Assembly (NCBI GenBank): GCA_046485285.1
Contig: JAWOHE010000010.1
Coordinates: forward strand, 1-51,129
DNA length: 51,129 bases
DNA from: a bacterium
GTDB taxonomy: Bacteria; Hydrothermota; Tepidihabitantia; Tepidihabitantales; Tepidihabitantaceae
Direction of reading: 5' to 3'
The notes beneath the pieces are model-generated. The model saw nothing but the letters and a program-made list of their open reading frames with translations. It searched no databases and was not told the origin of the DNA. Position numbers and translations under genes: made by a program. Positions 1 through 51,129 of the stretch are shown here, piece after piece. The number at the start of each line of letters is the position of its first letter. The first letter of the stretch is position 1.

Positions 1-389
1 TGCCCGTCGCTCCCGTCCCAGGTCACCACGTACGCCCCGGGCTTCTGCCGCCCGCTCGAAAGCGTCCGCACCAGCCGGCCGCCCGCGTCGTACACCCGCA
101 GCAGCACCTCGCCCTCGCGCCCGATCTGGTACCGAATCTGCGTCTGCCGCGAGAACGGGTTCGGCCGGCAGACCGAGAGCTCGGGCCGGACGAACGGCCC
201 CGCGCTCCCGCCCGACTGCTGGCCGCCGCCCCCGGCCTTGAGGTTGCGGACCGCGTAGCCGACCTCGTAGTAGTTCGCCTGCGGAGCGTCGCTGTGGACG
301 ACGTGGACGAGCGGCAGCGCCGTGTCGCCCACGAGCCGGTTCTGGAACACCGCAAACGGGTAGCCCGCCTCGCCGGCATTGTCGACGAC
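1..389 (-). pseudogene. C-terminal part of a T9SS/FlgD-Ig cargo protein; no evident start or signal peptide; runs off the window edge
   Basis: A frame not in the ORF track reads VVDNAGEAGYPFAVFQ...GGGGQQSGG...LSVCRPNPFSRQTQIRYQIGREGEVLLRVYDAGGRLVRTL...PGAYVVTWDG. This is the PNPF / YD..GR.V.TL / WDG pattern of T9SS-CTD/FlgD domains. It begins directly after the mvhA stop and a hairpin. Confidence 0.6.
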
Positions 390-390
390 C

Positions 391-420
391 GCGAAGCCCC
401 GCTCGAAGGCGGGGCTTCGG
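391..420. terminator. GC-rich hairpin downstream of mvhA (terminator or mRNA-stabilising stem)
   Basis: CGAAGCCCCGC-tcgaag-GCGGGGCTTCG inverted repeat; no U-tract. Confidence 0.5.
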
Positions 421-436
421 CTCTCACGCGGCTCGG

Positions 437-1900
437 TCAGGGAGTGTTGCTGAGCTTCTCGACCAGCGTGCCGTCCTGCCGCCGCAGGCTGACCTCGAGC
501 GCCGCCCGGCCGAGCAGGTGGCTGGCGCAGGCGAAGCAGGGGTCGTAAGCCCGGAAGAACATCTCGACCGTGTTGAGCAGGCCGTCGTCCGCCTTGCCCT
601 TGCGCACCAGCTTCTTCGCCGCGTCGCGCACGCTCATGCAGATCGGGCCCATGTTGTTGGTCGAGGCGACGATCAGGTTGACCTTCTTGACCAACCGGTC
701 GTCGTCCAGCCAGTAGTGGTGGAAGAGCGTGCCGCGCGCCGCCTCGACCACCCCGATGCCCTCTTCCTGCATCGCGTAGTTCATGTTACGGATGTCGGTG
801 CCGGTGATGCTCTTGTCGGACGCGAGCTGGAGCGCTAACTCCGAGACATAGAGCAGTTCGACCAGCCGCGCCCAGTGGAACGCCAGCGTCGAGTTGACCG
901 GTTTCGTCTTGAAGCTGGCGTAGAGCTTCTCGTAGTGCTCCTGCGCCTTCGGCGTCGCCATCCCGTCCGCGGCGTTGAGCCGCCCCAGTGGCCCGACCCG
1001 GTAGATGCCCGACTCCGGCCCGTCGGTCAGGCCCTGGTAGCCGACAGCCTTGAGGTACGGGATCTTGACGTAGTTCCACTCGAGCACGTGCTCGGCGATG
1101 TGCTGGAGGTAGTCCCGCGCCGGGAACTTGAGGAACTCACTACCGTCCGGCGCGGTCACCCGGACCTGCCCGTCGTAGAAGTTGACGCGGTTGTTCTCGT
1201 CCACCAGGCCCATGTTGTAGGTCGCCAGCCCGAGCGCCGGGTCGGTGACCAGTTTCATGTAGTCCCGGTTGCCGAGCACCAGGTCCGCGAAGAGCCTAAG
1301 CGTGAACTCCGCGAACCCGATACAGGACCGGGCCATCCGCTCGATTTCCGCCCGCTCTTCCTCGCTCAGCGTCTTGGTCTGCCCGCCGGGCACGCCTGAG
1401 ACCGGGTGGGTCGGCTTGCCGCCGAGCAGCTCGGTTATCTTCTGCCCGTAGGCCCGGTGCTTGATGACCTCCTTCGCGACGTCGAGGCCGACTTTCTCGA
1501 TGACGCCGAGGATGTTGCGCTTCTCTTTCGGCGCGTCCGGCCCGACGACGAAGTCCGGCCCGCCGAGGAAGTAGAAGTGCAGGATGTGGTCGTAGATGAT
1601 GTAGCCGGCGTAGATCAGGTCGCGGAGCTTACGCGCGGTCGGCGTCGGCTCGACCCCGAACGCCATGTCGAGTGCCTTGGTCGAGGCGTAGTGGTGCGCC
1701 ACCGGGCAGACCCCGCAGATCCGGCTGGTGAGCTGGGGCATGTCCTCGGCCTTGCGGCCGACGCAGAACCGCTCGAACCCGCGCAGTTCCGGTACCTGCA
1801 GGTAGGCGTTGGCGACATCGCCCTTGTCGTCGAGGAAAATCTCGATCTTGCCGTGGCCCTCGAGCCGGGTAATCGGGTCAATCGTGATGCGCCTGCTCAT
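437..1900 (-). CDS. mvhA: [NiFe]-hydrogenase large subunit, MvhA-type (group 3c)
   Basis: True start MSRRITIDPITRLEGH at 1900 (TAATG overlap with mvhG). L1 motif RICGVC, L2 motif DPCFACASH plus C-terminal extension; hdr/mvhD context. Confidence 0.93.
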   Translation of the reverse strand: MSRRITIDPITRLEGHGKIEIFLDDKGDVANAYLQVPELRGFERFCVGRKAEDMPQLTSRICGVCPVAHHYASTKALDMAFGVEPTPTARKLRDLIYAGYIIYDHILHFYFLGGPDFVVGPDAPKEKRNILGVIEKVGLDVAKEVIKHRAYGQKITELLGGKPTHPVSGVPGGQTKTLSEEERAEIERMARSCIGFAEFTLRLFADLVLGNRDYMKLVTDPALGLATYNMGLVDENNRVNFYDGQVRVTAPDGSEFLKFPARDYLQHIAEHVLEWNYVKIPYLKAVGYQGLTDGPESGIYRVGPLGRLNAADGMATPKAQEHYEKLYASFKTKPVNSTLAFHWARLVELLYVSELALQLASDKSITGTDIRNMNYAMQEEGIGVVEAARGTLFHHYWLDDDRLVKKVNLIVASTNNMGPICMSVRDAAKKLVRKGKADDGLLNTVEMFFRAYDPCFACASHLLGRAALEVSLRRQDGTLVEKLSNTP

Positions 1901-2931
1901 TACTTCCCCTTTCCCGCTTCCGCGCCCTGGACATTGGCCTCCTGGCCTTCGCCTGCCGCCTTCCTCTTCCGGTTGATGGTCGCGCTGGCCAGCCCGTACA
2001 TGTAGAACGTCCCGACCGGGTCCTTGACCTTCGCCAGCAGTTTCCGGGTCTCCTCGTCGGTCATCATGCTCTCGTCGTCCACCCGAAGGATGGCCGCCAG
2101 CGCGGATATCATCTTCGCGCCCTGGTCCTTCACCTCCGGCGTCGGGCCCAGACAGCCGGTGCAGGGCCAGTTGCCGTTGATGCAGCGCGACTCGCAGCCG
2201 GACCGCGTCGCCGGGCCCATGCAGATCAGGCCCTGAGCGAGGAAACACTCCTCCGGATTCGCGGCAATCTCCCACGGCCGCTTGATGTCCGGCATCTTCT
2301 TGGGCAGGGTGCTGTTCCGGGGGCAGGTGTCGCAGAGCGCCTTGACCGGCGCGAGCACCGTGCCCTTCTCCGGGAGCCTGCCCGCGACAACCGCCTCGAA
2401 CGCGGCGAGGATGACCGGCACCGGCGGAGGGCAGCCGGGCAGGTAGTAGTCGACGTCCACCACCCGGTCGAGCGGGTAGACCCCGTCGTAGAACTTCGGC
2501 AGGGTCAGCTCGCCCTCGGGCGCCGCGAAGCTCGTCCGCGGCTCGGTGCCTTTCGATTCGTCGAGCGAGGGCTCGTCGTGGTAGGCGGTCCTGAACACCT
2601 CGTCCCGGCTGTTGAGGTTGGCCAGCCCGGGAATACAGCCGTGGTGCGCGCAGGAGCCGAACGCGACCAGCGTCTTCGCCTTCCGGCGCAGCAGGTGCGC
2701 CCATTCCTCCTGCTCGGAGGTGCGCACCGAGCCATTGAACAGGCACAGGTCGAGGTGCTTGTCCGGCCAGGCCTCGACGTCCGCCTTCTTGGTATCCATC
2801 GCCACCGGCCAGAGCAGGATGTCGGCCGCGGCGACGATGTCAAGGATCTTCTCGTTGGTGTCGAGCATCGCGATTTCACAGCCGCCGCACGATGCCGCCC
2901 AGTAGAGCCCGAGCTTCAGCTTCTCCGCCAC
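1900..2931 (-). CDS. mvhG: [NiFe]-hydrogenase small subunit, MvhG-type
   Basis: SCGGC, FGSCA..GCIPGLAN, LPGCPP and CxxC...C..QG..CMGP.T..GC...C.GC motifs; RBS GGAGG. Confidence 0.93.
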   Translation of the reverse strand: MAEKLKLGLYWAASCGGCEIAMLDTNEKILDIVAAADILLWPVAMDTKKADVEAWPDKHLDLCLFNGSVRTSEQEEWAHLLRRKAKTLVAFGSCAHHGCIPGLANLNSRDEVFRTAYHDEPSLDESKGTEPRTSFAAPEGELTLPKFYDGVYPLDRVVDVDYYLPGCPPPVPVILAAFEAVVAGRLPEKGTVLAPVKALCDTCPRNSTLPKKMPDIKRPWEIAANPEECFLAQGLICMGPATRSGCESRCINGNWPCTGCLGPTPEVKDQGAKMISALAAILRVDDESMMTDEETRKLLAKVKDPVGTFYMYGLASATINRKRKAAGEGQEANVQGAEAGKGK

Positions 2932-2962
2932 TGCGCCTCCTTACCGGGTAAGTCTCTTCTTG

Positions 2963-3844
2963 TCATTCAATCAGACCCCGCGCCCGCAACGCCGGCCGCG
3001 GGTCAATCTTGCCGTAGTCGAGCGCGAGCTCGCCGGCGGGCATGCCGAGCGCGAGCCCGACGAGCTTCGGGAAGTAGAGAATCGGGATCGGCTTGAACTT
3101 CTTCTCGCGCGCCGCGATGTCGCTCTGGAGCGCGTCGATGTTGTAATGACAAAGCGGGCAGCTCGTTGTCATCACCTCCGCCCCGGCCTCGCGGGCGTTC
3201 TCGACCACCCGGCGCGAGCAGTTCTCGGCCACCTCGCGCCGGCTCACGACCAGGTAGCCGCCGCAGCACTTGGTCTTGAAGTCGAACGGCACCGGCTCGG
3301 CCCCGATTGCCGCCATCAGGTCGTCGAGCACGTGCGGGTCGGTCGCGTCGCCGAGCTCCATCACCGCCCGCGGCCGCGACATCAGGCAGCCGTAGTACGA
3401 CGCGACCCGGAGCCCGTCAAGCGACCGCCCGGCGCGGGCCTTGATTGCCTCCCAGCCGACGTCGTCCCTCAGCACCTCGAGATAGTGAACGACCCGCAGG
3501 CCGGGCCGGTACTCCTCGTCGATGAAGTCGAGCAGTCGCCGGCCGGTCCGCTCGTCCTTCTCGTCCTCGAGCGCGACCCGCGCCCGCTTGAGGACGTTGT
3601 AGCACGCCGCGCACAGTGTCACCAGCCGGTCGCCGAGCTGGCTCGCCCGGGCCAGATTGCGCACCGGGCCGAGCTGGGACGCGAGGTCGTCGGTGTTGGT
3701 GTTGTAGATCGCGCCACAGCAGGTCCAGGCCGGCATCTCGACCAGCTCGATATCGAGCTTCAGCGCGACCCTGCGCGCGACCTCGTCCAGCGACTTCGCC
3801 TTGGTGTGGAGGGTGCAACCCGGGTAATAGCTGAGCTGCTTCAC
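2963..3844 (-). CDS. hdrB: heterodisulfide reductase subunit B-like (CCG-domain protein), copy 1
   Basis: YYPGC...TCCG...CAAC and YYGC...KCCG...CPLC: two CCG domains. Confidence 0.9.
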   Translation of the reverse strand: MKQLSYYPGCTLHTKAKSLDEVARRVALKLDIELVEMPAWTCCGAIYNTNTDDLASQLGPVRNLARASQLGDRLVTLCAACYNVLKRARVALEDEKDERTGRRLLDFIDEEYRPGLRVVHYLEVLRDDVGWEAIKARAGRSLDGLRVASYYGCLMSRPRAVMELGDATDPHVLDDLMAAIGAEPVPFDFKTKCCGGYLVVSRREVAENCSRRVVENAREAGAEVMTTSCPLCHYNIDALQSDIAAREKKFKPIPILYFPKLVGLALGMPAGELALDYGKIDPRPALRARGLIE

Positions 3845-3847
3845 GCG

Positions 3848-4237
3848 CTACCCGGCGAATTTGCGGTAGGCGGCGATGAACGCCTGTTGCGGCACTTCCT
3901 CGAGCTCCTCCGGGATGGCGCTGTCCGGGTCGAACTCGCTGCGCTTGCCGCGCAGGAGTATCGCCCGGCAGGCCTCGGCGATCTTCGCGTAATCGACCCG
4001 GCGCGGACAGCGGGTGCCGCAGGTCAGGCAGCTCGCGCAGAGCCAGATGCCCCGCGAGTTGATGACCTGCTCGGGCAGACCGAGCTGCAGGAACAGCATC
4101 GCCTCGCGCGGCTTCGGGTCCATCTCGTCGGCGACCGGGCAGCCGCCGGTGCACTGGCCGCACTGGAAGCAGACCGCGATGTCCTCGCCGCTGAGTTCCT
4201 CGATCTGCCGGATGAGTCTGCGCGCGTTATCGTCCAC
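3848..4237 (-). CDS. hdrC: heterodisulfide reductase subunit C-like, copy 1
   Basis: CFQCGQCTGGCP and WLCASCLTCGTRCP. GTG start at 4237 chosen by analogy with the paralog at 17195-17596 and the upstream promoter. Confidence 0.88.
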   Translation of the reverse strand: MDDNARRLIRQIEELSGEDIAVCFQCGQCTGGCPVADEMDPKPREAMLFLQLGLPEQVINSRGIWLCASCLTCGTRCPRRVDYAKIAEACRAILLRGKRSEFDPDSAIPEELEEVPQQAFIAAYRKFAG

Positions 4238-4253
4238 AATAGTGAAGTCACAG

Positions 4254-4281
4254 AGGATAGAAACGGCCCCGGCCAAGTCAA
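4254..4281 (-). promoter_or_regulatory. sigma70-type promoter for hdrC-hdrB-mvhG-mvhA
   Basis: TTGACT-N16-TATCCT on the - strand. Confidence 0.6.
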
Positions 4282-4334
4282 GAAACGCCCGGCAGCGCTG
4301 CGGAGTGAAAGACAAGGCGACAGGCCCGGCCGGG

Positions 4335-7300
4335 CTAATCCAGCAACGCGACGATCTCGCGGCAGATATTCTCGCTGGTGAAGCCGCGGATGTCGATCGC
4401 CGAGCACCGGCAGTTGGCCGCGCAGGCACCGCAGCCCTTGCACAGCGCCTCGTTGACCACCGCCGCCCGCGTGCCGAAGGTCTCGTTGACGACCTTGACC
4501 TCAATCGCCCGGTAGGCGCAGAGCGTCTCACACATCCGGCAGGCGGTGCAGCGCTCGCGGTCGACGTGCGCGACCGTCGCCTCGGCATCAAGCGTGTCGC
4601 GGCTGAGAATCGTCGCCGCCCGGCCCGCCGCGGCCCGCGCCTGGGCCACCGCCTCGTCGATGAACTTCGGGAAGTGCGCCAGCCCGGCCATGAACACGCC
4701 CTCGGTCGCGAAGTCCACCGGCCGGAGCTTCATGTGCGCCTCGAGGAAGAAACCGTCCGCATTGAGCGGCACCTTGAGCATCATCGCCAGTTCCTTCGCA
4801 CCGGCTCTCGGCACGATGCCGGTGCTCAAGACCAAGAGGTCCGGCCGGAACCTGATGCTGCGGCCGAGCACCGGGTCGCGCGCCACCACGACCGGCCGGC
4901 CGTCCTCGACCGTGACCTCGGGCTTCTCGTCGGGGGTGAACCGGATGAAGACAACTCCCAGCTCGCGCGCCCGGCGGTAGTGCTCCTCGCGCAGGCCGTA
5001 AGTCCGGATGTCCCGGTAAAGCACGAAGACGTCGGTGCCCGGGTCGAGCTCCTTCAGCGCTACGGCGTTCTTGACCGCCTCGGCGCAGCAGATCCGCGAG
5101 CACCAGGGCCGCTCCGGCTCGCGCGACCCGACGCACTGGACCATCACCACGGAAGAGCAGGGACCATTGCAGATTGCAGGTTTCAGATTGCAGGTTTCAG
5201 AACCGGAAGAAGCGGACATTCTGCAGTCTGCATTCTGCAATTTGCATTCAGCAATCATCTTCTCCAGCTCACGCTGGGTAATGATCCGGTCGCTCTCGCC
5301 GTGATGGTACTCGGTTGGCTCGCGGTACTCGGCCCCGGTCGCGACAACGACCACGCCATGCTCATACTCCATCGGTTTGTCCGCCCCGCGGACGTGGAAA
5401 GTCGTCCGGTAGTTGCCGACGAATCCGTCGATGCGGTCGAGCGCCACGCTCGAGTGGACAGTGATGCGCGGGTGCTGCCGCACCTGCTCGATGATCGCCC
5501 TGAGCCGGGCGCGGACATCGTCGCCCTCGGCGGTGGTGAATATCGCAAGCGCCTGGCCGCCCAGTTCGGCCTCGCGCTCGAGCAGGCAGACGTCGAAACC
5601 CTCGTCGGCGATTGCCAGCGCGGCGGTCAGCCCGGCGATGCCGCCGCCCAGTACCAACGCCGCCTTCTTGACCGGCAGCTCAACCCTGGGCAGCGGAACC
5701 TGGCGCACGACCCGGGCAATCGCACCCCGGACGAGCTCCTTGGCCTTGGCCGTCGCCAGTTCGGGCTCCTTCATGTGCACCCACGAGCACTGGTCCCGAA
5801 TATTGGCCATCGCGAAGAGATGCGGGTTCAAACCCGCCTCGGCCAGCGTCGCCTGGAACAGCGGCTCGTGCGTCCGGGGCGAGCACGAAGCGACCATCAC
5901 CCGGTTGAGCCTCTGCTCCCGGATGATGTCCTTGAGCCGCTCCTGGGTATCGCCCGAGCAGGAGTAGAGGTTCTCGTCGGCGTAGACGACAAACGGCAGC
6001 GTCTTGGCGTACTCGACCACCGCCGGCACATTGACCACGCCGCCGATGTTGATGCCGCAGTGGCAGATGAACGCCCCGACCCGCGGCGGCTCGCCCGCGA
6101 CATTGTGCTCGGGCGGCTGCTCCTCGACAATCGTCTCGCTGCCGCGGGCCGCGGCGAGCACTGACTCGGCGTTCGCCGCCGCGCCCGATGCCCCGGTCAC
6201 CGTCTCAGGAATGGCCATCGGCGCCTGGAAGCTGCCGGCGACGCTGATGCCCTCGCGCGACGTGCCGACCGGGTTCCAGTTGTCGCCGGCCGCGAAGCCG
6301 TACCGGTCGAGCTCAATGTCGAGCCGCCGGCCCAGCTCGACCAGCTCCGGCGGCGGCACCAGCCCGCAGGACAGCACCACCATGTCGAACCGCTCGGCGC
6401 CCGCGCCCGCGTCGCCGGCGTAGCGGACAATGAGATCGCGCGTCGCCGGGTCCTCCCTGATTTCCGGCACCCGCGCCCGGACCAGCCGAACCCCGTACTG
6501 CCGCTCCGCCCGCTCGACGTAGCGGTCAAAATCCTTGCCGTACGAACGCATGTCCATGTAGAATATCGTCGGCTCGATTGCGCTGACGTGCTCCCTGGCG
6601 ATGACCGCTTCCTTGACCGCATACATGCAGCACATCGCCGAGCAGTAGCCCTTCTCGACCGACTCGTCGCGTGACCCGACGCACTGCAGCCAGGCGATTC
6701 GCTCCGGCGCCTTGCCGTCGCCGGGCCGCTGGATGTGCCCGGAATACGGCCCCGATGCCGAGAGGATGCGCTCGAACTCGAGGCTGGTGACGACGTTCGG
6801 GTAACGGCCGTGGCCGTACTCGCGCCGCAGGTCGGTCGGCGCAACCTGCGAGCCCGCCGCGACGACGACCGCGCCGACGCGGACGGCCAGCTCCTCGTCC
6901 TGCTGGGAGTAGTCGATGGCGCCGGCCTTGCAGTTCTTGGCGCAGGCGCCGCACTTGTCGCGGGTCAGTTTCAGGCAGTGCTTCGCATCGATCATTGGCG
7001 CGTTCGGCACCGCCTGGGCGTAGAGCCGATAGATTGCCCGACGCTCGGCCAGCCCGCCCTCGAAGTCGTTCGGCAGCTTGACCGGGCACTTCGCGAGGCA
7101 GTCGCCGCAACCTGTGCACTTGTCGAGGTCGACGTAGCGGGCATGTCGCTTGAGCCGTACGGTGAAGTCACCCGCCTGCCCCTCGATGCCGAGGACCTCG
7201 GTCAGCGTCAGGAGTTCGATGTTGTGGTGCCGCGCCGCCGCGACCAACTTCGGCGACAGGATGCACATCGAGCAGTCGTTGGTCGGGAAAGTCTTGTCGA

Positions 7301-7463
7301 GCATCGCCATCACGCCGCCGATGCCCGCCTGCTTCTCAACGAGGTAGACCTTGTAGCCCGAGTCGGCGAGGTCAAGCGCGGTCTGGACGCCGCCGATGCC
7401 GCCGCCGACGACCAGCACCGCGCCGGATAGCGGCGACGTCGCCGCCTGGCCCTTGTCGCTCAC
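4335..7463 (-). CDS. hdrA: HdrA-like flavoprotein with two FAD/HdrA modules (~1042 aa)
   Basis: GGGIGG, DKTFPTNDCSMCILSPK, ferredoxin insert, QCVGSR..CSAMCC, CHCG.NI, GGGIAG, FLEAH.KLRPVD, C-terminal ferredoxin. GTG start at 7463 overlaps the upstream TGA. Confidence 0.9.
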   Translation of the reverse strand: MSDKGQAATSPLSGAVLVVGGGIGGVQTALDLADSGYKVYLVEKQAGIGGVMAMLDKTFPTNDCSMCILSPKLVAAARHHNIELLTLTEVLGIEGQAGDFTVRLKRHARYVDLDKCTGCGDCLAKCPVKLPNDFEGGLAERRAIYRLYAQAVPNAPMIDAKHCLKLTRDKCGACAKNCKAGAIDYSQQDEELAVRVGAVVVAAGSQVAPTDLRREYGHGRYPNVVTSLEFERILSASGPYSGHIQRPGDGKAPERIAWLQCVGSRDESVEKGYCSAMCCMYAVKEAVIAREHVSAIEPTIFYMDMRSYGKDFDRYVERAERQYGVRLVRARVPEIREDPATRDLIVRYAGDAGAGAERFDMVVLSCGLVPPPELVELGRRLDIELDRYGFAAGDNWNPVGTSREGISVAGSFQAPMAIPETVTGASGAAANAESVLAAARGSETIVEEQPPEHNVAGEPPRVGAFICHCGINIGGVVNVPAVVEYAKTLPFVVYADENLYSCSGDTQERLKDIIREQRLNRVMVASCSPRTHEPLFQATLAEAGLNPHLFAMANIRDQCSWVHMKEPELATAKAKELVRGAIARVVRQVPLPRVELPVKKAALVLGGGIAGLTAALAIADEGFDVCLLEREAELGGQALAIFTTAEGDDVRARLRAIIEQVRQHPRITVHSSVALDRIDGFVGNYRTTFHVRGADKPMEYEHGVVVVATGAEYREPTEYHHGESDRIITQRELEKMIAECKLQNADCRMSASSGSETCNLKPAICNGPCSSVVMVQCVGSREPERPWCSRICCAEAVKNAVALKELDPGTDVFVLYRDIRTYGLREEHYRRARELGVVFIRFTPDEKPEVTVEDGRPVVVARDPVLGRSIRFRPDLLVLSTGIVPRAGAKELAMMLKVPLNADGFFLEAHMKLRPVDFATEGVFMAGLAHFPKFIDEAVAQARAAAGRAATILSRDTLDAEATVAHVDRERCTACRMCETLCAYRAIEVKVVNETFGTRAAVVNEALCKGCGACAANCRCSAIDIRGFTSENICREIVALLD
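5145..5267. repeat. heptamer inverted-repeat element lying in frame within hdrA
   Basis: (ATTGCAG/GTTTCAG)n arm and (TCTGCAN)n arm; near-identical copy at 23606-23714. Confidence 0.85.
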
Positions 7464-8155
7464 TGATCCGCCTTCTCCAGCGCCGCCAGGCTTTCCGGGT
7501 AAGAGTGGCCATCCTCGGCCGCAAGCTCCTTGATGGCGTTCATTATCTGGCTGATCTGCACGCCCTGCGGGCAGCGCGACAGGCAACGGTAGTGAGTCGC
7601 GCATATGTCCTTGAACTCGTCGGCCAGCGCCTCGTCGCGCAGGCCCATGTTGACGAGCCGGATGAACCGCCGCGGGTCCTTCGTCGGGTCGAAGAGCTGC
7701 TCCGGGCAGACCGCGGTGCAGGAACCGCAGGTGAAACAGCGCCCGACCTCGGGCAGCTCCGCCATCACCCGGCGCTTGAACTCACGGTCGAACTCCGCCG
7801 CGTCGGTGATGTCTGCCCGCGTCGCCTCGAGTCGCCTGGTCTCCTCCGCAAGCCGGGCGACCGCATCCGCGACCGCGCCGATGTTCACGCCCTGCGGGCA
7901 GCGCTTGAGGCAGGTCGAGTGGTAGGAACACATCCAGACGAACTCCGACCGGTAGACCTCGTCCCTCATCCCGAGTATCGCCATCCGGATGATGCGCCGC
8001 GGGTTGTACTTCTCGTCGAGCCTGCGCACCGGGCAGGAGGCCGAACATGAACCGCAGGCCAGGCAGTGCATGAAGTCCCGGTTGCCCATCTTCTCGGCGA
8101 TACGGAACTTGAACTCGCCGTCGAGTTGGCTGACCAGGACTTCCCGCTCCGCCAT
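7460..8155 (-). CDS. tandem-duplicated HdrC-like Fe-S protein
   Basis: Two HdrC-like halves, each with CxxCxxCxxxCP followed by CxxHxxCxxxCP. Confidence 0.85.
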   Translation of the reverse strand: MAEREVLVSQLDGEFKFRIAEKMGNRDFMHCLACGSCSASCPVRRLDEKYNPRRIIRMAILGMRDEVYRSEFVWMCSYHSTCLKRCPQGVNIGAVADAVARLAEETRRLEATRADITDAAEFDREFKRRVMAELPEVGRCFTCGSCTAVCPEQLFDPTKDPRRFIRLVNMGLRDEALADEFKDICATHYRCLSRCPQGVQISQIMNAIKELAAEDGHSYPESLAALEKADQ

Positions 8156-9270
8156 TACTCGCTCTCGCCGACCGCCTGGAACTCGTCCTCGCGGAACGCC
8201 ACCAGCGGCAGAGGTTCTTCGAGGCTCCGGCCCGAGACATAGTCGAACTCGGCCTGGACGTTGCGAGACACCTTCCTGAACAGCGACAGGAGCCCGACAC
8301 CGGCCGGGCAGGAATCTTCGCAGATGCCACAGGCAACGCAGGAAGCCATCATGTGGTTCATCCGCGTCAGGTGGAACAACAGCGTCTCCGACGGCATCCG
8401 GGTCAGCCCCTTGCGCTTCGCGGTCCGGACGTGCTCATCCAGCCCGCGCTTGAAGGTGTCCGAGTCAAAGAAGCACTCGTGGCAGTAGCAGACCGGGCAG
8501 ACCCGCATGCAGTTGTGGCAGTTGATGCAGTCGGCGAAGTAGCTGACGAGCTTCTCCGGACCCATCATCGCCTTGTCCAGCTCCTCGATGCGTGCCGCCG
8601 CCTTCTTCAACCGCCTGCCGGCAAGCTCCTTCAGGTACTCCCGGCGCGCCGCCGGCTCTTCACCCGCCGTCTCGACGCCCTCAAGCAGCGCCCGGCCCTT
8701 GTCGGTAGCGGCCTCCAGCCACAGCTCCTTGTCCGGGTTCAGTCCTAGGAATCCGATGGCGACATCGAATGCCGGCGGGCTGGAGAACTCACACACCTGG
8801 CAGGCGGTGCGCAAGTTCGGGCTGTCATAGTAGTCCCGCTGCCTGCGGATGTGGTCGTTATCAAACTCTTCGCCTTCTGTCCGGGTTTCGCGAAACCCGG
8901 CCGCCTTGTAGGTGCCCGGGCAGTCGATACCCACCAGCACCACCGCCTCGGCGTCGACCTGCCGCAGCTTGATGAGCTCGACCACCGCCCGCAACTCGCA
9001 GGGCCGCAGCAAGAGCCCGACCTTACCTGCATCGCCCGCCTGCTTGGCGATGTCGTGGACCACCGACGCGGCGTTGACCGCCATCGCCGGCAGCAGTGGC
9101 GCGGCATCGGCCAGCTTCGCCGGGTCGCTGACCAACGCCAGCGTCGCGGCGCCGGACTTCGCCATCACCGGCACCAGCATCGCCGACAGCCGCCCCCCCT
9201 CCAACCAGCCGGCAAACAGCTCGCGCAGCGCCTGCGAGGGATTCTTCGCCTTCACCTTGAGCATGCCCAT
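8155..9270 (-). CDS. FdhB/FrhB-family Fe-S protein with C-terminal 2[4Fe-4S] region
   Basis: RPCELRA, GIDCPG, ACQVC, CINCHNCMRVCPVCYCHEC and CVACGICEDSCP; adjacent to mvhD. Confidence 0.8.
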   Translation of the reverse strand: MGMLKVKAKNPSQALRELFAGWLEGGRLSAMLVPVMAKSGAATLALVSDPAKLADAAPLLPAMAVNAASVVHDIAKQAGDAGKVGLLLRPCELRAVVELIKLRQVDAEAVVLVGIDCPGTYKAAGFRETRTEGEEFDNDHIRRQRDYYDSPNLRTACQVCEFSSPPAFDVAIGFLGLNPDKELWLEAATDKGRALLEGVETAGEEPAARREYLKELAGRRLKKAAARIEELDKAMMGPEKLVSYFADCINCHNCMRVCPVCYCHECFFDSDTFKRGLDEHVRTAKRKGLTRMPSETLLFHLTRMNHMMASCVACGICEDSCPAGVGLLSLFRKVSRNVQAEFDYVSGRSLEEPLPLVAFREDEFQAVGESE

Positions 9271-9277
9271 CGCTGCC

Positions 9278-9700
9278 TCACACGTCCCACTGCTCGCGGA
9301 AGGGACTCGGCCCCTTCTGCTTCAGCGCGTCGGTCATCGCGGTCATCGTGTCCGCGAACTTGCGACCCTCGGCCGCGGAAATCCAGCGCAGCCAGACCCG
9401 GTCCTCGTCGAGCCCGACCGAGCGCAGGATGCTCTTGAACGCCACCATCCGCCGCCGCGCCTTGTAGTTGCCCGAGACGTAGTGGCAGTCGCCCGGATGG
9501 CAACCGCCCATGAACACCCCGTCCGCGCCCTCGAGCAGCGCGCGCAGAAGGTAGACCGAATCCACCGAACCCGAGCACATAACCCGGATCGGGCGCATGT
9601 TCGGCGGGTACTGCATCCGCGACGTGCCGGCGAGGTCCGCGCCTGCGTAGGTGCACCAGTTACATAGAAAGCCGACTATCCTGGGCTCGAAATCAGCCAT
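9278..9700 (-). CDS. mvhD: MvhD [2Fe-2S] subunit
   Basis: FLCNWCTYAGAD, RVMCSG, GCHPGDCHY, WISAAEG; RBS AGGAGG. Confidence 0.93.
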   Translation of the reverse strand: MADFEPRIVGFLCNWCTYAGADLAGTSRMQYPPNMRPIRVMCSGSVDSVYLLRALLEGADGVFMGGCHPGDCHYVSGNYKARRRMVAFKSILRSVGLDEDRVWLRWISAAEGRKFADTMTAMTDALKQKGPSPFREQWDV

Positions 9701-9748
9701 TCAGCCTCCTGCGTCTCGGATTGGTCCGATCGGTCTGTTCCCCGGTCC

Positions 9749-12700
9749 TCACAGCGCCGCGTCCACCATCGAAATCATCTGTCGCGCCCGGAACCCGCCC
9801 AACTCGATGGCGCTCGACGGGCAGGCCATCGCGCAGGCCCCGCAGCCCTGGCACAACACCGGCATCACCGCCGACTTGCCGGTCTCCGGGTTGACCTTCA
9901 CCGCCTCGTACTGGCAGATTTCCTCGCAGACCCCGCAGCCGACGCACCAGCGCTCGTTGACCTTCGCCACCACCGCCTCGGTCGCCAGTTCCTCGTGGCT
10001 GATGACCGAGCAGGCCCGGGCCGCGGCCGCGTAGGCCATCGCGATCGTCTCCGGGATCCGACGCGGGCTGTGGGCCATCCCGGCCATGAACACGCCCCGG
10101 GTCGTGAAATCCACCGGCCGGAGCTTGACGTGCGCCTCGAGGAAGAACCCGTCCTGGTTCATCGGCACCTTCAGCAACCGGGCGATCTTCTCGTTGTCCT
10201 GCGCCGGCACGACCCCGGCCGACAGCACCAGCGCGTCGGCGTCGATCCCGAGCCGGACCCCGAGCACCGGGTCGCGCACCGCGACATGCAGCCGGCCACC
10301 TAGCTCGGTGACCTCGGGCAGGTGCTGCTCGTCGAACCGGATGAACACCACCCCGGCCTCGCGCGCCGCGTGGTACAGCCCTTCCTTGAAGCCGTAGGTG
10401 CGCATGTCCCGGTAGAGAATGTAAACATTCCGCTTCGGGTCGAGCTGCTTCAGCCGGAGCGCGTTCTTCACCGCCTCGGTGCAGCAGATCCGCGAGCACC
10501 AGGGATGGGCGTCCTCGCGCGACCCGACGCACTGGATCATCACCACATCCTTGAGCCCGGCGAGCTTCTCGGGCGAGTCAACCACCAGCCGCTCGAGCCC
10601 GGTCTGGGTCATCACCCCGCTGCGCTCGCCGCAGCCGAACTCGGTCGGCCGGTATTCCTCCGCCCCGGTCGCGACGATAAACACGCCGTGCTCGAGCTCG
10701 AACCGCCTGTCGCGCTGTAGCACGGTTGTCCGGTAGTTGCCGACGTAGCCGGTGACGTCGGTGATCTCCGCACCGGTGAAGACCCTGACCCCGGGCGTCG
10801 CCTGGAGCCGGCCCTCCAGCTCCGCCAGCAGCTCGCTGATGCTCTCGCCGGTCACCGCGTAGCGCAGGTTGCGCAGGTGTCCGCCGAGCCGGTCCCGCTT
10901 CTCGACCAGGAAGGTCTCGAACCCCTGCTCGGCGATGGCGAGCGCAGCGGTCATACCCGCCAGCCCGCCGCCGATGACCAGCGCCTTCTGGACAATCGCC
11001 TGCGGCCGCGAGTAGAGTGGCCGGAGCAGGCGGGCGTTGGCAACCGCCATCCGGACCAGCTCGTTTGACTTCCGCGTCGCCGACTCCGGGTCCTTCATGT
11101 GCACCCAGGAACACTGGTCGCGGATGTTGGCCATCGTGAACAGGTGCGGGTTCAGACCCGCCTCGGCCAGCGTCTCCTGGAACAGCGGCTCGTGGGTCCG
11201 CGGTGTACAGGAAGCGACGATGACCCGATTCAGGCCGTGCTCCCGGATTGTCTTGGATATCTTCTCCTGGGTATCCTGCGAACAGGTGAAGAGATTCTCC
11301 TCGGCATAGACTACGCCCGGCAGGGTCTTCGCGTACTCGACGACGCTCGGCACCTTGACAACCCCGCCGATGTTGATGCCGCAGTTGCAGACGAAGACCC
11401 CGATGCGCGCCTCCTCCAGGCTGACGTCACGCTCGGGCGGGTACTCCTTCTTCGTGACCAGCGTGTTGCGCGCCGGCGCCAGCAGCGACCCGACCACCGC
11501 CGCGACCCCGGTCGCCTCGGTGACCGTCTCGGGAATGTCCTTGGGCTCCGACAGCGCCCCGCACACGAACACGCCCTCCCGGGCGGTGAGCATCGGCACG
11601 TGCGGATCGGTCGGCACGAACCCCTGGGCATCAACCTCGAGCCCGACCCGGCGGGCGAGCTCGGCCGCCCGCGGGTCCGCGGTCAGTGCGGTCGAGAGCA
11701 CGACCATATCGTAGCGCTCCTCGCGCAGGACGCCATCCTCGTCCTCGAAGCTGATGAACAGGTCCTCGGTCGCCTGGTCGCGCCGGAGCGCGCTCACCTT
11801 GCTCCGGCGGTAGACAATGCCGTACTCGTTCTGCGCCCGCTGGTAGTAGGCCTCGAAGTCCTTGCCGAAACAGCGCATGTCCATGAAGTAGATCTGGCAG
11901 TCCAGTTCGCCGCCGCAATGCTCGCGGGCGATGACCGCCTCCTTGGTCGCGTACATGCAGCAGACCGAGGAACAGTAGAAATGTTCCTGGTTGCGGGAGC
12001 CGACGCACTGGATCCAGGCCACCCGCTTCGGCTGCTTCCCGTCCGATGGCCGGCGGACGTGGCCCTCGTACGGCCCGGACGCGGACAGGATGCGCTCGAA
12101 CTCGAGGCTGGTGACGACGTTGGGATAGCGGCCGTAGCCGTAGCCGTGGTCGCCGGTCGGCTTGTACTCCTTGAACCCGCTGGCGAGCACGACCGCCCCG
12201 ATTTCGACTTCCTGCTCCACCTCGGTCATCGAATGGTCGATCGCTTCGGCCTCGCAGGCCGCGACGCACTGGAAGCACTCCGAGCAGATGCCGCAGTTCA
12301 AGCAGCGCTGCGCCTCGGCCACCGCGGTTTCCTCGTCGAACCCGAGCTCGATCTCCTCGTAACCCCGGAGCCGGTTCTCCAGCGGGATGGCCCGCTCCCC
12401 GGCACGCTCGCGGGGGACAACCCCGCACCGGTACCCGGCCGAGTCTTCCTTCGTTGCCGGCTCGGGCTTCCGCTCCGGCCGGCCCGCGGCCAGGTCCTCG
12501 CCCCGGATGAGCCGGTCGATCGATATCGCCGCCTCGTGCCCGTGGGCCACCGCCTCGATGACCGAGGCCGGCCCGGACACCATGTCCCCGCCCGCGAACA
12601 CGCCCGGCACGTTCGTCGCCAGCGTCACCGGGTCCGCCTTGAACGTCCCGCCCGGCCCGCGCTCGAACCCGTCGAAGCCGTCCGCCGCGACCGCGGCGCC

Positions 12701-14203
12701 GATCGCCAGGATGACTTCGTCGGCCGGCACCACCCGGTCCACACAGGAGTTGAACTCCGGGTTGAAGCGCTTGTTCTCGTCGAACACCCGGGTGCACTCG
12801 ATGACCCTGAGCCCGGTCACCCGGCCGTGCGGGCACTGGCCCTTCGGGCCAAACTCGCCGACAATCTTCTCCGGCCCCCAGGACGTCTCGAGCTTGACGC
12901 CCTCCGCCAGCGCCTCGCTGATTTCGTACTCGAACGCGGGCATCTCCTCCCGGCATTCGAGGCAGACCATCGTCACGTCCTCGGCCCCGCTGCGCCGGGC
13001 GGCCAGCGCGACGTCCACCGCGACATTGCCGCCGCCGATGACCACCACCCGCCTGCCCAGCTTCGGCGCCCGACCCTCGTTGACCTCGCGCAGGAAATCC
13101 AGCCCCAGCCGCACGCCCGGCAGGTCCATCCCCTCCAGCTTCAGCGTCCGGCTCGCCTGGCAGCCGAACCCGAGGAACGCCGCCTTGTACCCGTCCTTCA
13201 GCAGCGCGTCCAGCTCCTTGCGGTTCCGCACCGGGGACCCGGTCTTCAGTTCCACCCCGGTGCCGACGATGTCCGCGATTTCCCGCTCCAGCACCGCGGC
13301 CGGCAGCCGGTAGTCGGGGATACCGGTCCGCATCATCCCGCCCGGCTTCTCCGCGGCCTCGAACACCGTCACCTGGTAACCCTTCGCCCGCAGGTCGAGC
13401 GCGCAGGTCAGCCCGGCCGGCCCGGCCCCGACCACCGCGACCTTCTCCGGCCGCCCCGCCGCCGGCCCGGGAATGACCGGGTACTCCAGCTCGTGCTCCC
13501 GGACGTAGTCAGAAACGAACCGCTTCAGCGTCCGGATCGAGACCGGCGCCTCGTACTCCTTGCGGTTGCAGCTCTGCTCGCAGGGATGGTGACAGACCCG
13601 GCCGCTGACGCCCGGGAACGGCAGCCGCTCCCGCACCAGCTCGTAGGCTTCCTTGAACTTGCGCTGGGCGATCAGCGCGACGTAGCCCTGGGCATTGACC
13701 CCGGCCGGGCAAGCCAGCCGGCAGGGCGCGCGCCGGTCGTTCTTCTCGATCGTGAACGCGTTCGGAATCGCCTGCGGGAACAGCCGGTAGGTCGCCTTGC
13801 GCAGCGAGATGTCCTGGTTGTAGCTGTCCGGCACATCGACCGGGCAGACCTTGGCGCAGTCGCCGCAGCCGGTGCACTTGTCCAGGTCCACGAACCGCGG
13901 CTTGCGCCGGATCCGAGCCCGGAAGCTCCCCGGCTCGCCCTCGAGCCCGAGGAACTCCGAGTACATCAACAGCTCGATATTCGGGTGCCGGCCGGTCCCG
14001 ACCAGTTTCGGCGACAGGATACACATCGAGCAGTCGTTGGTCGGGAAGGTCTTGTCGAGCATCGACATTACGCCGCCGATGGACGGCTTCTCGTCGAGCA
14101 GGTAGACCTTGAACCCGGCGTCGGCCAGCTCCAGCGAACTCTGGATGCCGCCGATGCCCGAACCGATGACAAGGACCGCGCCGGTCGGTTGTTTCTCGCT
14201 CAT
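9749..14203 (-). CDS. hdrA: large HdrA (HdrL-type) with inserted GltD/NfnB-like NAD(P)H oxidoreductase module
   Basis: HdrA motifs interrupted by PCRLACPAG..GRVCHHPCE..C, GAGPAG, GIPDYRLP, GGGNVAVD, GGDMV.GP and EAQRCLNC. Confidence 0.9.
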   Translation of the reverse strand: MSEKQPTGAVLVIGSGIGGIQSSLELADAGFKVYLLDEKPSIGGVMSMLDKTFPTNDCSMCILSPKLVGTGRHPNIELLMYSEFLGLEGEPGSFRARIRRKPRFVDLDKCTGCGDCAKVCPVDVPDSYNQDISLRKATYRLFPQAIPNAFTIEKNDRRAPCRLACPAGVNAQGYVALIAQRKFKEAYELVRERLPFPGVSGRVCHHPCEQSCNRKEYEAPVSIRTLKRFVSDYVREHELEYPVIPGPAAGRPEKVAVVGAGPAGLTCALDLRAKGYQVTVFEAAEKPGGMMRTGIPDYRLPAAVLEREIADIVGTGVELKTGSPVRNRKELDALLKDGYKAAFLGFGCQASRTLKLEGMDLPGVRLGLDFLREVNEGRAPKLGRRVVVIGGGNVAVDVALAARRSGAEDVTMVCLECREEMPAFEYEISEALAEGVKLETSWGPEKIVGEFGPKGQCPHGRVTGLRVIECTRVFDENKRFNPEFNSCVDRVVPADEVILAIGAAVAADGFDGFERGPGGTFKADPVTLATNVPGVFAGGDMVSGPASVIEAVAHGHEAAISIDRLIRGEDLAAGRPERKPEPATKEDSAGYRCGVVPRERAGERAIPLENRLRGYEEIELGFDEETAVAEAQRCLNCGICSECFQCVAACEAEAIDHSMTEVEQEVEIGAVVLASGFKEYKPTGDHGYGYGRYPNVVTSLEFERILSASGPYEGHVRRPSDGKQPKRVAWIQCVGSRNQEHFYCSSVCCMYATKEAVIAREHCGGELDCQIYFMDMRCFGKDFEAYYQRAQNEYGIVYRRSKVSALRRDQATEDLFISFEDEDGVLREERYDMVVLSTALTADPRAAELARRVGLEVDAQGFVPTDPHVPMLTAREGVFVCGALSEPKDIPETVTEATGVAAVVGSLLAPARNTLVTKKEYPPERDVSLEEARIGVFVCNCGINIGGVVKVPSVVEYAKTLPGVVYAEENLFTCSQDTQEKISKTIREHGLNRVIVASCTPRTHEPLFQETLAEAGLNPHLFTMANIRDQCSWVHMKDPESATRKSNELVRMAVANARLLRPLYSRPQAIVQKALVIGGGLAGMTAALAIAEQGFETFLVEKRDRLGGHLRNLRYAVTGESISELLAELEGRLQATPGVRVFTGAEITDVTGYVGNYRTTVLQRDRRFELEHGVFIVATGAEEYRPTEFGCGERSGVMTQTGLERLVVDSPEKLAGLKDVVMIQCVGSREDAHPWCSRICCTEAVKNALRLKQLDPKRNVYILYRDMRTYGFKEGLYHAAREAGVVFIRFDEQHLPEVTELGGRLHVAVRDPVLGVRLGIDADALVLSAGVVPAQDNEKIARLLKVPMNQDGFFLEAHVKLRPVDFTTRGVFMAGMAHSPRRIPETIAMAYAAAARACSVISHEELATEAVVAKVNERWCVGCGVCEEICQYEAVKVNPETGKSAVMPVLCQGCGACAMACPSSAIELGGFRARQMISMVDAAL

Positions 14204-16341
14204 CCGACCGCCTCTTCCGTCATCTCATAGATGCTCTTCTTGCTGAAGTTACGGTGGCTCATCGCGCCCGACGGGCAGGCGACCGAGCAGGCCCCGCAGC
14301 CCTCACAGAGCGCGACATTGACCACCGCCACCCCGCGCCCGCTGTCCACCTTCACCGCGCCGTAGGCGCAGGTCTGCTCGCAGTTGCCGCACCCGACGCA
14401 GATGTCCTCGTCCACGCAGGCGGTCGTCGGGGCGTGGAAAATCTGCTCCTGCCCGAACATCGCCAGCACCTTCGCCGCCGCCGCGGAAGCCTGCGCAACC
14501 GTCTCGGGAATGTCCTTCGGCCCCTGCCCGCAACCCGCGAGAAAGAACCCGCCGGTCAGCGTCTCGACCGGCCGCAGCTTCGGGTGGGCCTCGGTCAGGA
14601 AACCATGGGCATCAACCTGCATCTTCAGCCGCTTCGCCAGCTCCACGCCATCCGGGTTCGCGATGACCGCGCTCGCCAGCACGACCAGGTCGGCCTCGAG
14701 CTCGACCTTGCGGCCCGCGAGCGTGTCCGAGGCCCAGACCACCACCTTGTCGCCCTGCCGGTACACCTTCGACACCTTGCCCCGCAGGTAGGTCGTGCCC
14801 TCGTCGGTCGCCCGCTGGTAGAACTCCTCGAAGCCCTTGCCCGGGGTGCGGACGTCGATGTAGCAGATGGTCGCCTCGCCGTCGTGGACCCGGTGCTTGT
14901 ACAGAATCGCCTGCTTGGCGGTGTACATGCAACAGATCTTCGAGCAATAGGGCATGCCGTGCTCGCGGTCCCGCGAGCCCGCGCACTGGATGAAAACCAC
15001 CTTCTTCGGCACCTTGCCGTCGCTCGGCCGCTTCACCTCGCCCTGGGTCGGGCCGGACGCGGACAGCAGCCGCTCGAAAGCCAGCCCGTCGATCACGTCC
15101 GGCACCCGGCCGATACCGTACGCGTTCATCCGCTCGTGGTCGAACAGCTCGTACCCGGTCGCGAGCACGATTGCACCGACCTCCTCCTCGACGAACTTCT
15201 CGGAATCATCGTAGCGGATTGCCTTGGTCGGGCAGACCTTCGCGCAGACCCCGCACTTCCCCCTGGTCAGGTAGATGCAGGCCTCGGCGTCAATCACCGG
15301 CCGGTTCGGCACCGCCTGGGGCAGTAAACGGTAGATCGCCCGGCGCTTGCCCAGCCCCCGCTCGAAATCGGACTCGACCCGGGCCGGACACTTCTCCATG
15401 CACAGCCCGCAGCCGGTGCAGGCGTCGAAATCCACGTAGCGCGGCTTCTGCCGGATGCGGATCTTGAAGTTGCCGATGTAGCCCGACACCTCCGCGATTT
15501 CAGAATAAGTGTAGAGCTTGATGTTCGGGTGCCGGCCGGTCTCGACCGTTCGCGGGGTCAGGATGCACTGCGAGCAATCCAGCGTCGGGAATGTCTCGGA
15601 GAGTTGGGCCATGTGCCCGCCGATGGACGGCTGCCTCTCGACCAGCACCACCTCGTACCCGGCGTTGGCGATGTCCAGCGCGGCCTGGATGCCGGCGATG
15701 CCCGCGCCGATGACCAGCGCCCGCTTCTTGACCGTCACGCCCACCGGCACCAGCGACTCGTCGTGGGTCGCCCGGGACAGCGCCAGCCGGACGATGTCTT
15801 CCGCCTTGTCGGTTGCCTCGTCCCGGTCCCGAGTGACCCACGCGCACTGCTCGCGGATGTTGGCGATTTCGGTCTGGTAGTAATTGAGCCCGGCCTCCTC
15901 GCCCGCCTTGCGGAATGTCGCCTCGTGCAGGGTCGGCGAACAGCAGGCCACCACCACCCGGTCCAGCCGGTCCGCCTTGATGCTGTCGCGGATTATCTGC
16001 TGGCCCGGGTCGGAGCAGCAATACTGGTAGTCACGCGCGACTGCCACGCCGGGCATCATCTTCGCCCGCTCGACCAGCTCCGGCACCTTTACCACCCCGG
16101 CGATGTTGATGCCGCAATGACACACGAACACTCCCACCCGCGGCTTGCGGGAAATCGGGGACATGACCGGTTTGTCGGACAAGGCGGATCGTGTACCCGC
16201 ATTTCGCGCGTGCACTGGCGTCCCGTCCGGCCTGGTCTCCTGCTGAGTTTCGACCGCCGGTCGGACCGGTTGCTCCGGGAGGCCTGCCACTTCCTGTTCC
16301 TCGCCCCTCGGCTTGCCGGTCCATTTGTCCCTTCCGCTCAC
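14200..16341 (-). CDS. hdrA: canonical-length HdrA (conserved part begins at ~16164)
   Basis: RVGVFVCHCGINI, GAGIAG, ETFPTLDCSQCIL, QCAGSRD..CSKICC, EAHPKLRPVET, C-terminal ferredoxin. GTG at 16341 overlaps the hdrB stop; alternative ATG at 16164. Confidence 0.9.
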   Translation of the reverse strand: MSGRDKWTGKPRGEEQEVAGLPEQPVRPAVETQQETRPDGTPVHARNAGTRSALSDKPVMSPISRKPRVGVFVCHCGINIAGVVKVPELVERAKMMPGVAVARDYQYCCSDPGQQIIRDSIKADRLDRVVVACCSPTLHEATFRKAGEEAGLNYYQTEIANIREQCAWVTRDRDEATDKAEDIVRLALSRATHDESLVPVGVTVKKRALVIGAGIAGIQAALDIANAGYEVVLVERQPSIGGHMAQLSETFPTLDCSQCILTPRTVETGRHPNIKLYTYSEIAEVSGYIGNFKIRIRQKPRYVDFDACTGCGLCMEKCPARVESDFERGLGKRRAIYRLLPQAVPNRPVIDAEACIYLTRGKCGVCAKVCPTKAIRYDDSEKFVEEEVGAIVLATGYELFDHERMNAYGIGRVPDVIDGLAFERLLSASGPTQGEVKRPSDGKVPKKVVFIQCAGSRDREHGMPYCSKICCMYTAKQAILYKHRVHDGEATICYIDVRTPGKGFEEFYQRATDEGTTYLRGKVSKVYRQGDKVVVWASDTLAGRKVELEADLVVLASAVIANPDGVELAKRLKMQVDAHGFLTEAHPKLRPVETLTGGFFLAGCGQGPKDIPETVAQASAAAAKVLAMFGQEQIFHAPTTACVDEDICVGCGNCEQTCAYGAVKVDSGRGVAVVNVALCEGCGACSVACPSGAMSHRNFSKKSIYEMTEEAVG

Positions 16342-17195
16342 AGCAACCCCTTCTCCGCCAGCATCGGCCGCGGGTCGACCGCGCAGTTATCGAAGCCCAG
16401 CTCCGCCGGGTCCAGTCCGAGCGCTAACGCGAGCAGTTGGGTGAAGTACAGCACCGGCAGTCCTTCTCCCGCCGGCCGCAGCCGGTCGAGGTTGTACTGG
16501 CAGAGCGGGCAGGTGGTGATGACCGCGTCCGCGCCCCACGCCCGGGCGTTCTCCAGCACCCGGGCCGAGGAGTCGCGAGCCACGTCCTTCCGGTTCACAA
16601 CGAGGTAACCGCCGCAACACTCGGTCTTGAAATCGAACCGCACCGGCTCCGCGCCCAGCGCCCGGGCGAGCTCGTCCATCACCTGCGGGTTCTCCGGGTC
16701 GTCGAACTCCAGCACCGTCGCCGGCCGGACCATCAGGCAACCGTAGTAGGAGGCCAGCCTGAGCCCGGCCAGCGGCCTCGCCACTTTGGCCTGCACCGCC
16801 TCCCAGCCGATGTCGCGCTTCAGCACGTCGAGGTAATGGACCACCCGGACCTCGCGCTCGTACGGCTCGTCGATGAAATTCAGCACCCGCTCGCGCTCGA
16901 CCGCGTTCGCCGGGTCGTCAATCCGGGCCTTCGCCCGCTTGAGCACGTTGTAGCAGGCCGCGCACAGCGTCACCAGCGTGTCGCCCAGCGCGCTCGCCCG
17001 GACGATGTTCCGGGTCGCGCCGACCCGGCCCGCGAAGTCATCGCTGGTGGTGTTGTAGATTGCCCCGCAGCAGACCCACGACGGCATCTCCCGGAGCTCC
17101 ACGCCCAGCACCGCCAGCGACCTCCGCGCCGAACGGTCAAGCTCACGCCCCTTGGTGTAGAGCGTGCAACCCGGGTAGTAGGCGTAATCAGCCAT
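16338..17195 (-). CDS. hdrB: HdrB-like CCG-domain protein, copy 2
   Basis: Same two CCG motifs; close paralog of 2963-3844. Confidence 0.9.
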   Translation of the reverse strand: MADYAYYPGCTLYTKGRELDRSARRSLAVLGVELREMPSWVCCGAIYNTTSDDFAGRVGATRNIVRASALGDTLVTLCAACYNVLKRAKARIDDPANAVERERVLNFIDEPYEREVRVVHYLDVLKRDIGWEAVQAKVARPLAGLRLASYYGCLMVRPATVLEFDDPENPQVMDELARALGAEPVRFDFKTECCGGYLVVNRKDVARDSSARVLENARAWGADAVITTCPLCQYNLDRLRPAGEGLPVLYFTQLLALALGLDPAELGFDNCAVDPRPMLAEKGLL

Positions 17196-17596
17196 CAGCC
17201 CGCGGACTTCCTGAAACTGGCCATGAACGCCTGCTGGGGAATCTCCTCGCAGTCCTCATCGGAAACGGTCTCCGGCCCGACCCGGCTTGACCGCACCGGT
17301 CGCCGCAGGACGATCGCCCGGCAGGCCTCGGCAATCAGCGCGTAGTCAACCCCGCGCGGACAGCGCGTGCCGCAGACCATGCAGCTCGCGCACAGCCAGA
17401 TGCCCTCGGAATCGAGCAATTCCTGCGCCCGGCCGAGCTGAAGCAGCCGGATTGCCTTTGATGGCGGCGGGTCCATCGCCTCGCCGATCGGACAGCCGGC
17501 GGTGCAGCAACCGCACTGGTAGCAGTCGGCAATAACCTGCCCGCTGAGTTCCTCAACCGAGCGCACCAGCGGAGAACCGGGCAACGCTTTAGACAT
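17195..17596 (-). CDS. hdrC: HdrC-like protein, copy 2
   Basis: CYQCGCCTAGCP and WLCASCMVCGTRCP. Confidence 0.9.
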   Translation of the reverse strand: MSKALPGSPLVRSVEELSGQVIADCYQCGCCTAGCPIGEAMDPPPSKAIRLLQLGRAQELLDSEGIWLCASCMVCGTRCPRGVDYALIAEACRAIVLRRPVRSSRVGPETVSDEDCEEIPQQAFMASFRKSAG

Positions 17597-17607
17597 GGTA
17601 AGAGGAA

Positions 17608-17636
17608 ATCATAATTCTCCCCTGACCGCTGGTCAA
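17608..17636 (-). promoter_or_regulatory. sigma70-type promoter of the hdr cluster
   Basis: TTGACC-N17-TATGAT, 11 nt upstream of the hdrC ATG; no Shine-Dalgarno (SD). Confidence 0.7.
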
Positions 17637-17672
17637 GCCGGCTGAGAGGGTTGCAGTACGTTGGTTCGCCGC

Positions 17673-18548
17673 TCAAAGCGGCCGGTCCCTCCGCGCCTCC
17701 TCGTACAGCCGCGCCACCCGCGCCGCTACCTGCCGCAGGGTCGCCAGCGGCACGACGTCGCCGGCCCGCTCCCGCATCCGCGCCTCAACCTCCGCCAGCC
17801 GCTCATCTCTCGTCTTCCGCCGCCTCCCCCGCCTTCCCTTCCGCAATTTGCCATCTGCACTCTGCAACTTGCAGTCTGCAATCCGTTCCGCCTCCGCCTT
17901 CCTTCCCCCTTCCGTCCTCACCCTTTCTCTCCTCCCCCTTCCTTCTCCTGCCCTTCCCTCATCCGCCATCTCCATCGCCTTCCACACCATCCGGCCGTAG
18001 CTCAGCGCCAGCTTCTGCGCCACGTAGCTCAACTCGCTCCCGGACCGCGCCAGCTCCTCCGTCACGGCCCGGTCCACCGCCCGGTACCGGTGCCGCGCCG
18101 CCAACTGCCGCGCCAGCGCCTGCGCCCGCCTCGCCGGCGCCACCGGCTTCTGCCCGGCCCGCTTCCGCGCCGCCTCGGTCTTCAGATCGTAGACATTGAG
18201 CCGCGCCGCCTCCCGGCTCTCGTCCCCGGCAAGCCCGGCCAGCGCCGTTTCCCGCGCCCGCGTCTCCCGCACCGGCGGCCGGGAAGTGTACCGGTCCAGC
18301 ACCGGCACCAGCTCCCCGAACGACGCCCCGCAGGCCCGCAGGTAGTCCGCGACGAGCCTCAGTGTCGGCGGTCCCAGCCGGCCGCGCTCCAAGCGGCTGA
18401 GGTACGCGTAGAAGCCCGGCTCCCGGCCCATCAGGTGCGCCAGCTCGACCAGTCTCAACCCGGCCCGGAGCCGCAGACCGCGCAGCCCCGCACCCAGCAC
18501 GGCCGCCTCTCCCGCACCATAACCACTCGATTCTGCTCTACTGACCAT
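17673..18548 (-). CDS. XRE-family helix-turn-helix protein with helical C-terminal domain
   Basis: LRGLRLRAGL..ELAHLMG..YLSRLERG...PTLRLVADYLRACG; paralog of 40257-40934. ATG at 18548. Confidence 0.8.
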   Translation of the reverse strand: MVSRAESSGYGAGEAAVLGAGLRGLRLRAGLRLVELAHLMGREPGFYAYLSRLERGRLGPPTLRLVADYLRACGASFGELVPVLDRYTSRPPVRETRARETALAGLAGDESREAARLNVYDLKTEAARKRAGQKPVAPARRAQALARQLAARHRYRAVDRAVTEELARSGSELSYVAQKLALSYGRMVWKAMEMADEGRAGEGRGRRERVRTEGGRKAEAERIADCKLQSADGKLRKGRRGRRRKTRDERLAEVEARMRERAGDVVPLATLRQVAARVARLYEEARRDRPL

Positions 18549-18553
18549 ATCCA

Positions 18554-18582
18554 ATGTTAGTTATAACTCACGGTCGCGTCAA
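18554..18582 (-). promoter_or_regulatory. sigma70-type promoter, apparently leaderless transcript
   Basis: TTGACG-N17-TAACAT, then 5 nt to the ATG. Confidence 0.6.
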
Positions 18583-18658
18583 TCTGAAAATCGCTACAAT
18601 CGCTTGATAAATCAGCACTTCATTCACCTCCGAATTTCCCCCCTCCCCTATCCCCGGG

Positions 18659-18874
18659 GTTACCCCCCCAGTAACTCCCGGGGTTACCGGGGTAGTTACT
18701 CCCGGGGTTACTCCCGGTGTTACTCCGGGGGTTACTCCGGGGGTTACTGCCGGGGTTACCGGGGTAGTAACTACCGGGGTTACTCCGGGTGTTACTGGGG
18801 TAGTTACTGGGGCAGTTACTCCGGGGGTAACTGGGGGAGTTACTCCGGGAGTTACCGGGGGAGTAACTCCGGGA
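18659..18874. repeat. 12-bp-period array: 18 x GTWAC core with variable 7-nt spacers
   Basis: GTTAC or GTAAC starts exactly every 12 nt from 18659 to 18863. Confidence 0.95.
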
Positions 18875-19023
18875 GTGCGGGTGGGGATTGGTCAGAATCG
18901 GGTCGGGCGGCCGCGGCAAGCGTGTCAACGGAACTCGACCGGCGCTTCCTCAACGCGAGGCCCGGCACTTCGGCGTCGCTCAGCATCCCTGCGCCAGCAC
19001 CCGGCCGGGACCGGGCGGCCCGG

Positions 19024-19428
19024 TCAGGATTCCGGCTTGAGTGCCTGCCGCCAGTCGTGGGGCAGGAGCGCGCGCAGGGTAACGACCTCGGTCTCGCTGA
19101 CCTTCACCTCGGCGTCGAGGTTGCCGTCGTCGAGCTGGGCGATGAACTCCCGGCACCGGCCGCAGGGCGGCAGGACCGTGCCGTCGGCCGCGACCGCAAT
19201 CATCCGCACGACCCGGCTCTCGCCCGCCGTGACCATCGCTGCGGCTGCGGCGTGCTCGGCGCAGAAGCCGACCGAGCAGGCCGCGTCGATGCAGACGCCG
19301 GCATACACCCGGCCGCTCGCGGCCAGGAGCGCCGCGCCAACGCCACCCGCCTCGGCGGTGCGTGAGAGCCGGCGCGGCCGGGCGACGGCCCGCGCCCGCT
19401 CATACAGGTTGTCGAAAGTTACAGCCAT
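19024..19428 (-). CDS. cytidine deaminase family protein (CAE/PCxxC type)
   Basis: GFCAE...PPCGRCRE zinc motif, VGAALL, LLP end. Confidence 0.88.
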   Translation of the reverse strand: MAVTFDNLYERARAVARPRRLSRTAEAGGVGAALLAASGRVYAGVCIDAACSVGFCAEHAAAAAMVTAGESRVVRMIAVAADGTVLPPCGRCREFIAQLDDGNLDAEVKVSETEVVTLRALLPHDWRQALKPES

Positions 19429-19491
19429 CGTTTTGGTTTCCTCGTCGGTATCGACGGAATGGCGGGATGATAGCGGCGGTCGGTTGCGGCT

Positions 19492-20466
19492 TCAAGCGCC
19501 GCCCGCGCCCGGGGTGCGGTTCCAGCCCGGTTCGCCGGGGACCAGCGCTTCGGCAATCGCGCGGATGTGGCGGCCGTCGGTGCCGCAGCAGCCGCCCAGC
19601 ACCCGGAGGCCGAACTCGTCCCAGAGCGCGGCCATCTGCCGGCCGAACTCCGCCGGGTCGCCCGCGTCGGTCGCGTCCGACCCGTCAAGGACCTCGGCGC
19701 TCTTGCGCGAGGCGTTCGCCTGCAGGCCGAGCAGCCGTGCCCGCGCCTCAGGCACTCCCTGCAACTGCTCGCCAGCAAGCCGGAACGTGTCGGGATGGAC
19801 GCAGTTGACGAGGTAGCCGAGCGGCCGGTGCCGCGCCGCCTCGTCGACCTTCCGGATTGCCGACGCCAGCAGGGTCGCGTCGAGCACCGCGCCGTCGGGC
19901 CGAAGCACGAAGCTCAGCAGGTACGGCATGCCGAAGTCGGCCACGGCCTCGGCGATACCGATCGCCTCCGACACCGCCGGCAGGGTCGCGCCGAGGATGA
20001 AGTCCACGCCCGCGACAACCAGCTCCTCGACCTGCGGCCGGTGGTATTCCTGCGCGGCGTCCGGCGGCAGGGCGGAAGTCGGCCGGTAGGCATCGGACTT
20101 CGGGCCGACCAGCCCGCCGATCGCCACCAACTCGCCGTATTCGCCGTAGTGCCGGCGGATGCCGGCCAGCATCTCGAACGCCGCCTGGTTGACGTCAAGC
20201 CCGATCCCTGCCCGCTCGACCCGCTCCGCGCTCGCACGCCAGGTCGGCGTCAGTAGGAGCATCGGCATTCCCGTCGCCTGGCCGATGTCGAGATACTCGC
20301 GGTAGATCCGCCCCATCACCAGCCTGCCCTTGCGGTCTCCGACCAGCGTCGCGTTGGCGACATAGGCGTCGAGCTGGACCGAGGAGCTTCGCCTCAGCCG
20401 CTCGATGACCGCGCCCTCGGTCAGCACGAGCTCGTGCTCGGTCAACAGCCGGCGCAGTTCCGCCAC
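19492..20466 (-). CDS. homocysteine S-methyltransferase family protein
   Basis: TPTWRA, GP..D.Y, VNCVHP, ANAS and GGCCGT zinc ligands. Confidence 0.88.
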   Translation of the reverse strand: MAELRRLLTEHELVLTEGAVIERLRRSSSVQLDAYVANATLVGDRKGRLVMGRIYREYLDIGQATGMPMLLLTPTWRASAERVERAGIGLDVNQAAFEMLAGIRRHYGEYGELVAIGGLVGPKSDAYRPTSALPPDAAQEYHRPQVEELVVAGVDFILGATLPAVSEAIGIAEAVADFGMPYLLSFVLRPDGAVLDATLLASAIRKVDEAARHRPLGYLVNCVHPDTFRLAGEQLQGVPEARARLLGLQANASRKSAEVLDGSDATDAGDPAEFGRQMAALWDEFGLRVLGGCCGTDGRHIRAIAEALVPGEPGWNRTPGAGGA

Positions 20467-20469
20467 CGC

Positions 20470-21222
20470 TCACTCCTCGCCCGGCCGCCGGGCCAGGAAC
20501 CCTTCACTGCCGCCCTTGTCCGTGTCCGCGACTGGGAACTGGACCGCAGACGCCTCGAACCCCTGCCCGCCGAGCAGGTCGAGCCAGGTCCCGCGCGGGA
20601 ACAGCCCCATCTTCGACCGGTCCTGGACGACGCGGTACTCGTCGCCCTCGCGCAGCAGGTAGGCCATCTCGGTCTGGTACTCGGTGTCGGCCGGGTCCGG
20701 GTCGTGCGCCCACTCGAGGTAGCGCATCCCGCGCAGTCGCCGGTCGTGCCCGCCGTGGCTGGTGTAGGGCCGGAACGTCTCGCGGGTGAAGTCCGGGCAG
20801 AACAGCGCGACGCCGCCCGGCCGCAGGTGGTGCCAGGCGGTCGCGAACACCCGGGCGAGGTCCTCATCGGTGAGGATGTGGCTCACCGCGTCCTGGACGA
20901 ACACCGCGTCGAACCGGCGCGGCAGCCGGACCTCGCGCATGTCGCCGTGGACGTGCTCGCACTCCGGGTTGAGCGACCGGCTCACCCGCAGCATCGCCGG
21001 CGACAGGTCAACCAGCACCAGTTCGAAATGGGCCTTCAGGTGCGAGGCGTTGTTCCCGCCGCCCGAGCCCAGTTCGAGGACCTCGCGCACGGGAATCCGC
21101 GCCGCCCCGACGAGCGCCTGCCGGTACTGCTCCGCCTCGTCGGCGTACTCCTCCGGGCTCGACAGGACCGGCCACCACGACGCGAGGTCGGTGTACAGCC
21201 GCGGTCCCGGTGTGCTGTCCGC
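20470..21222 (-). CDS. class I SAM-dependent methyltransferase (start uncertain, no canonical start codon at the apparent N-terminus)
   Basis: VLELGSGGG, VDLSPAML, GDMRE..L..RFDAV. The open frame extends 5' of the GTG at 21090 through RLYTDLASWWPVLSSPEEYADEA. Confidence 0.82.
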   Translation of the reverse strand, partial: ADSTPGPRLYTDLASWWPVLSSPEEYADEAEQYRQALVGAARIPVREVLELGSGGGNNASHLKAHFELVLVDLSPAMLRVSRSLNPECEHVHGDMREVRLPRRFDAVFVQDAVSHILTDEDLARVFATAWHHLRPGGVALFCPDFTRETFRPYTSHGGHDRRLRGMRYLEWAHDPDPADTEYQTEMAYLLREGDEYRVVQDRSKMGLFPRGTWLDLLGGQGFEASAVQFPVADTDKGGSEGFLARRPGEE

Positions 21223-21231
21223 CGGCGCCTC

Positions 21232-22551
21232 CTAGTTCGTGAGCGCGACCTTGCGCGACGCTCCGACCTCACCGGCCTGCAGGTACAGGAAGTAGGCGCC
21301 GGACGCAACACGCCGTCCGTCGTCACCCTTCCGGTCCCACGCGACCACCCGGTCGCCCGTCACCGCCCCGGAGTGAAGCGTGCGGACCACGCGTCCCGCC
21401 GTATCCAGGACGCGAAGCGAAATCTGCCCCTCGTGCGGGATGACGCAGCGCACGCGCACCTGGTCCCCGGCGACCGACAGCACCTGCAGCCCGAACCCGG
21501 CCCGCGGCGGCGGCGTGTCAGTCCACTGTCTCACCCCGGTCAGCATGGCTATGTCCATGTGCCACCAGTCGGCGAACCGCTCGTAGTAGACATCGCCGCC
21601 TTGCAGCACCAGACGCCGGTTCTCAGCGTCGCAGACGAAGACCGGGTGACGCCGGGCCCGCGGCAAGGTGCCTGTCGGCGACAGGTGCTGCCAGCTGAGG
21701 GTGACCAGATCCAACTGATACAGATCGTTGTAAAACACGAATCCACCTGCGTAGTAGTAGCCGCCGAAGAGGAACAGGCTCCGGTCGCAGGCATCATACG
21801 CACCCCCGGACCCGGCCCGGGCCGCGGGCACCTGGCCACCGGGCGACAGTGCTGTCCAGCCCTCACTGCCCGGCTCCAGGCTCAAGGCATGGACGTCGTT
21901 ATAGAACTGCTCCGGCCCCCGGCCGCCCACGATCAGTATCCGGTTATCAACCGAGTCCCACGCCGAAACGCCGTGGCTCCTGGCCGCCGGCGGCGTCCCG
22001 GTCGGCTCAAGCTCCCGCCACCGCAGGCTGTCCAGGCACAGCTCCCAGGAATCGTCGAAGCGGGACGCGCCGTCGACGCCGCCGAACATGATGACCGAAT
22101 GGCGCGCCGGGTGATAGCAGGCGAAGCAACCCCGTCGGGGCGCGGGAGCGGTCCCTTCCGGAAAGAGCTGTCGCCAGGTTTCGTTCCCGACCTCGAGGCT
22201 CAACTCCCAGACATCACCCAGCATCGAACCTCCGCGCTCGCCCCCGAAAACGACCATCCGCTCTCCCTGCGGGTCGTACACCATTGCCGGCTCGAACCGC
22301 GCTGACGGCGGTGTGCCCGTCGGGTCCAGCCGTCGCCAGCGGTAGCCCGCCAGCGTATCGAGCGACATCTCCCAGGTCTCATCGCTCAGCTCGGTTCCCT
22401 CCCCTCTGCCGGCGAACACGACCAGCCGGTCGTTCATCTCGTCAATCGCGTATCCCGGTTCCCATTGTGTCATGACCGCCGGCACCCACTCGAGCGCCGT
22501 CGCCGTGGCCGCCAGCACAAGTACCAAGCAGGCCACTCTCATCCGTCGCAT
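21232..22551 (-). CDS. secreted Kelch-repeat protein with T9SS/FlgD-like C-terminal domain
   Basis: Signal peptide MRRMRVACLVLVLAATATA; repeated P.AR...YDP...VFGG...D.W Kelch units; C-terminal LD..GRVVRTL..WD..GDDGRRVASGAYF; RBS GAGGAG. Confidence 0.85.
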   Translation of the reverse strand: MRRMRVACLVLVLAATATALEWVPAVMTQWEPGYAIDEMNDRLVVFAGRGEGTELSDETWEMSLDTLAGYRWRRLDPTGTPPSARFEPAMVYDPQGERMVVFGGERGGSMLGDVWELSLEVGNETWRQLFPEGTAPAPRRGCFACYHPARHSVIMFGGVDGASRFDDSWELCLDSLRWRELEPTGTPPAARSHGVSAWDSVDNRILIVGGRGPEQFYNDVHALSLEPGSEGWTALSPGGQVPAARAGSGGAYDACDRSLFLFGGYYYAGGFVFYNDLYQLDLVTLSWQHLSPTGTLPRARRHPVFVCDAENRRLVLQGGDVYYERFADWWHMDIAMLTGVRQWTDTPPPRAGFGLQVLSVAGDQVRVRCVIPHEGQISLRVLDTAGRVVRTLHSGAVTGDRVVAWDRKGDDGRRVASGAYFLYLQAGEVGASRKVALTN

Positions 22552-22586
22552 TGTCTCCTCCTTTGCCGGACACACTGCCCGCTTCA

Positions 22587-23492
22587 TCACCCCAGGCAGG
22601 CCAGCATTGTTACGATTCCTCTGACCGCCGCCGCTTCCAGCTCCTTCGCCTCCGCCACCAGCGGCAGCTTCTCGCCCGGCGCCAGCGTCTTGTCCCCGGC
22701 CCGGGCGAGCACGCCGGCAAGGTCCTCGTAGGCGCGCGCCAGCTCGCGCGCCGGCCCGGCCGAGGCCGGCAGGCGCTCGGCCAGCTCCTCGAACCAGGCC
22801 GCCGCCATCGCCCGGCACTCCGACCAGACCGTCGCGTTCCACCAGTTGCCGTGCGACCCGCCATGTTCCTCGACCGCGGCCAGCCAGTTCTCGTAGGCGC
22901 CAGCCCCGGTCCGGTAGCCCTCGATCGCGCCGGCCCCGCGGTACAGCGCGACCGCGGCCCGGAGCGCGTCCCGCGCGATTGCCGCGTCGTCGGCAGGCTC
23001 GCGCCGGTCGAACGCGAAGAAACCGACGTGGCACTCCCCGCCAAACTCGGCCCAGGTCCCGTAAGTCAGCCTCCCCGGCGTGACGTCCGGCGCGCAGTCC
23101 CACGGCCGGGCGAGCAGGAACCCCTCGCCGTCGTAGCCGACGATGAGCTGGTTCTCCATGTTCAAGAGCGAACACGGCCTGCCATTGTCGAGGTGGGTCC
23201 GGACCAGCGCCTCGACCGCCGCGCGCGCCCCGGGCGTCGAACTGCTGTCGTGGAAGCCGAGATCCCTCGTCACCAGCCCGAGATTGCCGACCAGCGACAC
23301 GAACCAGTCCCGGTCCCAGACATAGGGCCCGCTCGGGCAGAGCTGCTCGTGGATGTTGATGAGGAAGGCGTGGCCGCTTCCGCCGTACGCCGATGCGTCG
23401 CTCGTCCCGACCCCGTGGTAACGGAGCGCGCCGACCACGACACCCATCAGCGTCGTGCGGAACGGCGGCTGTGTCAGGTTCTCAAGTCGCAT
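22587..23492 (-). CDS. hypothetical protein (301 aa)
   Basis: Protein-like composition, GC3-biased codons, RBS GGAG and its own promoter. Confidence 0.7.
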   Translation of the reverse strand: MRLENLTQPPFRTTLMGVVVGALRYHGVGTSDASAYGGSGHAFLINIHEQLCPSGPYVWDRDWFVSLVGNLGLVTRDLGFHDSSSTPGARAAVEALVRTHLDNGRPCSLLNMENQLIVGYDGEGFLLARPWDCAPDVTPGRLTYGTWAEFGGECHVGFFAFDRREPADDAAIARDALRAAVALYRGAGAIEGYRTGAGAYENWLAAVEEHGGSHGNWWNATVWSECRAMAAAWFEELAERLPASAGPARELARAYEDLAGVLARAGDKTLAPGEKLPLVAEAKELEAAAVRGIVTMLACLG

Positions 23493-23605
23493 CCGGTCTC
23501 CTTTCGATTCTGAACAGTATCAGCATCGGCCGCCGGGCCGGCTTGTCAATAGCGGCCCGCGGCCCCGGCGCTGGGAACTGCTGGCGCAGCACGCGCAGAA
23601 CTCAG

Positions 23606-23714
23606 CACCACGGAAGAGCCGGGAGCATTGCCGATTGCAGGTTTCAGAACCGTGAGAAGTGGAGAATCTGCAGTCTGCATTCTGCAACCTGCATTCTGCG
23701 ATCATCTTCTCCAG
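23606..23714. repeat. intergenic copy of the heptamer inverted-repeat element found in hdrA
   Basis: CACCACGGAAGAGC...GATTGCAGGTTTCAGAACCG...TCTGCAGTCTGCATTCTGCAA...ATCATCTTCTCCAG matches 5145-5267. Confidence 0.88.
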
Positions 23715-23731
23715 GCCCGCCCCCGGGCCGG

Positions 23732-23759
23732 TTGACACCGCGGCGCGCGGGGCTATCCT
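23732..23759 (+). promoter_or_regulatory. sigma70-type promoter of lemA-htpX
   Basis: TTGACA-N16-TATCCT followed by SD AAGGAGG. A divergent TTGACA-N16-GATGCT lies at 23522-23549 (-). Confidence 0.7.
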
Positions 23760-23781
23760 CATCTGACTAAGGAGGCTACTG

Positions 23782-24333
23782 ATGTCCCTGCTTCTCATCA
23801 TCATCGTCCTGCTGGCCGTGGCCGTCGTCTTCGTCATCGCCACCTACAACTCGCTTGTCGTCAAGCGCAACCGGGTCAGGAACGGCTGGCACCAGATTGA
23901 CGTCCAGCTCAAGCGCCGGACCGACCTCATCCCCAACCTCGTCGAGACGGTCAAGGGCTACGCCGGCCACGAACAGGAGGTCTTCGACCGGGTGACCCGG
24001 GCCCGCGCCGCGGTGATGGGCGCCCACGGACCGGCCGAGGCCGCCGCCGCCGACGGCGCCCTGACCCAGACGCTCAAGACGCTCTTCGCGGTCGCCGAGA
24101 ACTACCCGGTGCTCAAGGCCAACGAGAATTTCCTCAAGCTCCAGGAAGAGCTGACCGCGACCGAGAACAAGATCAGCTTCGCGCGCCAGTTCTACAACGA
24201 CGTCGTGATGGACTTCAACAACCGCATCCAGGTCTTCCCCTCGAACGTCATCGCCGGGATGTTCCGGTTCGAGGCCGCCGAGTTCTACAACATCCCGGAG
24301 GCCGACCGCGAGGTGCCGAAGGTCAAGTTCTGA
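23782..24333 (+). CDS. lemA: LemA family protein
   Basis: N-terminal TM helix, [43 protein letters not shown]. Confidence 0.95.
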
Positions 24334-24419
24334 CCCCCGGCGCTCCGCACCGGGAGTCCGTTCCGGAATCCTGATGGAATGCTCCTTCTCTCCGTGCCGA
24401 AGGCGCGGCTTCCCGGCTT

Positions 24420-25403
24420 GTGAGTGCGCCCCGGATGCCCAGCCCCCGCACCGACCTCTACCGGCTGATTGACCGCAACAAGCGGTCGACCGCATTCTTC
24501 ATCGTCCTGATCTCGCTCCTGCTCGGCGCGGTCGGCGCCGCGCTCGGCTGGTACTTCGGCTGGGGCTGGGGATTCTACGCGCTGTTCGGCGTGTTCATCG
24601 TCGCCTACAACCTCATCCTCTACCACAACTCCGCCCGCATCGCCCTCGCGGTCAACGGCGCGCGGCCTGCCGACCCGGTCGAACACCGCCAGCTCCACAA
24701 CGTCGTCGAGGAAGTCGCCATCGCCGCCGGCCTGCCCAAACCCGCGGTCTACGTCATCCCGACCCCGGTCCCCAACGCGTTCGCGACCGGCCGCGACCCG
24801 AAGCACGCCGCCATCGCGGTCACCGCGGGGATGCTCGAAATGATGAACCGTGACGAGCTCCAGGGCGTCGTCGCCCACGAGCTCGCCCACATCCGCAACT
24901 ACGACATCCTGCTCGCGACCGTCGTCGCCATCATCGGCGGCCTCATTGTCCTCCTCCGCGACGTCCTCCTGCGCGGGGGCCTGCTCTTCGGCGGCCGGCG
25001 CGACCGCCGCTCCGCCGGCCGCGGCGGCGGCCAGGCCGGGCTCATCATCGCGGTCGTCGGCATCGCGCTGGCGATCATCGCGCCCCTGCTCGTCGCGCTC
25101 ATCCGGGCCGCGCTCTCGCGCCAGCGCGAGTACCTCGCCGATGCCTCCGGCGCCTACATCGTCCGCAACCCGCACGGCCTCGCCTCCGCGCTCGAGAAGC
25201 TCGGCGCGAGCCACGCCCGGCTCGCGACCGCGTCCGACGCCACCGCCCACATGTTCATCGCCAGCCCGTTCGCCAAGGACCGCGCCGGCATCGCCGGCGC
25301 GTTCGCCTCCCACCCGCCGCTCGCCGACCGCGTCCGCCGCCTGCGCGCGCTGACCCTCGAGCGTCCGGAGGAGCCGACAAGACAGGAGAACAGTAAGTCC
25401 TAG
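24420..25403 (+). CDS. htpX: M48 zinc protease HtpX
   Basis: PNAFATGRDP, ELQGVVAHELAHI, SRQREYLADA, SHPP; follows lemA. Confidence 0.92.
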   Translation: MSAPRMPSPRTDLYRLIDRNKRSTAFFIVLISLLLGAVGAALGWYFGWGWGFYALFGVFIVAYNLILYHNSARIALAVNGARPADPVEHRQLHNVVEEVAIAAGLPKPAVYVIPTPVPNAFATGRDPKHAAIAVTAGMLEMMNRDELQGVVAHELAHIRNYDILLATVVAIIGGLIVLLRDVLLRGGLLFGGRRDRRSAGRGGGQAGLIIAVVGIALAIIAPLLVALIRAALSRQREYLADASGAYIVRNPHGLASALEKLGASHARLATASDATAHMFIASPFAKDRAGIAGAFASHPPLADRVRRLRALTLERPEEPTRQENSKS

Positions 25404-25422
25404 GGTCCGAACCCGGGAATCC

Positions 25423-25482
25423 CCTCTTCGTGCCTCTGTGCTTGTCCGCTGTCGCCGGGCTCCTGGTGCCTTTGTGGTGAAT
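25423..25482. repeat. solo octamer-repeat arm (CTTCGTG/CTCTGTG/CCTGGTG/CTTTGTG)
   Basis: Same unit family as the arms flanking the GxxExxY gene; lies between the convergent htpX and dnaE. Confidence 0.6.
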
Positions 25483-25493
25483 CCCGCCGGCCG

Positions 25494-28400
25494 CTAGCCC
25501 CCGCGCCGGCGGCGCTGGAACTCGCGCTCGACCGGCGGGAGGTCGCCCTTGACCTCGACCGCCCGGTCGCCGAACAGCCGGCGCAACTGGAGCACGAACC
25601 GGTTGACGGGCAGGACCTTGAACTCCTTGACCCAGATCAGCCGCGGCCGCCCGGCCGCGCTTGTCCGGCGGAAGTAGAGCATCGCCTCGCCCGGGAACTC
25701 GGCCGCCAGTTCGCGCAGGCGCAGGAGCTTGCCGTCGCCCTCGAAGTCCGGGCCGAGGCTGATAATCACCGCCCGGAACTGCCGCTCGATACCCTCGAAC
25801 GGCCAGACCCGGTCGGCCCAGAGCTGGGGCACGCCGTACTCGTCGCGCATCCGAACCCGGCCCTGGACGATGACCAGCCGGTCGACGTGGAGCTGTTCGC
25901 GGTGCTTCTCGAGCTGGTCGGCGAACACCGGCACCTCGACCGCGCCCTCGAAATCCTCGACCGTGACGATCGCGTACTGCCGGTCGCGCTTGTCCTTGCG
26001 CATCCGTCGGGCGGTGATGACCCCGCCGACCGCGACCGCGTCGCCGTCGTGCCGGTCGCCGAGCTGGCTCGTCGGCACGAGGCCGAGGCCGGCGTACTCG
26101 GCCCGCCACGGCTCGAGCGGGTGGGACGAGAAGTAGAACCCGAACGCCTGCTTCTCGAAAGTCAGCAACTGGTGGCTGTCGAACCGGACGTCGGCCGCCG
26201 CCGGCGCCTCGGCCGCCCTCGGCTCGCCGAACAGGTCGGTCTGGAGCTCGGCCATCCGCATCCGCTCCGACCCGGCGCGCGCCATCTCGAGGTCGAGTCC
26301 GGCCAGCAGCCGGCTCCGGTTCGGGTCGAAGTCGTCGAACGCGCCCGCCTGGACGAGCGACTCCGCCGACTTGCGGTTGGCCGTGCCCCGGTTGCGGACG
26401 AGGAAGTCGAGCAGGCCCTGGTAGGGCCCGTGCTCCTCGCGCTCGCGGACGATCAGCTCCGCGGCCTTGCCCCCGACGTGGCGCACCCCGGCCAGCGCGA
26501 ACCGGACGTTCCCGGCCTCGATCGCGAACTGGGCCCGACTCCGGTTGACGTCGGGCCGGAGCACCTCGATGCCCATGTGGCGCGCCTCGTTGACGAACTT
26601 CGCGAGCTTCTTCGAGTCGCCGATTTCGCTCGCCAGCGTCGCGGCGATGAACTCGACCGGGTGGTTCGCCTTCAGGCAGGCGGTGACGTAGGACAGGCAG
26701 GCGTAGCCCGCGGCGTGGGACTTGTTGAACCCGTAGCCGGCGAACTTGGCGAGCAGGTCGAATATCCGCTCGGCCTGGTCGCGGGGAATCCGGTTCGTCT
26801 CGGCACAGCCCTTGATGAACGAACCCGCCAGCGCCCGCATCTCAGCCGGCTTCTTCTTGCCCATCGCCCGGCGCAGGAGGTCGGCGCTGCCGAGCGTGTA
26901 GCCGGCCAGCGCCTGCGCCGCCTGCATCACCTGCTCCTGGTAGATCATTATCCCGTAGGTCTCGCGGCAGATCGGCTCGAGCAGCGGGTGCTCGTACTCG
27001 ATCGGCTCCCGGCCCTCCTTGCGGGCGAGGTAGGTCGGTATCAGGTCCATCGGCCCGGGCCGGTAGAGCGCGATCAACGCGGTGATGTGCTCGAGGCTCT
27101 CCGGCCGCATCCGGCGGCAGAGGTCGCGCATCCCCGCGCTCTCGAGCTGGAACACGCCGCCGGTGTCGCCGCGCTGGATCAGCGCGTAAGTCGCCGGGTC
27201 GTCGAACCTCGCCGGCGCCGGGTCGAACTCGCCGCCCGCCGCCCGGATGAACCGCGCCGCCTGCTCGACGACGGTCAGCGTCCGGAGCCCGAGCACGTCC
27301 ATCTTCAGGAGCCCGACGTCGTCGAGCGAGTACATGTCGAACTGGGTGCAGACGTCGCCCTCGGGCGACCGGTAGAGCGGCACGACCTCGATCAGCGGCC
27401 GGGGCGCGATGACCACCGCCGAGGCGTGAATCGAGGCGTGCCGGTTCAGCCCCTCGAGCCGGAGCGCGACCTTCATCAACTCCGAGTACTCCGGCGACGC
27501 CCGCACCGCCTGGCGCAGCTCGGTCGAGGTCGCGAGCGCGGCCTCGAGCTTCATCCCCGCCGGTATCAGCTTCGCCAGCCGGTCGACCTCGGCGATCGGC
27601 ACGTCCATCACCCGGCCGACGTCGCGCACCACCGCCCGCGACTGCATCGTCCCGAAGGTGATTATCTGGGCGACCGAGTCCGCGCCGTAGCGCTCCCGGA
27701 TGTGGTCGATGACCTCCTGGCGCCGGTCGTCCGCGAAGTCGACGTCGACGTCGGGCAGCGTCACCCGCTCGGTGTTCAGGAACCGCTCGAACAGCAGGCC
27801 GTAGCGCAGCGGGTCGATGTCGGTGATGCCGAGGCAGTAAAGCACCAGCGACCCGGCCGCCGACCCGCGGCCCGGGCCGACCGGTATCTCGCGGGCCCGG
27901 GCGAAGTCGATTATCTCCTTGACGACCAGGAAGTAGCCCGGGAAATCCATCTTCCGGATGACCGCGAGCTCCTCGGCCAGCCGCTCCTCGCAGCCGGCCA
28001 CCGGGCCGGGGTAGCGCCGCCTGAGTCCCTCGCGGGCGAGGTGCTCGAGGTAGCTGTGCGCGTCCGGGTAACCCTCGGGCGGCACGAACTGCGGGAGTTG
28101 GAACTGGACCCGGTCGAGGTCGAGCTTGAGCTCGCAGCGCTCGGCGACCGCGCGCGTCGCGCGCACCGCCTCGGGCAGGTCCTCGAACACGCGCGCCATC
28201 TCGGCCGGCGACCGGAAGTAGAGCAGGTTCGAGCTCATCCGGAGCCGCGACTCCTCGTTCATCTTCTTGCCGGTCTGGATGCAGACCAGCGCGTCGTGGG
28301 CGGTCGCGTCGTCCTGGCGCAGGTAGTGGCAGTCGTTCGTCGCGACGACCGGGATGCCCATCGCCGCCGACAGCTCGAGCACGCCCGGGATGACCTTCTC

Positions 28401-28970
28401 CTGCTCCGGGTAGCCGTTGCGCATCACCTCGAGGAAGAAGTTCTGCGGGCCGAGAATCTCCTGGTATCGCGCCGCCGCGGCCATCGCCCGCTCGCCGTCG
28501 CCCCGGCGCAGGTGGAAATTCACCTCGCCCTTCAGACAACCCGACATCGCCAGCAGCCCGGCCGAGTGCCCGGCCAGCAACTCCTTGTCGATCCGCGGCC
28601 GGTAGTAGAACCCCTCGAGGTAGCCGAGCGACACCAGCTTCATCAGGTTGCGGAAGCCGGTCTCGTCGCGGCAGAGCAGCGTCAGGTGCCAGCTCGCCTC
28701 GGGCACGTCCGAGGCCCGGCGGTCGTGGCGGTCGCCCGACGCGACGTAGACCTCGCACCCGACAATCGGGTTCAGCCCGGCCGACCTCGCCTGCCGGTAG
28801 AACCGGACCGCGCCGAACATGTTGCCGTGGTCGGTGATTGCCAGCGCCGGCATCCCGTACGCGACCGCCTGCTCGACCATCTCGTCGATCTTCAGCGCGC
28901 CGTCGAGCAGGCTGTACTGGGTGTGATTATGGAGATGGACGAAATCGGCGACCGCGGCTTTCTTCGTCAC
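25494..28970 (-). CDS. dnaE: DNA polymerase III alpha subunit
   Basis: HLHNHTQYSLLDG (PHP domain), GPGRGSAAGSLV, FERFLN.ER..LPDVDVD, KMDVLGL, FAGYGFNKSH, OB fold. Confidence 0.97.
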   Translation of the reverse strand: MTKKAAVADFVHLHNHTQYSLLDGALKIDEMVEQAVAYGMPALAITDHGNMFGAVRFYRQARSAGLNPIVGCEVYVASGDRHDRRASDVPEASWHLTLLCRDETGFRNLMKLVSLGYLEGFYYRPRIDKELLAGHSAGLLAMSGCLKGEVNFHLRRGDGERAMAAAARYQEILGPQNFFLEVMRNGYPEQEKVIPGVLELSAAMGIPVVATNDCHYLRQDDATAHDALVCIQTGKKMNEESRLRMSSNLLYFRSPAEMARVFEDLPEAVRATRAVAERCELKLDLDRVQFQLPQFVPPEGYPDAHSYLEHLAREGLRRRYPGPVAGCEERLAEELAVIRKMDFPGYFLVVKEIIDFARAREIPVGPGRGSAAGSLVLYCLGITDIDPLRYGLLFERFLNTERVTLPDVDVDFADDRRQEVIDHIRERYGADSVAQIITFGTMQSRAVVRDVGRVMDVPIAEVDRLAKLIPAGMKLEAALATSTELRQAVRASPEYSELMKVALRLEGLNRHASIHASAVVIAPRPLIEVVPLYRSPEGDVCTQFDMYSLDDVGLLKMDVLGLRTLTVVEQAARFIRAAGGEFDPAPARFDDPATYALIQRGDTGGVFQLESAGMRDLCRRMRPESLEHITALIALYRPGPMDLIPTYLARKEGREPIEYEHPLLEPICRETYGIMIYQEQVMQAAQALAGYTLGSADLLRRAMGKKKPAEMRALAGSFIKGCAETNRIPRDQAERIFDLLAKFAGYGFNKSHAAGYACLSYVTACLKANHPVEFIAATLASEIGDSKKLAKFVNEARHMGIEVLRPDVNRSRAQFAIEAGNVRFALAGVRHVGGKAAELIVREREEHGPYQGLLDFLVRNRGTANRKSAESLVQAGAFDDFDPNRSRLLAGLDLEMARAGSERMRMAELQTDLFGEPRAAEAPAAADVRFDSHQLLTFEKQAFGFYFSSHPLEPWRAEYAGLGLVPTSQLGDRHDGDAVAVGGVITARRMRKDKRDRQYAIVTVEDFEGAVEVPVFADQLEKHREQLHVDRLVIVQGRVRMRDEYGVPQLWADRVWPFEGIERQFRAVIISLGPDFEGDGKLLRLRELAAEFPGEAMLYFRRTSAAGRPRLIWVKEFKVLPVNRFVLQLRRLFGDRAVEVKGDLPPVEREFQRRRRGG

Positions 28971-28975
28971 GCGCT

Positions 28976-29004
28976 ATATTGGACGAGACCCGCCCGGATG
29001 TCAA
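28976..29004 (-). promoter_or_regulatory. sigma70-type promoter of dnaE, apparently leaderless
   Basis: TTGACA-N17-CAATAT, then 5 nt to the GTG. Confidence 0.55.
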
Positions 29005-29045
29005 ACGATTCGGCGCGCGCGGAGCGCCGGCGGCACCCGCCCGCG

Positions 29046-30488
29046 CTACTGGACCAGCACCAGCCTCGCCGACTCGCCGGTGTCCTGCCGCAGGATGAAG
29101 TACACCCCCCGGGCAAGCTGCCGGACGTCGTTCTCGCCCGGCGTCAGGACCGCGACCCGCCGGCCGTCCGGCGCGTACAGCCCGGCGCCCTCGGTACCGG
29201 CCAGCCGGACCCGGTCACGCGCCGGGTTGGGCCGGACGTCAAGCGTCGGCCGGGTGGCCCGGACTACCGGGCGGTCCTCCTCCAACCCGACGGCGACCCT
29301 CCCCAGCGAGTCGGTCTTGATGAGGTAGGTGTACCAGAAGTCGGCATTGCCGGCGAGGATGAAGCCGCCGTCCGGCGTGTTCTCAATCCAGTCCGGGCGG
29401 GCGCGTCCGCGCAGGCCGTCAAACTCGCGGGTCCAGAGCAGCTCGCCGAGCGAGTCCAGCCTCAGCAGATGGATGACGGGCATCCACGGCGAGGCCCGGT
29501 AGGGGCTCAAGAGCGCCGCGATGGCGTAGCCGCGGTCCGGGGTCTGGACGATGGAGTGAAACCAGTAGGCCGTGTCGGAGCTGACCGTCGGGCTGATGTA
29601 CCGGTGCCACTGCTCGTTGCCGGCGGAGTCCAGCTTCAGGACAAACCCGCCCCCGATGGTCTCGCCGCCGGACCCGAAGCCGCCCGTGCCCCCGCACTGC
29701 ACGAAGCCGAGGTCGTGCGTCTGGCGGGCCGCAAAGCCCGAGGTGTTCTCTCCATACCCGGCAAACATCCTCGTCCAGATGATACTGCCATACGAGTTGA
29801 TCCGGACCAGGCAGGCGGACCTCCCCCCGCCAGTCCCGAGGCCGTTGAGGATGAAGCCCCCGTCGTGCGTCAGTTGGGCGGTGCTGACCATGCTGTACTC
29901 GTCCCGGTAGACATTGGCCCATTCCTGCCTGCCGTCCTTGTCGAGCTTGACCACCCCCATCCCGTACCAGCCGTGCTCGAACAGCTTCCCGCCGACCAGG
30001 ACCCCGGAGTCCGGGGTCGCGCAGATGGCGTCAAGCCGCTCAAGCGCGGGCCTGACGCGGAGCCAGGTCCAGACGTGGTTGCCGGCGGAATCGGCCTTGA
30101 TTGCCATCAGGTTTCCCGGCGAGGGGCCGCCGCAGTCCCCGGCCACGACGTAACAGCCGTCGCGGGTGCGACAGGCCCCGCTCGTGCGGCCGCCGGCCAA
30201 TCTCAGCGGCTCGTAGCCGCGCGCCCAGACCAGGTCGCCCAGCGAGTCGAGCCGGAGCCAGCCGGCAAGGGTCGAGTCCGGCATCCCGGTCAGGCAGACG
30301 GGCAGGAGATAGCCGCCGTCGGGCAGGCATTCGACGGTGTAATGCCAGTTGTTGTTGGTGTGCGGCGACGGCTCGTAGAGGCGTTCGAAGGTCACGGTCG
30401 CGGCCGCCGGCCAGGCCAGGCCGAGCGCGAGCACGACCGCGCACGCAGTCCGCAGACCGCGATTGAGAGCGGGTGCCGGGGGTGCCAT
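29046..30488 (-). CDS. secreted repeat (beta-propeller-like) protein with short T9SS-type C-terminal domain
   Basis: Signal peptide; repeated T.DGG(Y/F)...K.DS.G...W units; C-terminal GLEE...RPNPARD...YAPDGRRV...GVYF. Confidence 0.8.
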   Translation of the reverse strand: MAPPAPALNRGLRTACAVVLALGLAWPAAATVTFERLYEPSPHTNNNWHYTVECLPDGGYLLPVCLTGMPDSTLAGWLRLDSLGDLVWARGYEPLRLAGGRTSGACRTRDGCYVVAGDCGGPSPGNLMAIKADSAGNHVWTWLRVRPALERLDAICATPDSGVLVGGKLFEHGWYGMGVVKLDKDGRQEWANVYRDEYSMVSTAQLTHDGGFILNGLGTGGGRSACLVRINSYGSIIWTRMFAGYGENTSGFAARQTHDLGFVQCGGTGGFGSGGETIGGGFVLKLDSAGNEQWHRYISPTVSSDTAYWFHSIVQTPDRGYAIAALLSPYRASPWMPVIHLLRLDSLGELLWTREFDGLRGRARPDWIENTPDGGFILAGNADFWYTYLIKTDSLGRVAVGLEEDRPVVRATRPTLDVRPNPARDRVRLAGTEGAGLYAPDGRRVAVLTPGENDVRQLARGVYFILRQDTGESARLVLVQ

Positions 30489-30502
30489 CCTGGCCTGGCT
30501 CT

Positions 30503-31849
30503 TCAGCGGACCACGGTCAACTTGCCGGTCGCCCGGCCTTGTGAATACCGGAGCTCGTAGTGGTATACGCCCGGACCGGCCAAGGCGTGGTACCAGACGA
30601 GGTCGGCGCCATTCGGACCGGCTGCGGCACTGAGACGAGCCACCCGGATGCCGGCCCCGTTGAACACGGTCAGGACCACCGGCCCGGGCGGACAGGCAAC
30701 GCTGAAACGGTGTTCATTCGGGCTCCTCCGGATGCGCACCTCGGCAGCGGCTGAGGCCGGAGCAGGCGCCGACTGCCCGCCGTCCGGGTCTCCGGGGTGC
30801 GCGAGTTCGTAGGCCCAGAACTGCTGATTCGGGTGGCCCCCGAACTCGGCGTATAGCCGCCCGTCTGTCTGGCACAAGGCCGCGCCGTCGTCCTGCGGCT
30901 GTGGAGTCGGTTCGAGGTCTTCTACCTCCGACTCGGGATGGACGTACCACCGGTAGAAGTCACGCTCGCGGCCGCCGGACCAGAAGTAGACGTCGCGGCC
31001 GGTTGGGCCGGTGGCTATCGCCGCACCGCCCTTGGCCGGCTCTTCGAAGAGCCGGTTCCACCAGAGCCACTGGCCCGAAGCCGGGTCGTAGCAGTACAGT
31101 CCCGTCGTGGCATCGCCCCGCAGGGCGACGACGAGGCCCATCGGATAGTCCGGGTTGTCGGGTTGCGGCGGGCACCAGGTCAGGCACCCTCCGGCCTTGA
31201 CCGGGAGGCCGCTCAGCATCGGAGTGAGCTCGGTCCAACCACTGAGGCAAAGCCCTTCGCCTCTGGTGGGCGTGAGCGGATGGGCGTAGCGGAAGAACCG
31301 TGGACTGCCGTCGCCCACGAAGGCGTACAGGAACGAGCACGGGATGCCGCCGACCTCGCCCGTCCCGCCGAAGCAGAGTGCTCCGCCGGCACCAACCGGG
31401 ACTGGAAGGTCCTGTTCCCGCACCCAGGTTCCTGCCGCCGGGTTGTAGGACCAGAAGTACCGGGTGCGGTTACCCATCAAGGCGAAGATCCTGCCGTTGG
31501 CCGGCCAGGCAAACGGGTCCGGCACGTAAGCGAGCGCCCCGCCCCAGCCGGTCACGCCCTCGTAGGAAGGCAGGGACGGGAGTGGATCCCAATCGGGGTC
31601 CAGCCACCGCTCAAACCCGTTGTATGGCTCATTGATGTCCGGCTTGCCGTGCAGCAACCAGACTCGGTACATCGGCGTCAGACAGGGCCCGAGTGCGCCC
31701 GCCTCACAGTCGCACCGCCCCGCGCACAGCGCGGAGCCTTCCCGCACGTGAGGAATGCCGAACGGCCTGAGTTCACTCCACCCTGCCTGCAGGGCAGAGG
31801 GGGCGGTCAGCAGGGCCGCCGCAAAGAGCACTAGCGGACGTTTCATCAT
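30503..31849 (-). CDS. secreted Kelch-like protein with T9SS-type C-terminal domain
   Basis: Start MMKRPLVLFAAALL with RBS AGGAGG; repeated GGAL...G.....F..Y.P....W units; C-terminal VFNGAGIRV...PGVY.Y...GKLTVVR. Confidence 0.8.
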   Translation of the reverse strand: MMKRPLVLFAAALLTAPSALQAGWSELRPFGIPHVREGSALCAGRCDCEAGALGPCLTPMYRVWLLHGKPDINEPYNGFERWLDPDWDPLPSLPSYEGVTGWGGALAYVPDPFAWPANGRIFALMGNRTRYFWSYNPAAGTWVREQDLPVPVGAGGALCFGGTGEVGGIPCSFLYAFVGDGSPRFFRYAHPLTPTRGEGLCLSGWTELTPMLSGLPVKAGGCLTWCPPQPDNPDYPMGLVVALRGDATTGLYCYDPASGQWLWWNRLFEEPAKGGAAIATGPTGRDVYFWSGGRERDFYRWYVHPESEVEDLEPTPQPQDDGAALCQTDGRLYAEFGGHPNQQFWAYELAHPGDPDGGQSAPAPASAAAEVRIRRSPNEHRFSVACPPGPVVLTVFNGAGIRVARLSAAAGPNGADLVWYHALAGPGVYHYELRYSQGRATGKLTVVR

Positions 31850-31922
31850 CCACCTCCTGTCAGCGCCTTGCGCGCTGAGTGGTGAAGCCGTACAGAAGAG
31901 CACCCCCGGCGACTTCGGCAGT

Positions 31923-31995
31923 ATGCTAGCTCCCCTGCCGCCCGCTGTCAAGGACCTCGCGCGGTCTTGACAAGCGTGACCGGGCGGCCGACAAT
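31923..31995. promoter_or_regulatory. divergent sigma70-type promoter pair
   Basis: (-) TTGACA(31951-31946)-N17-TAGCAT; (+) TTGACA(31967)-N17-GACAAT, then 5 nt to ATG 32001. Confidence 0.65.
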
Positions 31996-32000
31996 TTCGC

Positions 32001-34289
32001 ATGGACAGGCGACTTCGCGCCGCGGTCTTCGTCGCGGCCCTGGTACTGCCGGCAGGCTGTCGGAAGCCGCCGGTGAACCTGCCGCCTGACCCGCCCTCCC
32101 GGCCGGCCGGCCCGGCCCACGGCGACCGGAGCATCACCTGCGAGTTCACCGCGTCGGCCGCCGACCCGGACGGCGACAGCGTTGCGGTCCGGTTCGCCTG
32201 GGGCGACGGCGACACCTCGGAATGGAGCGCGTGGGCCGGCGGCGGCGATACCGTGGCCGGGGCCCACTCGTGGTCGGCCGCGGGCAGTTTCCTCGTCCGC
32301 GCCCAGGCCCGGGACCGGCCAGAGACGGAGTCGGACTGGTCCTCGCCGCACGGAATCGAGGTGGCCGACAACCTGCCGCCCGACGCGCCTTCCCGGCCGG
32401 CCGGTCCGGGGGCCGTGCCGAAGGACAGCGCCGTCGCTTACAGCGCGGCCGCGACCGACCCGAACGGCGACAGCGTCGCGGTCCGGTTCGCCTGGGGCGA
32501 CGGCGATACCTCGAGCTGGAGCGAGTGGCGGCCGTCCGGGACGACGGCCGCGGCGAGCCACGCCTTCGGCCGGGCCGGCGCGTACGCGGTCCGGGCCCAG
32601 GCACGAGACCGGCGGGGTGCGCTGTCGGCCTGCTCCGACTCGCTCGCCGTGTCGGTCAGCAGCCGCTGGCCGCCGGACGTGCCCGAAGTGCCCTCCGGGC
32701 CTGCCGAGGGCAGGCCGGGCCGGCCCGGCAGTTTCTCATCCTCGGCCCGGCACCCGGGTGGCGACAGCGTGTCGCTGAGGTTCGCCTGGGGCGACGGCGA
32801 CACCTCGGAATGGAGCGGGCCGGTCGCCCCGGGCGAGACGGTCGTGATGAACCACGCCTGGTCGGACACCGGCACCTTCCGGCTCACCGCGCAGGCGCGC
32901 GACGAGGACGGCGCGGTCTCGGGCTGGTCGGCCGAACACGCGCTGACGGTCGTCAACCGCCGCCCGGGGACTCCGCGGACACCGACCGGGCCGGCCCGGG
33001 TGCATCCCGACTTCAGCCACAACTACTCGGCCTCCGGCCTGGACCCGGACGGCGACAGCATCTACCTGAGGTTCTCCTGGGGCGACGGCGACACCTCGGA
33101 CTGGCGCGGGCCGTTCGCCCCGGGCGAGACGTTCACGATGAGCCACGCCTGGCGCATCGCGGACACCTGCCAGTTGCGGGCACAGGCGCGCGACGTCTAC
33201 GGGGCGCACTCGGTCTGGTCCGGGATGCTCATCGTCGAGGTCACGTACCTGAAGTGGACGTACCAGACCGGCGGCTACGTGATGTCGTCGCCGGCGGTCG
33301 GCGACGACGGCACGGTCTACGTCGGCTCCTACGACTCCTGCCTCCACGCGGTCGGGCCGGACGGCGGCCTGCGCTGGCGCTACGCGGCCGGCGGCGCGCT
33401 CGTCTCGTCGCCGGCGGTCGGCGACGACGGCACGGTCTACGTCGGCTCCGACGACTCCTGCCTCCACGCCGTCAACCCGGACGGGACGCCGCGCTGGCGG
33501 TATGCCACCGGCGGCCTGGTGCAGTCCTCGCCCGCCATCGCCGCCGACGGCACGGTCTACGTCGGGTCGGGCGACGGCCGCCTGTACGCGGTCGGAACTG
33601 ACGGGACGGAACGGTGGCGGTATGCCACCGGCGGCCCGGTGCGCTCCTCGCCGGCGGTCGCCGCCGACGGCACGGTCTACTTCGGGTCGGACGACGGCGG
33701 CCTGTACGCGCTGGACCGCGACGGCGGCCTGCGCTGGCAGTACCGGACCGGCCGGCTCGTGGCGTCGTCGCCGGCAATCGGCGGCGACGGGACGGTTTAC
33801 GTCGGTTCCGACGACCGCTACCTCTACGCCCTGCACCCGGACGGCAGCCTCAGGTGGCGCTACCTCACCGGCGGGCACATCCGGTCGACACCGGCCATCG
33901 CCGCCGACGGCACGATACTCGTGCTCGGAACCTGGGACCGCACCGTCTACGCCCTGCACCCGGACGGCAGCCTCAGGGCGCGGTTCTTCGAGGCGCTGTC
34001 ATCCCCGGCAATGGCCGCCGGGGGCACGATGTACGTCTGCTCCTGGCGGCTCGGACGCGAGTACTACCGGGCCATTACGGCCTGGCGGCTCGATGGCACG
34101 GTGCACTGGGTCTACATAACCAGGGGATTCGAGTCCTCGCCGGCAGTCGCCGCCGACGGCACGGTCTATGTCGCCAGCGTCCGCGGGGAGTTGTTCGCCC
34201 TCCAGACCGTCGAGACGCTTGCGCCATCGTCCTGGCCCAGGGCCCGGCACGACAACCGGAACACCGGCCGGGTCGGCGCCGGGCGCTAG
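32001..34289 (+). CDS. lipoprotein with four PKD-like repeats and a PQQ-like beta-propeller
   Basis: Lipobox LPAGC; four (D/H)P.GDS...RF.WGDGDTS.W repeats; about eight SSPA..DGTVY.GS.D..LYA..PDG..RW repeats. Confidence 0.9.
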   Translation: MDRRLRAAVFVAALVLPAGCRKPPVNLPPDPPSRPAGPAHGDRSITCEFTASAADPDGDSVAVRFAWGDGDTSEWSAWAGGGDTVAGAHSWSAAGSFLVRAQARDRPETESDWSSPHGIEVADNLPPDAPSRPAGPGAVPKDSAVAYSAAATDPNGDSVAVRFAWGDGDTSSWSEWRPSGTTAAASHAFGRAGAYAVRAQARDRRGALSACSDSLAVSVSSRWPPDVPEVPSGPAEGRPGRPGSFSSSARHPGGDSVSLRFAWGDGDTSEWSGPVAPGETVVMNHAWSDTGTFRLTAQARDEDGAVSGWSAEHALTVVNRRPGTPRTPTGPARVHPDFSHNYSASGLDPDGDSIYLRFSWGDGDTSDWRGPFAPGETFTMSHAWRIADTCQLRAQARDVYGAHSVWSGMLIVEVTYLKWTYQTGGYVMSSPAVGDDGTVYVGSYDSCLHAVGPDGGLRWRYAAGGALVSSPAVGDDGTVYVGSDDSCLHAVNPDGTPRWRYATGGLVQSSPAIAADGTVYVGSGDGRLYAVGTDGTERWRYATGGPVRSSPAVAADGTVYFGSDDGGLYALDRDGGLRWQYRTGRLVASSPAIGGDGTVYVGSDDRYLYALHPDGSLRWRYLTGGHIRSTPAIAADGTILVLGTWDRTVYALHPDGSLRARFFEALSSPAMAAGGTMYVCSWRLGREYYRAITAWRLDGTVHWVYITRGFESSPAVAADGTVYVASVRGELFALQTVETLAPSSWPRARHDNRNTGRVGAGR

Positions 34290-34359
34290 GCTTCGGGAAC
34301 GCCTCGGCCGTCCGCGGCCGGGCTCGGACACGAGCCGCCCGGCGGCCGCAAGGCCATCC

Positions 34360-34715
34360 TCCTTGCCGTTCCGACCGGAGGGCCGCAGGCCCTGAGGGGT
34401 GCTGCGTCCTCGCAGTGCGGGCACTCACGTCGAACGTGAAACCTGAAATCCCTCTCCGGCCCTCTGCCGCGCCGAATCCGGACCAAGGGATTCCTCCAAT
34501 CGGCGGCTGCGCCGCCTGCGGCGGGCACTCGCGCAGGACACGAAGCGGAATGACAGCCAGTAGCGGCTCTGCCACCTCTAGCAGGCCGGACCTCTGCCGC
34601 CGCCCGTCATTTCGACCGACGGCCTCCGAGGCCGGAGTGGAGAAATCCCTCTCCGCCGCCCGTCATTCCGACCCCTTCGACTGCGCTCAGGGCTTGCCCT
34701 GAGGTATCGAAGGGG
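34360..34715. repeat. cluster of palindromic REP-like repeats (GTCATT(T/C)CGACC..., GGAATGACA, CCCTTCGA...TCGAAGGG)
   Basis: Direct repeat CCGCCGCCCGTCATTYCGACC at ~34597 and ~34653, nested hairpins, and a related unit at ~35069. Confidence 0.65.
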
Positions 34716-34867
34716 CAGGCTCCGTGAAGGAACCCCTCTCCGCGCCGCCTCCGCCCCTTCTCGGCTTGACAGTCTGCCAGGCCGGTTTACACTGGGTCGA
34801 GCGGGCAGCCGGGACGCGGGAACCGCATCCTGCCGGCCGCGCGGCGGCACTGCCCGGAAAGGAAGAC

Positions 34868-35044
34868 ATGTCAGCTCTTCTCGGCTATGTCAACAACAGC
34901 CTCAACTCAGGTGCCAGGGAAATCACCGTCCCGGCCGAGATCGTCGCGGAGTCCTCTGAAGCAGAGCTCGAAGAAGCGCGCAAGCTCTGCGCCCGGAACG
35001 GCATCAAGCTGGTGCTCCGCCAGCGCCGGTCAGGCCGGGCCTGA
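34868..35044 (+). CDS. small hypothetical protein (58 aa)
   Basis: MSALLGYVNNSLNSGAREITVPAEIV...; SD AAGGA; promoter TTGACA-N16-TACACT at 34766-34793. Confidence 0.65.
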   Translation: MSALLGYVNNSLNSGAREITVPAEIVAESSEAELEEARKLCARNGIKLVLRQRRSGRA

Positions 35045-35506
35045 CACCAGGCCCTTGCGCGGGGACCTGTCACTTCGACCAACGCCGGCCGATCTCGCTC
35101 TCCTGTCCGTCACTTCTGATCTCACGTTTCCGACTTCTGGCTCCTGACTTCGCCCGCTCTGCTTCCCCTTTGGTGCCCTGGTGCCCGCTACTCCGCTCCC
35201 GGGCCGCCAATGCTGAAGACGGCCCGGCGAACAGCAATCAGCACCCTCGGGTCAGGACCTGCCGGGTGCAGTCGAGCAGGAGTCGCTCGCAGACCTTGCC
35301 CTTGGACGTCGGATGCACGTCGCGGCCCGGGTGCATAGCCGTCGGGTCCGCACCCGCCTTCGCCGGCAGGTCGGCTTGCGATGAAGCAGGGCAACACTCG
35401 CGCCCTCGGCGCAATCGGGCTCAGGGGGGGCGGGCAGGGACCGGCGGAGTCGGGTTCGTCGGGCTAAGTCACTGTCGGGACTGCGGGTTACGCGTGGGCA
35501 GGAGCG

Positions 35507-35717
35507 CTCCGGGGGGGTATCCCGGGGATATCCCCGGGACGGTTCCGGGGGCCGCCCCGGGGACCGCTGGGGAGGCCGCTCCCGGGGCCGTCCGGGGGAC
35601 CGCTCCTGGGGATATCCCCGGGACGGTTCCCGGGGCCGCCCCGGGGACCGTCCCGGGAGCCGTCCCGGAGGCCGCCCCGGGGGCCGCTTGGGGAGGCGTC
35701 CCCGGGGCCGCTAGGGG
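35507..35717. repeat. second array with a 12-bp period (CCGGGGNNNNNC-like units)
   Basis: About 17 units, including a longer duplicated block GGGGATATCCCCGGGACGGTTCC. Confidence 0.85.
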
Positions 35718-35881
35718 AAGGCAGGTGGGGGTGGGGGTCCGGGTGCGGCTCGAAGCGCTCCGGGCCGTCTGCCGGGCCTTACCTCGCCAGCACGAGCCGG
35801 CCGGATTCGCCGGTGTCCGGCCGGCGGGCGTCGTTTTCGCCCGGCGGCGGAGGCGAGACCCCGGCCTCCGGGCGCCGGCCG

Positions 35882-36472
35882 CTAGGGCTTGTACTCGAAC
35901 TCGAGGTGGAGCTTGAGCCGCTCGCCCTTGAACTCGGGCGGGAGCTCCGGGAGCTTCTCGGTGACGAACAGGGCGCGGGTACAGGATGCGTCGTAGGCGG
36001 CGTCGCCCGAGCCCTTTTCGAGCTTGACCTCGGTTATCCGGCCGTCGCGCTCGATGACGAAGTACACCGTCGCGACAAGGGTCCGGCTCTGCCCGGCGTA
36101 GGGGTTGAGCCAGCTCTCCGAGATCCGCGCGAGGATGACGTTGAGGTAGTAGGAGTAGCCCAGTGCCTGCGCGCCCTCGACGCGCGCGCCCAGCCCCTGG
36201 CGCCGGATGACGTCACTGCTCGCCTTCGGCTTCGGCGGCTGGGGCTTCGGCTTCGACTCGGGCCGGACCTCGGCCTTCGGCTTCGGCTCGACAACCTGCG
36301 CCTTCTCCGGCTGGGTGACCGGCTGGGGCGTCCCGGCGCTGACCAGCCGGACCTGGTAGACCTGCGGCCGCTGTTTCGGACTTCTCGCGCCGAGCGCGGA
36401 GATGATGCCGAGCGTGGCGAAGAGCACGACGTGGACGACGGTCGACAGCAGCAGCTCGCGCTTCACAGACAC
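35882..36472 (-). CDS. TolA/TonB family energy transducer
   Basis: N-terminal TM helix with S...H, Pro/Lys-rich linker, C-terminal I..DG.I...SG...YD domain; tol-pal context. Confidence 0.85.
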   Translation of the reverse strand: MSVKRELLLSTVVHVVLFATLGIISALGARSPKQRPQVYQVRLVSAGTPQPVTQPEKAQVVEPKPKAEVRPESKPKPQPPKPKASSDVIRRQGLGARVEGAQALGYSYYLNVILARISESWLNPYAGQSRTLVATVYFVIERDGRITEVKLEKGSGDAAYDASCTRALFVTEKLPELPPEFKGERLKLHLEFEYKP

Positions 36473-36479
36473 GGAGTTC

Positions 36480-36983
36480 CAAACACCAAGGCACCAAGGC
36501 CGCGATGTATCAAGAGAGACCGGAGGACAGTGGCCGGCCCGCTCATCGGTCCACTACCTCACGATGCGCCTGATGCCGTCCTCCGCCAGCGGGACGTTGA
36601 AGTTGACCAGCAATCCAAGCCTGATGCCGGTCAGCTTCAGGTAGGTCAGCAACTGGGCTTCGTACAGCGACAGCATCTTCTCGACCGCCTTGACCTCGGC
36701 GATGACCCGGCCGTCAACAATGACGTCCGGGCGGAGCCCGGAGGCGATCTCCACGCCGTCGTAGACGACGGGAACTGCGACCTGGTGCTCGACCCTGAGT
36801 CCGCGCTTGCGGAGTTCGTGGACGAGGCAGGTCTCGTAGACCGACTCGAGGAGCCCGGGCCCGAGCGCCCGGTGAATCTGGACCGCCGCGTCGACGACCT
36901 CCCGGGCGGTCCGCTCGGTCTCGTCCGGTATCGGGGCAAACCGGCCGGCCCGCTGACCCCGGGTCTTGGTGTCTTCGTGTTTG
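36480..36983. mobile_element. putative GxxExxY element with 20-bp imperfect terminal inverted repeats
   Basis: CAAACACCAAGGCACCAAGG (36480-36499) versus the reverse complement of 36964-36983, CAAACACGAAGACACCAAGA (17/20 match); lies between tolR and tolA. Confidence 0.6.
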
Positions 36984-36988
36984 ATCAT
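36554..36988 (-). CDS. GxxExxY protein (PD-(D/E)XK nuclease-like)
   Basis: HRALGPGLLESVYE, RPDVIVD...EVKAV, AQLLTYL, GLLVNFN. Confidence 0.93.
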   Translation of the reverse strand: MIKHEDTKTRGQRAGRFAPIPDETERTAREVVDAAVQIHRALGPGLLESVYETCLVHELRKRGLRVEHQVAVPVVYDGVEIASGLRPDVIVDGRVIAEVKAVEKMLSLYEAQLLTYLKLTGIRLGLLVNFNVPLAEDGIRRIVR

Positions 36989-37392
36989 CGTTCCGGGAGG
37001 GCGACGAGGCCGATGTTGACGATGCCCTGCTCGCGCACCCGGCCGATGACGAACATCACCAGCCCGTAGTCGACGTTCCGGTCCGCCCGCAGGTAGACGC
37101 GGTCGTACTCGCGCCGGCCGAGCTGGTCGCCGAGCGCCTTCGGGAAGCCGGTGCGGGTCGTGCGCTGGCGGTCGACGAAGATCGTCCCGTCCTGCTGGAT
37201 GCTGATTTCGAGCCCGGACTTGTGCTGGGGCTCGATCGTCGAGGCGCGTGGCAGGTCGAGGTCTACGCCCTGGCGCCGGGCGATTGCCGAGCTGACGCCG
37301 GCGATGAGGAAGATTATCATCAGCGAGAAGCTGACGTCGGCGAGCGAGGTCATGTTCATCTCGGCCATGAACGCGAGCCGGCGCCGGCGCAC
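36985..37392 (-). CDS. tolR: TolR/ExbD family protein
   Basis: MNMTSLADV TM helix, LDLP.A, LRAD..V.YG.V. Confidence 0.88.
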   Translation of the reverse strand: MRRRRLAFMAEMNMTSLADVSFSLMIIFLIAGVSSAIARRQGVDLDLPRASTIEPQHKSGLEISIQQDGTIFVDRQRTTRTGFPKALGDQLGRREYDRVYLRADRNVDYGLVMFVIGRVREQGIVNIGLVALPER

Positions 37393-37394
37393 GG

Positions 37395-38132
37395 CTAGAT
37401 TCCTTCGCCGGCCGGCCGCGTGCGGATGTGACCGGTCAGCGCGTGGCGCCGGAAGATACCGGTGAGCTCGCTGATGAACCGGGTCATCTCGGACTCGAGG
37501 TCGCGCACCCGGGCGGTGAAGCTGTTGTAGAAGAACGCCGCCGGTATCGCGACGAGCAGGCCGACGACGGTCGTGATGAGCGCGTCGGAGATGCCCGGCG
37601 CGATGACCTGGAGCGTGACGAACTCCTGCCCGCGCAGGGCGAGGAACGAACGCAGCACGCCCTGGACCGTGCCGAGCAGGCCGAGGAACGGCGCGACGCT
37701 GGCGGTGATTGCCAGGAACGACATCCGGGCCTCGAGCCGGTCGAGCTCGCGCGACGAGGCGCGTTCCATCGCCTCGGTGAGGTTGGGTATCAACTGCTGG
37801 AGAATCTCACCCCGGTCGGGCTGGCCGGTGAGGTGCTTGTCGAGGCTGTTCCACTCCGCGACCCCGGCGAGCAGCATCGCCGACAGCGGCGAAGCGGACA
37901 GGCTGCGCGCCATCGCCTCGTAGTCGGACAGCCGCGCGCCGTGGCGGAACAGGCCCTGGAACTCGCGGGTCTGGCGCCGGGCCCGGCGCAGGCTGCGGGA
38001 CTTGCCGATGATGACCGCCCAGCTGATGACCGAGGCGAGGAGCAGGATGAGCATGATGACCTGCGCGAAGACTCCCGCGCGCAGGAACGGGTCAAAGAAG
38101 CCGCTGCCCGCGGCCGGTACTGCTTCAACCAT
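37395..38132 (-). CDS. tolQ: TolQ/ExbB/MotA proton-channel protein
   Basis: APFLGLLGTVQG, APGISDALITT..GL.VAIPA. Confidence 0.9.
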   Translation of the reverse strand: MVEAVPAAGSGFFDPFLRAGVFAQVIMLILLLASVISWAVIIGKSRSLRRARRQTREFQGLFRHGARLSDYEAMARSLSASPLSAMLLAGVAEWNSLDKHLTGQPDRGEILQQLIPNLTEAMERASSRELDRLEARMSFLAITASVAPFLGLLGTVQGVLRSFLALRGQEFVTLQVIAPGISDALITTVVGLLVAIPAAFFYNSFTARVRDLESEMTRFISELTGIFRRHALTGHIRTRPAGEGI

Positions 38133-38141
38133 GTTGTTGCG

Positions 38142-38924
38142 TCAGGGAGTTAGACGTTCGCCGGCGAGTTTCGCCTCGGTCGAGCCCGGGTATTTCTCGA
38201 CGACCGCCTCGAACTGGCGCCGGGCGGCGTCGGGCCGGTTCTGGGCGAGGTAGACGAGCCCGAGCTTGTAGGTCGCGGCCGGCACCTTATTGCCGGCCGG
38301 GTAGCGGATGAGCACCTTCTTGAACTCCTCCTCGGACCGGTTGAGCTCGCCCATCGAGTAATAGCACTCGCCGATCCAGTACTGGGCGTTGTCCGCCATC
38401 TCCGAGTCCGGGAAGAGCTGGATGAACTGCTCGAAGCCGGCGATCGCGACCTGGTGCTTGCCGCGGGTGAAGTCGAGGTAGGCGGTGTTGTAGAGCTGGT
38501 CCGGGTCGATGCCAGTTCGGACGGTGTCGGGCCGGACCGGCGTCGTGTCCGGCACTGCGACGAACTCGCCCGGCAGCGCGGAGTCGACCTCGTCCGGGAC
38601 CGCCGCGGTCTGCCAGACCCCGAGCCGGCGCCCGATCCGCGCGAGCCGCTCGTTCAGGTCGATGAGCCGTGCGTCGAGCGCCGCCAGCTCGGACTGGATC
38701 CGGGCAATCTCGGCGAGCTGCTGGGCGTGGAGCGCGCCCTGCCGGGTCTGCTCCCGCTCGATCCGGTCGTTCCGGACCGCGAGCGAGTCGAGCACGACGC
38801 CCTGGCGGACCAACTCGGAGTGCAGGCCGCAGCCCGGCAAGAAAGCCGTGACTGCCAGCAGCCCGGCCAGTACGGCACAGCCGCCCAACGCCGCCCGGCG
38901 CAGGCTACCGGCAGTCACGGTCAA
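38142..38924 (-). CDS. cpoB: CpoB/YbgF TPR protein
   Basis: Signal with lipobox-like PGC, coiled coil, A.NAQYWIGECYY, YP.GNK.P.A.YKLG. Confidence 0.88.
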   Translation of the reverse strand: MTVTAGSLRRAALGGCAVLAGLLAVTAFLPGCGLHSELVRQGVVLDSLAVRNDRIEREQTRQGALHAQQLAEIARIQSELAALDARLIDLNERLARIGRRLGVWQTAAVPDEVDSALPGEFVAVPDTTPVRPDTVRTGIDPDQLYNTAYLDFTRGKHQVAIAGFEQFIQLFPDSEMADNAQYWIGECYYSMGELNRSEEEFKKVLIRYPAGNKVPAATYKLGLVYLAQNRPDAARRQFEAVVEKYPGSTEAKLAGERLTP

Positions 38925-38943
38925 CAGTCAAACCAGCGGTCGG

Positions 38944-39432
38944 CTACTTCGGAAGCTCGACCTTGAACTCGGCCCGGCGGTTGAGCTGGAACTGGGTCTC
39001 GTCGTTGGTAACCAGCTTCTCCTCGCCGTAGCTGATCGTCATCAACTGGGTCGCGGGCACGCCCAGCTTGACCAGGAACGCCTTGGCCGACTCGGCCCGT
39101 CGCATCCCCAGCGCCATGTTGTACTCGGCCGTGCCGACCGGGTCGCAGTGGCCCTCGATCATCACCTGCGGCTTGACGCGGGCCTCGTTGACGATGCGGG
39201 CATTGGCCTCGAGCGTCCTCGCGTCACCCGAACGGATGTCGGAGCGGTCGAAGTCGAAGTAGATTGTCGTCAGGTTGATCCTGACCGGCTCGGGCTCGGG
39301 CTCGACAACCGGCTCGGGCTCGGGCTCGACTATCGGCTCCGGCGCGACAACCTGCTTCTTCGGGCAGCCGAGCGTCGTGACGAGCAGTCCGACGCCGACC
39401 AGCACCATAACCAGCCTGATGGCATTCTTCAT
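38944..39432 (-). CDS. pal: Pal/OmpA-family lipoprotein, copy 1
   Basis: Lipobox TLGC, IYFDFD.S.I, EGHCD..GT.EYN.ALG.RRA, SYGEE, NRRAEF. Confidence 0.9.
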   Translation of the reverse strand: MKNAIRLVMVLVGVGLLVTTLGCPKKQVVAPEPIVEPEPEPVVEPEPEPVRINLTTIYFDFDRSDIRSGDARTLEANARIVNEARVKPQVMIEGHCDPVGTAEYNMALGMRRAESAKAFLVKLGVPATQLMTISYGEEKLVTNDETQFQLNRRAEFKVELPK

Positions 39433-39479
39433 CTATCTGTCCTTCCTGGCTCGCCGCTCCCGCGGTTCACCGTATGGTT

Positions 39480-40016
39480 CTACCTGACTGGAACCTTGAA
39501 CTCAGCCCGGCGGTTCTTCTCGTACTGCGCCGGGTCATTCGTGACCAGCTGCTCCTCGCCGTAGCTGACGGTGGAGAGCTGGGTCGCGGGGATGCCCATC
39601 TTGACCAGGAACGCCTTGGCCGACTCGGCCCGCCGCATCCCCAGCGCCATGTTGTATTCGGCCGTGCCCATCGGGTCGCAGTGGCCCTCGACCGAAACCT
39701 GGAGCGCGGTTCCCGTCGCGCCCGCGTCCTTTATGTAGCGGGCGTTGGCCTCGAGGATACGCGCATCACCGGGCCGGATTTCCGACCGGTCATAGTCGAA
39801 GTAGACCGTCGCGAGCCCGTCCGACGAACCCGGTTCGCCCGGCTCGCCAAACTCACCCGGCTCGCCGAAGTCGCCGCTCATGTCGCGCAAGGCCTCGGGC
39901 GGCGGCGGCGGCGGAATCGGCTCCTCCGGCCGGACGCACTTCTTGGGACAGCCGAGCATCGATAGCAGCAGCCCGACCCCGATGACCAGCGTGAACAGCC
40001 TGGCAGAGTTCTTCAT
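39480..40016 (-). CDS. pal: Pal/OmpA-family lipoprotein, copy 2
   Basis: Lipobox MLGC and the same OmpA-domain motifs; GE(P/F) repeat linker. Confidence 0.9.
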   Translation of the reverse strand: MKNSARLFTLVIGVGLLLSMLGCPKKCVRPEEPIPPPPPPEALRDMSGDFGEPGEFGEPGEPGSSDGLATVYFDYDRSEIRPGDARILEANARYIKDAGATGTALQVSVEGHCDPMGTAEYNMALGMRRAESAKAFLVKMGIPATQLSTVSYGEEQLVTNDPAQYEKNRRAEFKVPVR

Positions 40017-40115
40017 CTGCTTCCTCCTTGGATTCGACCGTTACTCCTATGCCGTTATGCATTGGCCACTTGAACTTAACTGTCGGCCTCCGGCCGGCAA
40101 TCTTAGCGCTCCTGT

Positions 40116-40234
40116 AATCTAGCCGCGAACCCGCTCAGTGTCAAGTGCTGAGTTGGACGCCGGACCGGCTAATCACGTTTCGTGTTGATGTTCGAGCCCG
40201 CCCGGCTTGACCGTCAGCCGCGCCCGGCTACTAT
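40116..40234. promoter_or_regulatory. divergent sigma70-type promoters (pal operon / XRE operon)
   Basis: (-) TTGACA(40144-40139)-N17-TAGATT; (+) TTGACC(40207)-N16-TACTAT. Confidence 0.6.
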
Positions 40235-40256
40235 CTAGCCCGAACTAGACACACCT

Positions 40257-40934
40257 ATGGGTCGCCTCAAGCGTGAAAGCCTGACCGGTCTCGCCGAATT
40301 CGGCGCCCGGCTGCGCGCGCTCCGCGAGCAGGCCGGGCTGTCGCAGATGAAGGTCGCCGAGTTGATGGGCTTCAACCCGACCCACGGCTACAAGTACATC
40401 ATCAAGCTCGAGAAGGGCACCGTGCCAAACCCGACCCTGCGGACCGTCGTCGGCTTCCTCGAGGTCTGCGGCGCCGACTGGGCCGACATCGCCGCCGCCC
40501 TGCCCCACGCCGGCTACAAGTCCGGCGCCCGTCCCCGGCCCGCGCCCGGCAAGGTCCCCGAGCCGGAGCCTGCCCCGCCGCCCAAATCCAGGCCCCGCGA
40601 CCCCCGCCCGCTCCGGGTCCGCCTGCGCGCCGAGCGCATCGCCGAGCGCGAGCGCCTGACGCAGGCGCTCTACGGCGCGGTCGCCCGCGCCGAGGTCGCG
40701 GTCACCCGGCTGCTCCGCGAGCGACGCCTCCTGTCGAGCGAGCACCGCCGCTACCTCGCGCTCGTCCGGCCCTGCTGCACGTTGCTCCAGTCCCTCGCGC
40801 AGGCCCGACCCCGCGCGGTCGAGAACGAGATCGGCCGGTTCGTCGCGCCCGCGCTCGCGGCCGGCCTCGACCGCGCGCTCGTCGAGGCAATCATCCGGCT
40901 CTGCCGCGAGAGCGTGGCGGCGTCCGGGACGTGA
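40257..40934 (+). CDS. XRE-family helix-turn-helix protein
   Basis: FGARLRALREQAGLSQ..VAELMG...KLEKG...NPTLRTV; paralog of 17673-18548. Confidence 0.85.
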   Translation: MGRLKRESLTGLAEFGARLRALREQAGLSQMKVAELMGFNPTHGYKYIIKLEKGTVPNPTLRTVVGFLEVCGADWADIAAALPHAGYKSGARPRPAPGKVPEPEPAPPPKSRPRDPRPLRVRLRAERIAERERLTQALYGAVARAEVAVTRLLRERRLLSSEHRRYLALVRPCCTLLQSLAQARPRAVENEIGRFVAPALAAGLDRALVEAIIRLCRESVAASGT

Positions 40935-43744
40935 TCACGGCACCGGGCCTCGCGCTCGCGCTCCTGCTCACCGCCGCCCCGGGCGGGCTCGTGGTCTGCT
41001 ACGAAATTGACTGCGCGCTCGACGAGTCGGCGCGCGCGGTCGCCGGCCGCCAGTCGGTCGTCGTCCGCAACGACGCCGGCGAGCCGCTGACCGGGCTCTG
41101 GTTCCACCTCCACCCCCGCGCCTTCGGCGGCCGTAACACGACGCTCGCCCGCGAGCTCGCGTCGATGAAGAACTTCGAGCTGGCCTGGGCCGAGCCGCCC
41201 GAACTTGGCGACCTCAGCATCGACGGTCTGCTCGTCGACGGCCGCGCCCCGGCCGAAACCCTCCTCCACGAGACCGAGCTCGAGGTCCGGCTCGCGGCGC
41301 CGCTCCAGCCCGGCGACTCGGTCAGGGTCGAGTTCAGCTTCACGACCATCCTGCCCGGCTTCTTCCTTCCCGGCCTCGGCCGGCGCGGCCGGTTCGTCTT
41401 CCTCGACCACTGGCATCCCCAGCTCGCCGCCTGGCGCGGCCGCTGGCATATCGAGGGCGTCCACCCGGCCGGGCTCGCGCCCGCCCAGGTCGCCGACTAC
41501 GATGTCTCGCTGACCCTGCCCGGCGACCTCGCGGTTGCCGCCACCGGCCGACAGGTCGAACCCGACCCGGACGCCGAACTGGCCCGGCTCGCCTGGCCGC
41601 CCGGCACCGGGCCGCGTCGGGACGCATCGCCGCGCCGCCACCGCTTCCGCTCCCGGCAGGTCGCCGGCTTCGCGCTGGCGCTCAGCCCGGACCTCGTCGT
41701 CGAGCGCGTCACCGCGTCCGGGGTGGCTGTTGACGTCTTCACCCGCGAGCGCAACCGCGGTGCCTGGCGCGACGTTCCCGGTCAGGCCGCCGCGATCGTC
41801 GAGGCCTACTCCGGCTGGTACGGCCCGCCGCCGCTCGATCGCATCGCGGTCGTCGATGCGACCGGCATCCTGCCCGCCGACGCCAGCGCGCCCGGCCTTG
41901 TCCTGCTCAGCCAGCGGCCGCTCCCGCTCACCCGGCTCGCCGAGCGCGCGCTCGCCCGCCGGCTCGCGTTCCAGTGGTTCGCCCCGGCCGGCGCGCCCGA
42001 CCCGCTCGGCTCGTCCTGGCTCGTCGCCGGCCCGGCGGTCTTCAGCCAGGTCCGCTACCTCGAGGAGCGCTACGGCCCGTCCAACCTTCTCGACCTGCCC
42101 TTCGCCGGGCCGCTCGCCGGGCTCGGCGACGACTGGTACAATCGCCTGCTCTACTACCTCGCCGCCTCGAACCGGGCGCTCGGCTCGCTCGCGGAACCGA
42201 GATTCGACTACACGACCAACCCGCTCAGCTACTCCGACTCGCGCTACGCCCAGGCCGGCGGATTCTGCCAGATGCTCCAGCGCCGCGTCGGCGCGCCCGG
42301 ATTCGACCGCGCGCTTCGCGCCTGGGTCGGCCGGGCCGACCGCTCCGCCGCCCCCGAGTCGACGCTCATCGCCGCCTGCTCGGACGCGGCCGGCCGCGAC
42401 CTCGACTGGCTCTTCGACCGCTGGCTTCCCGCGGTCGAGCCCTGCGACTACGCGCTCGTCGGCGCGCGGCGCCGCGGCGACGAGCACCGGGTCGGCATCC
42501 GCCGCGTCGGTGGCATCACGATGCCGGTTGAGCTCGAGCTCGCCTTCGCCGACGGCACCCGGGTGCGCCGCGACTGGTCCGGCGAGTCGGCCGCCGGCGC
42601 TGTCGCGGTCAGCCACCCGGCGCGGCTCAGCTCGGTCACCCTCGACCCGGACCGCCGGCTCTTCGAAATCGACCGCTGGAACAACCACTGGCCGCGCCGG
42701 GTCACCATCGACCCGGTCTTTGCCCTGCCCAGTTTCGAGGCCTACCAGCTCTTCTACGGTCCGTACCCGTGGTATGACGACTACCACGGACTCCAGCTCG
42801 GCGCTTGGCTCCAGGGCCGGCAGTTCATCGAGTCCGGCCCCCTGCGCGGCCGCCACGCCTGGGGCGCAAGCCTCTCCCGCGCCTTCAGGCTCAACGACTG
42901 GCAGACCAGCGTCGACTACGCCACCCCCCTGCCGGTGCTCTCGGAGCGGCTCCGCTTCCTCGGCATCGCGCGCTACTCGCCCCGCATCGCGACCGTCGAG
43001 TGCCAGCTCGAGCAGGGCCTGAGCCCGGTCCTGCGCCAGGACGGCGCGACCATCCAGCTCCGGTGGCTGCTCACCGCCCTGACGGACACGGTCGCCCGCG
43101 ACCCGCGCGCCTGGGAGCGCGCCCGCACCGCCGAACTCAAGCTCGCCTTCCTCCACACCACCGAGTCGCGCCAGCTCAAGCAGACCGGCGCGGTCGGCCT
43201 CGGCTGGGGCAGCCGCGCGCTCGGCGGCGAGTACGACTTCGGCCGGGCGAGCGTCGAGCAGTTTGCCGCCCTCCGCTTCGGCCGCACCCGCGCGGTCAGC
43301 GTCCGCCTCTTCGCCGGCGGCGTCGCCGGCTCGGTGCCGCTCCAGAATCGGGTCTACCTCTCCGGCGGGCTCGTCGCGACGCCGTCCGAGCCCGCGACCT
43401 GGGCCTACCAGGGTCCGGCTTCGGGCCAGGAGAACTGGCACTACACCGCCGACGTCAACTGCCGCGGTTGGGCCGGCGAGTACCTCGCCGGCCGCTGGGG
43501 TTGGGGCGCGAACTTCCACCTCGGGCTCGTCCCGTTCGTCCAGCCCTTCCTCGACGTCGGCAATGTCGCCGACTCGCCGCTCGCGCCCGGGCTCCTCCGC
43601 CCGCGGGTCGACGCCGGAGTCCGGTTCAAGCTCTCCTGGCTCTATGCCGACTTCCCGGTCTGGCGCTGGGAGCCTGGGACCGACGGCGAGTTCATCTTCA
43701 AGTGGATGATCGGCCTCAACCTCGCCGGCCTCGGCGACTTCTGA
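40931..43744 (+). CDS. M1-aminopeptidase-like protein lacking the zinc motif, fused to a probable outer-membrane beta-barrel
   Basis: N-terminal M1-like features (WHPQLA, ADYDVSLTLP, FQWF, LDWLFDRW, MPVEL, LDPD..L.EID..NN); amphipathic strands and terminal Phe at the C-terminus. Confidence 0.72.
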   Translation: MITAPGLALALLLTAAPGGLVVCYEIDCALDESARAVAGRQSVVVRNDAGEPLTGLWFHLHPRAFGGRNTTLARELASMKNFELAWAEPPELGDLSIDGLLVDGRAPAETLLHETELEVRLAAPLQPGDSVRVEFSFTTILPGFFLPGLGRRGRFVFLDHWHPQLAAWRGRWHIEGVHPAGLAPAQVADYDVSLTLPGDLAVAATGRQVEPDPDAELARLAWPPGTGPRRDASPRRHRFRSRQVAGFALALSPDLVVERVTASGVAVDVFTRERNRGAWRDVPGQAAAIVEAYSGWYGPPPLDRIAVVDATGILPADASAPGLVLLSQRPLPLTRLAERALARRLAFQWFAPAGAPDPLGSSWLVAGPAVFSQVRYLEERYGPSNLLDLPFAGPLAGLGDDWYNRLLYYLAASNRALGSLAEPRFDYTTNPLSYSDSRYAQAGGFCQMLQRRVGAPGFDRALRAWVGRADRSAAPESTLIAACSDAAGRDLDWLFDRWLPAVEPCDYALVGARRRGDEHRVGIRRVGGITMPVELELAFADGTRVRRDWSGESAAGAVAVSHPARLSSVTLDPDRRLFEIDRWNNHWPRRVTIDPVFALPSFEAYQLFYGPYPWYDDYHGLQLGAWLQGRQFIESGPLRGRHAWGASLSRAFRLNDWQTSVDYATPLPVLSERLRFLGIARYSPRIATVECQLEQGLSPVLRQDGATIQLRWLLTALTDTVARDPRAWERARTAELKLAFLHTTESRQLKQTGAVGLGWGSRALGGEYDFGRASVEQFAALRFGRTRAVSVRLFAGGVAGSVPLQNRVYLSGGLVATPSEPATWAYQGPASGQENWHYTADVNCRGWAGEYLAGRWGWGANFHLGLVPFVQPFLDVGNVADSPLAPGLLRPRVDAGVRFKLSWLYADFPVWRWEPGTDGEFIFKWMIGLNLAGLGDF

Positions 43745-43745
43745 C

Positions 43746-45026
43746 GTGGCCGGGCGCAACCCGAACGGGAACGGGACCGAGTCCGGCAACCCGCTGCTGC
43801 GGTTCTTCACCGGCGGCCTCTTGCCCCGCACCTTCGCCGCCCTGCGCACCCGCAACTTCCGGCTCTACTGGTTCGGCAACGCCGTCTCGCTCACCGGCAC
43901 CTGGATGCAGAACGTCGCCCGCGGCTGGCTCGTCCTCCAGCTCACCAACTCGCCCTTCCTCGTCGGACTCGAAACCAGCATCACCTGGCTCCCCGCCCTG
44001 CTCATCTCGCTGCCGGCCGGCGTCCTCGCCGACCGCGTCAACAAGCGCAACCTGCTCATCGTCACCCAGGCCCTGCTCGCGGTCCTCGCCCTCGCCCTCG
44101 CCATCCTCTACTGGACCGGGGTCATCCGCATCGGCCACATCCTCGTCATCTCCGCGCTCGCCGGGACGGTCGCCGCGGTCGAGTCGCCGGTCCGGCTCGC
44201 CATCGTCCCCGAGCTCGTCGGCCGGGGCCGGGTCCTCAACGCGATCGCGCTCAACTCCGCGATCTTCAACGCCGCCCGCATCATCGGCCCGTCGATCGCC
44301 GGCGTCGCGCTCGGCGCGATCGGCGCCGGCGGCTGCTTCGCGGTCAACAGCGCGAGCTTCCTCGCCATCATCGTCGCGCTCGGCTTCGTCCGGCTCGACC
44401 ACGTCCCGCCCGTGCCGACCGGCGAGACGGTCTGGCAGCGCATCGTCGCCGGCCTGCGCTACGTCGGCGGCCACCCCGACATCCGGGTGCTGATGGTGAT
44501 GATCGCGGTCTTCTCCAGCTTCGGCATCGTCTACCTGCCGCTGATGCCGGTCTTCGCCCGCGACGTCTTCGGCGCCGGCCCGGGCGGCTACGGCGTGATG
44601 ATGGCCAGCCTCGGCGTCGGCGCGCTCGCCGGCGTCCTCGTCCTCGCGACGATCAGCCACACCCGCCACCGCGGCCGCATCCTCGTCGCCGGCACCGCGC
44701 TCCTCGGCCTGCTTCTCATCGTCTTCGGCCTCGTCCGCGACTTCAGGACCGGCACGCTCGTCCTCGTCGCGCTCGGCTTCTGCCAGAGCTCGGTCGCCTC
44801 GCTGACCAACAGCATCATCCAGGAACTCGCGCCCGACGCCTATCGCGGCCGGGTGATGAGCGTCTTCGCACTCAGCTTCAACGGTGTCTACCCGCTCGGC
44901 AGCTTCCTCGCCGGCGCCATCGCCCAGCGCTTCGGCGCGCCGGTCTCGGCGCTCGTCGGCGGCTGCGTGGTGCTGGTCAGCCTGGTCGTCGTCAACCTCG
45001 TCCACCCCGCCCTGCGCCGGCTCTAG
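43746..45026 (+). CDS. MFS transporter (DUF894/MFS_3-like)
   Basis: RNFRLYW.G..VS..GTWMQ, GVLADR, NAIALNS..FN.AR.IGP, RGRVMS; about 12 TM helices. Confidence 0.92.
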   Translation: MAGRNPNGNGTESGNPLLRFFTGGLLPRTFAALRTRNFRLYWFGNAVSLTGTWMQNVARGWLVLQLTNSPFLVGLETSITWLPALLISLPAGVLADRVNKRNLLIVTQALLAVLALALAILYWTGVIRIGHILVISALAGTVAAVESPVRLAIVPELVGRGRVLNAIALNSAIFNAARIIGPSIAGVALGAIGAGGCFAVNSASFLAIIVALGFVRLDHVPPVPTGETVWQRIVAGLRYVGGHPDIRVLMVMIAVFSSFGIVYLPLMPVFARDVFGAGPGGYGVMMASLGVGALAGVLVLATISHTRHRGRILVAGTALLGLLLIVFGLVRDFRTGTLVLVALGFCQSSVASLTNSIIQELAPDAYRGRVMSVFALSFNGVYPLGSFLAGAIAQRFGAPVSALVGGCVVLVSLVVVNLVHPALRRL

Positions 45027-45040
45027 CCGGCGCCGGCCGG

Positions 45041-46072
45041 TCAGCCGAGGTCGAGCTCGGGCTGGCCGCCGCGCGCCCGCTTGCGGCCGAAGTGCTGGTA
45101 GGCCAGCGGGGTCGCGCACCGGCCGCGCGGGGTACGCTGGATGAAGCCCTCCTGGACCAGGAACGGCTCGTAGACCTCCTCGAGCGTCCCCGCGTCCTCG
45201 CCGACCGCGACCGCCAGCGTCGAGCCGCCGACCGGCCCGCCGCCGAACTTGTCGATGATCGTCAAGAGGATGCGCTTGTCCATGTCGTCCAGCCCGCGCA
45301 CGTCGACCTCGAGCTGGGCCAGCGCGTAGCGGGTAATCTCGACGTCCACCCGCTCCCGGCCCTCGACCTGCGCGAAGTCGCGCACCCGGCGCAGCAGCCG
45401 GTTGGCGATGCGCGGCGTGCCCCGCGCCCGGCCGGCGATCTCGAGCGCGCCGTCGTGGTCGACCGGCACGTCGAGAATCCGGGCCGCGCGCTCGACGATC
45501 CGGACAAGGTCCTCGGCCGGGTAGTAGTCGAGCCGGAACGACATCCCGAACCGCGCGCGCAGCGGCGCGGTCAGCAGGCCGGACCGGGTCGTCGCCCCGA
45601 CCAGCGTGAACCGGTTCAGCCCGATCCGCTCCGAGCGCGCGCCCGGCCCGCGGTCGATCATCACGTCGATGTTGTAGTCCTCGAGCGCCGGGTACAGGAA
45701 CTCCTCGACCGCCTTGTTGGTCCGGTGAATCTCGTCGATGAACAGCACGTCGCTCGCCGCGAGCCCGGTCAGGATGCCGGCGAGGTCAACCGGCCGCTCG
45801 AGGATCGGCCCGGAACTGCACCGGATGCGCGAGCCCATCTCGCCGGCGATGATGTGGGCGAGTGTCGTCTTCCCCAGCCCGGGCGGCCCGAACAGCAGCA
45901 CGTGCTCGAGCGGCTCGGCGCGCATCCGCGCCGCCTCGATGAAAACCCGCAGGTTCTCCTTCAGCCGCGACTGGCCGACGAACTCGTCGAGCCGGCGCGG
46001 ACGGATCTGCTCATCGAGCGCCTCCTCGCCGGTGAGCTGGCAGGGCGTAACCAGTCGCTCGGCCTCGCGCAC
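45041..46072 (-). CDS. ruvB: Holliday junction helicase RuvB
   Basis: [48 protein letters not shown]. Confidence 0.97.
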
Positions 46073-46073
46073 G

Positions 46074-46634
46074 CTAACCCTTCTGCGCGAGCGCCTGGCG
46101 CAGGACGGCCTGCAGGTCGAGCCCGGCCGCGGCCGGCACCCGGTCCAGCCGGGCCCGGGCTTCCTTCCGGGTCAGCCCGAGCGACACCAGCGCCGCCTCG
46201 GCATCGGCGAGCACCTCGCTCGCGACGCGCGGCGGCGGCGCCTTCTCGGCCAGCTCGCGCAGGACCCGCTCCGCCCGCTTCGGCCCGATGCCGGGCACGG
46301 TCCGGATGACGTCCTGCCGGCCGTTGGCAATCAGCTCGCGCACCTCGGCCGGGCTGAAACGCGACAGGATGTTGAGCCCGGCCTTCGGCCCGATGCCGGT
46401 GACCGACAGCAGCAGGCGGAAGGTGTCCCGCTCGTCCGGCTCCGCGAACCCGAACAGGTCCATCCCGTCCCGGGTCAGCCGCGGCACGACCAGCAGCGTC
46501 ACCGTCTCGCCCGCCGCGCCGAGGCGGTTCGAGGTCGAAAGCGGCACCCGGAGCTCGAAGCCGATGCCGTTGCAGTCCACCACCACCCGGGTCGGCTCCT
46601 TCTCGACCAGCCGGCCGGCGACAAGCGCGATCAT
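46074..46634 (-). CDS. ruvA: Holliday junction DNA-binding protein RuvA
   Basis: Start MIALVAG at 46634; two HhH motifs (GIGPK); C-terminal ALVSLG. Confidence 0.93.
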
Positions 46635-47110
46635 CGCGCGAAGGCCGGGTGCAGCCGCCGGGCCAGGCACAGGGCCGCGGCCAGCGCGTCGGCCGCGTGC
46701 TCCGGCACCCGGTCGTCGAGCCCGAGCACACTCCGGACCATATAGTTCATCTGGGTCTTCGAGGCCCGGCCGCTGCCGGTCGTCGCGAGCTTGACCGTCG
46801 CGGGCGTGACCTCGGTCACCGGTACGCCCCGCCGGGCCAGCGTGTAGAGGATGACGCCCCGGCACTGGGCCGAGAGGATGACGCTTCGCGCCCCGCCGCC
46901 CTTGAAGAACAGCGACTCGAGCGCGCAGGCTTCGGGCTGGTGCCGGCGCACGACCCGCTCGAGCTCCCGGCCGAGCCGGAGCAGCCGGTCGCCGACCGGC
47001 TCGCCCGCCGCGGTCGTGATGACCCCGAACTCGACGACCCGCTCATCCTCCAACACCCCGTAGCCGCTCGCCCCGAGGCCCGGGTCGATGCCGAGGATTC
47101 TCGAAGGAAT
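46631..47110 (-). CDS. ruvC: Holliday junction resolvase RuvC (probable ATT start)
   Basis: RILGIDPG..GYGV, ALESLF, P.TVK..TG.G.ASK.Q, ADALAAALC. The N-terminal motif lies upstream of the first GTG. Confidence 0.9.
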   Translation of the reverse strand: MPSRILGIDPGLGASGYGVLEDERVVEFGVITTAAGEPVGDRLLRLGRELERVVRRHQPEACALESLFFKGGGARSVILSAQCRGVILYTLARRGVPVTEVTPATVKLATTGSGRASKTQMNYMVRSVLGLDDRVPEHAADALAAALCLARRLHPAFAR

Positions 47111-47111
47111 G

Positions 47112-47864
47112 TCAGTCCTGCGTGAGGCGCGCGAGGATGTCGTCCGGGATGTCGAAGTTGGCGTGGACCTGCTGGACCTCCTCGAGGTCCTCGAACATGT
47201 CGACCAGCTTCAGCGCCCGGGCCGCGTCCTTCTCGTTGAGCGTGACGGTGTTCGCCGCGATCTGGGTCATCTCGGCGCTCGTCCATGCGATGCCGGCCGC
47301 CTTCAGCCCGCGCTTGACTTCCTCGAGCCCCTCGACCGGCGTGATGACCGTGTAGCCGTCGTCGTCGGTCTGGACGTCGTCCGCGCCGGAGTCGAGCGCC
47401 ACCGACAGCACGGTGTCCTCGTCGGCCTTGTCCCGCGGGATGACGATCACGCCCTGGGGCTTGAACTGCCAGGCCACGCACCCGGCCGCGCCCATGTTCC
47501 CGCCGTACTTGTCGAAGACGTGCCGGATCTCGGCGATCGTCCGGTTCTTGTTATCGGTCAGCACCTTGACCAGCAGCGCGACCCCGCCCGGCCCGTAGCC
47601 CTCGTAGGTCACCTCTTCGTAGGACACCCCGGGCAGCTCGCCGGTGCCCTTCTTGATCGCGCGGTCGATGTTGTCGGCAGGCATGTTGATGGCGCGCGCC
47701 GACTCGACCGCGGTCCGCAGCCGCGGGTTGGCCTCGAGGTCGCCGCCGCCGATCCGGGCCGCGGTCGTGACTTCCCGGATGAGCTTCGAGAAGGCCTTGC
47801 CGCGCGCGGCGTCGGTCTTGGCCTTCTTGTGCTTGATGGTTGCCCATTTAGAATGACCAGACAT
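47112..47864 (-). CDS. yebC: YebC/PmpR family protein
   Basis: MSGHSKWATIKHKK, NPRLR, YEGYGPGG, TDNKNRT; SD AGGAGG; promoter TTGACA-N16-TAGAAT at 47901-47928. Confidence 0.96.
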   Translation of the reverse strand: MSGHSKWATIKHKKAKTDAARGKAFSKLIREVTTAARIGGGDLEANPRLRTAVESARAINMPADNIDRAIKKGTGELPGVSYEEVTYEGYGPGGVALLVKVLTDNKNRTIAEIRHVFDKYGGNMGAAGCVAWQFKPQGVIVIPRDKADEDTVLSVALDSGADDVQTDDDGYTVITPVEGLEEVKRGLKAAGIAWTSAEMTQIAANTVTLNEKDAARALKLVDMFEDLEEVQQVHANFDIPDDILARLTQD

Positions 47865-48314
47865 AGGTTTCCTCCTGAGGGATAAGGGCCGGTCGAGTTC
47901 ATTCTAGATGACGGGCCGATGCTGTCAACTCCAGCGGACCGACGTCGCGGCCCGGGCACTATCGCCGGGCCCTGGCCCCAGCGTCCTGACAGGAATGCCC
48001 CGCCTCAACTTAGTGCCTCGGCGCTCGGTCCTCTCTTCACATCGCCGCATTCCTCCCGCCTGTTGGCTGCCGCCGGCCGGGAGAACTGACGCCGAGTCGT
48101 AAATCCGTGCAAAGCGAAACCGCCCCGCGTCCCGCCAACCAAACCGATTGCAGGCTCTTGCCGCGACCGGCCGAGTATCGTTGCGCGGACGCGAAACGCG
48201 GCCGGGTGTGCTGTCCCGGGGACTACCCGGTGGCGGCTACCGGTATCATCCGGGCGGCCTGTTACCGGGCCGGGCTCGCGGTCGCACTACCGCCCGCCGA
48301 CCCGGCGTTTCAAC

Positions 48315-48343
48315 TTGACAGGCACGAACCCGGCGACTAGCTT
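48315..48343 (+). promoter_or_regulatory. sigma70-type promoter, apparently leaderless transcript
   Basis: TTGACA-N17-TAGCTT, then 5 nt to ATG 48349. Confidence 0.6.
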
Positions 48344-48348
48344 CTAGT

Positions 48349-49260
48349 ATGGTGTCTCTCGCACTTGCCCTCAGCCTCCTGGCCATTGACCCCGGCGCGG
48401 GCAGCGCCGGCTTCGACTTCCTCCGCATCACGCCCGGCGCCCGCGAGGCCGCGATGGGCGGCGCCGCGGTCGGCGTCGCCGACAGCCCGCTCGCCTTCTG
48501 GTACAGCCCGGCGCTCGCCGCCGACGCCCCGGGCCAGCAGGCCCAGGTCGGCTACCTGAGCTACGTCGGCGGCATCCACATCGGCTCGGCCGCGTGGTCC
48601 CAGCCGCTCTCCGACCGGCAGGGCATCGGCGTTAGCGTCGTCTACCTGAACTCGGGAACGATGAAACGCACCGACCCGCTCGGCAACGAGCTCGGGACGT
48701 TCGGCGTCTCGTTCGCCGACCTCAACCTCAGCAGCGGCTACCGCGTCACCGACGTCGTCACGCTCGGGCTCGGGCTCCAGGCGCTCTACGGCTCGATTGA
48801 CACCTTCTTCGCGGTCGGGCTCGCCGGCAACGTCGGCGGGACCTTCGCCATCCCGATCGAGGGCATCAACGGCCTCGTCGCCGGCATCGCGGCCCGCAAC
48901 CTCGGCTACCAGGTCAAGGCGTTCCAGAGCGGGCGCGACCCGATGCCGATCGAGTTCGCGGCCGGGCTCGGCTTCCGGCCCAACCCTTCGCTCGCCCTCG
49001 GCGTCGACGTCGTCAAGCCGCTCGACAACCGCCTCCACGTCCTGGCCGGCATCGAGGGCTGGGTCGGCGACATCGTCGCCCTGCGCGCGGGCTACAGCAC
49101 GCTCGGGTCGGACCTGACGTCCGGCGGCGGCACCGACATCCTCGCCGGGGTCTCGACCGGCCTCGGTATCCGGGTCGGGAACTACCAGGTCGACTACTGC
49201 TTCGTCCCGATGGTCGAACTCGGGATGGCTCACCGGCTGTCGTTCAGCATCTCGCTCTAG
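48349..49260 (+). CDS. PorV/PorQ (UPF0164)-like outer-membrane beta-barrel
   Basis: FL.I.PGAR..AMGGA, W.SPAL, RNLG, LRAGY, GLG....VDY, LG.AHR.S. Confidence 0.82.
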   Translation: MVSLALALSLLAIDPGAGSAGFDFLRITPGAREAAMGGAAVGVADSPLAFWYSPALAADAPGQQAQVGYLSYVGGIHIGSAAWSQPLSDRQGIGVSVVYLNSGTMKRTDPLGNELGTFGVSFADLNLSSGYRVTDVVTLGLGLQALYGSIDTFFAVGLAGNVGGTFAIPIEGINGLVAGIAARNLGYQVKAFQSGRDPMPIEFAAGLGFRPNPSLALGVDVVKPLDNRLHVLAGIEGWVGDIVALRAGYSTLGSDLTSGGGTDILAGVSTGLGIRVGNYQVDYCFVPMVELGMAHRLSFSISL

Positions 49261-49264
49261 TGCG

Positions 49265-50215
49265 ATGAAGAAGCAATTCATCCGCGAACTCAAGCCCGGC
49301 CTGCCCGTCGATGACGTCTTCTACCTCACCCGGCGCGACATCAAGGAGCGCCGCGACGGCGCGCCCTTCCTGACCCTCCACTTCGCGGACCGGACCGGCT
49401 CAGTCGCCGGGATAATGTGGGACGGCGTCGAGGACGCCCTGCGCTGCCTGGAGTCGAGCGGCTTCTACCACGTCCAGGGCAAGCTCGGCGACTACCAGGG
49501 CCGGCCCCAGCTCACCGTCAGCGCGATCTACCCGGCCGCGCCCGAGGAGATTCGGCGCGACGACTTCATCGCCGCCAGCCGCCACGACCGCGCCGAGATG
49601 CTCGCGCGCATCCGCCAGTACGCCGCAACGGTCAAGAACCCGCACCTCGGCAAGCTCCTCGACGCCTTCTTCGCCGACGCCGCGTTCGTCGAGCAGTTCT
49701 CGCTCGCCCCGGGCGGCGCCGCGGTGCACCACGCCTGCCTCGGCGGCCTGCTCGAGCACACCCTCTACATGTGCCGGCTCGCCGAGACCGCCGGCGCGGC
49801 CTACGAGGAAGTCGACGCCGACGTGCTGATGACCGGGGTAATCCTCCACGACATCGGCAAGGTTCGAGAGTACGTCTACGAAGTCGCCCTCGACCACACC
49901 TGGGACGGCCGCCTCCTCGGCCACCTCGTGATGGGCTGCGAGATGGTCCGGGAGAAGATCGCCGGCATCAGGGACTTCCCCGAGGAGCTGGCCCGGATGA
50001 TCTCGCACATCATCCTCTCCCACCACGGCCACCTCGAGTTCGGCTCGCCCAAGACCCCGAAGTTCGTCGAGGCCTTCATCGTCTACATGCTCGACAACCT
50101 CGACGCCCGGGTGGCGATGTTCCGCGACGCCGTCAACCGCAACCAGGGCGTCAAGTGGACCGACTACCACCCCTACCTCGAGACCAACATCTACATCGCC
50201 GACAAGCAGGACTGA
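49265..50215 (+). CDS. yhaM: YhaM/Cbf1-like 3'-5' exoribonuclease (OB + HD domains)
   Basis: N-terminal OB fold (D.TG.V...W), HHA..GGLLEH, LHDIGK, GRLLGH, SHHG..E.GSP. Confidence 0.88.
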   Translation: MKKQFIRELKPGLPVDDVFYLTRRDIKERRDGAPFLTLHFADRTGSVAGIMWDGVEDALRCLESSGFYHVQGKLGDYQGRPQLTVSAIYPAAPEEIRRDDFIAASRHDRAEMLARIRQYAATVKNPHLGKLLDAFFADAAFVEQFSLAPGGAAVHHACLGGLLEHTLYMCRLAETAGAAYEEVDADVLMTGVILHDIGKVREYVYEVALDHTWDGRLLGHLVMGCEMVREKIAGIRDFPEELARMISHIILSHHGHLEFGSPKTPKFVEAFIVYMLDNLDARVAMFRDAVNRNQGVKWTDYHPYLETNIYIADKQD

Positions 50216-50860
50216 GTGCCGGGCCGCCCGCCGTCCGACCGCGCCATCGCCCGCGCCGCCGGCGAGCTCGGCCTCGAGCTTGCCCCCGCCCGGCTCGAGC
50301 TCCTCGCGGCCTACGCCGCCCTGCTCCGGCAGTGGAACGCCCGCGTCAACCTCGTCTCGCGCCGGGACGTTGACCGGGTCGAGAGCTACCACGTCCCGGA
50401 CTCGCTCGCGGCCGCGCGGTTCCTCGCCCCGGGTGACCGGGCCGCGGACATTGGCTCGGGCGGCGGCCTGCCCGGCATCCCGCTCGCCATCGCCCGGCCC
50501 GACTGCGAGTTCCTGCTCGTCGAGTCGGTCCGCAAGAAGGCCGACTTCCTGTCCCTCGCGCTCGACCGGCTCCGCCTGGCCAACGCCGGCGTCATCAACG
50601 ACCGGGCCGAGGACGTCCCGCCGCTAGACTGCGATGTCGTCCTGAGCCGGCTGACCGGGCCGCTCCGGACGACCCTGCCGCGCCTCGCCGGGCACTCCCG
50701 GCGCGGCGGCGCGATTGTCCTGTTCAAGCACCCCGAAGCGACCGACCGGCCGTCCGATGTCCTGCTCGCGAAGCTCGGGCTCATCGTTGACCGCATCGTG
50801 GACGTCCGCCTGCCGCTGACCGACGCCACGCGCCGGTTCGTCATCCTCGGCGTGCAGTAG
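50216..50860 (+). CDS. rsmG: 16S rRNA m7G527 methyltransferase
   Basis: WN..VNLVS, H..DSL, DIGSGGGLPGIPLAI, VES..KK..FL, RAE. Confidence 0.92.
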   Translation: MPGRPPSDRAIARAAGELGLELAPARLELLAAYAALLRQWNARVNLVSRRDVDRVESYHVPDSLAAARFLAPGDRAADIGSGGGLPGIPLAIARPDCEFLLVESVRKKADFLSLALDRLRLANAGVINDRAEDVPPLDCDVVLSRLTGPLRTTLPRLAGHSRRGGAIVLFKHPEATDRPSDVLLAKLGLIVDRIVDVRLPLTDATRRFVILGVQ

Positions 50861-50877
50861 CCGGAGAGTCGCCCGCC

Positions 50878-50910
50878 ACAAAAAGAGAGAAGGCCCACCC
50901 CGGGCCTTCT
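50878..50910 (-). terminator. intrinsic terminator downstream of the 16S rRNA gene
   Basis: AGAAGGCCC-N5-GGGCCTTCT stem followed by CTCTTTTTG on the - strand. Confidence 0.75.
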
Positions 50911-50966
50911 ATCTTCATTGGGTGGTGTAACCTCTTCAAGCGTGTTCGGGCCATGCGTATTCTCTT

Positions 50967-51129
<163 letters not shown>

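Follow-up and report, generated by a model that had tools for sequence, protein, structure and literature searches.

An in-frame heptamer palindrome in a permissive loop of an HdrA-like flavoprotein and a putative non-coding copy 18 kb away

A fused double-module HdrA-like flavoprotein encoded on the 51,129-nt contig analyzed here (the window) carries a palindrome built of heptamer units, and its open reading frame (ORF) continues uninterrupted across it. We lean toward reading this element as a lineage-specific heptamer foldback sitting in a permissive loop, with a second copy in an intergenic region at 23.6 kb as its non-coding ectopic copy. The foldback would take the form 5'-(WTGCAGA)n - spacer - (TCTGCAW)n-3', in which repeat DNA would grow and shrink through slippage and the arms would arise or persist through hairpin- or recombination-driven processes. 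By analogy with published repeat families, the hdrA element appears to belong to an already described class, the paired and convergently oriented heptamer arrays of Xanthomonas and Geobacter.

The hdrA ORF spans 4335-7604 on the minus strand, and the database gene call starts at 7463 for a product of 1042 aa (100% match to P0003). Its product matches the Pyr_redox_2 and Fer4 families in Pfam, and its best PDB match is the HdrA chain 5ODC_A (E=3.2e-188, in three stretches); it thus combines a FAD/NAD-binding fold and ferredoxin-type 4Fe-4S domains with homology to a solved HdrA. The in-frame insert consists of 36 codons (5151-5258, minus strand; residues 783-818) reading MIAECKLQNADCRMSASSGSETCNLKPAICNGPCSS, placed between LEK and VVMVQC. 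At the equivalent "empty" site, the paralogous HdrA at 9749-14203 has only 14 codons (10547-10588, minus strand), reading LVVDSPEKLAGLKD, and GTG GTG ATG follows directly after the loop in both genes. The codons and translation agree with the first-pass annotation, made from the sequence alone, which had set 36 residues in hdrA against 14 in the paralog and had described a palindrome that preserves the reading frame while adding five cysteines; all five can be counted within residues 783-818, and the stretch between LEK and VVMVQC is open.

The segment shared by the two copies (5142-5267, minus strand) includes the palindrome and native hdrA codons on either side, LEKM at 5256-5267 and S-V-V at 5142-5150. 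Read on the plus strand, the left arm (5166-5203) contains five (A/G)TTGCAG or GTTTCAG heptamers of the TTGCAGA type, including a perfect 14-nt tandem duplication, followed by a 16-nt spacer that forms the hairpin loop region (5204-5219) and a right arm (5220-5256) of five TCTGCAN-type heptamers complementary to the left arm. Tandem Repeats Finder assigned the left arm a period of 7 at 5166-5201 (5.1 copies, ATTGCAG) and a period of 14 at 5170-5201 (2.3 copies, 100% matches), and the right arm a period of 7 at 5220-5239 (TCTGCAG) and a period of 14 at 5217-5256. According to the same program, the hdrA and intergenic arrays are both head-to-tail tandem heptamers of at least three units, and both copies follow the scheme (NTGCAGN)n ... 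(NCTGCAN)n, with arms on opposite strands in a fixed orientation. The pattern TGCANNNTGCANNNTGCA was matched 11 times against 0.07 expected. As had been proposed, the inverted arms can form a hairpin: the DNA of the hdrA copy has a fold z of -3.8 on the plus strand and -4.5 on the minus strand, with 0 of 200 shuffles as good, and the intergenic copy has a z of -2.2, with 6-7 of 200 shuffles as good. GC content is 0.49 in the hdrA copy, 0.53 in the intergenic copy, and 0.69 in the window. The spacer is the most diverged part between the copies, differing at 5 of 16 positions compared to 8 of 96 elsewhere (Fisher p=0.02); the better conservation of arms and flanks could reflect constraint on the arms or homogenization among units. 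We also considered the absence of stop codons in all six frames as a special property of the heptamers and rejected it, as 8264 of 16384 heptamers qualify.

To describe the loop in other HdrA proteins, we used a set of 119 homologs, 104 of which were parseable. The anchor distance across the loop is at most 49 in 68 of these, 50-59 in 8, and at least 60 in 28. On a FastTree tree of 105 rows, constructed with the loop columns removed and with fine branching that may be unreliable, at least 22 switches between the long and the short state are required, whereas shuffled labels average 27.6. The closest relative, P0004 (85% identity), has a different insert (KGSRVQGVKGSSARTLGPSDPGTLEPS), and the closest insert-free relatives, P0005 and P0006 (82-83% identity), have short loops, so that the nearest relatives are not alike at this site. 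Compared across these sequences, the insert site is a hypervariable loop. The palindrome would occupy this loop in the second HdrA module, between the helix ending ...ELEK and the strand SVVMxQCVGSR, and would be translated as a low-complexity loop. It may have survived in hdrA for three reasons: the loop would tolerate insertions, the heptamer units are free of stop codons in the frame that is read, and the net change in length, 22 residues more than in the 14-residue loops of paralog and insert-free relatives, preserves the frame. In an indirect, peptide-level test, many other long homolog inserts fit an underlying DNA palindrome far better than shuffled peptides do (for example, P0028 with z=7.0 and P0017 with z=4.6; 0-1 of 200 shuffles as good). 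This test is insensitive to bulged arms, giving z=0.1 for the window's own insert, and is unusable as a negative.

The intergenic copy (23603-23714) lies in the same orientation as the hdrA copy (blastn E=2e-27) and, on the plus strand, is composed of a left arm of three units (23627-23650), a spacer (23651-23666), and a right arm of five units (23667-23703), within which Tandem Repeats Finder also reports an array at 23667-23699. The copies align in two blocks, 5142-5169 with 23603-23630 and 5184-5267 with 23631-23714, separated by one 14-nt gap at 5170-5183. They are identical at 99 of 112 aligned bases (13 differ), and their local alignment score is 141 compared to a maximum of 27 in 300 shuffles. 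The near-identical second copy about 18 kb off that had first been noticed by eye is thus borne out, as is the attribution of the length difference to one 14-bp unit, with the shared segment beginning 3 bases earlier than the 23606 originally given. Similarity between the copies ends sharply, and the 23.6-kb copy is bounded by unique sequence on either side. Without one 14-nt unit, the intergenic copy is frameshifted after ...GSETCN when read in the hdrA frame.

The second copy was also said to carry host flanks, and this holds: LE and SVV are present in HdrA homologs without the insert, and the paralog spells VV-M as GTG GTG ATG. Because the ends of the intergenic copy are native hdrA codons (LEKM; SVV) and it is out of frame, we infer that it was derived from hdrA and not the reverse; the 14-nt loss would be unaffordable in hdrA and therefore probably occurred in the intergenic copy. 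The intergenic copy would then be secondary and ectopic, a non-coding duplicate of the hdrA segment. Repair- or recombination-type copying may have run past the palindrome and included about 12 nt of native codons from one flank and at least 9 from the other, and slippage would later have removed one 14-nt unit. A promoter-like site (23732-23759, plus strand, TTGACA-16-TATCCT) lies 18 nt downstream of the copy and upstream of the lemA coding sequence (23782-24333, plus strand; LemA Pfam match E=1.7e-61). The "two divergent promoters" thought to flank the copy are thereby reduced to this one plus-strand site, the promoter scan having returned none on the minus strand. The copy is upstream of the lemA promoter and would therefore be outside its transcript if the promoter prediction is right, and it is probably functionless.

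The first-pass annotation interpreted the element as a mobile palindrome analogous to Rickettsia palindromic elements (RPEs). In this case, both copies would be insertions of a true non-autonomous element (MITE-, REPIN-, or RPE-like) with many genome copies, moved in trans, for which a hairpin-recognizing single-strand transposase that leaves no target duplication is a candidate mover. The palindromic architecture, two copies 18 kb apart with sharp similarity ends, and a low GC content that looks foreign are consistent with such an element, and the strict orientation of the arms (47:0 among the listed loci, see below) resembles defined transposon ends. In-frame palindromic elements are moreover known, such as the RPEs (described in part of PMC10969869), and the excerpted genome description of Geobacter metallireducens places IS elements at fixed distances from paired arrays (PMC2700814). 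Nevertheless, we consider this explanation unlikely, and the mobility of the hdrA element is unproven. The shared ends are native hdrA codons, and blastn searches returned no third full copy of the 5142-5267 segment in the 51-kb window, no near-identical copy among at least 127 reference loci (array matches of 24-37 nt only), and no match to the element in plasmids and phages. The insert was likewise found in no other protein of the libraries searched: residues 781-822 hit only the window's own protein in a word-indexed protein library (598-1906 aa), and a phmmer search with the 44-residue insert in a library of 1.84 billion representatives yielded four matches, none sharing the insert (three ORFs of AECRMQN-type repeats and one unrelated saposin-like protein). 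No direct repeat of the kind that marks a MITE target-site duplication flanks 23603-23714, and flank matches at 47 related palindromes are at chance level (three at 2 nt, one at 3 nt, none at 4 nt); two of these 47 are not real cases, namely L056 (an N-run) and L105 (an unrelated hairpin). No transposase, integrase, or reverse transcriptase family, and no Y1 transposase family, was detected among the 62 window ORFs scanned. With two copies in the window, one of them decayed and non-coding, no target duplication, and no transposase among the scanned ORFs, the analogy to mobile RPEs is unsupported. REP/REPIN-RAYT systems are high-copy imperfect palindromes of 20-40 nt with a conserved 5' tetranucleotide and an associated RAYT (Y1 transposase) gene; the heptamer element consists of arrays, unlike a single REP stem.

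A function of the nucleic acid itself seems to us quite unlikely. In the hdrA mRNA, the hairpin might pause translation or mark a site for processing or stability, and the copy upstream of lemA as a cruciform or protein-binding array tuning divergent promoters. The strong fold (z about -4), arms more conserved than the spacer, and the position of the intergenic copy 18 nt upstream of a promoter-like site are in keeping with this, and the relevant sections of two reports propose comparable arrays as regulator binding sites (PMC2700814) and describe them as mostly transcribed (PMC4692102). However, the closest HdrA relatives have no element or a different one, so that hdrA has no need of it, and the intergenic copy folds poorly after the unit loss and lies outside the lemA transcript if the promoter is correctly predicted. 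An Rfam gathering scan of the window identified the end of an SSU rRNA only and no match to the element, and in permissive scans neither copy rose above chance level (best hits mir-654, E=0.11, and sR43, E=0.53). It is very unlikely that the insert is an adaptive Cys-rich loop binding a metal or an extra Fe-S cluster or contacting a partner in the Hdr complex, even though the frame is kept and five cysteines are added to an Fe-S flavoprotein. The cysteines track the 7-nt TGCA periodicity rather than a cluster-binding motif, Cys is absent from 102 of 104 parseable homolog loops, and Cys-free inserts occupy this position in other lineages. Over the first 27 codons, the two copies show 9 nucleotide differences, 7 of them nonsynonymous, and there is thus no sign of purifying selection on the insert peptide. 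Judging from the unit sequence, the five cysteines appear to be by-products of TGC in the TGCA core and would have no Fe-S role. Finally, an assembly artifact, in which the metagenome assembler inserted the 23.6-kb copy chimerically, is extremely improbable. Although the window is a contig of the metagenome type, the two copies disagree at 13 of 112 positions and by a 14-nt indel, there is unique sequence on either side of the intergenic copy, and assemblers break at repeats and do not insert diverged 109-nt copies.

Arrays with the same unit are spread over many phyla. A reference-genome scan identified at least 127 loci at which the TCTGCAN unit occurs three or more times; the window's own genome is not among the loci listed. 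Of the 127 listed loci, 48 have a complementary arm no more than 150 nt away (matching at 12 or more of 14 positions), 47 in the window orientation only, 0 in the opposite orientation only, and 1 in both. The arms therefore follow one orientation rule across the class. At 42 of the 127 listed loci, an open frame of at least 150 aa runs across the array; 17 of these 42 match Pfam, and in 8 of the 17 the domains flank or span the array (MetH L007, MurJ L018, L040, L045, SdhA/NadB-like L050, L059, L080, and L100). Oscillochloris sp. ZM17-4 has at least six array loci among the matches listed. A locus from a WOR-3 MAG (L090) was considered as a carrier of the element and rejected, being a generic array before a C-terminal domain with no element copy.

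The 47:0 orientation and the recurrence of the TCTGCAN unit in many phyla are unlike the prediction of plain slippage and hint at specific machinery or a binding factor. It is possible, though doubtful, that WTGCAGA foldbacks constitute an undescribed cross-phylum class of oriented heptamers that is generated or spread by a conserved sequence-specific process and writes loops into conserved enzymes, with the HdrA loop as a recurrent site and the hdrA copy showing how new sites are seeded. If this were true, HdrA would have gained a new loop in this way, as would MurJ, MetH, a PBP, and an SdhA-like protein at other loci. In different lineages, different palindromic tandem repeats would have settled in the loop of HdrA module 2, as a site of recurrent landing or turnover (at least 22 changes, 105 sequences), and the hdrA-to-intergenic copy would be a snapshot of new-site seeding with host codons carried along.

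Returning to the reading of the hdrA element as a foldback of a known kind, paired convergent heptamer arrays are, by their described architecture, a better comparison than RPEs. Excerpts of the Xanthomonas study report convergent paired GGGAATC arrays, with 70 and 75 pairs in two genomes (Rehm et al. 2015, PMC4692102). As treated there, these arrays and the Nostoc GGGGAYT repeats resemble the hdrA element in being tandem heptamers of few to many units, often in two close, opposite-strand, convergent arrays capable of forming a stem-loop, and they occupy many sites per genome. They differ in their unit, which is G-rich and quadruplex-forming compared to WTGCAGA, and in being under-represented in coding regions, whereas the hdrA palindrome is in frame in a conserved enzyme; copying from a gene to an intergenic site, as for the hdrA element, is not described in those portions of PMC4692102. 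In the corresponding passages on G. metallireducens, paired opposite-strand octa- or heptanucleotide arrays include 49 heptanucleotide elements within and between genes (PMC2700814). Compared by description, the "global regulator binding sites" of classes 1-3 and the GGACCGG x4 elements (Aklujkar et al. 2009, PMC2700814) share with the hdrA element opposite-strand pairs of 3-5 tandem octa- or heptanucleotides with variable spacing, and the heptanucleotide elements, like the hdrA arrays, are both genic and intergenic. The G. metallireducens units differ from WTGCAGA, the binding of a regulator is a proposal in the same passages, and the IS elements associated with those arrays (PMC2700814) have no counterpart in the 51-kb window.

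RPEs, as characterized in sections of PMC10969869, are similar to the hdrA element in size and setting, as palindromes of about 100-150 bp in frame within conserved genes, unrelated to one another, that give a fold-compatible peptide loop. However, those sections describe RPEs as multi-copy families, with 44 insertions in a single genome, that share a conserved peptide and are not built of tandem heptamers, whereas the window holds two copies, one non-coding, with ends that are host codons and an insert that recurs in no other protein of the libraries searched. Given its heptamer make-up, sequence similarity of the hdrA element to RPE families is unlikely. Borg tandem repeats, in the part of PMC9879509 that concerns them, are likewise fast-evolving, located within ORFs, and add low-complexity loops or disordered regions, but they are direct repeats with unit lengths in multiples of three, in contrast to an inverted pair of 7-nt units. 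The TAACTGA heptamers of Beggiatoaceae and cyanobacteria (PMC4679880) parallel TCTGCAN as an array shared by phylogenetically distant bacteria. Unlike the inverted pair in hdrA, they are presented in that text as almost all direct, intergenic, and upstream of start codons; they contain stop codons, and only one inverted pair is reported in the passages concerned (PMC4679880). The literature searched contained no mention of the literal array sequences or their peptides.

These observations have consequences for protein evolution as well as annotation. The hdrA element illustrates in concrete terms how a core enzyme of energy metabolism gains 20-odd residues from selfish or slippage-prone repeat DNA and is not destroyed in the process, and the HdrA loop is a natural permissive site that may be of use in tagging or engineering. 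More interesting leads are a heptamer unit found in many phyla, the constant orientation of its arms, and its occasional presence in frame in conserved proteins; if these hold in whole-genome censuses, an unexplained repeat-generating or repeat-binding process would be indicated. The arrays also pose an annotation hazard, as they yield spurious peptides of the AECRMQN, LQIADCR, and NLQSAIC kind and inflated Cys counts.

Elsewhere in the window, a solo TCTGCAN-like heptamer array without a complementary arm occupies 17845-17884 on the plus strand (Tandem Repeats Finder, 17854-17880) and matches the intergenic copy with a blastn E value of 1e-4. It is in frame in an ORF with an N-terminal HTH_31 domain (17673-18554, minus strand), where it reads ERIADCKLQSADGKL; in a comparison with HTH_31 paralogs, homology is confined to the N-terminal domain. 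The 51-kb contig thus contains three heptamer arrays.

The hdrA-like gene at 4335-7604 (minus strand) encodes a fused two-module flavoprotein with Pfam matches to Pyr_redox_2, FAD/NAD-binding and several 4Fe-4S families, and its closest solved structure is HdrA 5ODC (E=3e-188). The gene sits in an hdrB/hdrC/mvhD/[NiFe]-hydrogenase neighborhood, and Pfam matches delineate a second hdr-like operon at 9749-17596, which includes a 1484-aa HdrA-like paralog. Between LEK and VVMVQC, translation gives a 36-residue insert with 5 Cys, MIAECKLQNADCRMSASSGSETCNLKPAICNGPCSS (residues 783-818, nt 5151-5258), compared with 14 residues at the equivalent site of the paralog (9749-14203, minus strand), as the first-pass annotation had read. 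Across 437-17596 the two hdr-like gene sets adjoin, with a [NiFe]-hydrogenase large subunit, HdrB/C-like CCG and Fer4 proteins, and an MvhD/FlpD homolog at 9278-9700. The HdrA-like genes of this region encode 1089, 1484 and 713 aa, and the 1484-aa form bears a GltD/dihydropyrimidine-dehydrogenase-like insertion (Fer4_20 plus a third Pyr_redox_2 stretch). The window's DnaE is nearest to proteins named candidate division WOR-3 (71-84% identity), and the 3' end of a bacterial SSU rRNA gene lies at 50969-51129 (minus strand), incomplete at the window end (Rfam RF00177, 152.6 bits).

In the DNA encoding the insert, five TTGCAGA-type heptamers form a left arm (5166-5203) that contains a perfect 14-nt duplication; 16 nt of spacer separate it from a right arm of five TCTGCAN heptamers (5220-5256). 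The GC content of this DNA is 0.49 versus 0.69 for the window. Folded as single-stranded DNA, it forms a long hairpin with bulges (z = -3.8 and -4.5), equaled by 0 of 200 shuffles; as RNA its folding z is about -4. Arm anatomy and shuffle-tested folding thus agree with the earlier description of two inverted heptamer arms that can form a hairpin. Arrays with a TGCA core occur in three places only in the window, namely the hdrA copy, an intergenic copy at 23603-23714 and a solo array at 17845-17884, and the array pattern has 11 matches versus 0.07 expected. Freedom from stop codons in all six frames enables the heptamer to be tolerated in frame. It was rejected as a special trait of this unit, being common to 8264 of 16384 heptamers.

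The intergenic copy aligns to 5142-5267 in the same orientation, with 99 of 112 positions identical and one 14-nt gap corresponding to the loss of one unit pair from its left arm. The alignment score of 141 compares with a maximum of 27 in 300 shuffles (blastn E=2e-27), bearing out the reported second copy that is one 14-nt unit shorter. Beyond the copy, blastn found no further hdrA resemblance in 22800-24400. The copy is placed between a Kelch-protein region and lemA, and a promoter-like TTGACA-16-TATCCT starts 18 nt past its end. Two divergent promoters had been described here; this one site was recovered, and no minus-strand promoter passed the promoter scan. The Kelch-repeat ORF (21232-23175, minus strand, domains from residue 225) is overlapped in another frame by a 301-aa ORF (22587-23492) with no Pfam match. 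The overlap could stem from a frameshift or an incorrectly called start, and the point at which the intergenic region upstream of the copy begins depends on it.

The segment common to both copies extends beyond the palindrome, taking in CTG GAG AAG ATG (LEKM) at one end and TCC GTG GTG (SVV) at the opposite end. Because insert-free HdrA homologs read ...ELE(x)(M/R/L)(I/V)A... and ...SVVMIQCVGSR, and the window's paralog spells GTG GTG ATG at the SVV-M place, these ends are, judged by sequence comparison, native HdrA residues, and the claim that the copy carries hdrA flanks holds. In the hdrA frame the intergenic copy reads LEKMIAECRLQNADCRFSTSHGSETCN and is then frameshifted by the 14-nt loss, which could not be tolerated in hdrA itself. 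From these native flanks and this intolerable loss, we infer that hdrA, or an hdrA allele, was the source of the intergenic copy, which lost the unit afterwards. The 13 differences between the copies concentrate in the spacer (5 of 16 positions versus 8 of 96 elsewhere; Fisher p=0.02). Over the first 27 codons, seven of the nine nucleotide differences are nonsynonymous, giving no indication that the insert peptide is under selection.

A search with the window's HdrA returned 119 homologs besides the protein itself, 104 of which were parseable. The distance between the conserved anchors flanking the module-2 loop was ≤49 in 68 homologs, 50-59 in 8 and ≥60 in 28, compared with 68 in the window's HdrA, and on these sequences the insert site is a hypervariable loop. 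The suggested check of orthologs for empty sites found short loops in two proteins with 82-83% identity (P0005 and P0006) and a different insert, KGSRVQGVKGSSARTLGPSDPGTLEPS, in the closest relative (P0004; 85% identity over module 2). Of the 104 parsed homolog loops, 102 contain no Cys. In a large group of WOR-3-like proteins, the same loop holds an insert of about 19 residues, KGSRDKGTKG...LDPSIPRSLDPSSL. The reverse-complement compatibility of its two halves is suggestive of an octamer-type DNA palindrome. Inserts of this type, found in P0004, P0013, P0016, P0017, P0020, P0022-P0024, P0027, P0028, P0040, P0043, P0052, P0060 and P0061, are interleaved on the tree with short-loop relatives.

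The WOR-3-like insert peptides score far higher than their shuffled versions for compatibility with long DNA palindromes. P0028 scores 37 versus 18.2 when shuffled (z=7.0, 0 of 200 shuffles), and P0017, P0086 and P0052 reach z=4.6, 4.5 and 4.4. The test works at the peptide level, making it indirect for ortholog DNA, and it is insensitive, since it gives the window's own bulged insert only z=0.1. In other lineages, the loops at this site in P0109 (SNLQSTIYNLHS), P0036 (SGNLRSPISNLQS), P0031-P0035 (SGNRQSPLAIRQLQS) and P0062 (containing ATCNLQLATCN) resemble, in our reading, heptamer arrays that have been translated. A FastTree tree was built from 105 module-2 sequences after excision of the loop, and on it a minimum of 22 changes is required between long and short states (shuffled labels: mean 27.6, range 22-32; 22 or fewer in 9 of 1000). 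Either the loop turns over very rapidly, then, or resolution of the tree is poor at that depth.

A genome scan with the pattern TCTGCANTCTGCANTCTGCA found at least 127 loci, compared with a chance expectation, by our own arithmetic, of about 17 in 596 Gb on both strands. The listed loci include Acidobacteriota, Planctomycetota, Gemmatimonadota, Bacillota, Proteobacteria, Chloroflexota (Oscillochloris, Roseiflexaceae, Anaerolineae), Verrucomicrobiota, Lentisphaerae, Bacteroidota (including Prevotella and Alistipes MAGs), one cyanobacterium (Moorena), one WOR-3 MAG and several other groups. None of the 127 matches listed carries the window's element. Requiring at least 12 of 14 matches within 150 nt, a partner arm in the window's arrangement, 5'-(NTGCAGA)n...(TCTGCAN)n-3', was found in 47 of the 127 listed loci; the opposite arrangement occurred alone in none and together with the window type in one, and 79 had no partner arm. 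Two of the 47 palindromes were rejected as artifacts (L056, an N-run; L105, an unrelated hairpin). The listed palindromes have arms of 13-57 nt and spacers of 0-99 nt, and in them perfect units at the outer ends give way to degenerate ones toward the center.

An open frame of ≥150 aa, with ≥40 aa on each side, spans the array in 42 of the 127 listed loci; 17 of these match Pfam (E≤1e-5), and in 8 of the 17 the matched domains flank or span the array: MetH (L007, a Prevotella MAG), MurJ (L018), cytidylyltransferase (L040), PSD1 (L045), an SdhA/NadB-like flavoprotein (L050), Pyr_redox_2 (L059), PSCyt2 (L080) and glycosyltransferase (L100). In several of them both arms are visible in the peptide, as in L050 (IADCRLQIAD-wsepqi-NLQSAIYNLQS). 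Those with three units could be coding sequence that arose by chance. WTGCAGA palindromes or arrays are read in frame in conserved proteins of unrelated phyla at L003, L007, L018, L050, L059, L080 and L084 (PBP, MetH, MurJ, SdhA/NadB-like, Pyr_redox_2, PSCyt2 and PriA, respectively), near position 600, or 300 in short loci. In Oscillochloris sp. ZM17-4 (L006, 531-831), four direct copies of a ~65-70-nt unit lie in a row, each opening with a TTGCAGA array and continuing with TTGTTGA units and a unique tail, and are closed by a single inverted TCTGCAA array in a compound arrangement. In the WOR-3 MAG (L090, 283-427), a TCTGCAN array lies in frame right before a C-terminal domain (...VLLDASGRKVMTLTPGENDV...) with 84% identity over 55 nt (window 29093-29147) to the 3' end of window ORF 29046-30488; we think that the two may have a C-terminal sorting-type domain in common.

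Support found for mobility of the element consists of the two copies, with nothing beyond them. The first-pass annotation had proposed a mobile palindrome, and the second copy agrees with this, but no third full copy was found in the window, none of the 62 window ORFs scanned against Pfam (29 + 33) is a transposase, integrase or reverse transcriptase, and plasmids and phages gave no match. No Rfam family matched the element. Among proteins of 598-1906 aa, words common to the insert were found in none but the window's own (1 candidate scored), and 1.84 billion protein representatives held no close match, with three of the four weak matches being AECRMQN-type repeat ORFs. Target duplications, also proposed for checking, did not appear: flanking 2-nt words agree in 3 of the 47 related palindromes among the matches listed, and there is therefore no target duplication in them. 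In the window, a repeat-class insertion occupies a permissive loop and is accompanied by one ectopic, decaying copy with host codons; a family that is demonstrably mobile is not seen there.

Earlier reports describe comparable arrays. In Xanthomonas, GGGAATC heptamer arrays include 70 and 75 convergent opposite-strand two-array cases, in a study that describes heptamers as the over-represented repeat size in bacteria and states that detailed literature on heptamer repeats did not exist (Rehm et al. 2015, PMC4692102). The G. metallireducens genome paper lists tandem octa- and heptanucleotide arrays that are paired on opposite strands and variably spaced, together with IS elements lying at fixed distances from these arrays and 49 heptanucleotide elements inside and between genes (PMC2700814). 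In-frame insertions of Rickettsia palindromic elements are summarized in a MITE review (PMC10969869). The literal arrays and their peptides were not found in the open-access literature searched. We assign the element to the paired convergent heptamer-array class, of which it is a new member. The finding is genuine and goes beyond a curiosity of one gene. Notable features are the strict arm orientation and cross-phylum spread among the matches listed, and the recurrent filling of the same HdrA loop among homologs.

Other tandem repeats in the window also lie within ORFs. The solo TCTGCAN-like array at 17845-17884 reads ERIADCKLQSADGKL in the low-complexity C-terminal half of an HTH_31 protein (ORF 17673-18554, minus strand); no complementary arm was found nearby, and homology to an HTH_31 paralog at 40257-40934 is limited to the HTH domain. 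At 18606-18900, a 12-nt unit (GTTACTCCCGGG-like; periods of 24 and 36 also occur) is repeated in tandem about 17-24 times, forming another in-frame short tandem repeat inside ORF 18604-19365 (plus strand), which has no Pfam match. A further 12-nt tandem array (CCCCGGGGACCG-like) at 35508-35723, in ORF 35170-35916 (plus strand, likewise with no Pfam match), is arranged as a 76-nt inverted pair (35551-35626 and 35636-35711, 71% complementary) and is a GC-rich analogue of the heptamer foldback.

Follow-up and report, generated by a model that had tools for sequence, protein, structure and literature searches.

The GxxExxY gene that lies between tolR and tolA in the window (the whole stretch of 51,129 nucleotides analyzed) is very probably carried on an inserted cassette, a member of a mobile class of hairpin cassettes. 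The evidence comes from the absence of the gene at this position in relatives, the recurrence of the same kind of inverted arms around homologous genes, and the dispersal of gene-less copies of the arms through the genome.

The features of the region are listed in Table 1. The ATG of the cassette gene (36988−36986) overlaps the TGA of tolR (36987−36985) as the tetranucleotide ATGA at 36985−36988, through which the gene is translationally coupled to tolR; this position between tolR and tolA, with the overlap, is as the first-pass annotation had described it. At the other end the true start of tolA is probably the GTG at 36466 rather than the called start at 36472, because the junction alignment gives MKREL as the conserved N-terminus of the relatives. 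Two OmpA-family genes lie upstream of the tol genes. Within the 504-bp cassette there is no partner transposase gene, and its single ORF matched PF13366 alone in Pfam. Rfam searches of positions 35000−37500 matched no rRNA family and no family on the arms; elsewhere in that interval the only matches, to miRNA and gyrA models, were weak and at chance level.

Table 1. Positions of the cassette, the neighboring tol genes, and related repeats in the window
Feature	Position	Strand	Basis or remarks
Whole cassette, 504 bp, very probably inserted	36480..36983	-	Bounds of the inverted repeat and absence at the relatives' tolR–tolA junction; order: 5' arm, GxxExxY gene, 52-nt trailer, 3' arm
Gene-proximal (5') arm	36962..36983	-	Sense strand CAAACACGAAGACACCAAGACC; two CACNAAG words 8 nt apart
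Distal (3') arm	36480..36501	-	Sense strand GGCCTTGGTGCCTTGGTGTTTG
13-nt direct repeat (GGCCGGCCCGCT[C/G])	36532..36544, partner 36943-36955	.	92%; just inside each arm
GxxExxY / PDDEXK_3 gene, 144 aa	36554..36988	-	HMM matches
tolR/exbD (ExbD/TolR)	36985..37392	-	HMM matches
tolA-like gene (TonB_2, TonB C-terminal domain)	35882..36472 as called	-	HMM matches
TolQ	37395-38132	-	HMM matches
YbgF	38142-38924	-	HMM matches
Gene-less hairpin of the same family, apparently decayed, loop core GGGTCCGAACCC	25367..25446	.	nhmmer E 6.8e-7; between convergent genes
Weak CACCAGG / CCTGGTG arm pair, apparently decayed	35047..35186	.	Fold of 35030-35200; missing from the nhmmer match list

The tolR locus was compared in 29 relatives. 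None had a GxxExxY gene there, and tolA was the next gene after tolR in all 29; the gene is thus not syntenic within the tol operons. Empty orthologous junctions, which the first-pass annotation had proposed to look for, were found in three congeners: tolR and tolA overlap as TGATGA in G001, and are separated by 55 nt in G002 and by 54 nt without words in G004. In another genome of the genus, G003, the junction is 103 nt long and holds a gene-less CACCAAG hairpin. The spacers of the congeners are too diverged to place the cassette ends to the nucleotide or to define a target-site duplication. G003 also has a cassette at another position, adjoining the ortholog of the MFS gene at 43746−45026 of the window (84.5% DNA identity). 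In the window, ruvB comes next after this MFS gene, across a spacer of 14 nt; nothing in this genome matches the DNA of the other neighbor of the G003 cassette, which keeps the comparison of filled and empty sites from being clean. Sequencing reads were uninformative on excision and expression: one DNA run contained 0.17 of the sampled words, and three runs gave short contigs of other organisms, mostly <90% alike and lying on conserved parts of tolQ and tolR, none of which spans the cassette; they contained no joints, excision junctions, circles, or empty-site reads. For annotation, the case shows that finding a gene inside a conserved operon, as in tolQ-tolR-X-tolA, does not by itself make it part of the same pathway.

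The two arms form an inverted repeat of 22 nt with 86% complementarity (19/22) and are composed of CACNAAG words. An imperfect inverted repeat bracketing the gene had been noted before, with one arm in the first codons (KHEDTKT). Both points hold, the gene-proximal arm covering codons 2−9 (translated IKHEDTKT); the size then given, 20 bp with 17/20 matches, was slightly too small. A role for this arm-encoded N-terminus as a functional peptide was considered and rejected, on the low confidence of the structural model there and the frequent location of the first start codon of relatives downstream of the arm. The distal arm ends 7 nt before the called start of tolA and 13 nt before the likely one. 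The 13-nt direct repeat inside the arms contains the palindrome GGCCGGCC and lengthens the terminal stem in the predicted fold. Taken alone, the cassette repeat is modestly above chance for GC-rich DNA: it is one of 24 pairs listed, among which others have 83−87% over 15−18 nt. Its weight therefore comes from its recurrence at homologous genes and throughout the genome, not from the 19/22 match alone.

Within the window, the 16-mer CACCAAGGCACCAAGG was found with at most three mismatches at four sites (25461, 35168, 36484, and 36964). Shuffled versions of the window contained a mean of 0.28 such sites, and four were reached in 0 of 100 shuffles. The sites outside the cassette, at 25423−25482 and about 35168, had been described as solo arms. 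They are not solo, the first being accompanied by the nhmmer match at 25367−25446 and the second lying among arms that fold together in 35030−35200; both look like decayed hairpins. The arms at 35047−35186 surround heptamer-rich DNA with the words GAAGTCA, GAAGTCG, and GAAGTGA on the minus strand.

The flanks of GxxExxY genes were then scored at 92 usable loci, drawn from relatives and from 15 named phyla, among which related genomes are not independent samples. An inverted repeat scoring at least 14 was present in the flanks of 63 of the 92 loci and in none of the flank-versus-gene decoys (0/92 and 0/92), so the enrichment of arms around these genes, set as a test by the first-pass annotation, was found. 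Phased words pointing inward in both flanks occurred at 51/92 loci, compared with 3/92 in the outward control. Seven armless paralogs of 267−282 aa scored just 7−11. Arm-to-arm identity was 92−97% at word positions 1−3 and 5−7, whereas position 4 agreed in just 62% of cases and position 8 in 49%, close to the 52% and 44% of a register shifted by one unit. Mismatches between the arms on the sense strand comprised 48 G·T and 54 A·C, and thus had no wobble asymmetry. By these patterns, what the arms conserve is the word C-R-C-n-R-R-G, not base pairing. Because the words are conserved, the pairing is not, and wobble asymmetry is absent, protein-binding ends fit the arms better than an RNA stem does.

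The type of word was also related to the phylogeny of the protein. Arm class changed 14 times on the protein tree, compared with 25−33 times in 300 shuffles, a difference to be read with the poor resolution of the tree (54 of 89 forks open) and with the fact that arms simply inherited along with the gene would follow the protein tree in any case. At the level of sequence comparison, these counts show that arm word type follows protein clade. Phylum changed 34 times on the 74 tips; as judged from this tree, transfer has carried the gene family between phyla. The upstream neighbor was co-oriented with the GxxExxY gene in 57 of 63 callable loci, and from this co-orientation with a host gene we infer that the cassettes are transcribed by read-through. 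A literature search found no published description of a GxxExxY cassette with word arms.

Copies of the words are dispersed through the genome. The genome contains 64 arrays of at least two words, whereas five Markov-2 simulations gave 14, 4, 5, 8, and 11, and 49 of the 64 are not within genes, as judged by a crude gene calling that assigned 76% of the genome to genes. Gene-less hairpins were identified by nhmmer at 26 loci, 10 of which are the profile seeds. These hairpins are about 85 nt long, have arms like those of the cassette, and share identity with the cassette arms over 18−20 nt: the gene-proximal arm matches an arm of the hairpin at C96:26909−26992 in 19/19 positions and one at C69 in 20/20, and the distal arm matches the 3' arm of the hairpin at C3:5368−5449 in 18/18. 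We take them to be a miniature, non-autonomous form of the cassette. Because the hairpin, loop core included, is almost a palindrome, its two strands often score nearly alike; its orientation is mixed among co-directional gene pairs.

Insertion polymorphism of the hairpins was scored at two loci. The C81 spacer measures about 250 nt and contains hairpins in this genome (G000), whereas it is 18−96 nt and without hairpins in 4/4 congeners. For C96 the spacer here is about 200 nt long, compared with 17−23 nt or about 10 nt in the 3/3 congeners found. A further locus, C48, was unscorable, one flank alone being conserved in congeners. By comparison of the spacer sequences, the hairpins tested at C81 and C96 are shown to be insertions relative to the congeners.

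The cassette protein belongs to a known nuclease family. It matched PF13366 (PDDEXK_3) with an E-value of 2.1e-40 and 138.2 bits (cut-off 22) and TIGR04256 (GxxExxY) with 1.2e-41 and 141.7 bits (cut-off 35), and has the family motif as G45-L-L-E48-S-V-Y51. In a table of PD-(D/E)XK families, one survey lists the function of PDDEXK_3/GxxExxY as 'Unknown' (PMC3424549). The family is large: among 1.84 billion cluster representatives searched, 37,747 matched at E ≤0.001 and 17,283 at ≤1e-10. Residues G45, E48, Y51, D88, E98, and K100 were invariant in 15 homologs; among 84 sequences E98 and K100 were invariant and D88 was kept in at least 90%. The dN/dS ratio between the cassette gene and the copy in a congener was 0.20. 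Sequence conservation of this kind shows that the protein is under purifying selection and keeps its predicted catalytic residues. The AlphaFold model had a pLDDT of 92.7, with the nuclease core in residues 22−144 and low confidence in the arm-encoded residues 1−20. Its best structural neighbors are all PD-(D/E)XK nucleases: the Cas4 protein SSO0001 (Z 8.0, rmsd 4.4, 100 residues aligned), BpuSI (7.8), and Hjc (6.7). Foldseek found no match in the PDB at E 0.001 or better, and a sequence search of solved structures gave no match (best E 0.47). Fused two-domain forms occur among the best homolog matches, which suggests that the working unit may be a dimer. Among the PADLOC defense models there was one weak partial match (RTasPDDEXK, E 0.0026, 15.5 bits), and no PHROGs family matched the protein.

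Arrays and genes do not always occur together in relatives. G001 (91% complete, 440 contigs) has 72 arrays and no PF13366 match was found in it; several of its arrays are at contig ends, and a repeat-flanked gene may be missing from the assembly. In G013 (97% complete), which has 233 arrays, the sole PF13366 match is a decayed fragment with GAT-type arms, and in G018, with 154 arrays, the three gene copies have other arm types or are truncated. Hairpins thus remain in G001 and G013 although their assemblies contain no intact cognate gene. The first-pass annotation had suggested a family of micro-repeat elements, and other micro-repeat families were recognized: genes of the four-helix-bundle family PF05635, in this genome and in relatives (31 matches in G013 and 13 in G021), are boxed by other tandem words. 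A tandem-word inverted repeat scoring at least 12 was present at 11 of 19 PF05635 loci, and CRCnRRG words at 0 of the 19. Because PF05635 genes, which are unrelated to GxxExxY, have the same boxed architecture with other words, shared machinery could move both kinds of cassette.

Our best explanation is a promoter-less selfish cassette with hairpin derivatives and nuclease-driven movement; as a whole we would give it an even chance of being correct. The cassette, with one small PD-(D/E)XK gene, very probably inserted in the tolR–tolA spacer of this lineage. Its arms are two inverted arrays of the 7-nt word C-R-C-n-R-R-G (here CACNAAG), repeated every 8−9 nt, and the nuclease, as a dimer or higher oligomer, would bind the repeated words of both arms as sequence-specific end sites. 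It would then bring the ends together and cut at or near the outer CAC ends, and host repair or replication would finish excision, insertion, or copying. The same enzyme would act in trans on the gene-less hairpins, much as RAYTs are believed to act on REPINs. That the encoded nuclease is the mobilizing enzyme, as the first-pass annotation had proposed, is a serious candidate claim, in which our confidence falls somewhat short of that in the explanation as a whole; the hairpins of G001, G013, and G018 weigh against it, and we know of no precedent for transposition by a 120-aa PD-(D/E)XK protein on its own. A broader proposal is tentative, and we think it rather unlikely to hold: that GxxExxY cassettes and their hairpins form an undescribed superfamily of mobile DNA, in which a nuclease of about 120 aa alone recognizes and cuts the ends through phased 7-nt words, with the PF05635 elements, including the ORF-bearing intervening sequences (IVSs) of 23S rRNA, as a sister branch.

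Movement of the word arms might instead be due to some other trans-acting enzyme of the host or of another element, with GxxExxY, like PF05635, as cargo that aids persistence (by addiction, defense, or as a repair nuclease, for example). The abundance of hairpins without an intact cognate gene in G001 and G013 would be expected if this were so, as would the similar boxing of PF05635 genes. Against it, the CRCnRRG words are specific to GxxExxY across 15 phyla and are absent from the PF05635 loci, and arm class tracks protein clade; if a single machinery moved both, a single type of end would be expected. The searches for a defense role also gave no convincing family (best PADLOC E 0.0026) and no PHROG family. 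We consider this passenger role for the protein unlikely, although less so than the two explanations that follow.

Pairing of the arms in the transcript is a further possibility, in which cutting by RNase III or insulation, as in an IVS, makes the insert tolerated and releases the mRNA, with DNA movement a separate matter. In its favor, the ends of the cassette are paired in both the MFE and centroid folds of its sense RNA (-252.8 kcal/mol, z -3.26), co-orientation with the upstream gene implies read-through transcription, RNase III cuts the terminal inverted repeats of ORF-bearing IVSs (PMC4990558), and boxed genes of the IVS ORF family, PF05635, occur outside rRNA both here and in related genomes. 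Against it, the ends of the + strand DNA are likewise paired in both folds, and it folds equally well (z -3.14). The IVS stem is 28 bp long with one mismatch and a bulge (PMC4990558), unlike the mismatch-rich word arms, in which the low pairing at positions 4 and 8 places a mismatch at about every fourth base, with no excess of G·U over A·C on the sense strand. Pairing alone would also leave the insertion polymorphism and the conserved words unexplained, and we judge an RNA-level role to be quite improbable. Least probable of all, to the point that we give it almost no credence, is an ordinary vertically inherited accessory gene beside a chance repeat in GC-rich DNA. The 19/22 repeat does stand out little from the chance repeats elsewhere in these 900 nt, and in GC content the cassette (0.659) differs little from the window (0.693). 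Such a gene is difficult to reconcile with absence at the junction in 29/29 relatives, with an architecture present at 63/92 homologs and 0/92 decoys, and with 64 same-word arrays compared with 4−14 in simulations.

The nuclease-driven cassette proposed here resembles several known systems. In the parts of PMC3116915 and PMC3337134 that describe them, REPIN/RAYT systems likewise have one gene flanked by its own inverted repeats together with many extragenic gene-less hairpin copies, these copies being miniature and non-autonomous, and repeat families tied to gene lineages. The RAYT is an HUH/Y1 tyrosine transposase and REP a palindrome of 20−40 nt, whereas the cassette enzyme is of the PD-(D/E)XK type and its arms are 7-nt words every 8−9 nt. 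The cassette differs further in that its gene lies inside the hairpin loop, is expressed by host read-through, and belongs to a family spread across phyla. With the IVSs of 23S rRNA, as presented in the relevant sections of PMC4990558, the cassette shares a small ORF (about 120 aa) looped out between terminal inverted repeats, a location inside a transcribed unit that is left undestroyed, and a sporadic, horizontally spread distribution. It lies in the spacer of an mRNA operon rather than in an rRNA helix, its cargo is a nuclease rather than the S23p / PF05635 four-helix bundle, and its arms are mismatch-rich word arrays rather than a near-perfect 28-bp stem (PMC4990558). In those sections the origin and movement of IVSs are still called unclear (PMC4990558).

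The cassette can also be set beside transposons with terminal inverted repeats, their MITEs, and Foldback elements, to which it is similar in having inverted ends of repeated motifs, gene-bearing and many gene-less forms, and a presence that varies between related genomes. Inverted ends made of several short motifs are found in Tn7, in Ac/Ds (hexamers), and in En/Spm (12-mers), and the eukaryotic Foldback elements have arms of tandem repeats. PD-(D/E)XK nucleases are themselves tied to mobile DNA in TnsA of Tn7, the homing endonuclease I-Ssp6803I, and the Rpn proteins. The cassette protein has the same catalytic fold and motif (D88, E98, K100), and this fold cuts DNA in transposition, homing, and recombination. 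The transposons and MITEs differ from the cassette, which is about 500 bp long, has no DDE, serine, tyrosine, or HUH transposase, and has insertions that are biased in orientation and downstream of host genes. Another family of the fold, PDDEXK_2, appears as a 'putative transposase' in the table of the survey (PMC3424549).

Should the gene and its word arms move as a single unit, an abundant orphan gene family in at least 15 phyla would be accounted for. It would also explain the intergenic hairpin repeats that fill operon spacers and break metagenome assemblies, such as the G001 arrays at contig ends, and would bring a further fold to the few kinds of enzyme behind miniature mobile DNA. A link to the ORF-bearing rRNA intervening sequences would, in addition, suggest a testable account of the origin and movement of IVSs.

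The 144-aa product matched PF13366 (PDDEXK_3) in Pfam (E 2.1e-40) and TIGR04256 (GxxExxY) in NCBIfam (E 1.2e-41). Its gene lies in a minus-strand tol-type cluster with the order two OmpA-family genes, ybgF, tolQ, tolR/exbD, the GxxExxY gene, and a TonB_2/TolA-like gene. The first-pass annotation had described the gene as boxed by an inverted repeat between tolR and tolA, with its ATG on the tolR stop; ORF analysis, HMM searches and a repeat finder agreed, although the arms were slightly longer than the 20 bp (17/20) reported there, being 22 nt with complementarity at 19 of 22 positions. Read on the sense strand, the 5' arm is CAAACACGAAGACACCAAGACC and spans codons 2-9 of the gene; the 3' arm, GGCCTTGGTGCCTTGGTGTTTG, follows the stop codon at a distance of 52 nt and leaves 7-13 nt to the tolA start. 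The GxxExxY ATG and the tolR TGA overlap as ATGA. Because the window gene has no further in-frame start ahead of the conserved domain, its translation is probably coupled to that of tolR.

Several other features were seen in and around the cluster. The OmpA-family (Pal-like) genes form a tandem pair ahead of ybgF-tolQ-tolR, and the resulting order pal-pal-ybgF-tolQ-tolR-tolA is unlike that of E. coli; the part inspected showed no tolB. GC-rich repeated and palindromic units (GGGGATATCCCCGGGACGGTTCC..., CCCCGGGGACCG...) separate the tolA-like gene from the next ORF; in Rfam this block drew nothing beyond weak chance matches with miRNA families (E 0.01-0.2, far under the gathering scores). A run of heptamer-like words (plus strand GACTTCT, GACTTCG, CACTTCG) within a weak CACCAGG/CCTGGTG arm pair may be the "heptamer element" of the annotation.

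Coordinates of features in the window and in other contigs (C numbers) of the same genome
Feature	Location	Strand	Remark
GxxExxY gene	36554-36988	minus	144-aa ORF
tolR/exbD	36985-37392	minus	
TonB_2/TolA-like gene	35882-36472	minus	
Inverted arms	36480-36501 / 36962-36983		
OmpA-family pair	38944-40016		
GC-rich units	35490-35720		
Heptamer-like run	35060-35160		
Gene near ruvB	43746-45026		
PF05635 gene	C42:14307-14624		L181
PF05635 gene	C15:5330-5641		L185
PF05635 gene	C72:14644-14958		L189
PF05635 gene	C42:9242-9553		L192
PF05635 gene	C65:2501-2797		L196
Second-family hairpin	C81:6400-8400, locus positions ~830-960		L147
Tandem half-hairpins	C7:5315-5586		period 51 nt
Tandem half-hairpins	C98:26294-26441		period 66 nt

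The tolR-tolA junction was compared among relatives. TolR was present in 30 of the 31 genomes searched, the window genome counted; tolA came next after tolR at all 29 relatives' loci, and none of these had a GxxExxY match. Empty junctions, for which the annotation had suggested looking, occur in three congeners: tolR and tolA overlap as TGATGA in G001, stop on start, and the spacers of G002 (55 nt) and G004 (54 nt) lack the words of the arms. From these sequence comparisons we conclude that the cassette in the window is an insertion. The fourth congener, G003, has a 103-nt spacer with a gene-less hairpin ending in AAACACCAAGACACCAAGTACACCAAGG and CTCTTGGTGCCTTGGTGTT. Because TolR identity, a crude proxy for phylogeny, puts G002 and G004 (87%) nearer to the window genome than G003 (83%), the pattern points to two insertion events at this junction or to clean losses. 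The GxxExxY gene of G003, 69% identical to that of the window and its sister on the tree (support 95), is sited elsewhere, adjoining the ortholog of a window gene that is followed, after a 14-nt spacer, by ruvB. The spacer is enlarged in two other relatives as well: that of G013 (L040) is 222 nt and contains inverted AATGACC-like words by eye, and G032 (L056) has a gap of 325 nt. Insertions may have landed at this junction repeatedly.

Arms were then sought around GxxExxY genes in general, in the relatives and in 80 loci from named public genomes (the best 80; 592 of 603 pattern matches encode a relative). The gene was carried by 97 sampled loci, 92 of them with enough flank, and an ungapped inverted match of at least 14 was scored between the 230 nt upstream of the domain and the 250 nt after the stop. 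Such a match was found at 63 of the 92 loci and at none of the 92 in either decoy comparison, in which each flank was matched with the gene interior; the window arms scored 14.5, and the decoy maximum was 12.5. The same flanks in direct orientation reached at least 14 at 19 loci, which we attribute to neighbouring hairpins. Phased C[AG]CNRRG words pointed inward in both flanks at 51 loci and outward at 3. The enrichment that the annotation had proposed to check is thus present, and by these sequence criteria the gene-plus-arms architecture is general. As an internal control, seven paralogs of 267-282 aa from the relatives, which match the domain in their N-terminal part, were armless (scores 7-11; L015-L018, L021, L022 and L027, in G024, G034, G019, G016, G015, G006 and G035). 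This conserved paralog, not found in the window genome by PF13366, may be vertically inherited or domesticated. The arm unit varied by locus (CACNAAG, CGCNAAG, CACNGAG, CACGACGG, CRCNGAT) and tracked the protein clade, with 14 changes on 67 labelled tips versus 25-33 in 300 shuffles, on a weak tree (54 of 89 forks open) and in a pattern that co-inheritance would also yield; for host phylum the figures were 34 changes on 74 tips versus 40-48 shuffled.

One PF13366 gene was found in the window genome (88% complete, 102 contigs). Arrays of at least two CACNRRG words at 8-9-nt spacing numbered 64, versus 14, 4, 5, 8 and 11 in five second-order Markov simulations, and 49 of them lay outside gene calls (crude, GC3-based, covering 76% of the genome). 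Many are hairpins of ~85 nt: AAC/AAA on the outside, two CACNAAG words, a loop whose core is CTCCGGGGTCCGAACCC, two CTTNGTG words and finally GTT. A profile built from ten hairpins identified 26 distinct loci, 22 outside the crude gene calls. Hairpin arms are identical to the cassette arms across 18-20 nt, and the octamer CCGGGGTC just inside the cassette 5' arm recurs at the corresponding position of four hairpins. Two hairpin loci were comparable with congeners; a third, on C48, lacked one conserved flank. The spacer on C81 is ~250 nt in the window genome, with a CACNAAG hairpin and a hairpin of a second family (GACGGRR), versus 18, 54, 96 and 29 nt, without hairpins, in G001, G002, G003 and G004. 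That on C96 is ~200 nt versus 17 (G002), 23 (G004) and ~10 nt (G003). The second-family hairpin, which directly adjoins the CACNAAG hairpin on C81 and is absent in the four congeners, has GACGGRR words in one arm and CCCGGTC-like words in the other. Tandem half-hairpins of the CACNAAG words were seen on C7 and C98.

In the protein, G45, E48, Y51, D88, E98 and K100 are shared by all of 15 homologs; in a set of 84 sequences E98 and K100 did not vary and D88 was conserved in at least 90%. The AlphaFold model had a pLDDT of 92.7, with low confidence confined to the arm-encoded first 20 residues. Its structural neighbours were all PD-(D/E)XK nucleases (Cas4 SSO0001, Z 8.0; BpuSI nuclease domain, 7.8; CinB, 7.4; TT1808, 7.2; Hjc, 6.7), middling values that show the fold of the model, not the function. 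The dN/dS versus the G003 copy was 0.20 (130 codons; dS ~1, near saturation). The family comprises 37,747 cluster representatives at E <=0.001, and 16 of the best 23 matches were 240-295 aa long with two matched stretches each. In the three fused two-domain proteins inspected (P0001, P0002, P0005) the second domain lacked the ExK motif, so that these are pseudo-dimers with one active site; the fusions with loss of the second ExK suggest that the working unit is a dimer and that a single active site can be enough. A PD-(D/E)XK superfamily survey lists the function of PDDEXK_3 as "Unknown", with "multiple transfers" (PMC3424549). Among the papers listed from the open literature, GxxExxY is mentioned in passing only.

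The upstream neighbour was co-oriented with the GxxExxY gene at 57 of 63 callable loci, the downstream neighbour at 43 of 57, and both at 29 of the 41 loci with both called, strand being taken crudely from the longest ORF. Because of this co-orientation the cassettes, including that of the window, behave like inserts that lack a promoter and are reached by read-through from host genes.

Counts of CACNRRGNCACNRRG, with a reversed-pattern control in parentheses, were 59 (3) in the window genome, 72 (4) in G001, 50 (4) in G003, 233 (32) in G013, 69 (12) in G014, 154 (1) in G018 and 167 (14) in G021; of the remaining 34 genomes, four (G004, G010, G029, G032) had 13-17 and 30 had at most 12. No PF13366 match was found in G001 (91% complete), but because several of its arrays lie at contig ends of a 440-contig assembly, a repeat-flanked gene may simply be unassembled. 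The sole match in G013 (97% complete) is a decayed fragment (L064, on C7). It and a decayed copy in G018 (L066, on C123), truncated and followed by a further hairpin, share one site across two genera, flanked by a tRNA gene and a deoB-like gene, and have CACGGAT/CACAGAT-type arms (CACGGAT-type at L064). The other two G018 copies have CGCCAAG and CACAGAT arms. Array counts against gene copies in these three genomes indicate that hairpins outlast or outnumber resident cognate genes. This speaks against the nuclease as mobiliser; it would fit relics, trans-action from other lineages or a different mobiliser. The reading as an autonomous-looking element in the tol operon is supported with respect to insertion, recurrence and gene-less derivatives.

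Over the 63 loci, arm columns comprised 1597 Watson-Crick pairs, 48 sense G.T, 54 A.C and 106 other mismatches. Because A.C on the sense strand is G.T on the antisense strand, neither strand has a wobble excess. Agreement between arms (55 elements, 137 units) was 92-97% at word positions 1-3 and 5-7, 62% at position 4 and 49% in the spacer; a one-unit register shift gave 52% at position 4 and 44% in the spacer. Conservation therefore falls on the word C-R-C-n-R-R-G, arranged in inverted arrays, and not on complementarity as such. Some transposon ends carry multiple subterminal motifs, and by analogy we read the arms as putative arrays of protein-binding sites rather than as a processing stem. 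A 521-nt stretch is nonetheless predicted to fold with its ends paired, both as sense RNA (z -3.26) and as plus-strand DNA (z -3.14), and hairpin or cruciform forms may be substrates. The mechanism we favour, tentatively, is that the encoded nuclease would bind the arm words specifically at the ends and would cut there. The passenger model, in which another enzyme would move the cassette and the nuclease would be cargo, ranks next and seems to us rather unlikely. A mainly RNA-level role of the arms ranks after it and is improbable.

A second protein family bears on these readings. PF05635, a four-helix-bundle family, is the one to which the ORFs in 23S rRNA intervening sequences (IVSs) belong. 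In PMC4990558, the terminal inverted repeats of the IVS are described as making a 28-bp stem, with excision by RNase III, IVS origin is called still unclear, and Ralph and McClelland (1993) are cited for the idea that the IVS ORF might encode a mobility component. Among the papers listed from the open literature for the PF05635 names, titles and abstract openings pointed to none on flanking repeats. PF05635 matches numbered 7 in the window genome (5 above the cut-off), 31 in G013 and 13 in G021. Two of the five window-genome genes have inverted tandem-word arms, of CAGCTTA and GGTTCAT. Among 19 loci with usable flanks, 11 had an inverted match of at least 12 and 8 of at least 14; arm words included GGGAGGA, GACCAAGA, GGAGTTAGCA, GGTTCAT, GAGGAATGAGGA and AATGACC, and CRCnRRG words were found at none of the 19. 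This cuts both ways for the mechanism: each protein family has its own type of word, but the one design is common to two unrelated proteins. The PF05635 genes with their other tandem-word arms support the annotation's suggestion of a wider family of micro-repeat elements.
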